From: an uncultured archaeon | Lineage (GTDB): Archaea; Iainarchaeota; Iainarchaeia; Iainarchaeales; CSSED10-239 | DNA: 25,262 bases | Reading direction: 5' to 3' | Assembly (NCBI GenBank): GCA_964496765.1 | Contig: CAZCAP010000011.1 | Coordinates: forward strand, 1-25,262 | In this document: piece after piece, positions 1 to 25,262 of the stretch | Layout: each line of letters begins with the position of its first letter | Position numbering within the stretch: position 1 is the first letter of the stretch | Made by a program: the position numbers and the translations under genes | Notes under the pieces: model-generated | Told to the model about the DNA's origin: nothing | The model's database searches: none | The model's input: only the letters and a program-made list of their open reading frames with translations

Positions 1-83
1 ATAGTAGCCACAAGAATAACTAGGATAATAGATATTATTTCTGAGATACCCCTCCTACTTCTAAACAATTTAGTTACACTCAT
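1..83 (-). CDS. Archaeal type IV pilin-like protein, 5' fragment only (gene runs off the window start)
   Basis: Reverse-strand ATG at 83..81 reads MSVTKLFRSRRGISEIISIILVILVAT. This is a basic stretch, an RG|IS prepilin-type cleavage motif, then a hydrophobic helix, i.e. a class III signal peptide. It closely matches the N-terminus of the 3724..5232 product (KSKRGISEVITIILVILISV). It is truncated, so it is absent from the ORF track. Confidence 0.7.
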   Translation of the reverse strand, partial: MSVTKLFRSRRGISEIISIILVILVAT

Positions 84-130
84 TCCTATCCAACAAAATA
101 GTATATTTTTCCCCTATATTATATGGTAAT

Positions 131-163
131 ATAAAATATAGAACTATTTAAAAATATTATGAT
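131..163 (-). promoter_or_regulatory. Conserved pilin-gene upstream motif containing a TATA-like TTTTTAAATA (copy 1)
   Basis: Plus-strand ATAAAATATAGAACTATTTAAAAATATTATGAT recurs at 3624..3655 and 5286..5318, each upstream of a minus-strand pilin-type start. The core TATTTAAAAATAT also occurs at 15858..15876. A second conserved block, TTCCCCTATATTATAT (108..123), lies 25 nt from the ATG. Confidence 0.45.
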
Positions 164-231
164 GGAGATAAAAAGCTTGCACGAATTAATAATTGAAAAA
201 TATTTGATTTATTCTTAAAAACACAACATCA

Positions 232-300
232 AAAGTGTTCGATACTAACGAAAGCTTTTGACCAAAAGTGTTCGATACTAACGAAAGCTTTAAATATTAA
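232..300 (+). promoter_or_regulatory. 69-bp module, copy A: two tandem 27-bp imperfect palindromes (33-bp spacing) fused to a TTTAAATA TATA box
   Basis: It is 69/69 identical to 1967..2035. The unit AAAGTGTTCGATACTAACGAAAGCTTT occurs at 232..258 and 265..291. Its arms AAAGTGTTCG and CGAAAGCTTT are inverted, with a 7-bp spacer. TTTAAATA at 289..296 matches the archaeal TATA consensus TTTAWATA. Confidence 0.6.
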
Positions 301-534
301 AATTATTTAGCTTAAAGCTCCTCTGAAGTGGATTATAATCTTCTCAATACAATAGTTAATTTAAGATGTTTTTTAACAAGCTATTGAGAGAAATATTTAT
401 TTTTCTAGCTAACTTAATCTATAGCTATATACTAAATATTTGAAAAGAGCTTAATAATTAAATAGGTCTTACTTTTTGGTGTAAAAGATATCAAAAAGGA
501 TACTTTTTTAAACCTTTTTTAACATAAGTGGTGT

Positions 535-1209
535 ATGAAAGCAATTAAATTATTAGAAATATTAAAGTCCTATCCAACTTTCAAATTAATAGATATACAG
601 AGAATCTTAAACTCCAATAGAAACTATGCAAGAACTGTGATAAACAGATTACTTAAACAAAAATATATTTGGAAGGTTTGTCCAGGTATATATACATCTA
701 ACACAATAATAGAAGAAATATCCTCAAATATAGTATATCCTTCATACATTAGTGGATGGTATGCATCTTATCACAAAGGATATACTGATCAAATAGTGAA
801 TAAGATAAATATATTTACTACAATTAAAAAACACCAAATTAAATTTAATAAGTATACAATAAAATTTATTAAAACCCGATATCTGTTTGGGTATGAAAAA
901 ATAAATAATACTTTTATTGCAGATGATAATAAGTTACTCATAGATGCATTACTTCATCCTAAGGAATTTGGTAATTTTGATGAAATAATTAATTTAGTTT
1001 CAAAAGGAGACTTTAACAAAAATAAAATTATATCTTATCTTAAGATAATTAAGAAACAATCAATTATCAAAAAAGTAGGGTATTTATTGGAAAAATATAA
1101 ACAAATAGATATTAGTTCGGGTTTTAAACTCAATAGTAATTATGTGATTTTAAATTCATTTTTAAAAAAATATAATAATACAAACACCAAATGGAGACTT
1201 AAATTATGA
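535..1209 (+). CDS. abiEi: AbiEi-like antitoxin / wHTH transcriptional regulator (type IV TA system)
   Basis: 224 aa. The N-terminal wHTH-like segment ends in the AbiEi-type KVCPGIYTS (G.Y) motif. The gene overlaps the downstream AbiEii-type gene by 4 bp (ATGA, 1206..1209), the canonical abiEi-abiEii arrangement. A TATA-like TTTTTTAAA lies about 25-30 nt upstream of the ATG. Confidence 0.7.
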   Translation: MKAIKLLEILKSYPTFKLIDIQRILNSNRNYARTVINRLLKQKYIWKVCPGIYTSNTIIEEISSNIVYPSYISGWYASYHKGYTDQIVNKINIFTTIKKHQIKFNKYTIKFIKTRYLFGYEKINNTFIADDNKLLIDALLHPKEFGNFDEIINLVSKGDFNKNKIISYLKIIKKQSIIKKVGYLLEKYKQIDISSGFKLNSNYVILNSFLKKYNNTNTKWRLKL

Positions 1210-1946
1210 TTACTAAAGAAGAACTAAAAGAATATTATAATCATTCCCTCTTTAATATTGGACAAGCAGAAAAAGATTATATGCAAAATATTGTGTTGTT
1301 CTGCATATATAGAATATATGCAAATGAGCTTATTTTCAAAGGTGGAACTGCTTTATCAAAATGTTATGGATTAGATAGATTTTCAGAAGACCTTGATTTT
1401 ACTTCTAAAGTTCATTTTAACACAAATAAGTTAAAATCTAAGCTAAAAGCCTTTCAAATAGAGTTTGAACTTGAAGAAAAGGAATTTCAAGAAAAAACAA
1501 CTAAAATCACATTACGAATTTATGGTCCATTATATAATGGGACCAGAAATAGCTTATGCAAAATAATACTAGATATAAGCTATAGGGATAATTTACTTGT
1601 ATCTCCTGAAATTGTAAAGATAATTTCTCAAAGAGAGATACCTTCATTTGATGTTTATGTAATGAACAAAGAAGAAATACTTACTGAGAAATTAAGAGCA
1701 ATAATTATGAGAGATAAAGCAAGAGATGTTTATGATTTATGGTATTTGTTGAAAGCAAAGACAAATATTAATACTAATCTTGTTACAAATAAGTTCTTGT
1801 TTTTCAAAGAGAAGTTTGATATAAAAATATTTAAAAATAGATTATTGGATAAGCAATCAATTTGGGATTCTGAATTATCTGGATTAATATCCAATGTACC
1901 AAATTTCAAAAAGGTTTATAATGAGATTATTGAACAGTTTAAATAA
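1206..1946 (+). CDS. abiEii: AbiEii/AbiGii-family nucleotidyltransferase toxin (DUF1814)
   Basis: 246 aa. FKGGTALSKCYGLDRFSEDLDF is the hallmark nucleotidyltransferase motif of this family. The later block RDKARDVYDLWYL is also typical. A GGAGA SD-like site precedes the start. Confidence 0.85.
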   Translation: MITKEELKEYYNHSLFNIGQAEKDYMQNIVLFCIYRIYANELIFKGGTALSKCYGLDRFSEDLDFTSKVHFNTNKLKSKLKAFQIEFELEEKEFQEKTTKITLRIYGPLYNGTRNSLCKIILDISYRDNLLVSPEIVKIISQREIPSFDVYVMNKEEILTEKLRAIIMRDKARDVYDLWYLLKAKTNINTNLVTNKFLFFKEKFDIKIFKNRLLDKQSIWDSELSGLISNVPNFKKVYNEIIEQFK

Positions 1947-1966
1947 ATTATTAAAAGTAGGAACTC

Positions 1967-2035
1967 AAAGTGTTCGATACTAACGAAAGCTTTTGACCAA
2001 AAGTGTTCGATACTAACGAAAGCTTTAAATATTAA
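1967..2035 (+). promoter_or_regulatory. 69-bp module, copy B: likely operator plus promoter of the ATPase gene
   Basis: Perfect copy of 232..300. The TATA box TTTAAATA at 2024..2031 lies about 31-38 nt upstream of ATG 2062, which fits a leaderless or very short-leader archaeal transcript. Confidence 0.6.
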
Positions 2036-2061
2036 TCTAATCATTATATTTATGATAATAT

Positions 2062-3333
2062 ATGATAACAAAGGAAGAATTAAAGAAAATAATTCAAGAT
2101 CAAAAGGAAAGTTTTAATAATAACCAGACATACATAACTAGAAATATATCACTTGATGAATATATAAAGACAGATCCAATTATAATTATAAGTGGAGTTA
2201 GAAGGTGTGGTAAATCTACACTTCTAAAAATTATAAAAGAAAAAATAATTAAAAATAATAAAAATATTAATTACTTATATTGCGATTTCTCTGATGAAAG
2301 ACTTAGCAGTTTAACAGTTTCAAATTTACAAACAATCTACGAAATATTTTTAGAAAAATATGAACCAGGAAAAAAATATTTCTTTTTTGATGAAATCCAG
2401 TATGTAACTGGTTGGGAAAAATTCGTAAATAGATTATATGAAAAAGAAAACGCAAAAATATTCATTACTGGATCAAATGGATCTTTACTTAGTTCAGAAA
2501 TCTCTACCGTTTTAACCGGAAGAAACAAAGTAATAGAACTTTATCCTTTCTCATTTAAAGAATATATAACCACAAAAAAAGAAGTAATAGACATAAAAAA
2601 CTTATCAACTAAAGAAACCATTAAATTAAATAAATATTTTGATAATTATTTCAAGATAGGTGGATTCCCATATGTAGTAAACACTGGTGACACTCAAATA
2701 TTAAAAGAATATTATACAAATATAATTTATAAAGATATAATTAACAGAAAGAAAATAAGACAAGTAAAAGAAATAAAGGAAATAATTTCATTTCTATCAA
2801 ATAATATAGGGCAAACTGTATCATATAATAAAATAATAGATAACTCAAAAATTAAAAGTACAAGTACAATTAAAAACTATATAGATTATCTTAATGAAGC
2901 GTACATTTTATTCACTTTACCTAAATATGATAAATCAATTAGAAAACAAATACAAAATCCAAAAAAAGTATATTTTATTGATATAGGAATGGTAAGACAA
3001 ATAAGTGTTAATTTTTCAGAAAATAATGGATGGTACCTTGAAAATATAGTATTTTTAGAATTATTAAGAAGAAATAAAGAAATATATTATCATAAAAATG
3101 GAAAAGAATGTGATTTTATAATGAAAGAAGGTACAAAGATTAAAGAAGCTATACAAGTATCCTATGAAATAAATAGAAAAAATGAAGACAGAGAAATTGA
3201 AGGATTAATTAGTGCATTAAAAACACATTGTCTTAAAGAAGGGACAATTATAACAAAAGAGCAAGAAGAAATAAGAACAATAGGCAAATATAAAATTAAA
3301 ATAATTCCAATAACCAAGTGGTTATTAGAATAA
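2062..3333 (+). CDS. AAA_14 + DUF4143 family ATPase (COG1373-like)
   Basis: 423 aa. Walker A is GVRRCGKST and the Walker B-like block is KYFFFDEIQY. Overall length and the C-terminal block ENIVFLELLRRN...ECDFIM...IQVSY are typical of this archaeal/bacterial ATPase family. Confidence 0.8.
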   Translation: MITKEELKKIIQDQKESFNNNQTYITRNISLDEYIKTDPIIIISGVRRCGKSTLLKIIKEKIIKNNKNINYLYCDFSDERLSSLTVSNLQTIYEIFLEKYEPGKKYFFFDEIQYVTGWEKFVNRLYEKENAKIFITGSNGSLLSSEISTVLTGRNKVIELYPFSFKEYITTKKEVIDIKNLSTKETIKLNKYFDNYFKIGGFPYVVNTGDTQILKEYYTNIIYKDIINRKKIRQVKEIKEIISFLSNNIGQTVSYNKIIDNSKIKSTSTIKNYIDYLNEAYILFTLPKYDKSIRKQIQNPKKVYFIDIGMVRQISVNFSENNGWYLENIVFLELLRRNKEIYYHKNGKECDFIMKEGTKIKEAIQVSYEINRKNEDREIEGLISALKTHCLKEGTIITKEQEEIRTIGKYKIKIIPITKWLLE

Positions 3334-3506
3334 TATTCATTGTTTTAACTTAAAGGTTAAGTCACCCCTGGCAGAAGGTTATTTCTTCAATGTAATTAAG
3401 AAATGCACCTACTTTTTAACATTGGAATTGACAAAAATATTTTTAAACACAACCAATATATTGGTTATATAAAATACTTATAAACTTAACCAACACATAT
3501 AATTAT

Positions 3507-3577
3507 TTATATACCTAAAATGATTGTTATTACTTCAGAAATCCCCTATTATTTTTAAATAATTTAGTTATACTCAT
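3507..3577 (-). pseudogene. Decayed stub of a pilin paralog (signal peptide only, frameshifted and truncated)
   Basis: Reverse ATG at 3577..3575 reads MSITKLFKNNRGFLK*. Restoring one nucleotide after GG (compare GGTATCTCAGAA in copy 1) gives ...RGISEVITIILGI*. That matches the prepilin N-termini at 1..83 and 3724..5232. The conserved promoter block follows at 3603..3655. Confidence 0.65.
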
Positions 3578-3623
3578 TCATATCCAGTAAAGTAGTTATA
3601 TATTCCCCTATATTATATGTTAA

Positions 3624-3655
3624 TATAAAACATAGAACTATTAAAAATATTATGA
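3624..3655 (-). promoter_or_regulatory. Conserved pilin-gene upstream motif (copy 2, serving the pilin stub)
   Basis: ATAAAACATAGAACTATTAAAAATATTATGAT aligns with 131..163 and 5286..5318. The adjacent TTCCCCTATATTATAT at 3603..3618 is identical to 108..123. Confidence 0.4.
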
Positions 3656-3723
3656 TAGGGGAAATTAAAAATAAAATTTATTAACACACTATATTTAGAA
3701 AATAAGAGATTGAATAGATGTTT

Positions 3724-5232
3724 TTAAAAAGATCTAACACATCTTATCCGCATGTTTTCAATTTTATTATAAAAATTAATTTCATCAGCATAAAAAACCC
3801 AATTATAATGATACAGATTGCTATATTCTGAAGATGTTGCATAATATCCAAGATTAGTAAACCCACCAATGGCAGCTCTATTTAAATAAAATTGGCGGAA
3901 TTCATATAAACTTGGTAAATACCAATCAGTATATCCATTTAAACTCAGATTATCACAAGTTCTTGCAGCAATTCCAGCAGTAGCACAACCATTTAAAATA
4001 TCTGTTGTATTTTGTTGCCCGGTTCCAATTGCTGTTCCATCTGCACCACTTAAAGCTGTTCCGCTACAACCCCATGGAGATTGAGTTTGATCGCTTGTTG
4101 GAGCTATTAAACCATGTTGTACTCCTGCATTATAACCAGCATCACCGGATTGTAAAATATAGGCAATAATTCCACCCTGGTAACTCATACCAATGGAAAG
4201 AGGAGTTATAGTATATGTTCCAGTGTATACAGAACTATTCGTATATCCACTCTTTGTAGCTATTGCTTTCAATGTTGTTGTTGAACCAATACTTATTGGA
4301 GAGGAATAAACTGAACTTCCTGTTGTTGGTGTACTTCCATCTGTTGTATAATAAATTGTTGAACCAGAAGTTGTTGAACTTAAGGTTACACTTTGAGCAG
4401 TTGTAAATGCACCTGCTTCGAGTGAAGCAACAGGAGTTGATAATTGATGTGTAACAACATAGGTTGCAGTATATACAGGACTTGGTGCATAACCAGGCTT
4501 AACTGCAATTGTTTTAATAGTTGTTGTTGAGTCTTCTGGAAGAGAGATTAAATCTCCAGAATACACACTACTTTCAGTGGTTGGTGTTGAGCCATCGGTT
4601 GTGTAATAAATGGTTGCACCATCTGGTGAAGATAAAACAAGATCTTGAGATTCATAATAATTATCTTCTGTTAAAGAAAAAATAGGATAGGAAACAACAG
4701 GAACTTCTCCTGAACAACCAGATAAGCTTATTGCTTGATTAGGACAAGTTTTATTTGTTAAAATCATACTTTCTATTTGATCAAAATCTAAAGATGCAAC
4801 AACATAATTTTCCTTAATAACATCAAATGAATCAAGAGTTGTATTTAATTCTTTAAACTCTCCTCTCTTAACCACATCATCAAAATAACCAACATAGGTA
4901 ATATCTTCTCCAGTAAATGTTTTTGATTTAACAGATAAAGTAAATCCACCATAATCTAAAGAAGTGCTATTAATTAGATTTATTGAAAATTCTTTAGTAC
5001 CAGTATTAATTGAACAGGATTCAACCTTAAGATTACTGTTTGCACAATCAAGCTCACTTCCCTTTGTAAAAGCACGACTTGCATTAGAAGAAGTATCTAA
5101 ACTCTTTTTAGTTATGTTTTTTCCATAGGCTAAAAAAGTTGCGATTAGAATAACACTAATAAGTATGACTAGGATGATTGTAATAACTTCCGAGATCCCC
5201 CTCTTACTCTTAACTAGTTTTTTTAGATTCAT
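3724..5232 (-). CDS. Pilin-like surface protein: class III signal peptide, Cys-containing N-domain, two CHB_HEX_C/Fn3-associated-like repeats, and a DUF1566 (Lcl C-terminal-like) head
   Basis: 502 aa. The N-terminus is MNLKKLVKSKRG|ISEVITIILVILISVILIATFLAYG. There are two ~80-aa repeats with the signature G(A/S)TIYYTTDGSTPT...SSVYS...T(I/L)K(T/A)IA.K.GY. The C-terminus (aa ~347-502) reads GGIIAYI...HGLIA...WGC...IGTGQQNT..IL...AA..C..L.LNGYTDWYLPSLYEF...RCVRSF, the DUF1566 pattern. Confidence 0.85.
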   Translation of the reverse strand: MNLKKLVKSKRGISEVITIILVILISVILIATFLAYGKNITKKSLDTSSNASRAFTKGSELDCANSNLKVESCSINTGTKEFSINLINSTSLDYGGFTLSVKSKTFTGEDITYVGYFDDVVKRGEFKELNTTLDSFDVIKENYVVASLDFDQIESMILTNKTCPNQAISLSGCSGEVPVVSYPIFSLTEDNYYESQDLVLSSPDGATIYYTTDGSTPTTESSVYSGDLISLPEDSTTTIKTIAVKPGYAPSPVYTATYVVTHQLSTPVASLEAGAFTTAQSVTLSSTTSGSTIYYTTDGSTPTTGSSVYSSPISIGSTTTLKAIATKSGYTNSSVYTGTYTITPLSIGMSYQGGIIAYILQSGDAGYNAGVQHGLIAPTSDQTQSPWGCSGTALSGADGTAIGTGQQNTTDILNGCATAGIAARTCDNLSLNGYTDWYLPSLYEFRQFYLNRAAIGGFTNLGYYATSSEYSNLYHYNWVFYADEINFYNKIENMRIRCVRSF

Positions 5233-5285
5233 TCATTATTCATTAGTATTTTATATTTATTATAAAATATATATTATCTATTAAA

Positions 5286-5318
5286 ATAAAACATAGAAGT
5301 ATTTAAAAATATTTGGAT
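5286..5318 (-). promoter_or_regulatory. Conserved pilin-gene upstream motif (copy 3, upstream of 3724..5232)
   Basis: ATAAAACATAGAAGTATTTAAAAATATTTGGAT aligns with copies at 131..163 and 3624..3655. It lies about 55-85 nt upstream of ATG 5232. Confidence 0.45.
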
Positions 5319-5452
5319 GAATTAAAATTTTAAAAAAATAATATAATCTATGGATTAATCAATTTTATTCATAAACAATCGTTTAAATAAATAGACACTA
5401 AATTTAAAAACTAAAAAAAATTAATTAAGATAATCTAAAATGGGTTTTATGA

Positions 5453-8400
5453 TTATCCTGTGCTAGGTGGTACAACAGTTATAGATTGTAATTCCAAGAC
5501 ACCAGAACCAGAACCATAGAAATAAGGACTAACTCCACCATATGATCCAGCCCATTGATTAACCCAAGTTACATTTCCACTTGCATATGGGAATGGTGGA
5601 CGACTACCATAACCATCAGCTAAACAATGAAATGATGCACCTCCATTATCTACACCCACACAATAGGTTGTATTCGGACTAAGCACATAATTAATATTCA
5701 CTTCTGTTGTATTGGTAATTGGAGCAGATGCTAAATTTGGACCAGTACAAGAACCAGCACGTAGGAATCCATGAGTAGGCGATGTTCCCCATTGATTACT
5801 TGCAATCTTAATCTGAGTTATCTTTAATGTTTCACTACTTGTAGTAAAAGTGTCACCACATTCTTGGACCCCCAGTGCACCTCCATTAACACTTGGCCAA
5901 TATGGATTTGTTCCTCTCATTTCTTGTACAACCGGTGTTCCCCAGTCCTGCTGAACACAATATAATGCACATGAAAAACCACATACTCCTCCAGCCATAT
6001 TCCATAACCAACCACCTTCTTTGTGATCTAAACAATCTAGTGAACCTAATATACCAGATGTACTTGATGTCCAACTATTACAATTAAATCCAGAATATGA
6101 TCCGCCAGTTAGATTATCACCTGTACAAACATATCCTGTTTGAGTAGTTCCTGTTTCAGTAATACTAAAGTTTGCTTTTAGATTTCCATAGGTGTGCCCT
6201 GTCCAGAAATCAGCCCAATTATCAGCAATGGTAACTCCATCTAATCTTTTATATGGCACTGATGAATGTGAAAATCTAGAGGTTACTGAAGTTGATTCAC
6301 TGCTCAACCATGCCTTATATGCACCAGGTAATCCAGCAGCCGTTGCTGCTGCTTGACACTTTGCATCAGCTCCAGCCAATCCACCAAGGGTTGCACCAGT
6401 CCATTTGGATGCAGTAACAAACACATATTTAGAGCTTGCAGTATCTGTAAATAAAGGATACTTAATTATTACTATACCTGAACCACCATTAGCTCCTCCT
6501 GTTCCACCATATCTACTACCACCAGCACCACCACCACCAGTGTTTGCTACACCAGCATAGGCAGTCAAAGTTACTGAATCATGATTACCTCCACCACCAG
6601 TACCACCTGGATAAACAGCAGATCCATAATAATAAGATCCTGCACCACCACCAGCAAACCAACCTGCTGGAGACCCACCTACACTTGAAAATTGAGAATA
6701 TTGTAATCCATCTCCACCAGTAAATGGTCCATCAGTCATACCAGCTTCTGAAGCACCACCACCACCACCGCCATAAACACCGCTACCATATGAACCAGCA
6801 TATCCTTGTCCAGATACTCCACTTCCACCAGAACTTTGTGCAGAGCTTCCATCAGCTGCTCCTCCACCTCCACCAGAACCACCAGCACTACCAGGCATAT
6901 AACTCCCACCTCCACCAGCACCACCACCAATTGCAGTTAAAGTTCCGAAAATACTATTACCACCATTTGTTCCAGGACCAGCAGTATAATATGGAGTAGA
7001 CCCAATACCACCAGCACCAACAGTAACTGGATAGGCCTGAGCACTTACAGCAACGTAATCATACAATAATCCTCCGGCTCCTCCACCACCACCTCTGTGT
7101 CCTGATCCTCCGCCTCCACCACCAGCAACAACTAATGCCTCAACAGCACCAGAGAAGGTTGGGGTGAATGTTCCATTTGATGTAAATGTACTAATACAAT
7201 AATTTCCACTTACTGTTATTGTTCCTCCAGTAGCAGGACAAACTTTATAGGTTCCTGAATAAACACCACTATTTGCATACCCACTTTTAACAGCTATTGC
7301 TTTCAAGGTTGTAGTTGCATTTAATGTGATTGCTCCAGAATATAATGTACTCCCTGTTGTTGGAGTATCTCCATTAGTAGTATAATAAATTGTTGAACCT
7401 GCTTCTCCTGATAGAGTTATGTTTTGTGGAGTTGAATAATCACCAGCAACTGGTGAAGTTGTTGGTGTTGATAAAGTGTGTGTGACTGTAAAGGTACCTG
7501 AATAAACTTCACTATCTGCATATCCATTCTTTACAGAATATGCTTTTATTGTTGTTGTTGTATCAAGTGGAACAGAGATTGCTCCTGAATATAATGTACT
7601 TCCTGTGGTTGGTGTACTTCCATTAGTAGTATAATAAATTGTTGAACCTACTTCTCCAGATAAAGTCACACTTTGAGCAGAAGTGAATGAGCCAGCGGAA
7701 GGTGATGCAACAGGAGTTGATAACTGATGTGTGGTTGTGTAAACTCCACCAGAATATACTGCACTATCTCCATAACCTTCTTTAACTGAGAATGCTTTAA
7801 GTGTTATTGTTGTGTCTCCAGGAACAGAAATTCCTGTTGAATAAACAGAACTTCCAGTAGTTGGATCAGAACCATCAGTTGTATAATATGTTGTTGAACC
7901 TTCTTCAGTTGATAATGTAATTGTTTGAGCTGAAGTGAAATTTCCTGCAGCAGGAGAAGCACTTGGAGTTGCAAGAGTGTGAGTGATTGTAAATGTTCCT
8001 GAATATATAGGACTATCCCCATAACCACTCTTAACTGCTAATGCTTTAATATTCATGATTGTATCAATAGGAACATTAATTGCACTTGAATAAACTGAAC
8101 TTTCTGTGGTTGGATCTGAACCATCAGTAGTGTAATAAATTGTTGAACCTGCTTCTCCAGATAAGGTTACATCTTGAGCAGCATAAACAAAAGTACCAGC
8201 AACAGGAGATGCAACAGGAGTTGCAAGTATATGGGTTGTAGTAAAGTCACCAGAATAGATAGCACTATCTCCATAACCACTCTTAACTGAAAGAGCTTTA
8301 ATTGTCATACTTGAATCTATTGGAATTGAAATTGGGTCAGAATAAACATCATCAGTTATTGTTGGATCTATCCCATTAGTAGTATAATAAATTGTTGAAC

Positions 8401-8689
8401 CCTCTTCTCCAGATAAAGTTACATTTTGAGCAGATGTGTGTGCCCCAGCAACAGGAGATGCTGTTGGGGTTGCAAGAGTGTGGGTGATTGTGTAAACTCC
8501 TGAATAAACAGAACTATCTCCATACCCACTCTTTACTAGGATTGCTTTTATTGTCATTACTGTATCTATTGGGATATTAATTGGATCAGAATAAATATTA
8601 TCAGCAGTTGTTGGATCTGAACCATTAGTAGTATAATAAATTGTTGAGCCTTCTTCTCCAGATAAAGTTATATTCTGTGTTGTTGTAAA
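5453..8689 (-). CDS. C-terminal 1078 codons of an interrupted giant pilin-adhesin: six more stalk repeats, a glycine-rich domain, a DUF1554-like domain and an unknown Cys/Trp-rich C-terminal domain
   Basis: The frame is open from 8689 and is the same frame as 8690..9766 (both codon starts are 1 mod 3). The track's ATG at 8557 falls in the middle of a repeat (DTVMTIKAIL) and has no signal peptide. Repeats carry the signature LSGE.GSTIYYTT(N/D)G. Numbering by the track's 1034-aa ORF, the Gly-rich block is aa ~475-700 (VVAGGGGGGSG...GGSGIVIIKYP). KYVFVTASKWTGATLGGLAGADAKC...YCVQQ resembles DUF1554. The last ~165 aa are unassigned. Confidence 0.75.
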   Translation of the reverse strand, partial: FTTTQNITLSGEEGSTIYYTTNGSDPTTADNIYSDPINIPIDTVMTIKAILVKSGYGDSSVYSGVYTITHTLATPTASPVAGAHTSAQNVTLSGEEGSTIYYTTNGIDPTITDDVYSDPISIPIDSSMTIKALSVKSGYGDSAIYSGDFTTTHILATPVASPVAGTFVYAAQDVTLSGEAGSTIYYTTDGSDPTTESSVYSSAINVPIDTIMNIKALAVKSGYGDSPIYSGTFTITHTLATPSASPAAGNFTSAQTITLSTEEGSTTYYTTDGSDPTTGSSVYSTGISVPGDTTITLKAFSVKEGYGDSAVYSGGVYTTTHQLSTPVASPSAGSFTSAQSVTLSGEVGSTIYYTTNGSTPTTGSTLYSGAISVPLDTTTTIKAYSVKNGYADSEVYSGTFTVTHTLSTPTTSPVAGDYSTPQNITLSGEAGSTIYYTTNGDTPTTGSTLYSGAITLNATTTLKAIAVKSGYANSGVYSGTYKVCPATGGTITVSGNYCISTFTSNGTFTPTFSGAVEALVVAGGGGGGSGHRGGGGGAGGLLYDYVAVSAQAYPVTVGAGGIGSTPYYTAGPGTNGGNSIFGTLTAIGGGAGGGGSYMPGSAGGSGGGGGAADGSSAQSSGGSGVSGQGYAGSYGSGVYGGGGGGASEAGMTDGPFTGGDGLQYSQFSSVGGSPAGWFAGGGAGSYYYGSAVYPGGTGGGGNHDSVTLTAYAGVANTGGGGAGGSRYGGTGGANGGSGIVIIKYPLFTDTASSKYVFVTASKWTGATLGGLAGADAKCQAAATAAGLPGAYKAWLSSESTSVTSRFSHSSVPYKRLDGVTIADNWADFWTGHTYGNLKANFSITETGTTQTGYVCTGDNLTGGSYSGFNCNSWTSSTSGILGSLDCLDHKEGGWLWNMAGGVCGFSCALYCVQQDWGTPVVQEMRGTNPYWPSVNGGALGVQECGDTFTTSSETLKITQIKIASNQWGTSPTHGFLRAGSCTGPNLASAPITNTTEVNINYVLSPNTTYCVGVDNGGASFHCLADGYGSRPPFPYASGNVTWVNQWAGSYGGVSPYFYGSGSGVLELQSITVVPPSTG

Positions 8690-9217
8690 TTAACCTGGTT
8701 CTGGTGATGCAGTAATTGTTGATAATTGGTGAGTAATTGTATATGTTCCACTAAACACTTCACTATCTGCATATCCATCTTTAACGGAGAACGCATTTAT
8801 GGTTGTAGTTGTATCTGTAGAAAGAGTAATAGGATCTAAATAAACAGAGCTTGCGATTGTAGGAGTTGAACCATTAGTAGTATAATAAATTGTTGAACCA
8901 CTCTCTGATGATAAACTAATACTTTGAGAGGAACTATAGGATCCAGGAGCAGGAATTGATTCTGGAGTAGTTAACTGATGAGTGACCACATAGGTTTCAC
9001 TAACCACTGGACTTGGTGCAAATCCTGGTTTAACTGCAATTGTTTTTACAACAGTTGTTGAATCTTCTGGAAGAATAAATGATCCTGAATAAACCAGACT
9101 ATCAATGGTTGGATCTGTTCCATCAATTGTATAATAAATCACTGCATCTGGATCAGCAGAAATAACAACATCCTGAGAAGCAGAATAGGTATCTCCAGGA
9201 AGTGAGAAAAGAGGTTC
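7244..9217 (-). repeat. Eight tandem ~80-82-aa (~240-bp) domain repeats forming the adhesin stalk; they span the in-frame stop
   Basis: The recurring signature (F/Y)(T/S)(S/T)xQx(V/I)TLS(G/S)ExGSTIYYTT(N/D)GxxPT...(V/L)YS...K(A/T)(L/F/I/Y)(A/S)VK.GY.(D/N)S.(V/I)YSG.(F/Y)T(I/V)TH.L(A/S)TP was counted eight times across the two ORFs. The same repeat type occurs twice in 3724..5232. Confidence 0.8.
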
Positions 9218-9766
9218 TGGAGTGTAATCAACAGTAAATGTACAAAAAGATAAATCAACAACAGAATTTGGACAGGTTGCACTTACTAGGTTTAGAGAAT
9301 AGGATTCATCTAAATCTAAAACACCTAACTCTGCATCCTGTCTAACAATACTAAAAAAATCAGAATCCATTGACAATAATTTAGAACTACCGCTATTAAC
9401 ATTTGTTTTAAATAAACCAATTACAGACATGTTCTGTCCATAAATATCTTTACCAAGTACAGATAATGTAAAATTAGCAAAATCTTCTGTTGAATTATTT
9501 GTAATTAAAAAATTCACTTTTTTTGTGATTGTATTAATTGTACAAAATTCAATTTTATATTTTGCATTCTTACATTCTAATTCAGATAATACTTTTAGAT
9601 TTTCAGTAGTATCATCTAATTGTGTTCTCATTGAATTTTTTGACCAAGCAAGAATAGCACTTACTAAAATTGTTGCAATTAATATAACTAAGACTATTAC
9701 TATGATTGAAGAAACTGCTTTCTTCTTATTCGCTGCCCTAATTGTCTTATTGTGCTTATGCTTCAT
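8690..9766 (-). CDS. N-terminal 358 codons of the giant pilin-adhesin: class III signal peptide, N-domain and two repeats, ending at an in-frame TAA
   Basis: The N-terminus is MKHKHNKTIRAANKKKA|VSSIIVIVLVILIATILVSAILAW. The N-domain (ELECKNAKYKIEFCTIN...TCPN) is paralogous to that of 3724..5232 (ELDCANSNLKVESCSIN...TCPN). The ORF terminates at TAA 8690..8692, in the middle of a repeat unit. Confidence 0.8.
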   Translation of the reverse strand: MKHKHNKTIRAANKKKAVSSIIVIVLVILIATILVSAILAWSKNSMRTQLDDTTENLKVLSELECKNAKYKIEFCTINTITKKVNFLITNNSTEDFANFTLSVLGKDIYGQNMSVIGLFKTNVNSGSSKLLSMDSDFFSIVRQDAELGVLDLDESYSLNLVSATCPNSVVDLSFCTFTVDYTPEPLFSLPGDTYSASQDVVISADPDAVIYYTIDGTDPTIDSLVYSGSFILPEDSTTVVKTIAVKPGFAPSPVVSETYVVTHQLTTPESIPAPGSYSSSQSISLSSESGSTIYYTTNGSTPTIASSVYLDPITLSTDTTTTINAFSVKDGYADSEVFSGTYTITHQLSTITASPEPG

Positions 9767-9893
9767 TATTAATAATCTCTTTGTAACTTAACCCATAATT
9801 GAATATACATTTCAATTACAAATATTAATATCTATTACTTCAAATGATAACAATTTTGTTTAATTCCCCTAAAATTATATATTATTAATTATA

Positions 9894-10247
9894 CTATACC
9901 CATTTAAACCTATCGTTAATTTTAACAAAATTAGACTTTACCTTGATAGGCATCTCAAGTATGTATTTCGCTGGTCTTTTTGAGAGATAAAACCAAAAAG
10001 GAATTGCTTTTTTTTTGATATCAACAACTTTTTTGTTCTTGTCAAGAAAAATAACTTTAATTGGATAGAACACAAACATCATGTGTATTGATGAACCAAT
10101 TATTGATTCTGTTGGTCTTTCAAAAATCAAACAATAATCAAAATATTTTCTTCTTGAGAACATGAGTCCAAGGGCTTGTTTAAATTCAGTATCTGCAATC
10201 TTAACTTTCTTAATAATCATTTTTTTCTTAGTTACATTGTACAGCAA
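9894..10247 (-). CDS. DUF192 family protein
   Basis: 117 aa. IADTEFKQALGLMFSR, IHMMFVFYPIKVIFLDKNKKVVDI and AKYILEMP match the DUF192 pattern (A.t...r..GLM; M.n..ipLDiiFld..g.Vv.i; yvLE). Confidence 0.7.
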   Translation of the reverse strand: MLYNVTKKKMIIKKVKIADTEFKQALGLMFSRRKYFDYCLIFERPTESIIGSSIHMMFVFYPIKVIFLDKNKKVVDIKKKAIPFWFYLSKRPAKYILEMPIKVKSNFVKINDRFKWV

Positions 10248-10348
10248 ATCAGATCACCTAATCTTTTAATTAAAAACAAACTTAATTTTTAATTTAAAAG
10301 TATATTTATTCAATATATTATATATAGAAAGATCATGAAAATAATTAA

Positions 10349-11494
10349 TCACAATTCAACAACCACATAATAATAAATTATATATCTTGCTCCATCTTTA
10401 ACAATATTAAAATTATAAAAGGTTGCATCATTTACAAGAATAGTGTATTTTGCACAATTAAGTTTACACTCCCTATCATCTCCCGCAATAAAGTAAACCT
10501 CTTCAATTCCAACCCCATCACTTATGTACTTAGAACTAATTGACTCAAGAGATATTATCCTATCAAGAGTTATGTTTTCTGCACCAGTTAATTCCATGTG
10601 ATTAATACTTTCAACTAGAACATCAGCAGCCGTTGGTTTTGGAATGAACACCTGAAATAAAATAATAACAATAATAAAAAAGATACCAATGTATTTCAAG
10701 AATTCAATACTCTTTCCACCTTTTATGGAATGCATAACAAAGGCAGTAAAGAAAGATAATAGCAAACCAATATACAATAGAAAGTTATCAATAAACAACC
10801 TAGTTACTAAATCAGTATTTGAATACCATAAAAAGTTTCTACCAATCAATACATCAAAGTAAACCAAAACAAACAAAAAGATAATAAAAAAAACAATTGC
10901 TAAATAGTAGAGATTCTTAAAATATTTTTTTTTAAGATTCTCTTCCTTATAAATAGAAATGTCCTTGGAAATGTTTAATAGAACCCTGTTTAGAGGAACA
11001 TCACTTGTTTTAAATGTGTCCAGCAAAACAAGAGTGTGATTAATTATTGGGCTCTTAATTTCTTGATTAATGGATAATAGAGCATTATAAAGATCATCAC
11101 CCCAGGATAGCCTGGTTGCCATTCTTCTTACTTCAGAATCTATTGAACCATAGATATTATTGTTAGAGAGGTTCGTTAATGCAATTGCAAGGTTCTTTGT
11201 TGCCTTTTGCTCTCTTGAAAGATCCTGAAGAAAATACCCAAATTCTGCTTCAATTGATTTTCGTTTAGTGTATTTAATAACATATTCCAAAAGAAACCCA
11301 AGTGAACAAACAACAACACCAAATATTAATAATAGATAATAGATTGAACTAAGAAAGAAAAATCTATTTGTTATAAAAATAATTAATAATCCAGAAAGAA
11401 TACCAGCAATTTCAAGTATATCATATTCATGACTATAAAAGAATAGCATGAACTTATCTTCTAGCTTGTTTGCTTTTAATTTGTTTTCAACCAT
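10349..11494 (-). CDS. T2SS-F/FlaJ/TadC-like pilus platform membrane protein with a ~95-aa extracytoplasmic C-terminal domain
   Basis: 381 aa. After N-terminal TM helices comes a cytoplasmic helical block, EAEFGYFLQDLSREQKATKNLAIALTNLS...EVRRMATRLSWGDDLYNALLSINQEIKSP...LL. This is the T2SS-F pattern (fp.fl..la....G.sl..Al...l..G.....Al). More TM helices and a soluble tail follow. It lies next to the ATPase homolog and the peptidase. Confidence 0.65.
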   Translation of the reverse strand: MVENKLKANKLEDKFMLFFYSHEYDILEIAGILSGLLIIFITNRFFFLSSIYYLLLIFGVVVCSLGFLLEYVIKYTKRKSIEAEFGYFLQDLSREQKATKNLAIALTNLSNNNIYGSIDSEVRRMATRLSWGDDLYNALLSINQEIKSPIINHTLVLLDTFKTSDVPLNRVLLNISKDISIYKEENLKKKYFKNLYYLAIVFFIIFLFVLVYFDVLIGRNFLWYSNTDLVTRLFIDNFLLYIGLLLSFFTAFVMHSIKGGKSIEFLKYIGIFFIIVIILFQVFIPKPTAADVLVESINHMELTGAENITLDRIISLESISSKYISDGVGIEEVYFIAGDDRECKLNCAKYTILVNDATFYNFNIVKDGARYIIYYYVVVEL

Positions 11495-11522
11495 AAATTA
11501 TCTTCACTTAACTTAAATTTCA

Positions 11523-12365
11523 TTACTTGAATAATATTACCACTAGAACAAACTCCACAATAGGGAATATTATTGCAATAAACATTAATAAACTTCTTAT
11601 TGTTTCCATATCTAGAGGAATTAAAAATATACTTGATAAAAGAATAATCACGAAAAAGAATAAAAATATGTTAACTTCAAACAAAAGATTTATGCTTGAT
11701 TTCTTTTGCTCGCTAGCTTCTTTTCTTAATTGCTCAAGACTTGTTAAAAACTCACTAACCACCTTTCCTATCTGGTCCCTATTATCAATAACATCAATTA
11801 ATCTTCTAAAAAAATTCTTTTCAAGCTCAGAATAGGTTTCCCTAATAACCTGACGAAGAGTATCCTTAAGATTCAAATTAAGATTTGAAACTGTTATTAT
11901 TTTTTTTGCTTCTTCACTTAGTAACTTATTGTTCTCTAATTTTTGTAATATGTTTAATATGTCCTTTATGGTAAGTGCCTTATCCTCTAGAACAGATAGG
12001 TGCCTTATTGTGTTTTCAAGTTCGAAATCTATTTCTTTCTTCTTGGACTCAAGTATATAGTAGGGAAATTTACAGAGTAATATGAAAACTAGGCTTGCAA
12101 AGGTAAAGGATAATAAAAGAGTTATAAAAAAGGAAAACATATTAAATAAAATATTTAGTTTGACCATAACTAGAATAATTCCAAATTCAATTAATAAAAA
12201 GAGCAAGAAAGAAGTTAATAAAACATTTGAAAGGTATGTAATTGCATCTTCATTTATGTTTGCATAGGTAAGCACTTTTGTGAAATTCTTGAATCTATTT
12301 TCAAATGTTGAAACTAATTCCCCAAAAAGGTATGTGGATAGTTTCGTAAATATTTTTCCAAACAT
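11523..12365 (-). CDS. T2SS-F/FlaJ/TadB-like pilus platform membrane protein (first half of a split FlaJ)
   Basis: 280 aa. The order is TM helices, a helical cytoplasmic block (IDFELENTIRHLSVLEDKALTIKDILNILQ...LKDTLRQVIRETYS...FFRRLIDVID) and C-terminal TM helices. Together with the 381-aa neighbour it approximates the length and two-domain layout of archaeal FlaJ/TadC proteins. Confidence 0.6.
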   Translation of the reverse strand: MFGKIFTKLSTYLFGELVSTFENRFKNFTKVLTYANINEDAITYLSNVLLTSFLLFLLIEFGIILVMVKLNILFNMFSFFITLLLSFTFASLVFILLCKFPYYILESKKKEIDFELENTIRHLSVLEDKALTIKDILNILQKLENNKLLSEEAKKIITVSNLNLNLKDTLRQVIRETYSELEKNFFRRLIDVIDNRDQIGKVVSEFLTSLEQLRKEASEQKKSSINLLFEVNIFLFFFVIILLSSIFLIPLDMETIRSLLMFIAIIFPIVEFVLVVILFK

Positions 12366-12396
12366 ATTTGTTTACACTTCTTTATTATTTTTTGGT

Positions 12397-15300
12397 TTAT
12401 GCAAGTAAATCTATTCCTAGTCTTTTTACAACCTTATCTTCATCTATTAAAAACTCTGTAATTATACTATTAAAATCACGATAGTCTGCTATATTTGTAT
12501 CACTCAACCATCTCATGTATTTCTTTCTTTTATTGAAATTAACAATATCAATTGTGGATGATAATAGGTTTAAATGATAGGCCCTATCCTTAGTTGAAAG
12601 CTCAACAGTAATAAAATCATTCCTATCTACAATTTCTTCAATTTTAACTATTTGAGTGGTTTCATTAAACCCAAGTTTTAATTTTTTGAGTTCAATTATA
12701 ATTGCTTTTTGACCCATATTTTTCATATTTTCTCTTAGCTGTGGAATCTGACTATAGTTCACATAGCAGAGATTAATTGAATACCAAGGAATATCAAATA
12801 TATCACTTCCAAACTCATCCACAAATATATAATCTGGTCTCTCTGATATTGTGTGTTGGATAATTGTTTTTTTATCAATATCCTCTGATCCAGTAACCAC
12901 TCTTTTTATCCATTGTTTTTGTGGAAGTTTAATTCTATCATAGGACTGAATAGATATTATTTTTTTATCAGGATATAATAAGCCCACTGAATTCAAGAAA
13001 ATAAAAGAAGTATCATCTCCTGTTAATATTACTTTATAATCTTCACTTATTGCACTCCAAATGTATGCAAAAACATCAATAGTTCCAACTCCTGATTTAA
13101 TTAATGTAACTGGGGTTAATGGTGCTTCAAGATATTTCTTAATAACAAATGAAGAGCCCTTGCTACTTAGATCTCCTGCTGAGAATAATCCTTCAACCTT
13201 GTAGCCGTTTGGAAGATAACCTTCAATTATTGGGTGTGCAGAATTAACATACATGCCCATGTTCTTTGTTAGAAGAAGAACAAATTGGTTTAGTTTATTT
13301 ATGTTATCAAAATTTATATTTGTTTCTAGAGTACCATAATCTAGATGATAAACAATCACACTTGTTTTCTCTCCTGCACAGGAAACCTCAAGCACTTTCT
13401 TATCTGACAATAGTGCAGTCAATATTCCTAGTCCTGAAAACTCTCTCTGTATGAACTTATAAAATAATTTCTTATCAAGTGAATTTACCTGGTAGGCTAG
13501 CTTTGATATTGCAATATCAAATATTTTTTTTGTGTATTGCTCAAGAGTATATTTATCTCCACTAAATGTATAATAATTTTGATCAATGGAATTAAAGAAT
13601 ATTTTCTTAATCTCATAGAAGACCTTATTCTGTTCAGGAGTTAGATCAAGTTGCACCATGTTATAGAATAATCCCTTATCTTTGACATAGGAGATTGTAA
13701 CATAGGTGAACTCATCAAGAGCATACTTTTCAAAAACCTTTGTAACATCCAAATCAATTACATTCATTGGTATTGAATAAACCAGAGATTGAATTTTGTC
13801 TTTTTCAAAATTAAAGGCACGAGGGGTTGAGTATACTCCTTCTTGTCCAACAAATCCTGCATTCTTAAAAGAATCAGCTCTTGCATCCTTTGGAAGAATA
13901 TAGGACATTCTTTTATCCTTTGGGCTAGGAGCAACATCTTTATTAAGATAAACCTCACTTTCTGCTTTTGGCTCAATCTTTGGGAGTTGGGTTTGTAAAT
14001 CAACTACCTTTACTTCAGTTGGCCTATTCCTCTCTTGATTCATAAATATATTTAATTTTGCTTTTTCTTCTTCCAACTCTTTTTCAAGAACAGATATTCT
14101 AGGATCTGGTTTTGAAGGCACCTGCTCAGGAGATGCTTCTTTTTTGCTTTCAACAAAAATATTTATATTTTGCTTTTTTGAAGGATCTTGTTTTTTATAA
14201 TCTTTTTCTTTTTTTAATTTATTTTCATTTAATCTTTGTAGATTATCTTCTACCTTTTTATTCAGTTCTGGTCCTGATTTGGTATCCACGAAGGTTGGTA
14301 TATGCATGTCCTCCTGGCGAAGTTCCATTGATTCACTAAACTTATTATTAACTAAGCTATCAATGTCTGCGATATTATCTTTAATGGGAATAATTTCTGG
14401 AATAGTTAATTCTTCAATAATTGCATCTGTGTTTAGTTCCTGTTCTAGTTTCTTTCTTGAGCTTAATATTTGTTTTTTATCTAAGCTTTTTTCTTTTTCT
14501 TCCTGAGTTGCAATTAATTTTGCTTTTGCAAGTTTTGAAAGATCATCAATCTTTGAATAAAGATTTTGAACATTATAGGTTTTATAGGATATCTTACTTA
14601 CCTTAGGGAGTTCACCAGTGAAGCTATACAACTCAAGCATAGCATCATCAGAAATTAATGTTTTGGTTCTTCTATCAAGTTCAGATAATAATTCATTTAT
14701 ATCTTCAACAACAATTATTTTCATTTTTGGTTTTTTATGAATTTGTTTATTAATTTTATCAATATTTTTTTTATCCTCAACAACAACAGTAACATCTTCT
14801 AAATCTGCCTTGGTATATCTTTTATTTAGAGTTTCTTCTATTTCTTTTTGTATGCTTTCCTGGAGATTCCTTTGCTGTCTTTCATGGAATTGTTTTTCTA
14901 ATGTTTCTGGGAGTTTATCCAGAGGAATAGACATTGGAAGTTCATGCAATTCATCAGGTTTGAAATCATAAATTTCTGATGGTAACTCCTGAGGAATAAC
15001 AATTGGAAGCTCCTGGGGAATAACAATTGGAAGTTCCTGAGGGATAACAATTGGTAACTCCTGAGGAATAACTTCTGGAAGTTCCTGAGGGATAACAACT
15101 GGTAGTTCCTGAGGAACAATTACTGGTAGCTCCTGGGGAACAATCATTGGTTCCTCTACACTAGTCAAATCTGGTTCTTCTCTCAATAGTTTAGGTTCTG
15201 GTTTATCTAAAGAAGGAGAAATAATTGGTTTATCTAGTTCATCAAATATATCTTTGGGAACTGCAGTTACTGGAATTATTGGTTTTTCTTCTGGATAATT

Positions 15301-15795
15301 TTTCTTGACCTTTGAGACAATCTTTTCTGATTCTAATTCTTTTGGGATTGGCTTTTCCAGAGGAGGAGAAGCTAATTTATTTTCATCAACATCATCTAAT
15401 TTAATTTTTTTAATCTCAATAACTGGTTCTGGCTCCTTTATTTGCTCACCTTTATGCAAGGATTTAAAATCAAATAATTTAATTCCAGGAGCTTTGACCT
15501 CATTGAAATCAATTTTATCTTCTTTTGAATCATTTACATCATCTTCAGTAACCGTTATTTTCCTTCTAGCGGTTCTACTTTTCAATGGAGTAAAATGAGT
15601 AATATTTTCATGATGTTCATCCTCAGCAACAGAAATAGAAGAAGATATTTTTGAGGTAATTTCACTAGTTAAATCAATCTTTTCAGAAACAGGTTCATTA
15701 TCTGGCACACCTATGGTTGAATTAATCTTTTTTAAAGTGATACCTGTATCACTGTTCTTGTCTCTTTCATTCGTTGACTTTTTATATTTTTTCAT
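12397..15795 (-). CDS. FlaI/PilB/VirB11-family secretion ATPase homolog with a degenerate P-loop and a ~690-aa low-complexity N-terminal extension
   Basis: 1132 aa. Residues ~690-1132 carry ordered family motifs: [66 protein letters not shown] and [10 protein letters not shown]. The Walker A position reads [14 protein letters not shown] instead of G..GSGKTT.LNA. The N-terminal part is K/E/P-rich and contains the PQELPxVI repeats. Confidence 0.8.
   Translation of the reverse strand: [1132 protein letters not shown]
14974..15147 (-). repeat. 24-bp tandem repeat, about 7 units, encoding (I/V)(V/I)PQELPx octapeptides inside the ATPase-homolog gene
   Basis: Plus-strand units include GGTAACTCCTGAGGAATAACAATT, GGAAGCTCCTGGGGAATAACAATT and GGAAGTTCCTGAGGGATAACAATT. 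The protein reads [59 protein letters not shown] (aa ~217-274). Confidence 0.9.
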
Positions 15796-15857
15796 AGGTA
15801 ACTTTTCATAAACAACTATAGGTCATATAGTTATATACTATAAGTATAACAGATAAG

Positions 15858-15876
15858 TATATTTAAAAATATATCT
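15858..15876 (-). promoter_or_regulatory. Putative promoter of the ATPase-homolog gene, sharing the TATTTAAAAATAT core with the pilin promoters
   Basis: GTATATTTAAAAATATATC lies in the 94-bp gap between the peptidase stop (15890) and ATG 15795. On the minus strand it reads ATATTTTTAAATA, about 65 nt upstream of the ATG, the same distance class as at the pilin genes. Confidence 0.4.
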
Positions 15877-15889
15877 TAGTTTTAGAAAC

Positions 15890-16630
15890 CTAGAGGAATG
15901 CAGAAAAGTATTGAAATATAAATGGAAACCTAAAAACAAATAGAATAATAACTGTAAAAATATAGGACAATAGGATAAGCAAAATAAATGGAAGAAGTGG
16001 TGAAACCCAAACATATTTGATATGGTGTTGCTTTGAAAACTTTTTAAGCCTATTGATTTCCAAGAGTGGATTAAAGTTAGGAATAAATTTAGTTTCTCTT
16101 ACAATCCTACCATTCCTATAGCTTATTTTTTCAAGAGGAGTATTAAACTCATTTAAGCTTGATATTTTCTTAGGAGTTCCAAGAAACATGAGACAAATGG
16201 ATTTAAACAAGGGATAACTTGGATAGTAGCCTCTAAATTTGTTATAGAAAAATAATAAAATAGGAATTCCAAGCATAAATAACAAAGCAAACAAGAAAAC
16301 AACTATAACAAATAAATATGAATACATGCTTGTGAATGCAAGTGCAACAATTGTATAGAGATCGCCTTCACCAAGATATGCAAGCTTGGTTAGTCTCCCA
16401 ATCAAATAAATTATTAATACAAAACCAAAAACAATTGCAATTTGAATAAAGTAACTCTTCCACAAACCAAAATTAAATTGAAACACAAATATTCCTAAAT
16501 AAAAAAGTGACAGAATAGCCAATAGAATAAGATAAGTAATATTTATTTCTCTGGATTTAATATCCTGGTAGGAAACATATCCAAGTAACAAAATTGTTAA
16601 AATAATTATTGGAAGGTAAACTAAACTCAT
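15890..16630 (-). CDS. A24-family prepilin/preflagellin peptidase (PibD/FlaK/EppA-like)
   Basis: 246 aa, polytopic membrane protein. The first catalytic Asp context is YQDIKSREI near the N-terminus. The second is in the GxGD-type motif YLGEGDLYTIVALAF. It sits adjacent to pilins carrying matching (K/R)(G/A)|(I/V)S cleavage sites. Confidence 0.85.
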   Translation of the reverse strand: MSLVYLPIIILTILLLGYVSYQDIKSREINITYLILLAILSLFYLGIFVFQFNFGLWKSYFIQIAIVFGFVLIIYLIGRLTKLAYLGEGDLYTIVALAFTSMYSYLFVIVVFLFALLFMLGIPILLFFYNKFRGYYPSYPLFKSICLMFLGTPKKISSLNEFNTPLEKISYRNGRIVRETKFIPNFNPLLEINRLKKFSKQHHIKYVWVSPLLPFILLILLSYIFTVIILFVFRFPFIFQYFSAFL

Positions 16631-16649
16631 CTAACATCACTAAAAATAT

Positions 16650-17579
16650 TTATTTTTTTTGTTTAATTGAATTCTTTGTTAAATACATCAGATCATTATA
16701 GGCTTTAATTTTGGTTTTCCTTGCAGTGGATCTAATGAATAACCCCTCAGTGTACTTGCCAGGAGGTCCAACAGCAACAATCTTTTTTGATTTAATTCTA
16801 TCAAGCAGGAAAGAAATTTGTTTATTAGTATCCATTTCTTCAAAAAATGTTTTTGGATTAGGAATATCAATGGTAAGTACTCCATTTCCAATTCTATCCA
16901 CATAATAACCTCCAGAACCAGCAGTAACATACTTTGCTTTTTGTCCAAGCTTAATTGCTGCAGAAAACTTAAAAACCACATCATAGCTCTTTTGATCTAT
17001 TTTTTTAGTAACTTTTTCAGATATCTTGGAAACACCAATTGCTTCAAAAAAGTTATGAATTTCAAAAAAATCAAGTAGTTTTTTTAAGGTTTTCAAGAAA
17101 AAAGAATCATACATATAATAAGATAAATAACCAAGAATTCCTGTATAGGCTTCAACACCAATGTTTTTTTCAGAAATTAATTTTTCAAGTTTTGGAAGAC
17201 CCATGATATAGGTTGCTGAGTTTTTAATTGATCCAAAGGGATGTGCAATAGAAATTAGATAATTTTTTTTAACACAAAAATCAATTAATCTTTTCAAAGA
17301 AACATTTGATTCATAGAGAATAGAATAATTATAAATATCATCATCATAGGCAAAAACAAGAACTTCTCCACAATCACTCATTATCTTCATTCCAGGAATT
17401 AAAATTTTATCCTTTGGTTTGATTGAAAGCAGATCAAAGTAAGCCTTCTTGGGATTACAATTATTGTATTCAGTTATTGCGGTTCCAAGAAGATTATTTT
17501 CAACAACCTGTGCCCAATATCTTTTAGGAGATTCTCTTGCTTTTCTTAAATGAGTATGTAAATCTAGATTATATAACAT
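16650..17579 (-). CDS. PHP-domain-like metal-dependent phosphoesterase (tentative)
   Basis: 309 aa. The N-terminal LDLHTHL is the typical first PHP His motif, and a later IAHPFG His-containing block is present. The rest was not assignable by eye. Confidence 0.45.
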   Translation of the reverse strand: MLYNLDLHTHLRKARESPKRYWAQVVENNLLGTAITEYNNCNPKKAYFDLLSIKPKDKILIPGMKIMSDCGEVLVFAYDDDIYNYSILYESNVSLKRLIDFCVKKNYLISIAHPFGSIKNSATYIMGLPKLEKLISEKNIGVEAYTGILGYLSYYMYDSFFLKTLKKLLDFFEIHNFFEAIGVSKISEKVTKKIDQKSYDVVFKFSAAIKLGQKAKYVTAGSGGYYVDRIGNGVLTIDIPNPKTFFEEMDTNKQISFLLDRIKSKKIVAVGPPGKYTEGLFIRSTARKTKIKAYNDLMYLTKNSIKQKK

Positions 17580-17587
17580 AATTATTC

Positions 17588-18712
17588 CTATTTATTACTT
17601 GCATAATATTTTTTCAAGTAAGTTTTTGTATCCTTTAGAAATTTATTTTTAAATTCTGCTTTCACAAGTCCAGCAGCAGCAAAGGGATGTCCTCCAAATT
17701 TACAATAGTTATCATAAATTGATTTTAGGTGTTTAATCACATTAAATTTAGTTGTATTTGTTCTAAAGGATATTGCATATTCATTTTTTATTTTCACTAG
17801 GATCAATGTATTATATCCACTAAATGCAAATTCTAATTGATTTTGAATAAGCCTTCTAGCCCCATTTTCTTTTTCATTAAGATTAAATAAAATTAATTTC
17901 TCTTTTTCATATTTTTTATATTTTTTTAAACATTTGAGTAGAAGTTTATCCCTGGTTTTGTTTATTTCTTTTTTTAAGTTTCGCAAATAAACTAAATCCT
18001 TTGAATCAGAAAAGAGATAATAAAAAATATTTCCTGAATCAATGCATTCTTTGAATGGAAGATAAATGTCCTCTATCTCAAGTGAATTATTAAAAAAGGA
18101 ATTAATAAACTCAACAAAATTGATTATCTCTGGTCTTGGAAGCCCCATAAAATAGTTTACTTCTTTTTCTTCATCAGTTAAAGGAATAAAAAATTCATTT
18201 GCTTCATAGATTGCATCAGTTATTCTTGCAACCAAGGAAAACCAACTTGGAAATTGTATGCTTGCTTTTGTTTTCACATACCCATAGGAATAGGCACCCA
18301 TTGATGGAACAACCTCTGTATTAAAATAATTAGCTATGTTTATCATATTCTCAGTTGTAAACTGATTCTTAGAACCTGCATGATGATCAATAATAAAATA
18401 ATTCAGTCCTTCAAATTTAGTGATAAACAATGGATCGAATTTATCTAATATAAGTATTGTTTTATTTTCAAAATTAAGCTTGCTACAATAGGAATCAAAA
18501 TTGTGCACATCCTCATAGGATATTGAATGAGTAATTACAACAAACCCAAGTGACCTGAAATATTTCTCAAAGCAATAGGCGGAAACCAATCCATCTAAAT
18601 CATCATGGGTTATTATTAAAATATTCTTATTATTAATTAATTTAATTTTATTAACTATATTATCTATCTTACTGTACATCTCTTCTTTTGGAATAAGATT
18701 ACCAGGATTCAT
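17588..18712 (-). CDS. DHH/DHHA1 family phosphoesterase (RecJ/NrnA-like)
   Basis: 374 aa. Motifs appear in order: ILIITHDDLDGLVSA (DHH motifs I-II), IIDHHAG (the DHH motif itself) and C-terminal GGHPFAAAG (the DHHA1 GGH motif). Confidence 0.8.
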   Translation of the reverse strand: MNPGNLIPKEEMYSKIDNIVNKIKLINNKNILIITHDDLDGLVSAYCFEKYFRSLGFVVITHSISYEDVHNFDSYCSKLNFENKTILILDKFDPLFITKFEGLNYFIIDHHAGSKNQFTTENMINIANYFNTEVVPSMGAYSYGYVKTKASIQFPSWFSLVARITDAIYEANEFFIPLTDEEKEVNYFMGLPRPEIINFVEFINSFFNNSLEIEDIYLPFKECIDSGNIFYYLFSDSKDLVYLRNLKKEINKTRDKLLLKCLKKYKKYEKEKLILFNLNEKENGARRLIQNQLEFAFSGYNTLILVKIKNEYAISFRTNTTKFNVIKHLKSIYDNYCKFGGHPFAAAGLVKAEFKNKFLKDTKTYLKKYYASNK

Positions 18713-19335
18713 AATAATACCCTTGCATCAACAACAAATAATCCATTCTCATTAATAATTACAGGATTCAAATCAAGCTCTTTAATGTCCTTCTTGATTG
18801 CAAGAGATGAAATCTTAACAAGCAATTGAACCAGGTCCTTCGTAGGATACTTAACTCCTCTTGCTCCTGCTAAGATCTTTCCAATCTTGGATACTGTTAT
18901 CATTTTTTCTGCATCTGCTTCTGTTATTGGAAGAATCTTGAATGTTACGTCTTTGATTATTTCAGTGTATATTCCACCAATTCCAAACATAATCACTTTT
19001 CCAAAAATTGGATCTTCCTTAATTCCTATAATTAGTTCTTGACCATAAACTTGCTTTTGAAGAACAACGTTTCCTCTGATCTTTTCTTTAGTCATTAGCT
19101 TATTTAATGAATTAAAAGAAGATAATAAATCCTTTTGATGCATTAGGTTAAGATAAATTCCTTTCTTTTCCGTCTTATGTAGGAAGGATGAACTTAGCTT
19201 CAGCACATAGGGATAGTCATTTATGCTTAAATCCAAGAGATCCTTGTCCTTGTTTATTTTATTAATTCCAAGAACAAAAGGTACTTTGTTTTCTTCAAGA
19301 AATTCAATAGACTCAATAAAAGTTAGTGGTTTCAT
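18709..19335 (-). CDS. ATP-grasp domain protein, similar to the beta-type domain of ADP-forming acetyl-CoA synthetase
   Basis: 208 aa. PYVLKLSS...HKTEKKGIYLNL, VVLQKQVYGQELIIGIKEDPIFGKVIMFGIGGIYTEIIKDVTFKILP and DLNPVII...VVDARV match the ATP-grasp_5 / succinyl-CoA-synthetase-like pattern. The gene overlaps the DHH gene by 4 bp. Confidence 0.6.
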   Translation of the reverse strand: MKPLTFIESIEFLEENKVPFVLGINKINKDKDLLDLSINDYPYVLKLSSSFLHKTEKKGIYLNLMHQKDLLSSFNSLNKLMTKEKIRGNVVLQKQVYGQELIIGIKEDPIFGKVIMFGIGGIYTEIIKDVTFKILPITEADAEKMITVSKIGKILAGARGVKYPTKDLVQLLVKISSLAIKKDIKELDLNPVIINENGLFVVDARVLL

Positions 19336-19541
19336 ATATCTTTCACTAATATATTATATACAATAGTTATAAAATAATATTGGTTTAATAATATATAGTA
19401 TATATACAGAAAAATGAAGGAATAATTCTTGATTAATATTTTATTTATAAAATTAAAATCCAATATATCTATTTTTAGATTTAAAGAATTACCTTTTAAA
19501 AACAAAAAAACTAGTGAAATATAACAGGAAGTGAATAATAA

Positions 19542-20873
19542 ATGACACTAAAATTAAAATGCCTCGGAGCAGGATACGAAGTTGGAAGAAGTGGCTTTCT
19601 TTTAACAGGAACAAACAAGATATTGTTTGACTATGGACTTAAGCTAAGTCCCAAGTTCGAAGGAGCAGAAGAAATAATAAACGAAGATGGAGAAGCAACA
19701 ATGTCATCGGAGGATGTGGAGCAACCAATTGCTATTAAAGAGTATGTTGATGCAGTCATTCTATCCCATGCTCATCTTGATCATTCAGGAGCAATCCCAT
19801 CTTTATTTAAAACTGAATCACCAAACCTATTCCTAATGGAAGCAACCCTTGATTTGTCTAACCTATTGTGGGCAGACACACTAAAAATTGCAAAGTTTGA
19901 TAAAAAAGATCCTCCATTCCAGGAGCAACACATATTAGAAGCAAATAAATCTGCATTCTATCTAGACTATAGAAATACAGTTGATATTACAGACAATACA
20001 AAACTAACATTCTATGATGCAGGACATATTATTGGTTCAGCAATCAGTGTGGTTGAAATGGATGGTAAAAAAATAATGTACACTGGAGACTATAGATATT
20101 CAGAATCACAATTGTTTGCTGGATGTGATAAGAAGCTACCAAAGGTGGATATACTTATTACTGAATCAACCTATGGTTCTGAAAAGCACGGTCCAAGAAA
20201 GAAGGTTGAAACAGATATTATTAAAGACGTTCAGGATACCCTGAAGAGAGGAGGAACAGCAATCATTGCATCCTTTGCTATTGAAAGAGCACAGGAACTA
20301 ATCGCTCTTCTCTATAATTACAAGATTAAAGCACCAGTCTATGTTGATGGAATGGGTGTTAAAGCAACAAAAATATTCTTAGACTATAAAGATTATTTTA
20401 AGGATTATAGTAACTTTAGAAAAGCAACTGATGCAGTTAAGTTTGTTACAAAGAAAGACAGAAAACAAATTGTTGATGGTGGAAAACCAAGCGTAATCAT
20501 AACAACAGCTGGTATGCTAGAGGGTGGACCAATCATGCACTACATTAAGGAACTTGGAGATAATCCAAAGAATTCAATTATTCTCTCTGGATATCAGGTG
20601 GAAGGAACCAATGGAGATAGATTAGTTAAAACTGGGAAATTGTATATAGATGGAGAAATTTATCAACCAAGAGCACCAATTAAGAAGCATTCTCTTTCTG
20701 GACACCCAGGAGAAGATGAACTTATTGCAATCGTAAAAATGGTAAGCCCAAAAAAGATTGTATGTGTTCATGGAGATCCAATAAACATAAACAATTTTCA
20801 AAAGAAATTAAAAGAGCTTGGATATTCAACTGTTGCACCTAAGGTTGGAGAAACCATTTCTCTTGATGTTTGA
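19542..20873 (+). CDS. MBL-fold beta-CASP ribonuclease (aCPSF2/RNase J-like)
   Basis: 443 aa. It has the metallo-beta-lactamase motif ILSHAHLDHSG, DAGHIIGS, a TESTYG-type block, and C-terminal SGHPGEDEL and CVHGDP (beta-CASP motifs B and C). The SD-like GGAAGTGA lies 9 nt upstream. Confidence 0.85.
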   Translation: MTLKLKCLGAGYEVGRSGFLLTGTNKILFDYGLKLSPKFEGAEEIINEDGEATMSSEDVEQPIAIKEYVDAVILSHAHLDHSGAIPSLFKTESPNLFLMEATLDLSNLLWADTLKIAKFDKKDPPFQEQHILEANKSAFYLDYRNTVDITDNTKLTFYDAGHIIGSAISVVEMDGKKIMYTGDYRYSESQLFAGCDKKLPKVDILITESTYGSEKHGPRKKVETDIIKDVQDTLKRGGTAIIASFAIERAQELIALLYNYKIKAPVYVDGMGVKATKIFLDYKDYFKDYSNFRKATDAVKFVTKKDRKQIVDGGKPSVIITTAGMLEGGPIMHYIKELGDNPKNSIILSGYQVEGTNGDRLVKTGKLYIDGEIYQPRAPIKKHSLSGHPGEDELIAIVKMVSPKKIVCVHGDPININNFQKKLKELGYSTVAPKVGETISLDV

Positions 20874-20892
20874 ATTTCAAGGATAACCTAAT

Positions 20893-21678
20893 ATGAATAG
20901 ACAATGCCCAAAATGTGGAGAAGAGATAACAGATGATAACGAGGTTTATAACTTCTGTATTGATTGCTATCTCAAGGATCATGAAATAATTGTTCTCCCA
21001 AAAATAGATCTTGTTTATTGTGTTAAATGTTCAAAGGTTAAGTATGCAGGTAAATTCTTTGATACTCTTGAAGAGGTTGAAAAAGCAATTGAAAAGCACA
21101 CAAAAATTAAAGAACTGGATACAGGTAAGCTCTCTATAAAATTAAATTTAGATTTTGAAAAAGGAGACTATTCAGTTAATGTTGTGCTTAAGGCATTGGT
21201 TGGACAAAAAGTAATAAGTGTAGAAAAAAAGGAAAGAGTTACAATTAAGAAGGAAGTATGCCAGGTTTGTTCAAGGGTTGCTGGAAACTATTTTACAACC
21301 ATTCTACAGGTTAGATTTCTTGATAAAAAAATTAAAGAACAGATTGGAAACCAAATTTACAACCAGATATATGACATGGTTGATTCAATTAATCAAAGTG
21401 GAACTAATAATCCAGATTCAACAATACACATTGTTAAGGAAGAAGTACAAAAAACTGGTGTTGATTTCTATTTAGATAACGTAAAGCAAACACACTTCAT
21501 AATGAGCTCTCTTCTAAAGAACAAATATGCAATGGATCATAAAATATCAAACACTCTTTTTGGATTAAGTAAAGAAGGACAGAGAGTGTATAGGCATACC
21601 TTTTGTATACATTTTGGAGAAAAAGAATTAGCACCTAAAGAAAGAGCAAAGCTAGAGGAAAAAGAACTTGAGGAATAG
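20893..21678 (+). CDS. NMD3-family protein (archaeal homolog of the 60S export/maturation factor)
   Basis: 261 aa. The paired Cys clusters CPKCGE...CIDCY...CVKCSK and later CQVCSRVAGNYFTTILQVR match the NMD3 N-terminal pattern (C..C...C..C...C..C; C..C.r...gy.eAilQlR). Confidence 0.75.
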   Translation: MNRQCPKCGEEITDDNEVYNFCIDCYLKDHEIIVLPKIDLVYCVKCSKVKYAGKFFDTLEEVEKAIEKHTKIKELDTGKLSIKLNLDFEKGDYSVNVVLKALVGQKVISVEKKERVTIKKEVCQVCSRVAGNYFTTILQVRFLDKKIKEQIGNQIYNQIYDMVDSINQSGTNNPDSTIHIVKEEVQKTGVDFYLDNVKQTHFIMSSLLKNKYAMDHKISNTLFGLSKEGQRVYRHTFCIHFGEKELAPKERAKLEEKELEE

Positions 21679-21681
21679 GTT

Positions 21682-22455
21682 ATGCAACCTAAGCTTGTTT
21701 CAAAAATAATTAAAAGATTAAAACCAAAAAGCATAGAAGAAAGATTAATAAACATAAGAAAACTTGAAAAAAATATAGGTTATAAGAAAAAACCTAAATC
21801 TCCTATTTATAGTAAAGAAGTTCCAAAAGAAGCAATAGACCATTTTTTTGAAAAGCTTGAGAACGGAACACTAAACAAATTCTATGAAGATAGAGCAAAG
21901 GATCCAAAAAAGAGTAAAAACATAAAAGAATGGATCAATAAAGGAAAAATCATTCCAGAGGTGCCAAGAATAGTTTTCCCAATAACACCTTCAGTTCTAG
22001 GAACAGTGAGAATACTTAGTAAAGGATACTTAACTGCTTATTTAAAATCAGCAACTGCATTCTATAGAACTGTTGGAGAATACAAAAATAAGTTTAATAG
22101 TTTTGAGATTCAACCAATTAATATTTTAGGAATACAAAAATTAAAAACAGGGAAATATGCTCTCCTAGAGAAAGTATATCCAGCAATGTCTATTGCAGAT
22201 CATCTTTTTTTTAGCAAAGAAGAATTAAATAGATATTATAAATCAACTATTAGATTCTTTGGAAATGAAAATTCAAAACTCACTGCAGAACATAAAGACA
22301 AACTAAGAATTGCATACAATGAGTACAAGCACAAATTTTATAAGACCGCAGACATCGCAGAAGGAAACGTGTTGGTTCTTGATTACAACCCAGGAACAAA
22401 AAAGTTCTTGTTTGGACCAATAGATTTTGTTGGACAATCTCCATCGCAATTATAA
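21682..22455 (+). CDS. Hypothetical protein (possible atypical kinase-like catalytic-loop motif)
   Basis: 257 aa with no confident family. It lies 3 nt after NMD3, apparently in the same operon. ADIAEGNVLVL...PIDFVGQ resembles the D....N catalytic loop plus a DFG-like metal-binding motif. Confidence 0.5.
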   Translation: MQPKLVSKIIKRLKPKSIEERLINIRKLEKNIGYKKKPKSPIYSKEVPKEAIDHFFEKLENGTLNKFYEDRAKDPKKSKNIKEWINKGKIIPEVPRIVFPITPSVLGTVRILSKGYLTAYLKSATAFYRTVGEYKNKFNSFEIQPINILGIQKLKTGKYALLEKVYPAMSIADHLFFSKEELNRYYKSTIRFFGNENSKLTAEHKDKLRIAYNEYKHKFYKTADIAEGNVLVLDYNPGTKKFLFGPIDFVGQSPSQL

Positions 22456-22472
22456 TATAGGAAGATGAAAAC

Positions 22473-22955
22473 ATGCCAATTAGAGTTAAAGAAAGATTAA
22501 CCAAGATTTTTAAAAGAAAACCAAAAATGGCAATGAAAAAAATCACAACCGGTCATCACTATGAGTTCTGGATACATGATTATAAAATGAAGAGCATAGG
22601 AGATGCAAGTAAATTTCTAAAAGAGACTGATAATCAAATAAGAAAGCTATACAAGAAGGATAATCAAGCAATTATTAAAATGGCAGGTTGGATTTTCGCA
22701 GCTCACCCAGCGTTTGCAAAAAGATACAATATCCAATTTGATGCAAAAGAACAGATGGCCTGGAGAAAAGAATTTAAGAAACACATATCTCAGGTAATTT
22801 CATTTAAGCATGAACCAAAAGGAGATATCTTTACTGTTAGATTAAAAACAGGAGAAATAAAAGAGATACAATTCAAAGATATTCCTTCTCTTTATTTGTA
22901 CTTTTCAGATCCAAAAACAATAGAAACTCTAAAGGAAAATAAAATCATTTCTTGA
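22473..22955 (+). CDS. Hypothetical basic protein
   Basis: 160 aa, preceded by SD-like GGAAGATGA. No motif recognised. Its 3' end overlaps the convergent aspS 3' end by 11 nt. Confidence 0.5.
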   Translation: MPIRVKERLTKIFKRKPKMAMKKITTGHHYEFWIHDYKMKSIGDASKFLKETDNQIRKLYKKDNQAIIKMAGWIFAAHPAFAKRYNIQFDAKEQMAWRKEFKKHISQVISFKHEPKGDIFTVRLKTGEIKEIQFKDIPSLYLYFSDPKTIETLKENKIIS

Positions 22956-24501
22956 GTTGTAACCCAAGATCATCTAATTTTTGTTTATCAATCTCTGATG
23001 GAGAATTTTCCATTAAACCTTCTGCGGCCTTACTTTTGGGGAATGCAATTACTTCCCTAATTGAATCTTCTCCGCACAAAAGCATTACAAGTCTATCAAG
23101 CCCAAGTGCAAGCCCACCATGTGGTGGAACCCCTTTATTAAAAGCATCAAGAAGAAAACCAAAGTTAGTAATTATTTGTTCTTCATTAAGTCCTAATAAA
23201 GTAAATATCTTTCTCTGCATATCCCTATCATGTATTCTAATACTTCCACCACCAAGCTCAGTTCCATTTAGAACAATATCATAGCCTCTACTCTTCATTT
23301 TTGCTTCTTGATCATTTATGTTCTTTGGTTGGGTGAATGGATGGTGCATTGCCATAAATCTTTTTTCTGTTTCTGAGTATTCAAACATTGGAAAATCAAC
23401 AACCCACAAAAATTTATCTTCTCCCTTATTTAATCCAAGAATCTTTGCAATATCGCTTCTTACGGTACCTAGATCAATATATGGTTTGTAAATATATTCC
23501 TCTTTTGGTTTATTTACGGAAATAATCATTTTATTTTCTTCAATCTTATACTCAATAGATTTTTTATCAGAAAGATAACTAATTATTTCTGATTTATTTT
23601 CGGTCTCAAAATAAACTATTCCATTTTTTTCTTGGAATTCTAACCCACAACGAAGATCAGGTTTATCTGAACCATATTTATGGATTACTTCATCATAGGG
23701 AATTTTCATAAAAGGTTCTTTATATTCAATTCCTTTAACTTCTTTCCATATTGTTTTAAGTAATCCTTCAATAACTTCTTGAATATCCTCTTCTTCAATA
23801 AAACTCATCTCTAGGTCTATTTGTGTGAACTCTGGTTGTCTATCGGATCGTAAATCTTCATCTCTAAAGCATTTTGGGATTTGAAAATACCTATTGTATC
23901 CTGCAACCATTAATAGTTGCTTATATAACTGAGGACTTTGTGGGAGGGCATAAAACTTACCTTGATTTATTCTTGATGGCACAAGATAATCTCTTGCTCC
24001 TTCAGGGGTACTTTTACCGAGAATAGGAGTTTCTATTTCATTAAAATCAAGATTAAATAAATAATCTCTAACTATTTTTGTTATCTTTGATCTTAGGATC
24101 ATATTCTTTTGGACCTTATCAGTTCTTAAGTATAAAACTCTATTTTTCAAGATTGTTTCTTCAGTTGGATTAATTTCATTTACGTTTGTATTGTTGAATG
24201 GAACCTCTCTTGCAATGGAGTGAACAATTACTTCTGATGCAAGTAATTCTAAATCCTTTTCAGATCCTTGTTTTTTTTGTAAAACACCAATAACAGAAAT
24301 ACATGATTCTGGAGTTAAATCTTTTAATCTTGAAACAATTTCTTTATCTGTTACAACTATTTGGATCTTACCAGATAAATCACGCAATTCAATGAATGCA
24401 ATTTTGCCTAAATTTCTAAAAACATTTACCCAACCATTAAGCTTAACCTTTTGATTTAGGTCTTTTGTTCTTTCAATAATTTCTTTAATTGTATAATTCA
24501 T
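22945..24501 (-). CDS. aspS: Aspartyl-tRNA synthetase, bacterial type, with a short insertion domain
   Basis: 518 aa. It has an N-terminal OB anticodon-binding fold (GWVNVFRNLGKIAFIELRDLSGKIQIVV), class II motifs QSPQLYKQLLMVAGYNRYFQIPKCFRDEDLRSDRQPEFTQIDLEMSF, and GGGSIRIHD...PPHGGLALGLDRLVML. Confidence 0.9.
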   Translation of the reverse strand: MNYTIKEIIERTKDLNQKVKLNGWVNVFRNLGKIAFIELRDLSGKIQIVVTDKEIVSRLKDLTPESCISVIGVLQKKQGSEKDLELLASEVIVHSIAREVPFNNTNVNEINPTEETILKNRVLYLRTDKVQKNMILRSKITKIVRDYLFNLDFNEIETPILGKSTPEGARDYLVPSRINQGKFYALPQSPQLYKQLLMVAGYNRYFQIPKCFRDEDLRSDRQPEFTQIDLEMSFIEEEDIQEVIEGLLKTIWKEVKGIEYKEPFMKIPYDEVIHKYGSDKPDLRCGLEFQEKNGIVYFETENKSEIISYLSDKKSIEYKIEENKMIISVNKPKEEYIYKPYIDLGTVRSDIAKILGLNKGEDKFLWVVDFPMFEYSETEKRFMAMHHPFTQPKNINDQEAKMKSRGYDIVLNGTELGGGSIRIHDRDMQRKIFTLLGLNEEQIITNFGFLLDAFNKGVPPHGGLALGLDRLVMLLCGEDSIREVIAFPKSKAAEGLMENSPSEIDKQKLDDLGLQLKK

Positions 24502-24541
24502 ACTTAATCACTAAATAATATAGATACAATATATTTATATA

Positions 24542-25147
24542 TTATTTTAAAATTGTTATTTCTTCAACCCAAAAAACTTCACAAGCACCAGGTCCATCAT
24601 CAGTTCTTGTAAGTGAGGAATTAATTAGCCATCCAGAATCTGATTGGACGTTTACTAAATAACCTTTTATATTTACAATATCATTCTTATTTACTTTTCT
24701 TAATTGCCTTTGAATGGATTTATCATCTGTTAACAGGTGCACATTTGCACTACTTTCTGTTGCTTCTTTTACAGTAATTAATTGATAATTATTTTTAAAA
24801 TGCCATAAATAGAATCTAGTGTATTGTATAACGGATATATCTTTTACAATATTATAATCAGACATTTTATTCCAACCAAGCGCAAAATCAAATTTAGATA
24901 ATTTTGACATTTTATCATTATATTTTTTAGTACTTAAAACTCTTGCAGTAATATCATATTCTGCAACTTTTGTGATTGTATATGCTCCTGTTTTAAAAGA
25001 ATCTAAAGCATCTAAGTTCTTTTGATAAGGATCTAGGTTTACAACTACATCTTGATTTTTATTAAAAGAAGGATAAATAAACAAAAAAATTAAAACTAAA
25101 ATAATTATTATAATTAATAGGTTTAGAAATTTCATTTTAAAAAACAC
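24542..25147 (-). CDS. Hypothetical N-terminally membrane-anchored protein
   Basis: 201 aa. A single N-terminal TM segment (FLNLLIIIIILVLIFLFIY) is followed by a soluble domain ending in SSLTRTDDGPGACEVFWVEEI. No family assigned. Confidence 0.55.
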   Translation of the reverse strand: MFFKMKFLNLLIIIIILVLIFLFIYPSFNKNQDVVVNLDPYQKNLDALDSFKTGAYTITKVAEYDITARVLSTKKYNDKMSKLSKFDFALGWNKMSDYNIVKDISVIQYTRFYLWHFKNNYQLITVKEATESSANVHLLTDDKSIQRQLRKVNKNDIVNIKGYLVNVQSDSGWLINSSLTRTDDGPGACEVFWVEEITILK

Positions 25148-25186
25148 TCAAAATATATTAATATTTTAAATTAATCTTAAATAAAG

Positions 25187-25261
25187 CAGACCGGGTGGGA
25201 TTCGAACCCACGATCTCAAGCTTAGGAGGCTTGCATACTATCCAGGCTGTACTACCGGTCT
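25187..25261 (-). tRNA. tRNA-Arg (anticodon CCT)
   Basis: The reverse strand folds as a 75-nt cloverleaf. Acceptor stem is AGACCGG/CCGGTCT, D stem GTAC/GTAT with loop AGCCTGGATA, and anticodon stem CAAGC/GCTTG with loop CTCCTAA (anticodon CCT). The variable loop is AGATC, the T arm is GTGGG-TTCGAAT-CCCAC, and the discriminator is G. No CCA is encoded. Confidence 0.9.
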
Positions 25262-25262
25262 A

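Follow-up and report, generated by a model that had tools for sequence, protein, structure and literature searches.

Archaeal repressors such as MDR1, LrpA and Phr have binding sites that overlap BRE and TATA elements, a position that blocks TBP and TFB. PDC-S01 (COG1373; AAA_14 plus DUF4143) is a single-gene phage-defense candidate of PADLOC. The family, in which an ATPase and a PD-(D/E)XK domain are fused, is very frequent overall, shows enrichment in Archaea and lacks experimental validation (PMC12988326, PMC3424549). It has been ranked as the fourth commonest defense candidate in prokaryotes (PMC12988326), and its DUF4143 domain has been assigned to the PD-(D/E)XK superfamily (PMC3424549). 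Our literature search found no published cognate two-site operator or autoregulation for this family. In the AbiE toxin-antitoxin system of Streptococcus agalactiae, the winged-helix protein AbiEi represses transcription through paired repeats over the core promoter; its operator in the abiE promoter is a pair of 23-bp repeats in inverted orientation with a 3-bp gap, and each repeat binds one monomer (PMC7319586).

The DNA described here (the window) is a stretch of 25,262 nucleotides from an uncultured archaeon of the order Iainarchaeales. It encodes both an AbiE pair and a PDC-S01 ATPase and contains two copies, A and B, of a 69-bp module (Table 1). As stated in the initial annotation, the copies match at 69/69 positions, and their identity breaks off at 231/1966 on the left and at 301/2036 on the right. 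Each comprises two 27-mers, AAAGTGTTCGATACTAACGAAAGCTTT, which begin at 232, 265, 1967 and 2000 and are spaced by 33 bp. With three or fewer mismatches allowed, no further copy is present in the window (0 expected from 100 shuffles), and a search of the 737,780-bp genome recovered only the same four. The arms of the unit, AAAGTGTTCG and CGAAAGCTTT, are symmetric at 8 of 10 positions, as had been described, although the dyad is better represented as a near-perfect 15-bp palindrome, TTCGaTA-C-TAaCGAA. The center of the proximal dyad is located ~14 bp upstream of the TATA center, with the right half-site extending into the BRE-like CGAAAGC. In module B, the TATA box begins 38 nt before the ATG of the ATPase gene. 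The sequence at the expected transcription start, ATTTATGAT, is shared by the window, P0002, P0003, L056 and G019 and recurs in the L072 and G001 C42 promoter stubs.

Table 1. Coordinates of the features discussed in the text (positions in the window).
Feature	Position	Strand	Description
Pilin-like gene, 5' end	1-83	-	ATG 83-81, MSVTKLFRSRRGISE...; runs off contig end
Module A	232-300	+	Units 232-258 and 265-291; dyad cores TTCGATACTAACGAA; TATA TTTAAATA 289-296
Stub, apparent upstream region of lost paralogous ATPase (ATPase2 clade)	301-405	+	Ends in decayed proximal TATA ATTGAGAGAAATATTTATTTTT
AbiE cassette	449-1990	+	Own promoter, abiEi, abiEii, first unit of module B
abiEi-proximal palindrome	483-508	+	AAAAGATATC-AAAAAG-GATACTTTTT; overlaps TATA-like TTTTTTAAAC; candidate AbiEi operator
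abiEi (224 aa)	535-1209	+	PADLOC AbiEi 2.4e-29, full length (residues 3-223)
abiEii (246 aa, DUF1814 nucleotidyltransferase)	1206-1946	+	PF08843 2e-33; PADLOC AbiEii 4.7e-69
Module B	1967-2035	+	Units 1967-1993 and 2000-2026; BRE-like CGAAAGC 2017-2023; TATA TTTAAATA 2024-2031
Conserved ATTTATGAT	2047-2055	+	Expected transcription start, ~25 nt after TATA box
AAA_14/DUF4143 ATPase (PDC-S01), 423 aa	2062-3333	+	AAA+ 38-170, lid, winged helix 235-305, PD-(D/E)XK-like 322-400
Decayed pilin promoter and 5' end copy, frameshifted stub	3531-3656	-	Direct-repeat partner of 49-163 (83%)

The initial annotation had described dyad-like units, the second of which overlaps the BRE and TATA elements of a near-leaderless ATPase promoter, and this geometry is kept in all recovered orthologs. 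All nine loci of the ATPase1 clade, with protein identities from 100% to 60%, have two units at 33-bp spacing that end at a TATA box, and the TATA-to-ATG distance is equal in the nine. In the more distant orthologs the dyad is GTTCG-N7-CGAAC, which appears to be its ancestral form. The left half-site is degenerate in the orthologs of 86% and 83% identity, which retain only ATCGAAAGCTTT, so part of the conservation could be that of the BRE/TATA core itself. Among 196 genomes of the order, the motif was found only in G000, G001 and G019, and the gene that follows it, where one exists, is always an ATPase gene; a generic promoter element or MITE is ruled out by this restriction to 3 of 196 genomes and by the mere four copies in the genome of the window. 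An exact 21-mer scan of genome contigs gave no match. Degenerate 18-mer scans returned mostly chance matches in GC-richer bacteria, and only AT-rich archaeal contigs with paired matches were kept. Single modules located directly upstream of ATPase orthologs, which the initial annotation had proposed as a search target, do exist. The linkage of AbiE with the module that it had envisaged was not borne out, since most of the recovered ATPase ortholog loci have no AbiE nearby (L056, L142 and L151 have the module and the ATPase without it), and the ortholog loci inspected have no constant neighbor gene.

Paralogous ATPases, including those without AbiE, share the two-unit layout but have other palindromes. 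Direct repeats, defined as at least 16/20 matching positions at a spacing of 26–42 bp, are present in 41% of 34 ATPase upstream regions from this archaeal family versus 1.6% of 369 controls from the same genome (Mann-Whitney p = 2e-6). Nearly all are exactly 33 bp apart and end 32–46 nt before the ATG. The unit sequences are clade-specific, and every unit is internally palindromic; the 0.74-Mb genome of the window has four ATPase paralogs with three operator types. In a wider sample of the phylum, repeats were found at 5/19 DUF4143 genes as compared with 1/39 controls. The extension to the phylum therefore appears to hold only partly, and the two-unit pattern is claimed for this ATPase subfamily only.

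The assignments of the ATPase, AbiEi and AbiEii genes in the initial annotation agree with the Pfam and PADLOC results. The ATPase contains PF13173 (AAA_14, 4.5e-38) followed by PF13635 (DUF4143, 4.3e-23), matches PDC-S01 (PDLC04787, 7.5e-119) over its full length, and has the Walker A and Walker B sequences GVRRCGKST and FFFDEIQ. Its AF2 model (pLDDT 90.2) includes a winged helix with a predicted recognition helix at residues 267–279, and the best fold match of the model in the PDB is 2qby_A, Orc1/Cdc6 on origin DNA (E = 1.5e-8), whereas PDB sequence searches with the ATPase and with AbiEi gave nothing useful. The ATPase shares with Orc1/Cdc6 the order of AAA+, lid and winged-helix domains, and both are encoded beside repeated DNA sites that contain dyads. 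In contrast to Orc1/Cdc6, however, it belongs to the AAA_14 and not the Cdc6 family, the TM-scores are low (0.33–0.37), it carries an additional nuclease-like domain, there are four paralogs per genome, and its two sites are in direct orientation and adjoin a TATA box, where origins have inverted boxes around an unwinding element. A replication origin is ruled out by these direct repeats abutting TATA, by the paralog-specific pattern and by the absence of any involved gene of the Orc1 family. The earlier description of the C terminus as nuclease-like agrees with the superfamily assignment of DUF4143 (PMC3424549) and with the model, in which E327, E349, D351 and Q365, invariant in 53 homologs, are on the expected helix and strands, but the canonical (D/E)xK lysine is replaced by Ser367 (Q365-V-S367), a variable position. 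The recognition helix is constant inside the ATPase1 clade and shifts between clades along with the operator type; the helix GSTHTAKKYVSYL, for example, pairs with TGCACA half-sites. Common ancestry confounds this correspondence.

We consider it probable that the ATPase itself binds the module via its winged helix and represses its own promoter, the module being the cognate control region of an AAA_14/DUF4143 (PDC-S01) ATPase clade. The control region would comprise a pair of dyad-symmetric operators separated by three helical turns, with the proximal one overlapping the BRE of a near-leaderless promoter and adjoining its TATA box, and the bound ATPase would block TFB and TBP and thereby repress its own transcription. 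The proximal unit is at a position equivalent to the blocking sites of MDR1, LrpA and Phr. These repressors are small dedicated regulators, whereas the presumed binder here would be a 423-aa AAA+ ATPase-nuclease. Copy B would represent the working, native ATPase promoter. Copy A would be a second copy of this operator pair, retained by the pilin promoter and heading the paralog stub, with the AbiE cassette after the stub, and AbiE would have a promoter and a palindrome of its own.

It is rather unlikely that the units are bound by some host transcription factor and not by the ATPase, with the module still serving as the operator pair of the ATPase promoter. Such a factor would be consistent with the conservation of copy A where no ATPase1 gene follows and with the invariance of several recognition-helix residues across homologs that have different operators (K265, S266, S268 and K271 are invariant or nearly so across homologs that must differ in this respect). 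However, the four paralogs and three operator types within 0.74 Mb would call for a dedicated factor for each, and no conserved regulator gene adjoins the ortholog loci that were inspected.

The flanks of copy A bear on its origin. The pilin-like gene on its left is complete (356 aa) in the longer assemblies L138/L139. The sequence on its right, 301–405, is 90% identical to G001 C108, where it leads straight into the gene of an ATPase that shares 46% identity with the one in the window, and the proximal motif of this stub also precedes G019 C1. Copy A itself appears to be an orphaned operator/promoter of the ATPase type beside a divergent pilin promoter, heading the stub of a paralog. It is strictly conserved in L072 and L067 (63/63 positions versus left flanks just 83–84% identical) even though the next gene there encodes another ATPase and has variant units of its own, a conservation that simple autoregulation does not explain. 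T5-T6 tracts are located at 369, 400, 473, 504 and 515, downstream of the presumed start near 320, and any transcript from this start probably ends before abiEi. The presumed transcript (316–376) has no predicted structure (z = +0.99), which gives no support to copy A as the source of a small structured RNA, and an Rfam scan of 1–4000 (E ≤ 1) gave no match. The flank in L072 and G001 C42 resembles module B and the 5' end of the ATPase gene (p = 0.02–0.06 versus shuffles), a likeness that is only suggestive.

The initial annotation had offered, as its second hypothesis, that the two copies are scars similar to attL/attR. That the modules are recombination sites, either att-like or as cassette boundaries, for the exchange of defense genes, with the 69-bp identity as the footprint of an event, is in our judgment unlikely, but several of the underlying observations stand. 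The islet is rearranged at the modules, which adjoin at least four distinct sequences on the left and three on the right and show sharp breaks of homology at their edges; single modules occur upstream of ATPases; in other genomes, homology to the AbiE cassette stops within a unit; and the ATPase contains a nuclease-like domain. In addition, in L061 the module connects the left flank of A with ~10 nt of the sequence to the right of B, but ordinary homologous recombination between identical promoters would explain this junction. Because 63/69 bp do not vary between genomes, no recent event is needed to account for the identity of the copies. In other contexts the AbiE cassette extends only over 449–1990, the sequence to the right of copy A is a paralog promoter stub and not a cassette end, and no integrase, transposase or resolvase was found among the 20 ORFs of the window or in the related loci inspected. 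The stub following copy A and the lack of a recombinase in the window point to duplicated or orphaned ATPase promoters and not to attL/attR scars. We regard as similarly improbable a broader scheme in which PDC-S01 ATPases are sequence-specific site binders like Orc1/Cdc6, their cognate pairs label the genes that encode them, a pair located elsewhere (copy A) lets the ATPase control adjacent defense genes such as abiE, and the pairs could act with the nuclease-like domain as breakpoints for the shuffling of defense cassettes inside the islet.

The first hypothesis of the initial annotation appears very unlikely. It assigned the 27-bp units to AbiEi, which would control abiE together with the ATPase gene and make the three genes one module. 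The abiEi gene is directly upstream of abiEii with a 4-nt overlap (1206–1209), as in a bicistronic AbiE type IV toxin-antitoxin pair; a Pfam search of the 535–1209 product gave no match. In the window, units lie on both sides of the AbiE cassette, L072 and G001 C42 likewise have one after abiEii, and AbiE pairs and DUF4143 ATPases are often in common islets (L147, L149). Between abiEii and the ATPase there is no T5 or longer tract, so read-through is possible. However, the units travel with the ATPase, also where no AbiE is nearby, and co-occurrence with abiEi in relatives fails in both directions: the module is present without AbiE at the three loci named above, and in the sister genome G001, which has no close ATPase1, the AbiE cassette and AbiEi are intact and 94% identical but the adjacent units are decayed. 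The two-unit layout also precedes paralogous ATPases that have no AbiE. The paired repeats resemble those of the S. agalactiae abiE promoter in being positioned over a core promoter, but the geometry of that operator is different (PMC7319586): the 27-bp units are palindromes repeated in the same orientation at 33-bp spacing and not inverted repeats with a short gap. Moreover, copy A ends 235 nt before the ATG of abiEi, from which its expected start near 320 is ~215 nt away, and copy B lies downstream of abiEii; in relatives the units go with the ATPase, and they do not overlap the abiE core promoter, abiEi having its own TATA-like TTTTTTAAAC at 504–513, 26 nt before the ATG at 535. A palindrome of the type GATATC-N6-GATAYC at this proximal TATA is conserved at five AbiE loci, namely the window, G001 C42, L072, G019 and G015; the G001 C42 copy has a symmetric double change, GGTATC...GATACC, and in each of the genomes G001 and G019 the abiEi palindrome is the sole perfect match. 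It is a candidate AbiEi operator that fits the AbiEi pattern better than the 27-bp units. Across 1540 nt the AbiE cassette shares 92% identity with G001 C42 and with L072, where it occurs in other contexts.

A misassembly in which strain variants (module-AbiE and module-ATPase) were joined via the repeat is extremely unlikely: the window contig and contig L140 each terminate in or near repeats, but two 64-kb contigs from different samples and pipelines (ENA, 63.9 kb; JGI, 63.85 kb) are 100% identical to window positions 1–6000, including both modules, and a third contig covers abiEi through to the ATPase.

The mechanism and control of PDC-S01 are undescribed despite its commonness (PMC12988326). 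The combination of a clade-specific dyad pair with a confidently modeled winged helix makes self-binding of the ATPase at its own promoter a concrete proposal that can be tested cheaply, and the module offers a defined DNA ligand for structural work on PDC-S01. The locus is also a warning for annotation, in that shared repeats alone do not make neighboring defense genes one system; judged from the sequence comparisons, the repeats here belong to one gene family, and the second copy would be a leftover.

The two modules, copy A at 232-300 and copy B at 1967-2035, match at 69 of 69 bases as the initial annotation stated, and identity ends at 231/1966 on the left and 301/2036 on the right. Their 27-bp unit occurs four times in the window (starts 232, 265, 1967, and 2000; spacing 33 bp); further copies with up to three mismatches were found neither in the window (0 expected in shuffles) nor across the 737,780-bp genome. 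The arms are symmetric at 8 of 10 positions, also as described there, and the symmetry continues through the "spacer" to give a 15-bp near-perfect palindrome, TTCGaTA-C-TAaCGAA. The source genome is small, AT-rich, archaeal, and 86% complete, and the window is one entire contig. In ENA and JGI data, two 64-kb contigs assembled from other samples match window positions 1-6000 at 100% identity, both modules included, and a third contig covers abiEi through the ATPase. Because these independent contigs reproduce the arrangement, the duplication is real.

Features of the islet and predicted domains of its ATPase
Feature	Position	Evidence or remark
TATA box TTTAAATA after second unit	289-296 (copy A); 2024-2031 (copy B)	
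Gap between module A and abiEi	301-534	Composite: stub 301-405, then 406-448, AbiE cassette from 449
Palindrome AAAAGATATC-N6-GATACTTTTT	483-508	Directly upstream of abiEi; overlaps TATA-like box 26 nt before ATG
AbiEi	535-1209	PADLOC 2.4e-29; without Pfam hit
AbiEii	1206-1946	Pfam 2e-33; PADLOC 4.7e-69
AAA_14 + DUF4143 ATPase	2062-3333	PADLOC single-gene defence candidate PDC-S01, 7.5e-119
Predicted AAA+ domain, followed by lid	residues 38-170	AlphaFold2
Predicted winged helix	residues 235-305	AlphaFold2; recognition helix 267-279
Predicted C-terminal-most domain		AlphaFold2; alpha-beta-beta-beta-alpha-beta; carries E327, D351, Q365

Judged by sequence comparison, the module follows the ATPase gene and not AbiE. 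Nine loci of ATPase1 (the window gene and its orthologs) were recovered and ranked by protein identity to the window ATPase: the window (100%), P0002/L142 (86%), P0003/L146 (83%), G019/L147 (80%), L056 (79%), P0010/L148 (73%), P0012/L149 (71%), P0013/L151 (64%), and contig C65 of the related genome G001 (60%). All nine have two units at exactly 33 bp with the second entering a TATA box, which supports reading the modules as putative operators joined to a TATA element, and the TATA-to-ATG distance is 38 nt in every locus whose TATA is TTTAAATA. Compared with the window, the two G019 units share an identical pair of changes (ATACTAA to TTACTAT), and more distant orthologs have the perfect dyads GTTCGATACCAACGAAC and GTTCGTTACTATCGAAC. 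The neighbours on both sides vary at almost every locus and include AbiEii, an S-layer-like gene, other ATPases, a pilin-like giant gene, and a retroelement reverse transcriptase. Across the order, the core motif is confined to 3 of 196 genomes (G001, G019, and G000, the window's own). At L151/L152, the 64% ortholog with its two-unit operator adjoins, in back-to-back orientation, a diversity-generating retroelement comprising RVT_1, bAvd, and a LamG/FGE-sulfatase target gene.

The same layout precedes paralogous ATPases. Of 34 regions upstream of ATPase genes, drawn from this archaeal family and metagenomes, 41% contain a direct repeat (at least 16/20 matches, spacing 26-42 bp), nearly always exactly 33 bp apart and ending 32-46 nt upstream of the ATG, as compared with 1.6% of 369 upstream regions from the window's own genome (Mann-Whitney p = 2e-6), where high scores come from poly-A/T tracts or from the window ATPase. 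The units differ from one paralog clade to the next, each being an internal palindrome, such as TTGTCA-N7-TGACAA, TTTCCTT-N5-AAGGAAA, GGATT-N3-AATCC, or TGTGCA...TGCACA; four of these ATPases, with three operator types among them, are encoded in the window's genome alone. In a broader sample of the phylum, the two-unit pattern is weaker (5/19 versus 1/39 controls), and it is claimed solely for this ATPase subfamily. These reduced genomes are rich in DUF4143 ATPases: four lie in 0.74 Mb here, a 1.2-Mb relative has up to 13 matches, and 88 of the 151 phylum genomes sampled have at least one. In L142 (1-7911), four DUF4143/AAA_14 genes stand in tandem on one strand, and TTCTTGCTATNTGACTAGATT is present in each of the four intergenic regions except the last.

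The presence of two module copies in the window is best explained by one having been orphaned. Window positions 268-400 are 90% identical to G001 contig C108, where a single decayed unit and a TATA box are followed by the same leader of ~100 nt and then by an ATPase gene whose product shares just 46% identity with the window ATPase; on either side, C108 is syntenic with the window. The leader ends with a proximal promoter motif, ATTGAGAGAAATATTTATATA, that also occurs at another gene of the paralogous ATPase2 clade (G019 contig C1). Because of this homology and the shared motif, 301-405 is read as the promoter stub of a lost paralog; no relative of 406-448 was found. The islet lies at the end of a type IV pilus locus, with the start of a pilin gene and its promoter on the left and a decayed copy of that promoter and 5' end on the right (49-163 versus 3543-3656, 83%). 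In the simplest history, an ancestral array would have comprised pilin promoter, module-leader-ATPase2, AbiE, module-ATPase1, and pilin stub; the window lineage would have lost the ATPase2 coding region, and C108 would have lost AbiE and ATPase1. Such arrays are found in L149 and L147. Contig L061 runs from the left flank of A through one module into ~10 nt of B's right flank, the junction that recombination between the copies would leave. The proposal that the repeats are att-like scars of an AbiE cassette holds only in the loose sense that the islet was rearranged at these repeats, and the window encodes no recombinase genes.

The 69/69 identity needs no recent event because 63 of 69 module bases are kept in L072 and L067, where flanks are 83-84% identical. 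Over the last six bases, window copy A and the A-type copy of G001 differ solely by T/C in the TATA box. Five T5-T6 tracts on the plus strand (369, 400, 473, 504, and 515) lie ahead of any transcript from ~320, and no RNA structure was found in that presumed transcript. The strict conservation of copy A in L072 and L067, ahead of a different ATPase that has variant units of its own, is not accounted for by simple autoregulation. The variant pair in L072 (3440-3500, minus strand) is spaced 32 bp, has a wider dyad (TTCG-N10-CGAAAG), and lies upstream of a second TATA box.

The comparisons also set AbiE apart as a unit separate from the module and ATPase. Copies of the AbiE cassette (449-1990) with 92% identity occur in other contexts in G001 contig C42 and metagenome contig L072. 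The palindrome before abiEi recurs upstream of abiEi in G001, where two symmetric changes (GGTATC...GATACC) preserve the dyad, and in L072, G019, and G015, making five loci with the window. The G019 AbiEi is only 36% identical, yet is preceded by the same palindrome type, which spans two AbiEi subtypes and is the sole perfect match in the G001 genome and likewise in that of G019. It is the likely candidate for the AbiEi operator, and it matches the known AbiEi pattern, a pair of inverted half-sites at the core promoter of the protein's own gene (PMC7319586). The suggestion that AbiEi binds the 27-bp units and co-regulates abiE and the ATPase is not supported, because abiEi has this conserved palindrome, the direct repeats misfit the known pattern, and in G001 an intact, 94% identical AbiEi stands beside a degraded unit downstream of abiEii (AGAGTATTCGATACTAACGAAAAC) and a lost second unit. 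On the minus strand of L072 (1-260) and L020 (G001 C42, 4700-4871), the unit after abiEii gives way to a second, decayed unit, then to a TATA box, ATTTATGAT, a 13-codon ORF conserved in both contigs (MIA[S/R]KLFYCYCFC), and a cysteine-synthase-like gene. The 3' end of this last gene is also present as a 50-nt copy upstream of AbiE in L072.

The PDC-S01 family is very common and Archaea-enriched, with an unvalidated defence role (PMC12988326). An AlphaFold2 model of the window ATPase built with 53 homologs (pLDDT 90.2) has as its best PDB fold match Orc1/Cdc6 on origin DNA (2qby_A, E = 1.5e-8), a likeness consistent with a DNA-reading domain, which is plausible from the model; STAND-type defence NTPases are also among the matches. 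E327, E349, D351, and Q365 are invariant among the 53 aligned homologs. DUF4143 is listed in the PD-(D/E)XK superfamily (PMC3424549), and nuclease activity is uncertain because the usual (D/E)xK lysine is missing (Q365-V-S367); the nuclease-like domain may be inactive or use a variant site. The recognition helix is constant across the ATPase1 clade (IKSTSTIKN[Y/F]I[D/E]YL), its changes between clades track operator type, and two subclades with common GSTHTAKKYVSYL both have TGCACA half-sites. Such covariation is the pattern expected of an autoregulator but is confounded by common descent. We infer binding and regulation alike: the modules are probably the cognate, autoregulatory two-site operator of the PDC-S01 ATPase gene, on which the ATPase itself would act.

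What the first reader, a model, noticed from the sequence alone, without database searches (positions are those of the whole stretch)
3724..9766. Pilin-stalk-head architecture: paralogous prepilins carry the same N-terminus and repeat stalk but different lectin-like heads
Both complete genes begin with a class III signal peptide and a ~150-aa paralogous N-domain with conserved Cys spacing (EL(E/D)C.N...(E/K)..(F/S)C(T/S)IN ... TCPN). Next comes the same first repeat (PEDSTT..KTIAVKPG(F/Y)APSPV...TYVVTHQL). They then diverge: one has 2 repeats plus a DUF1566 head, the other has 8 repeats plus a Gly-rich domain, a DUF1554-like domain and an unknown domain. A third paralog starts at 83..1 and a fourth is a stub at 3507..3577. 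Pilins of 500-1400 aa with C-terminal adhesin-type domains are far larger than ordinary archaeal pilins. This suggests either minor tip pilins that present adhesins or cell-surface proteins anchored by a pilin helix. In a putative episymbiotic DPANN-type cell, a head-swapping adhesin array beside its own assembly machinery is an obvious candidate host-attachment apparatus. That functional link is inference.
Basis: partly seen in the sequence, partly recalled or inferred. Interest (0 to 1): 0.7.

Follow-up and report, generated by a model that had tools for sequence, protein, structure and literature searches.

The report
Modular archaeal pilins with stop-interrupted adhesin stalks
A tiny symbiont-type archaeon keeps, next to its pilus-building genes, a set of related pilin genes that carry swappable sticky "heads"; two of the three are cut by a stop codon at one flexible joint, yet the head-coding part behind the stop is still preserved.

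Summary
The described architecture is real, but one key statement is wrong. P1 (3724-5232, 502 aa) is a continuous pilin: N-domain, two Ig-like CHB_HEX repeats and a DUF1566/Lcl-type head. The "1400-aa gene" (5453-9766) is one frame with an in-frame TAA at 8690-8692. It encodes a 358-aa headless pilin, followed by 1078 open codons (six repeats, Gly_rich_2, an endostatin/DUF1554-like domain and an unknown domain). The third paralog (83..1, continued off-window) has the same layout: 356 aa, TAA, then 367 open codons.

The N-domain defines a family of at least 37 cluster representatives. Members are either about 170 aa alone or fused to LamG, RCC1, GLUG, PKD or NHL heads. They sit beside a FlaI-like ATPase, two platform genes and an A24 peptidase. 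Orthologs differ in their heads.

Three P2 orthologs carry independent stops at three different codons of the same 14-codon linker. Sequence downstream of the stops shows purifying selection (omega about 0.24-0.25).

Best reading: these are modular adhesin pilins whose long forms are throttled by a stop in the linker and made only rarely, by leaky termination or reversion. Plain recent pseudogenisation is not excluded. This is a new variant of a known kind, of moderate to high interest.

The parts
1..83 (-). Start of paralog P3 (class III-type N-terminus). It continues beyond the window: 356 aa, in-frame TAA, 367 further open codons (1.5 repeats plus a Gly-rich domain), natural end ...GGSGIVIVRYLN*.
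   Evidence: L001, L107
115..164 (-). Conserved upstream (promoter-region) box of P3. Copies also lie at 3609-3658 (stub) and 5270-5319 (P1).
   Evidence: families D9 and D10
3507..3577 (-). Stub: frameshifted remnant of a prepilin 5' end, with its upstream box at 3578-3660.
4678..5232 (-). P1 residues 1-185: leader KSKRG|ISEV, hydrophobic helix, and a beta-sandwich N-domain with four conserved Cys.
4201..4677 (-). P1 stalk: two CHB_HEX_C_1/Fn3_assoc Ig-like repeats.
3724..4200 (-). P1 head (DUF1566/Lcl_C-type domain) and the TAA stop.
9197..9766 (-). P2 residues 1-190: leader KKKA|VSS, helix and paralogous N-domain.
8693..9196 (-). P2 stalk repeats 1-2 and most of the linker (..TITHQLSTITASPEPG).
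8690..8692 (-). In-frame TAA in the linker between repeats 2 and 3. The ortholog in L014 has TCA (Ser) here.
7217..8689 (-). P2 stalk repeats 3-8, open frame behind the stop.
6458..7183 (-). P2 Gly_rich_2 domain. It also matches phrog_2295.
6038..6400 (-). P2 endostatin/DUF1554-like domain (below the Pfam cut-offs).
5453..6004 (-). P2 C-terminal domain of unknown family, shared with the L014 ortholog, and the stop codon.
9894..10247 (-). DUF192 gene, conserved between the platform genes and the pilins in related loci.
10349..12365 (-). Two platform-protein genes (T2SSF; FlaJ/ArlJ-like).
12397..15795 (-). FlaI-like secretion ATPase with a long repeat-containing N-terminal extension.
15890..16630 (-). 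Archaeal A24 prepilin peptidase (Peptidase_A24 plus Arc_PepC_II; FlaK-like).

Best explanation
The region is the pilin array of an archaeal type IV filament locus. The locus has a FlaI-like ATPase, two platform genes and its own A24 prepilin peptidase, in an AT-rich DPANN/Woesearchaeota-like archaeon.

The pilins belong to one family. It is defined by a class III-type leader, a ~40-residue hydrophobic helix and a ~120-residue beta-sandwich with four conserved Cys. This module is a complete pilin on its own (165-180 aa members). It can also be extended by Ig-like CHB_HEX 'stalk' modules and a variable binding 'head', making an archaeal counterpart of bacterial modular pilins.

In this genome P1 is a continuous pilin with two Ig modules and a DUF1566 (Lcl-type adhesin) head. 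P2 and P3 are stopped by TAA in or just after the linker behind Ig-2. Their default products are therefore 358- and 356-aa headless pilins. These resemble the naturally headless 343-aa ortholog of P1 found in a related genome.

The stalk-plus-head coding sequence behind the stops is kept open and constrained. I infer that a stop in this linker is selected as a throttle. Most subunits would be short. Head-bearing long subunits would be made only rarely, most likely by low-level readthrough of the stop. They would then be incorporated as minor adhesive subunits.

Shown: gene anatomy, family membership, linkage to the machinery, head exchange, recurrence of linker stops, and constraint downstream of them. 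Inferred: cleavage and assembly into a filament, readthrough, and adhesion to a host. My confidence in the identity and architecture is about 0.85. My confidence in the leaky-stop mechanism is about 0.35. The single figure given for this explanation (0.4) refers to the whole statement, mechanism included.
For: Architecture and family:
- Pfam domains.
- N-domain homology and conserved Cys.
- An exhaustive profile search found 87 representatives, 37 with E<1e-10. Lengths are bimodal: about 165-180 aa, or 315-2867 aa.
- Heads in the family include LamG, RCC1, GLUG, PKD and NHL.
- Short members are true stand-alone genes.
- Pilin character.
- Machinery: FlaI 3e-33, ArlJ 2.8e-12, FlaK 3.8e-12. Synteny holds in L014/L015 and L019/L020.
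- The P1 head is 55-60% identical to 587 DUF1566 proteins and matches PDB 8q4e, the Lcl C-terminal domain.

Stops:
- Window TAA at codon 359. P3 TAA at codon 357, with the frame open exactly to the natural end of the Gly-rich domain.
- Three P2 orthologs carry three different stops in one linker: H*LSTITASPEPGS (L014, TAG), HQL*TITASPEPGS (L012, TAA) and HQLSTITASPEPG* (window). The frames stay open for 733, 748 and 1078 codons afterwards.
- That linker holds only 1.3-1.8% of the one-step-to-stop mutational paths of each gene.
- L007 and L012 share a TAA directly after the N-domain, at dS 0.41-0.47. Downstream omega is 0.235 and the frame is open for 611 further codons in L012.
- Window against L014: downstream omega is 0.25 at dS 0.7. 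No neutral simulation kept the frame open.
- A natural headless ortholog ends at the same boundary (..TYTINY*).
- None of the other window genes checked against Pfam/NCBIfam or against their L014 orthologs looks truncated.
- No uninterrupted allele is on record in the clusters holding these ORFs.
- Precedent for conserved in-frame stops with dN/dS<1: PMC7918605.
Against: - TAA is normally the most efficient terminator (own knowledge), and it is the usual stop in this window.
- The stop position and its neighbouring bases are not conserved among P2 orthologs.
- No stable RNA structure follows the stops: z-scores -1.0 to +1.2.
- No suppressor tRNA is seen, although only a small part of any genome was available.
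- L010 carries two stops, one inside a domain, and L016 carries a frameshifted paralog. Both look like decay.
- The window and L014 stops are independent, so each could be recent. Their downstream omega then says little about the time since the stop.
- The TAA shared by L007 and L012 could be convergent, because few codons in that linker can become stops.
- There are no expression, proteomic or imaging data.
- The TIGR02537 and Pilin_N scores of the window proteins are below their cut-offs.
Confidence: 0.4

Rival explanations
1. Mutational on/off switching (contingency genes). The head-bearing forms are switched off by nonsense mutations and back on by reversion. The inter-domain linker is the only place where both a stop and almost any revertant residue are harmless. 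The filament is built from short pilins while a gene is off.
For: Three orthologs have different stop codons at different positions of the same linker. The stops replace Gln, Ser, Glu and Tyr codons, each reachable from the stop by a single base change. Heads are gained and lost between close relatives. No readthrough signal was found.
Against: There are no repeat tracts or invertible elements at the stops, so switching would depend on rare point mutations. Every long-stalk copy sampled is in the 'off' state, and no 'on' allele is on record. L007 and L012 share a stop across dS of about 0.4 while keeping the downstream sequence constrained.
Confidence: 0.2
2. Ordinary recent pseudogenisation. 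The heads are being lost. Only truncations at domain boundaries survive, because the remaining product must still be a working pilin. The dead downstream DNA simply has not yet decayed or been deleted.
For: A headless ortholog with no downstream remnant exists. L010 has two stops, L016 has a frameshift, and the window has a stub. The window and L014 stops are independent and could be young. A boundary filter would explain the clustering without any function for the downstream part.
Against: Five lineage-gene combinations each keep 367-1078 codons open with no second lesion, in AT-rich sequence. If downstream were neutral, I estimate each stop would have to be younger than about 2% neutral divergence. 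That figure is my own arithmetic, assuming roughly 4-5% of substitutions create a stop; it was not computed by a tool. The TAA shared by L007 and L012 at dS 0.41-0.47 comes with downstream omega 0.235. GC3 behind the stop equals GC3 before it.
Confidence: 0.25
3. Not filament subunits. These are cell-surface proteins that use the class III leader and helix only as a membrane anchor or short stalk, as in the Sulfolobus bindosome (own knowledge). The T4P-like machine serves only for their export and display.
For: Very large sizes occur in the family (up to 2867 aa). A bulky head is hard to fit in a filament body (PMC8179133 argues for tip location). A separate small PF04021 pilin lies next to P3 and could be the real major pilin.
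Against: The ~170-aa stand-alone members of the same family look like typical major pilins. The arrays sit directly after the ATPase and platform genes in several genomes.
Confidence: 0.2
4. The sequence downstream of the stop is a separate gene, translated on its own, or a silent cassette used for recombination into expressed copies.
For: Gene callers list a 1034-aa ORF starting at an internal ATG. The repeats could support recombination.
Against: The ATG lies inside a repeat. The 44 codons between the stop and the ATG are conserved as protein among orthologs. There is no signal peptide or hydrophobic start. Repeat DNA identity is only 60-79%, which is low for homologous recombination. Each copy has its own promoter region and N-terminus.
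Confidence: 0.07

Closest known systems
Bacterial modular type IV pilins (Streptococcus sanguinis PilB with a vWA module, PilC with a concanavalin-like lectin module; PMC8179133, PMC9934059)
   Same: An N-terminal pilin module is joined by a linker to a grafted binding module. Many architectures exist. The proposed role is as minor, probably tip-located, adhesive subunits.
   Different: These are archaeal, with a class III leader cleaved by an A24 FlaK/PibD-type peptidase. The pilin module is a distinct four-Cys family. There is an Ig-like CHB_HEX stalk of 2-9 modules. Two of the three copies are interrupted by a stop in the stalk linker. The 2021 survey text does not mention archaea.
Archaeal type IV filament 'system 1' / Epd-type loci (bioRxiv 10.64898/2026.04.22.720090)
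   Same: ATPase, a platform protein split into two genes, a dedicated peptidase and many pilins. Class III-signal proteins with adhesin-like or galactose-binding domains are reported. The system is reported in methanogens and some DPANN.
   Different: I did not classify the ATPase phylogenetically. The N-domain family and the CHB_HEX, DUF1566 and Gly-rich heads are not described in the passages I read. The ATPase here has a ~700-aa N-terminal extension.
Legionella pneumophila Lcl adhesin C-terminal domain (PDB 8q4e) and bacterial DUF1566 proteins
   Same: The P1 head model matches 8q4e (E 2.8e-8, TMt 0.76). The head is 55-60% identical to Bacteroidota-type DUF1566 proteins.
   Different: It is carried on a pilin and stalk rather than on a collagen-like stalk or a lipoprotein. 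The Pfam score of the window protein itself is below the cut-off. The ligand is unknown.
Readthrough-extended structural proteins (e.g. Qbeta A1 minor coat protein; own knowledge) and conserved in-frame stops in prokaryotic genes (PMC7918605)
   Same: An abundant short product and a rare C-terminally extended product would come from one gene. Purifying selection persists behind an in-frame stop.
   Different: No readthrough has been demonstrated. The stops are mostly TAA, with no conserved context or RNA structure. The stop position shifts within the linker between orthologs.
Type IV pili of episymbiotic Saccharibacteria (PMC12206443)
   Same: An ultrasmall symbiont uses T4P and several pilins for host binding.
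   Different: That system is bacterial and experimentally shown. Here the link to a host is inference only.

Membership tests
Archaeal type IV pilin (class III signal peptide) | Short basic leader ending in [KR][GA], followed by a ~20-residue or longer hydrophobic stretch | tested here: met
   P1 is ..KSKRG|ISEVITIILVILISVILIATFLAY and P2 is ..NKKKA|VSSIIVIVLVILIATILVSAILAW. Against the FlaFind pattern as I recall it, P2 fits, while P1 and P3 have Glu at +3. FlaFind itself was not run.
Archaeal type IV pilin (class III signal peptide) | Score at or above the curated cut-off of TIGR02537 or PF07790 | tested here: inconclusive
   P1 scores 17.4 bits against 20 (TIGR02537) and 17.5 against 25.2 (Pilin_N). 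P2 has no hit. Family member P0035 passes at 25.9. The family profile hits solved archaeal pilins 9myg and 8gi2 at E 5e-4.
Archaeal type IV pilin (class III signal peptide) | Long N-terminal alpha-helix followed by a beta-rich globular domain | tested here: met
Archaeal type IV pilin (class III signal peptide) | Encoded with an A24 prepilin peptidase, a secretion ATPase and a platform protein | tested here: met
   Conserved in L014/L015 and L019/L020.
Archaeal type IV pilin (class III signal peptide) | Leader cleaved and protein polymerised into a filament | not testable with these tools
   Needs biochemistry or cryo-EM.
CHB_HEX_C_1 / Fn3_assoc repeats | Pfam score above the gathering cut-off | tested here: met
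   133.8, 128.2 and 334.3 bits against a cut-off of 22, giving 2, 2 and 6 stretches.
DUF1566 / Lcl_C (PF07603) | Pfam score above the gathering cut-off | tested here: not met
   27.1 bits against 34.9.
DUF1566 / Lcl_C (PF07603) | Full-length homology to recognised members and the same fold as a solved member | tested here: met
   587 homologs were found. The top hits have E of about 1e-50 and 55-60% identity over 98-100% of the head, and all carry PF07603. The model matches 8q4e_A at E 2.8e-8, TMt 0.76.
DUF1554 / Endostatin (C-type-lectin-like) | Pfam score above the gathering cut-off | tested here: not met
   21.3 against 27.5 and 24.2 against 29.4. phmmer against PDB endostatin chains gives E 3e-6. 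No structure was predicted for this domain.
Gly_rich_2 (PF21722) | Pfam score above the gathering cut-off | tested here: met
   75.8 bits against 24.3. The domain is also present in P3, L010 and L012.
Programmed stop-codon readthrough genes | Open reading frame behind the stop under purifying selection | tested here: met
   Omega 0.235 behind the TAA shared by L007 and L012. Omega 0.25 for window against L014. Frames stay open for 367-1078 codons.
Programmed stop-codon readthrough genes | Stop codon position and context conserved among orthologs | tested here: inconclusive
   Conserved in L007/L012. In the P2 orthologs the stop stays in the same linker but at three different codons and with different contexts.
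Programmed stop-codon readthrough genes | Stimulatory downstream RNA structure or a dedicated suppressor tRNA | tested here: not met
   Fold z-scores of -1.0 to +1.2. The only tRNA seen is tRNA-Arg(CCT). Whole genomes were not available.
Programmed stop-codon readthrough genes | Extended protein detected | not testable with these tools
   Needs proteomics or ribosome profiling.
Phase-variable contingency loci | Hypermutable repeat tract or invertible element at the switch, with on and off alleles in populations | tested here: not met
   There is no simple repeat at the stops. Only stop-bearing alleles are found in all assemblies and clusters. Read-level data were not available.
Diversity-generating retroelement target | Nearby reverse transcriptase and a template/variable repeat pair in the head | tested here: not met
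   No RT was found among the window ORFs. No repeat pair involves the head at 3724-4200 beyond chance-level matches.

The most novel reading that the evidence does not exclude
A stop codon placed in the flexible linker of a pilin gene is maintained by selection as a translational throttle. Termination gives the abundant headless pilin. Rare readthrough gives a long stalk-and-head adhesin subunit. One gene would thereby set the ratio of structural to adhesive subunits in an archaeal filament. This would be the first case of readthrough-controlled pilus composition, found in a DPANN-type symbiont.
Probability: 0.3. Interest if true: 0.8.

Novelty: new variant of a known kind. Interest (0 to 1): 0.62.

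Why it matters
How DPANN-type archaea recognise and hold on to their hosts is largely unknown. Here a named, searchable pilin family carries exchangeable binding modules and sits directly beside its assembly machine. That gives concrete candidates for host-recognition proteins and a way to compare host-range determinants across metagenomes.

Stops recur in one linker while hundreds of codons behind them stay constrained. This raises a testable question: can archaea use leaky or reversible termination to dose a bulky adhesive subunit? It also has a practical consequence. Automatic annotation splits these genes into a 'short pilin' and an orphan ORF with no signal peptide, which hides the architecture.

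Tried and rejected
- Genetic-code change (TAA or TAG as sense): rejected. All three stops end ordinary genes here (TAA 10, TGA 6, TAG 4). P1, P2 and P3 themselves end in TAA at natural domain ends.
- Assembly error: rejected. The TAA is identical in four assemblies.
- RNA structure after the stops: none.
- Suppressor tRNA: none in the window or in 11 related loci, but these cover little of any genome.
- Rfam: only a tRNA.
- Bacterial-type promoter and terminator scan: counts no different from shuffles, and not suited to archaea.
- DGR targeting of the head: no RT and no template repeat.
- Recent horizontal transfer as the cause of the higher GC of the heads: rejected. GC3 is as low as in the rest of the genome (0.10-0.18), so amino-acid composition explains it.
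- Independent translation from the internal ATG at 8557: rejected (see rival explanations).
- Searches that found nothing: the N-domain in GTDB species genomes and in viral contigs; the C-terminal unknown domain by word-indexed search.
- The first word-indexed N-domain search found only 3 proteins; the exhaustive search was needed.
- A literature search for 'HbP1' was uninformative.
- Orthology of the P3 stop with the second stop of L010 is ambiguous, because the repeat numbers differ. I did not use it as evidence.

Full report
**Setting**

The window is AT-rich (22-47% GC). It carries archaeal markers: NMD3, a beta-CASP nuclease, and an A24 peptidase with the archaeal Arc_PepC_II domain. An aminoacyl-tRNA synthetase in the window is 64% identical to one from an 'uncultured archaeon' MAG and 46% to a Candidatus Woesearchaeota genome. 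A DPANN-type origin is therefore plausible but not proven.

The source contig is about 64 kb. It was recovered from two lake-type metagenome samples by several assemblers.

**Checking the observation**

P1 (3724-5232, minus strand, 502 aa) is as described. It has a basic leader and hydrophobic stretch, an N-domain with four Cys, two CHB_HEX_C_1/Fn3_assoc repeats, and a C-terminal domain hitting Lcl_C/DUF1566 below the Pfam cut-off.

The second 'gene' (5453-9766) is a single frame of 1438 codons, but codon 359 is TAA (8690-8692). The mechanical ORFs are therefore 358 aa and a 1034-aa ORF that begins at an internal ATG. The same 120 nt with the TAA is present in four assemblies. The 358-aa product is also on record in NCBI and Logan. 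TAA is the commonest ordinary stop in the window.

- 2+6 repeats;
- Gly_rich_2, well above its cut-off;
- an endostatin/DUF1554-like stretch below the cut-offs, though phmmer to endostatin chains gives E 3e-6;
- a terminal ~180-aa domain with no family.

The paralogy is real. The globular N-domains align without gaps at 36% identity, E 2e-25. The three paralogs share four invariant Cys and the first repeat.

The third paralog does start at 83..1. The 'stub' at 3577..3507 is a frameshifted remnant with a copy of the upstream region.

**The third paralog has the same interruption**

I followed P3 off the window in L001 and L107. L107 covers the same sequence with 1 mismatch in 1971 nt. P3 reads 356 aa (N-domain plus two repeats), then TAA where the repeats normally have Gln. 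After that come 367 open codons: one and a half repeats and a Gly-rich domain, ending ..GGSGIVIVRYLN*. Beyond that point stop codons become dense.

So only one of the three paralogs in this genome is an uninterrupted pilin-stalk-head gene.

**What the N-domain is**

An exhaustive profile search of 1.8 billion representatives found 87 proteins, 37 of them with E<1e-10. Lengths are bimodal:
- Many are 165-180 aa and end a few residues after the second Cys pair.
- The rest are 315-2867 aa. After the same N-domain they carry LamG/ConA-like, RCC1, GLUG, PKD, NHL or CHB_HEX modules.

I checked the DNA of several short members (L016, L019, L022, L103). They are true stand-alone genes followed by non-coding sequence, sitting in arrays with head-bearing paralogs.

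The family N-terminus resembles archaeal type IV pilins:
- The window proteins score just below the TIGR02537 and Pilin_N cut-offs, while a family member passes.
- The family profile hits solved archaeal pilins by sequence.
- The AlphaFold model (pLDDT 87.7) has a 42-residue N-terminal helix, a beta-sandwich, and then two further beta-sandwich domains.
- Foldseek of this three-domain model returned only generic Ig-array adhesins. The libraries that might have tested the N-domain fold alone were unavailable.

The neighbouring genes are a FlaI-like ATPase, two FlaJ/ArlJ-like platform genes, a FlaK-like A24 peptidase and a DUF192 gene. The same order recurs in L014/L015 and L019/L020. This matches the 'two platform genes, many pilins, own peptidase' type of archaeal filament locus described for methanogens and some DPANN (bioRxiv 10.64898/2026.04.22.720090).

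**The heads**

- The P1 head has 587 homologs. The best are 55-60% identical over its full length, all carry PF07603, and those that are named come from Bacteroidota.
- Its model (pLDDT 89.1) matches the C-terminal domain of the Legionella adhesin Lcl (8q4e, E 2.8e-8, TMt 0.76). A Bacteroides fimbrial protein comes next, followed by a weak tail of C-type-lectin-like folds.
- The Gly-rich and DUF1566 modules also match the C-terminal parts of large phage proteins: phrog_2295 at 1.6e-44 and phrog_4245 at 1.7e-16.
- GC3 of the heads is as low as elsewhere in the genome, so there is no sign of recent import.

'Lectin-like or adhesin-type head' is therefore reasonable. The ligands are unknown.

**Head exchange**

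Orthologs with 72-87% identical N-domains carry different distal parts.
- P2: Gly_rich_2, an endostatin-like domain and the unknown domain in the window; Flg_new_2 and the unknown domain in L014; Flg_new_2, Flg_new and a Gly-rich tail in L012.
- P3: a Gly-rich end here; Gly-rich, Flg_new_2 and a Sortilin/BNR propeller in L010; a different Cys-rich domain directly after two repeats in L013.
- P1: DUF1566 here; nothing in L011/L014 (343 aa, natural stop); a long stalk in L012; nothing at all in L103 (170 aa).

**The recurrent stops**

The three P2 orthologs come from three diverged lineages (dS about 0.6-0.7 between the window and L014). Each has one in-frame stop, at three different codons of the same 14-codon linker between Ig-2 and Ig-3:
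- TH*LSTITASPEPGS (L014, TAG);
- THQL*TITASPEPGS (L012, TAA);
- THQLSTITASPEPG* (window, TAA).

The frames then stay open for 733, 748 and 1078 codons. That linker holds only 1.3-1.8% of each gene's one-step-to-stop mutational paths. Three independent hits there by chance are very unlikely: about 4e-6 for this particular linker, and of the order of 1e-4 for any one window. Both figures are my own arithmetic.

The stop in L014 leaves a C-terminus (..TYVITH) equivalent to the natural end of the headless 343-aa pilin (..TYTINY*).

A P1-like gene in L007 and L012 has a TAA directly after the N-domain. That is exactly where stand-alone pilins end. The two copies share this stop although they differ by dS 0.41-0.47. 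Downstream omega is 0.235, against 0.064 upstream. The frame stays open for 611 further codons in L012.

For the window against L014, omega is 0.15 upstream and 0.25 downstream. No neutral simulation with the observed number of differences kept the 482-codon stretch open.

None of the other window genes checked against Pfam/NCBIfam or against their L014 orthologs looks truncated.

There are also signs of real decay in the family. L010 has two stops, one inside a domain. L016 has a frameshifted LamG paralog. The window has the stub.

**Interpretation**

The identity is well supported: these are modular pilins of an archaeal type IV filament system with exchangeable binding heads.

For the stops, the data require two things at once. 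Termination must be tolerated or favoured specifically at domain boundaries. The downstream coding sequence must also be retained. Three models fit to different degrees.

- (a) A stop kept as a throttle, with rare readthrough giving a minor long subunit. This explains why every sampled long-stalk copy carries a stop, why none has a second lesion, and why a shared stop coexists with downstream constraint. It lacks any conserved context, RNA structure or direct evidence, and TAA is a poor candidate for leakiness.
- (b) Point-mutational on/off switching. This explains the shifting stop position. It predicts 'on' alleles, and none was seen.
- (c) Recent loss with a boundary filter. This explains the clustering and the decayed examples. 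It requires many very young events and convergence in L007/L012.

I rank them (a) about 0.35, (c) about 0.25 and (b) about 0.2. A general precedent for conserved in-frame stops with dN/dS<1 in prokaryotes exists (PMC7918605).

Whether the proteins polymerise or are merely anchored by the pilin helix is also open.

**Comparison with what is known**

'Modular pilins' are established in bacteria: more than 1,200 proteins and 264 architectures, with vWA and ConA-like lectin modules, and a probable tip location (PMC8179133, PMC9934059). Archaeal filament loci with class III-signal proteins carrying adhesin-like domains have also been noted (bioRxiv 10.64898/2026.04.22.720090). Pili joining ultrasmall cells to hosts have been imaged (PMC7906910) and shown genetically in Saccharibacteria (PMC12206443).

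The window therefore adds a new archaeal family and architecture to a known kind. The linker-stop pattern is an unusual variant worth testing.

**Verdict**

This is a new variant of a known kind. Interest is 0.62. The figure rests mainly on the recurrent, boundary-specific stops with conserved downstream coding, and on the family as a handle on DPANN host recognition.

Noticed in passing
window 232-300 and 1967-2035: Two identical 69-nt blocks. Each holds two tandem copies of the 27-nt imperfect palindrome AAAGTGTTCGATACTAACGAAAGCTTT (4 exact copies, 0 expected by chance). One block lies 235 nt upstream of the AbiEi-like ORF (535-1209). The other lies 27 nt upstream of the AAA_14/DUF4143 ATPase (2062-3333). 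This may be a shared operator or promoter, or a cassette boundary.
   Followed up: partly
window 154-3542: A plus-strand block (AbiEi-like ORF, AbiEii toxin, AAA_14/DUF4143 ATPase) sits between two 83%-identical copies of the pilin upstream region and 5' end (49-153 and 3543-3647). The stub may be a by-product of an insertion or duplication that split the pilin array.
   Followed up: partly
window 14980-15151 (inside ATPase gene 12397-15795): Seven tandem 24-nt units encode PQELPxVI repeats. They lie in a ~700-aa N-terminal extension of the FlaI-like ATPase, which is 1132 aa here and 1073 aa in L014.
   Followed up: no
L107 2338-2691 and 7152-7841 (same genome, beyond the window's left end): Directly after P3 lies a 117-aa PF04021 Class_IIIsignal pilin (KGQ|ISIE) with a Cys-rich C-terminus. 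L010 has a similar one. About 5-6 kb further on is a DsbA-like thioredoxin, which could form the disulfides of these Cys-bearing pilins.
   Followed up: no
window 6458-7183 and 3724-4200: The Gly-rich domain matches phrog_2295 (E 1.6e-44) and weakly a tail-fibre-assembly phrog. The DUF1566 head matches the C-terminal end of phrog_4245 (E 1.7e-16). These binding modules are shared with large phage proteins.
   Followed up: partly
L016 2120-4350 (also L017): A LamG-headed paralog (P0007) is split by a frameshift into two overlapping ORFs. This is another interrupted head-bearing pilin in a related genome.
   Followed up: partly
window 9894-10247; L014, L016, L020: A DUF192 gene is consistently placed between the platform genes and the first pilin. 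In L020 it is itself split into two ORFs. Its role in this filament system is unknown.
   Followed up: no
window 3724-9766: The pilin genes have lower GC3 (0.10-0.18) than the machinery and housekeeping genes of the window (0.19-0.26), despite higher overall GC.
   Followed up: no

What the first reader, a model, noticed from the sequence alone, without database searches (positions are those of the whole stretch)
5453..9766. A single in-frame TAA (8690..8692) splits a 1437-codon pilin-adhesin in the middle of a repeat domain
ORFs 8690..9766 and 5453..8557 are in the same reading frame, since codon starts 9766 and 8557 are both 1 mod 3. The frame stays open from 8689 to 8558. Reading across the stop gives ...TASPEPG*FTTTQNITLSGEEGSTIYYTTNGSDPT. 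This is one uninterrupted copy of the ~82-aa repeat (compare ASPAAGNFTSAQTITLSTEEGSTTYYTTDGSDPT). The stop sits at a variable position that is N, S, A, T or D in sister repeats. The downstream ORF's only ATG (8557) is mid-domain and lacks a signal peptide, so the 1034-aa product is not a credible independent gene. The options are a very recent nonsense mutation, an assembly or population-consensus artefact, or on/off or readthrough control. That control would switch between a short 358-aa pilin with a two-repeat stalk and a 1437-aa pilin with a large adhesin head. TAA is also the terminal stop of neighbouring genes (3724..3726, 5453..5455, 1944..1946), so global reassignment is unlikely.
Basis: seen in the sequence. 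Interest (0 to 1): 0.7.

Follow-up and report, generated by a model that had tools for sequence, protein, structure and literature searches.

The report
Recurrent in-frame stops in archaeal pilin-adhesins
The stop codon that splits this archaeal pilus-adhesin gene is real and is one of at least ten similar stops placed just after the pilin module in related genes, whose "dead" downstream halves still evolve like working protein, suggesting the cell makes a short pilin and, rarely, a long adhesin-tipped pilin from one gene.

Summary
Observation confirmed: one TAA (8690-8692, minus strand) separates a 358-codon pilin ORF from 1078 further open codons in the same frame. It is not an artefact, because the identical sequence is in all six fetched loci from five independent samples. 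It is not isolated either. In this small family (14 protein clusters in 5.8 billion) nearly every long pilin-adhesin gene carries one, rarely two, in-frame TAA/TAG at a linker just after the pilin module. That includes a second paralog starting at window 83..1. Four orthologs of the window gene each have a single stop at a different codon, each derived from a sense codon. Downstream repeats are as constrained (dN/dS 0.22-0.31) as upstream ones (0.15-0.40). Two genomes share one stop despite 12% DNA divergence, with downstream dN/dS 0.24 and no further lesion. No other gene in these loci shows this. Several downstream frames have no possible start codon. Plain pseudogenisation is strongly disfavoured (joint P about 2e-6). 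Best reading (confidence about 0.5): low-level decoding of the stop gives a short structural pilin plus a rare full-length adhesin-pilin. Main rival (about 0.3): mutational on/off switching with reversion. No stimulatory RNA element or suppressor tRNA was found, and no read or protein data could be examined.

The parts
8690..8692 (-). In-frame TAA (codon 359), at the linker/start of repeat 3
   Evidence: Orthologs have TCA/TCA/CCA at this codon, so it derives from TCA (Ser) by one C>A change. Identical in all six fetched loci from five samples.
8693..9766 (-). Upstream ORF, 358 codons: pre-pilin with class III-type signal peptide, pilin N-domain and two Ig-like CHB_HEX_C_1 repeats (the product if translation terminates)
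   Evidence: PF13290 1e-37. A stand-alone gene with the same architecture exists as a genuine complete gene (L019 9392-10423, 343 aa).
9239..9766 (-). Pilin N-domain (aa 1-176): basic leader, KKKA|VSSIIVIVLVILIATIL hydrophobic helix, beta-sandwich with four invariant Cys
   Evidence: Alignments. AlphaFold2 model with helix 8-54 plus beta-sandwich, pLDDT 79. Weak Foldseek matches to archaeal type IV pili 8fk7 and 6w8x.
8732..9232 (-). Repeats 1-2 (upstream of the stop)
   Evidence: dN/dS 0.15-0.40 between orthologs.
5453..8689 (-). Downstream frame, 1078 codons plus terminal TAA, translated only if the TAA is passed
   Evidence: dN/dS 0.25-0.5 versus orthologs. First possible start codon is 45 codons after the stop, mid-domain.
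7238..8731 (-). Repeats 3-8 (CHB_HEX_C_1 / Fn3_assoc), the first of which holds the stop
   Evidence: dN/dS 0.22-0.31, the same as the upstream repeats; all four orthologs keep 8 repeats.
6458..7183 (-). Glycine-rich domain (PF21722 Gly_rich_2)
   Evidence: E 6.8e-21.
5456..6400 (-). Distal head: Endostatin/DUF1554-like (C-type-lectin-like) region, then a C-terminal domain of unknown family, conserved in L019
   Evidence: weak hits, below Pfam cut-offs. Same C-terminus ...SITV.PPSTG in L019. dN/dS 0.31 window versus L019.
3724..5232 (-). Paralog C, 502 aa, intact here (pilin N-domain + 2 repeats + Lcl_C-like head); its orthologs in two other genomes carry TAA at codon 176, where this gene has GAA
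1..83 (-). First 27 codons of paralog B; the complete gene (L030) has TAA at codon 357, on the conserved Gln of repeat 3, then 367 open codons with no in-frame ATG/GTG/TTG
9894..10247 (-). DUF192 gene, conserved directly upstream of pilin A in the related loci that include the upstream region
10349..12365 (-). Two T2SSF/FlaJ-like platform proteins (10349-11494, 11523-12365)
12397..15795 (-). FlaI/PilB-like secretion ATPase, 1132 aa, with a ~690-aa N-terminal extension of unknown family
   Evidence: FlaI model E 3e-33, residues 691-995; PilB3_C.
15890..16630 (-). Archaeal prepilin/preflagellin peptidase (A24, FlaK-like)

Best explanation
The TAA is a genuine, fixed stop that selection tolerates or maintains. 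It is one case of a habit of this small family of archaeal type IV pilin-adhesin genes. Long members carry one (rarely two) TAA/TAG in an inter-domain linker just after the pilin module. Termination there yields a complete short pre-pilin (here 358 aa: signal peptide, pilin domain, two Ig-like repeats), which can be processed by the neighbouring peptidase and polymerised by the neighbouring ATPase and platform. A minority of ribosomes decode the stop, through a near-cognate or an unidentified suppressor tRNA, and make the 1437-aa pilin carrying six more repeats, a glycine-rich domain and a lectin-like head. One gene would thus supply a major structural subunit and a rare adhesin-bearing subunit, much as phage Q-beta makes its minor coat protein. 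Shown here: the stop is real, recurrent, clustered and specific to this gene family, and the downstream sequence is under purifying selection, including where the stop is shared. Inferred: that the stop is bypassed during translation, and what the two products do.
For: (1) Real and fixed: six fetched loci from five independent samples are all identical. (2) Recurrence: ten independent in-frame stops (7 TAA, 3 TAG) in A, B and C type genes, plus two frameshifted genes. No other gene among 77 ORFs >=100 aa in these loci has a long open frame after its stop, apart from one adjacent gene pair that happens to share a frame. (3) Four A orthologs each have exactly one stop at a different codon (359, 347, 348, 263), each opposite sense codons in the other three. 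(4) Downstream repeats have dN/dS 0.22-0.31 versus 0.15-0.40 for upstream repeats, at dS 0.3-0.75, and all four keep 8 repeats. (5) C-type genes of two genomes share TAA at codon 176 despite 12% nucleotide divergence, with differences at -13, -6 and +10 nt. Downstream dS is 0.41 and dN/dS 0.235 (Fisher P 8e-10), with 0 gaps and 0 stops where neutral simulation expects 3.6-4.5 (P 0.008-0.023). (6) Under 'the stop arises at a random time on its terminal branch, then neutral decay', the joint probability that no second stop appears in the four A orthologs is about 2e-6. (7) Stops cluster in the first ~20% of the post-pilin region in complete genes (P about 3e-4) and lie at domain linkers. (8) The downstream frames of B (368 codons), B_L013 (153) and C_L015 (184) contain no in-frame ATG/GTG/TTG, so they can be translated only through the stop. 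(9) Short architectures occur as genuine stand-alone genes (170, 178 and 343 aa), so the truncated product is a plausible working pilin. (10) No TGA among the 10 events where 24-35% is expected (P 0.014-0.06), as expected if a UAA/UAG-reading tRNA or tolerance specific to those codons is involved.
Against: No bypass has been observed: there are no reads, transcripts or peptides. There is no shared nucleotide context and no consistent RNA structure after the stops (7 of 8 z-scores near 0). UAA, usually the tightest stop, is the commonest. Two genes have two stops (L018; L027 with TAA-GAT-TAA), which would cut readthrough multiplicatively. In A-type genes the stop position is not conserved, so each could be young. 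B_L014 (TAA) and B_L022 (CTA) differ at codon 176 at 95% DNA identity, showing stop/sense turnover between close relatives. Genuine loss of the extension also occurs (L025), which fits progressive truncation. No suppressor tRNA was found in the 13 related loci scanned, and the window's only tRNA is tRNA-Arg(CCT). In archaea, readthrough is documented only for Sec and Pyl (PMC8211752).
Confidence: 0.5

Rival explanations
1. Mutational on/off switching. Nonsense mutations that cut off the adhesin are repeatedly favoured (for example to escape a virus or a host response, or to save cost). They are later reverted by point mutation or by in-frame deletion of the repeat holding the stop. The downstream part is purged of lesions only during the ON periods. 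The stop is not bypassed during translation.
For: Stops in the four A orthologs are all lineage-specific and derived. There is stop/sense turnover at B codon 176 between 95%-identical relatives, with a two-step codon difference (TAA vs CTA). Intact members coexist with interrupted ones (C_win, L020 681 aa, B_L021). One relative is interrupted by a frameshift at a T7 run, a classical phase-variation site. 30-nt exact runs in the cores of repeats 2 and 3 flank the window TAA and could mediate an in-frame deletion that removes it. Bacterial surveys report short-lived in-frame stops with frequent reversal (PMC7918605).
Against: Reversion targets one codon, whereas second lesions can hit about 3000 nt, so OFF alleles should mostly decay; none of about 4,900 downstream codons has a further stop. 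The C-type stop is shared across dS 0.4 with downstream dN/dS 0.24. All the assemblies seen for each lineage carry the stop. An OFF switch could sit anywhere before the head, yet all stops lie just after the pilin module. No ortholog has lost the stop-bearing repeat.
Confidence: 0.3
2. Balanced polymorphism or strain mixture. Each population holds both stop and sense alleles, assemblers report the majority stop allele, and recombination with sense alleles keeps the downstream part of stop alleles intact.
For: It cannot be excluded without reads. Close relatives differ in stop versus sense at B codon 176.
Against: Six fetched loci from five samples show the window allele, three show the C_L015 allele and two the B_L013 allele, all carrying the stop. 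No N-domain-bearing protein longer than 358 aa of A type appears among the 14 family clusters, although the database is incomplete. The window population looks clonal (100% identity).
Confidence: 0.08
3. Plain, independent, very recent pseudogenisation of a dispensable adhesin; the open downstream frames are there only because too little time has passed.
For: Each A-type stop is a single derived substitution. Extension-less pilins exist. Surface adhesins are commonly lost.
Against: Joint probability about 2e-6 for the four A orthologs alone. The shared C-type stop has constrained downstream sequence. Downstream dN/dS equals upstream-repeat dN/dS. The stops cluster in position. No other genes in the loci are affected.
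Confidence: 0.07
4. Changed genetic code (TAA/TAG read as an amino acid throughout the genome) or a sequencing/assembly artefact.
For: Only TAA and TAG occur in frame; three of the stops sit on Gln positions.
Against: 14 of 20 window ORFs end in TAA/TAG at lengths that match full Pfam domain coverage and abut the next gene. The median open length after a stop is 6 codons. Conserved genes (AspRS, aCPSF, NMD3) have no internal TAA/TAG. The stops replace S, Q, E, Y, L and P/variable positions, not one residue. The artefact reading is excluded by identical independent assemblies.
Confidence: 0.03

Closest known systems
Phage Q-beta coat protein / A1 readthrough protein (own knowledge)
   Same: A stop separates a self-assembling structural module from a C-terminal extension. 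Termination gives the major subunit, and rare readthrough gives a minor subunit that is built into the same polymer and is needed for host interaction.
   Different: RNA phage of bacteria; UGA rather than TAA/TAG; one conserved site; experimentally proven. Here it is a cellular archaeal pilin, the stop position drifts between orthologs, and bypass is only inferred.
[quoted passage not shown] 1989, Mol Microbiol 3:1685; reference seen in PMC6681793)
   Same: A pilus biogenesis gene holds an internal stop (amber) whose bypass was proposed to regulate pilus production.
   Different: A bacterial chaperone-usher system, not type IV; the gene is an assembly component rather than the pilin itself; a single locus, not a recurrent family feature. 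I did not read the original paper.
Widespread in-frame stops with dN/dS<1 in bacterial genes (Belinky et al. 2021, PMC7918605)
   Same: In-frame stops within genes that keep purifying selection; reversals and two-step codon changes through a stop intermediate; proposed to lower expression.
   Different: That survey covers bacteria and finds mostly short-lived, scattered events, enriched in mobile elements. Here the stops concentrate in one archaeal gene family, at one kind of position (after the pilin module), and one is shared across dS 0.4.
Sec (UGA) and Pyl (UAG) recoding, the only stop-codon readthrough documented in archaea (review PMC8211752)
   Same: A stop codon decoded as sense in specific archaeal genes, in competition with termination.
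   Different: Those need a dedicated tRNA and machinery and, for Sec, a SECIS element; the codons are UGA or UAG. Here the commonest codon is UAA, positions are not conserved and no element was found.
Modular type IV pilins with grafted adhesive modules, e.g. Streptococcus sanguinis PilB/PilC (own knowledge)
   Same: A pilin module fused to a bulky adhesin module (lectin, vWA-like), incorporated at low abundance to make the filament sticky.
   Different: Bacterial; abundance is set by separate genes and expression, not by an in-frame stop.
Phase-variable adhesin or pilin contingency loci (slipped-strand repeats; Neisseria pilC, opa) (own knowledge)
   Same: Surface adhesin genes are switched off by disruption of the reading frame while the rest of the gene is retained.
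   Different: Those switch at simple-sequence repeats at high rates. The window TAA is a point substitution with no repeat tract; only the L010/L011 relative has a T7 tract.

Membership tests
Archaeal type IV pilin (class III signal peptide protein) | Short basic leader, [KR][GA] cleavage motif, then a ~20-residue hydrophobic helix at the N-terminus | tested here: met
   Seen in the sequence: MKHKHNKTIRAANKKKA|VSSIIVIVLVILIATILVSAIL; paralogs have ..SRRG|ISEIISIILVILVATIL. The NCBIfam arch_flag_Nterm model hits paralog C only below its cut-off (16 vs 20 bits).
Archaeal type IV pilin (class III signal peptide protein) | Encoded next to a prepilin peptidase, a FlaI/PilB-type ATPase and a FlaJ/TadC-type platform protein | tested here: met
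   Peptidase_A24 + Arc_PepC_II (15890-16630), FlaI-like ATPase (E 3e-33), two T2SSF/FlaJ-like proteins; the same synteny in L008, L019, L020.
Archaeal type IV pilin (class III signal peptide protein) | Fold: N-terminal alpha-helix followed by a beta-sandwich globular domain | tested here: inconclusive
   The AlphaFold2 model has helix 8-54 plus beta-sandwich (pLDDT 79, above 85 in the sandwich). Foldseek PDB hits include archaeal pili 8fk7 and 6w8x, but at E about 0.02 and TM 0.33-0.43, among unrelated beta-sandwiches.
Archaeal type IV pilin (class III signal peptide protein) | Cleavage by the peptidase and assembly into a filament | not testable with these tools
   Needs biochemistry or imaging.
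Programmed stop-codon readthrough (recoding) | In-frame stop followed by a same-frame ORF under purifying selection | tested here: met
   dN/dS 0.22-0.31 downstream, equal to the upstream repeats; 0.235 downstream of a shared stop.
Programmed stop-codon readthrough (recoding) | The stop codon itself is conserved among orthologs | tested here: inconclusive
   Conserved in C-type genes (L015/L020, dS 0.4) and at B codon 176 (L013/L027). In A-type genes a stop is always present but at four different codons.
Programmed stop-codon readthrough (recoding) | Leaky stop context or a downstream stimulatory RNA structure | tested here: not met
   The base after the stop varies (T, A, T, C, G, G, G, T, A). 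7 of 8 downstream segments fold no better than shuffles.
Programmed stop-codon readthrough (recoding) | The extended protein is detected | not testable with these tools
   Needs proteomics or ribosome profiling.
Selenocysteine / pyrrolysine recoding | UGA with SECIS, or UAG with pyl genes | tested here: not met
   The window codon is TAA; 7 of 10 events are TAA and none is TGA.
Genome-wide stop-codon reassignment | The codon is not used as a terminator and occurs inside conserved genes | tested here: not met
   TAA/TAG end 14 of 20 window ORFs with full domain coverage; none lies inside AspRS, aCPSF, NMD3 or the ATPase.
Decaying pseudogene | Several disabling lesions and relaxed constraint (dN/dS near 1) after the first lesion | tested here: not met
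   One lesion only; dN/dS 0.22-0.31; neutral model joint P about 2e-6.
Simple-sequence-repeat phase variation | The switch site lies in a homopolymer or short tandem repeat | tested here: not met
   The window site is CCAGGTTAATTTACA, with no such tract. Met only in the L010/L011 relative, which has a T7 run.

The most novel reading that the evidence does not exclude
A lineage of uncultured lake archaea uses decoding of ordinary UAA/UAG stops, by near-cognate tRNAs or by an undiscovered ochre/amber suppressor tRNA, as a built-in ratio device. One gene gives a major short pilin and a rare pilin carrying a ~1000-aa adhesin. The stop can drift along the linker because no cis element is needed. 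This would be the first non-Sec, non-Pyl readthrough system in archaea and the first case of filament composition set by a leaky stop in a cellular pilus.
Probability: 0.4. Interest if true: 0.85.

Novelty: new variant of a known kind. Interest (0 to 1): 0.72.

Why it matters
If the stops are bypassed, this is a new use of translational readthrough: setting how many subunits of a surface filament carry an adhesin. It would be in a domain of life where readthrough is known only for selenocysteine and pyrrolysine. It would also mean that annotation pipelines systematically split or discard the largest surface adhesins of these small archaea, which are the proteins most likely to mediate attachment to hosts or particles. 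Even under the rival reading (mutational on/off), the family shows how adhesins are switched in archaea. It offers a clean natural test set: about ten independent stops, with intact and fully truncated relatives. The claim becomes directly testable with existing lake metagenome reads and metaproteomes.

Tried and rejected
Assembly or consensus artefact: rejected, because six fetched loci from five independent samples are identical.

Global TAA/TAG reassignment: rejected.

Independent initiation of the downstream ORF: rejected. The first start codon is 45 codons in and mid-domain. Three relatives have no in-frame ATG/GTG/TTG downstream at all, and there is no signal peptide.

Stimulatory RNA structure or shared stop context: none found.

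Suppressor tRNA: none in the 13 related loci scanned, and the window holds only tRNA-Arg(CCT). Whole MAGs could not be scanned.

Local gene conversion as the cause of the shared C-type TAA: rejected, because differences lie at -13, -6 and +10 nt.

Searches that led nowhere:
- Viral-contig scan: no relatives.
- Genome contigs: only the ELA007 MAG contig already in hand; the first attempt failed on alignment conservation.
- Search for intact alleles with a junction peptide: uninformative. It returned only generic CHB_HEX repeat proteins at <=53% identity and missed the window's own ORFs.
- Cluster look-up for organism or protein names: none recorded.

The comparison of the distal region with L020 gives dN/dS of about 1, but that is a misalignment of non-homologous C-termini (L020 ends after the Gly-rich domain), so it was not used.

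NMD3 followed in frame by a 257-aa ORF: probably two ordinary adjacent genes. The second has no Pfam, NCBIfam or PDB match.

Full report
**Observation.** On the minus strand, ORF 9766..8690 (358 aa) ends in TAA at 8690-8692. The same frame then stays open for 1078 codons to the TAA at 5453-5455, and the first ATG/GTG/TTG after the internal stop is at 8557. The protein has eight tandem copies of an 83-84-aa repeat, not ~82. The stop is at the start of copy 3, at a position that reads T/S/A/T/N/S/D in the other copies. The window has 30% G+C and uses all three stop codons as terminators (TAA 10, TAG 4, TGA 6 of 20 ORFs).

**Context.**
- The window is archaeal: NMD3, an aCPSF-type beta-CASP nuclease, and Arc_PepC_II.
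- The gene lies in a type IV filament locus: a FlaK-like prepilin peptidase (15890-16630), a 1132-aa FlaI-like ATPase (12397-15795), two FlaJ/T2SSF platform proteins (10349-12365), a DUF192 gene, and then the split gene.
- The N-terminus, KKKA|VSSIIVIVLVILIATIL, is a class III-type signal peptide followed by a hydrophobic helix.
- An AlphaFold2 model of residues 1-185 (pLDDT 79) shows a helix at 8-54 followed by a beta-sandwich. Solved archaeal pili (8fk7, 6w8x) appear among the Foldseek hits, but weakly.
- After the pilin domain come eight CHB_HEX_C_1/Fn3_assoc repeats, a Gly_rich_2 domain, a weak Endostatin/DUF1554-like region and an unassigned C-terminal domain.
- A 502-aa paralog, C (3724-5232), is intact: pilin domain, two repeats and an Lcl_C-like head.

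**Not an artefact.** The 358-aa and 1034-aa products are on record from ENA, JGI, Logan and NCBI assemblies. All six loci fetched, from five independent samples, are 100% identical over the gene, TAA included.

**The stop is not alone.** On a longer contig of the same organism, a third paralog, B, starts at window 83..1. It has a TAA at codon 357, on the conserved Gln of its repeat 3. A further 367 codons then stay open to a genuine end, with no in-frame ATG, GTG or TTG anywhere in them.

A profile of the pilin N-domain finds only 14 protein clusters among 5.8 billion. I fetched the DNA for most of them, plus five metagenome loci.

Census of the family:

| State | Gene and position |
|---|---|
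| In-frame stop(s), open downstream frame | A_window TAA359; A_L019 TAG347; A_L020 TAA348; A_L007 TAG263; B TAA357; B_L013/14 TAA176; B_L018 TAG241 + TAA273; C_L015/16/17 TAA176; C_L020 TAA176 |
| In-frame stops, contig ends just after | B_L027 TAA174 + TAA176 |
| Frameshifted | L010/L011 (at a T7 run); B_L022 (codon ~990) |
| Intact | C_window (502 aa); L020 3359-5404 (681 aa); C_L019 (343 aa); partial B_L021 and L008 |
| Genuine pilin-domain-only genes | P0008 (178 aa); P0005 (170 aa) |

Sources for the census. Apart from B_L022, every gene with three or more repeats carries a stop. Among 77 ORFs of >=100 aa in these loci, the only other long open frame after a stop is NMD3 followed by an adjacent gene in the same frame. 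The median open length after a stop is 6 codons.

**Evolutionary tests.**
1. *The A-type stops are independent and derived.* At each of the four stop sites the other three orthologs have a sense codon: TCA/TCA/CCA, CAA/CAA/CAG, TCA/TCA/TCA and CAG/CAA/CAG. Three of the four stops fall within 13 codons of the same linker, THQLSTITASPEPGx.
2. *Internal control.* Between orthologs at dS 0.3-0.75, repeats downstream of the stops have dN/dS 0.22-0.31. Repeats upstream, which are certainly translated, have 0.15-0.40. All four orthologs keep eight repeats.
3. *A shared stop.* C_L015 (GCA_005795785.1) and C_L020 (Ga0247841) both have TAA at codon 176 yet differ at 12% of nucleotides, including at -13, -6 and +10 nt from the stop. 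Downstream dS is 0.41, dN 0.096 and dN/dS 0.235 (Fisher P 8e-10). The 81 downstream differences include no gap and no stop, where neutral simulation expects 3.6-4.5 stops (P of none 0.008-0.023).
4. *Neutral-decay model.* If each stop arose at a random time on its terminal branch and the downstream then decayed neutrally, the chance of no second stop is 0.019, 0.026, 0.060 and 0.078 for the four A orthologs. The joint probability is about 2e-6, ignoring indels. Branch lengths here are rough: half the pairwise dS.
5. *Clustering.* In complete genes all the stops lie within the first 20% of the nonsense-mutable target after the pilin domain (P about 3e-4).
6. *Stop type.* There are 7 TAA, 3 TAG and no TGA among 10 events, where 24-35% TGA is expected from codon content (P 0.014-0.06).

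**Evidence pointing the other way.**
- B_L014 (TAA) and B_L022 (CTA, Leu) are 95% identical in DNA but differ at codon 176. The more distant L027 again has TAA there, plus a second TAA two codons upstream. Stops therefore turn over, or recur at the same codon.
- L025/L026 show a C-type pilin that really ends at the domain boundary, so complete loss of the extension also happens.
- There is no common sequence context and no consistent RNA structure after the stops.
- No suppressor tRNA lies in the loci.
- UAA is normally the tightest stop (own knowledge).

**Interpretation.** The data exclude an artefact and a changed genetic code, and they make ordinary pseudogenisation very unlikely. They show a gene-family-specific, recurrent, position-restricted in-frame stop with a downstream region that stays under selection, even where it has no possible start codon of its own.

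The simplest mechanism that satisfies all of this is low-level decoding of the stop. Termination gives a complete short pilin, an architecture that also exists as stand-alone genes. Rare readthrough gives the adhesin-bearing pilin. This works like Q-beta A1 and recalls the amber bypass reported for CS3 pili (reference seen). I give it a confidence of 0.5. The bypass itself is inferred.

The main rival (0.3) is mutational on/off switching with reversion, as proposed for short-lived in-frame stops in bacteria (PMC7918605). It explains the turnover well. It explains the shared C-type stop, the clustering and the complete absence of secondary lesions poorly.

Balanced polymorphism (0.08) cannot be excluded without reads.

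**Novelty.** A 2021 review of archaeal recoding lists only Sec and Pyl as readthrough and does not mention UAA (PMC8211752). Literature searches for pilin, archaea or DPANN together with in-frame stops or readthrough found no description of this pattern. I rate it a new variant of a known kind (stop-codon readthrough giving two isoforms, or in-frame stops under selection), with interest 0.72.

**Limits.**
- All the sequences are metagenome assemblies from a few lakes.
- The organism is labelled only 'archaeon'. Its affiliation with small-genome (DPANN-like) archaea is my inference and was not tested.
- dN/dS values are Nei-Gojobori estimates on pairwise MAFFT alignments of repetitive proteins.
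- The family is small, so the counts are low.

Noticed in passing
window 20893-22455 (+): The NMD3 gene (261 aa) ends in TAG. After one codon, a 257-aa ORF with no Pfam, NCBIfam or PDB match follows in the same frame. It is probably just an adjacent gene, but it is the only other stop followed by a long open frame in these loci.
   Followed up: partly
window 535-3333 (+); also L013 2127-5168: An AbiEii toxin with its 224-aa partner, plus an AAA_14/DUF4143 ATPase, sit between pilin paralogs C and B. The same island lies next to a B-type pilin in L013, so a defence/TA island travels with the pilin cluster.
   Followed up: no
window 12397-15795 (-): The pilus ATPase is 1132 aa; only residues ~690-1130 match FlaI/PilB-type ATPases. 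The ~690-aa N-terminal extension has no recognisable family. Orthologs of 1073-1209 aa keep it (L008, L019).
   Followed up: no
L010 ~2995-3010 and L011 (same sequence): A related pilin gene (P0009) with a LamG-like C-terminal part is interrupted by a frameshift at a T7 run (ACTATTTTTTTGGG), seen in two assemblies. This could be a slipped-strand phase-variation site, programmed frameshifting or a shared error.
   Followed up: partly
L022 ~3160-3185: B-type gene B_L022 is intact for 989 codons (7 repeats) and then has a 1-nt frameshift inside its LamG domain, not at a homopolymer. It is the only late lesion in the family.
   Followed up: partly
L013 5615-6603 versus L022: B_L013 joins repeat 2 directly to the LamG region (..IYYTLDEGTGTS..), whereas its 95%-identical relative L022 has seven repeats. 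The repeat arrays are reshaped by in-frame deletions.
   Followed up: no
window 8400-8950 (-): The cores of repeats 2 and 3 share a 30-nt exact run that brackets the TAA. Recombination between them would delete 83 codons in frame and remove the stop. No ortholog shows that deletion.
   Followed up: partly
window 5453-8557 versus 8690-9766: The downstream part has 40% G+C against 32% upstream and 30% for the window. This is largely explained by Gly/Ala/Ser/Thr-rich composition, but a foreign origin for the distal modules was not examined.
   Followed up: no
window 9239-9766 (-) and all family members: Four cysteines (C65, C75, C165, C175) are invariant in the pilin N-domain of all 12 aligned members, which suggests two disulfides in an extracellular domain.
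   Followed up: no
L020 3359-5404: An intact 681-aa family member carries a C-terminal domain resembling FGE-sulfatase/C-type-lectin folds (..GYCIDKYEAS..GFRCC..), the fold typically diversified by retroelements. No reverse transcriptase was seen in the loci.
   Followed up: no
window 25186-25261 (-): tRNA-Arg (CCT) is the only tRNA in the window; no tRNA was found in 13 related loci.
   Followed up: yes
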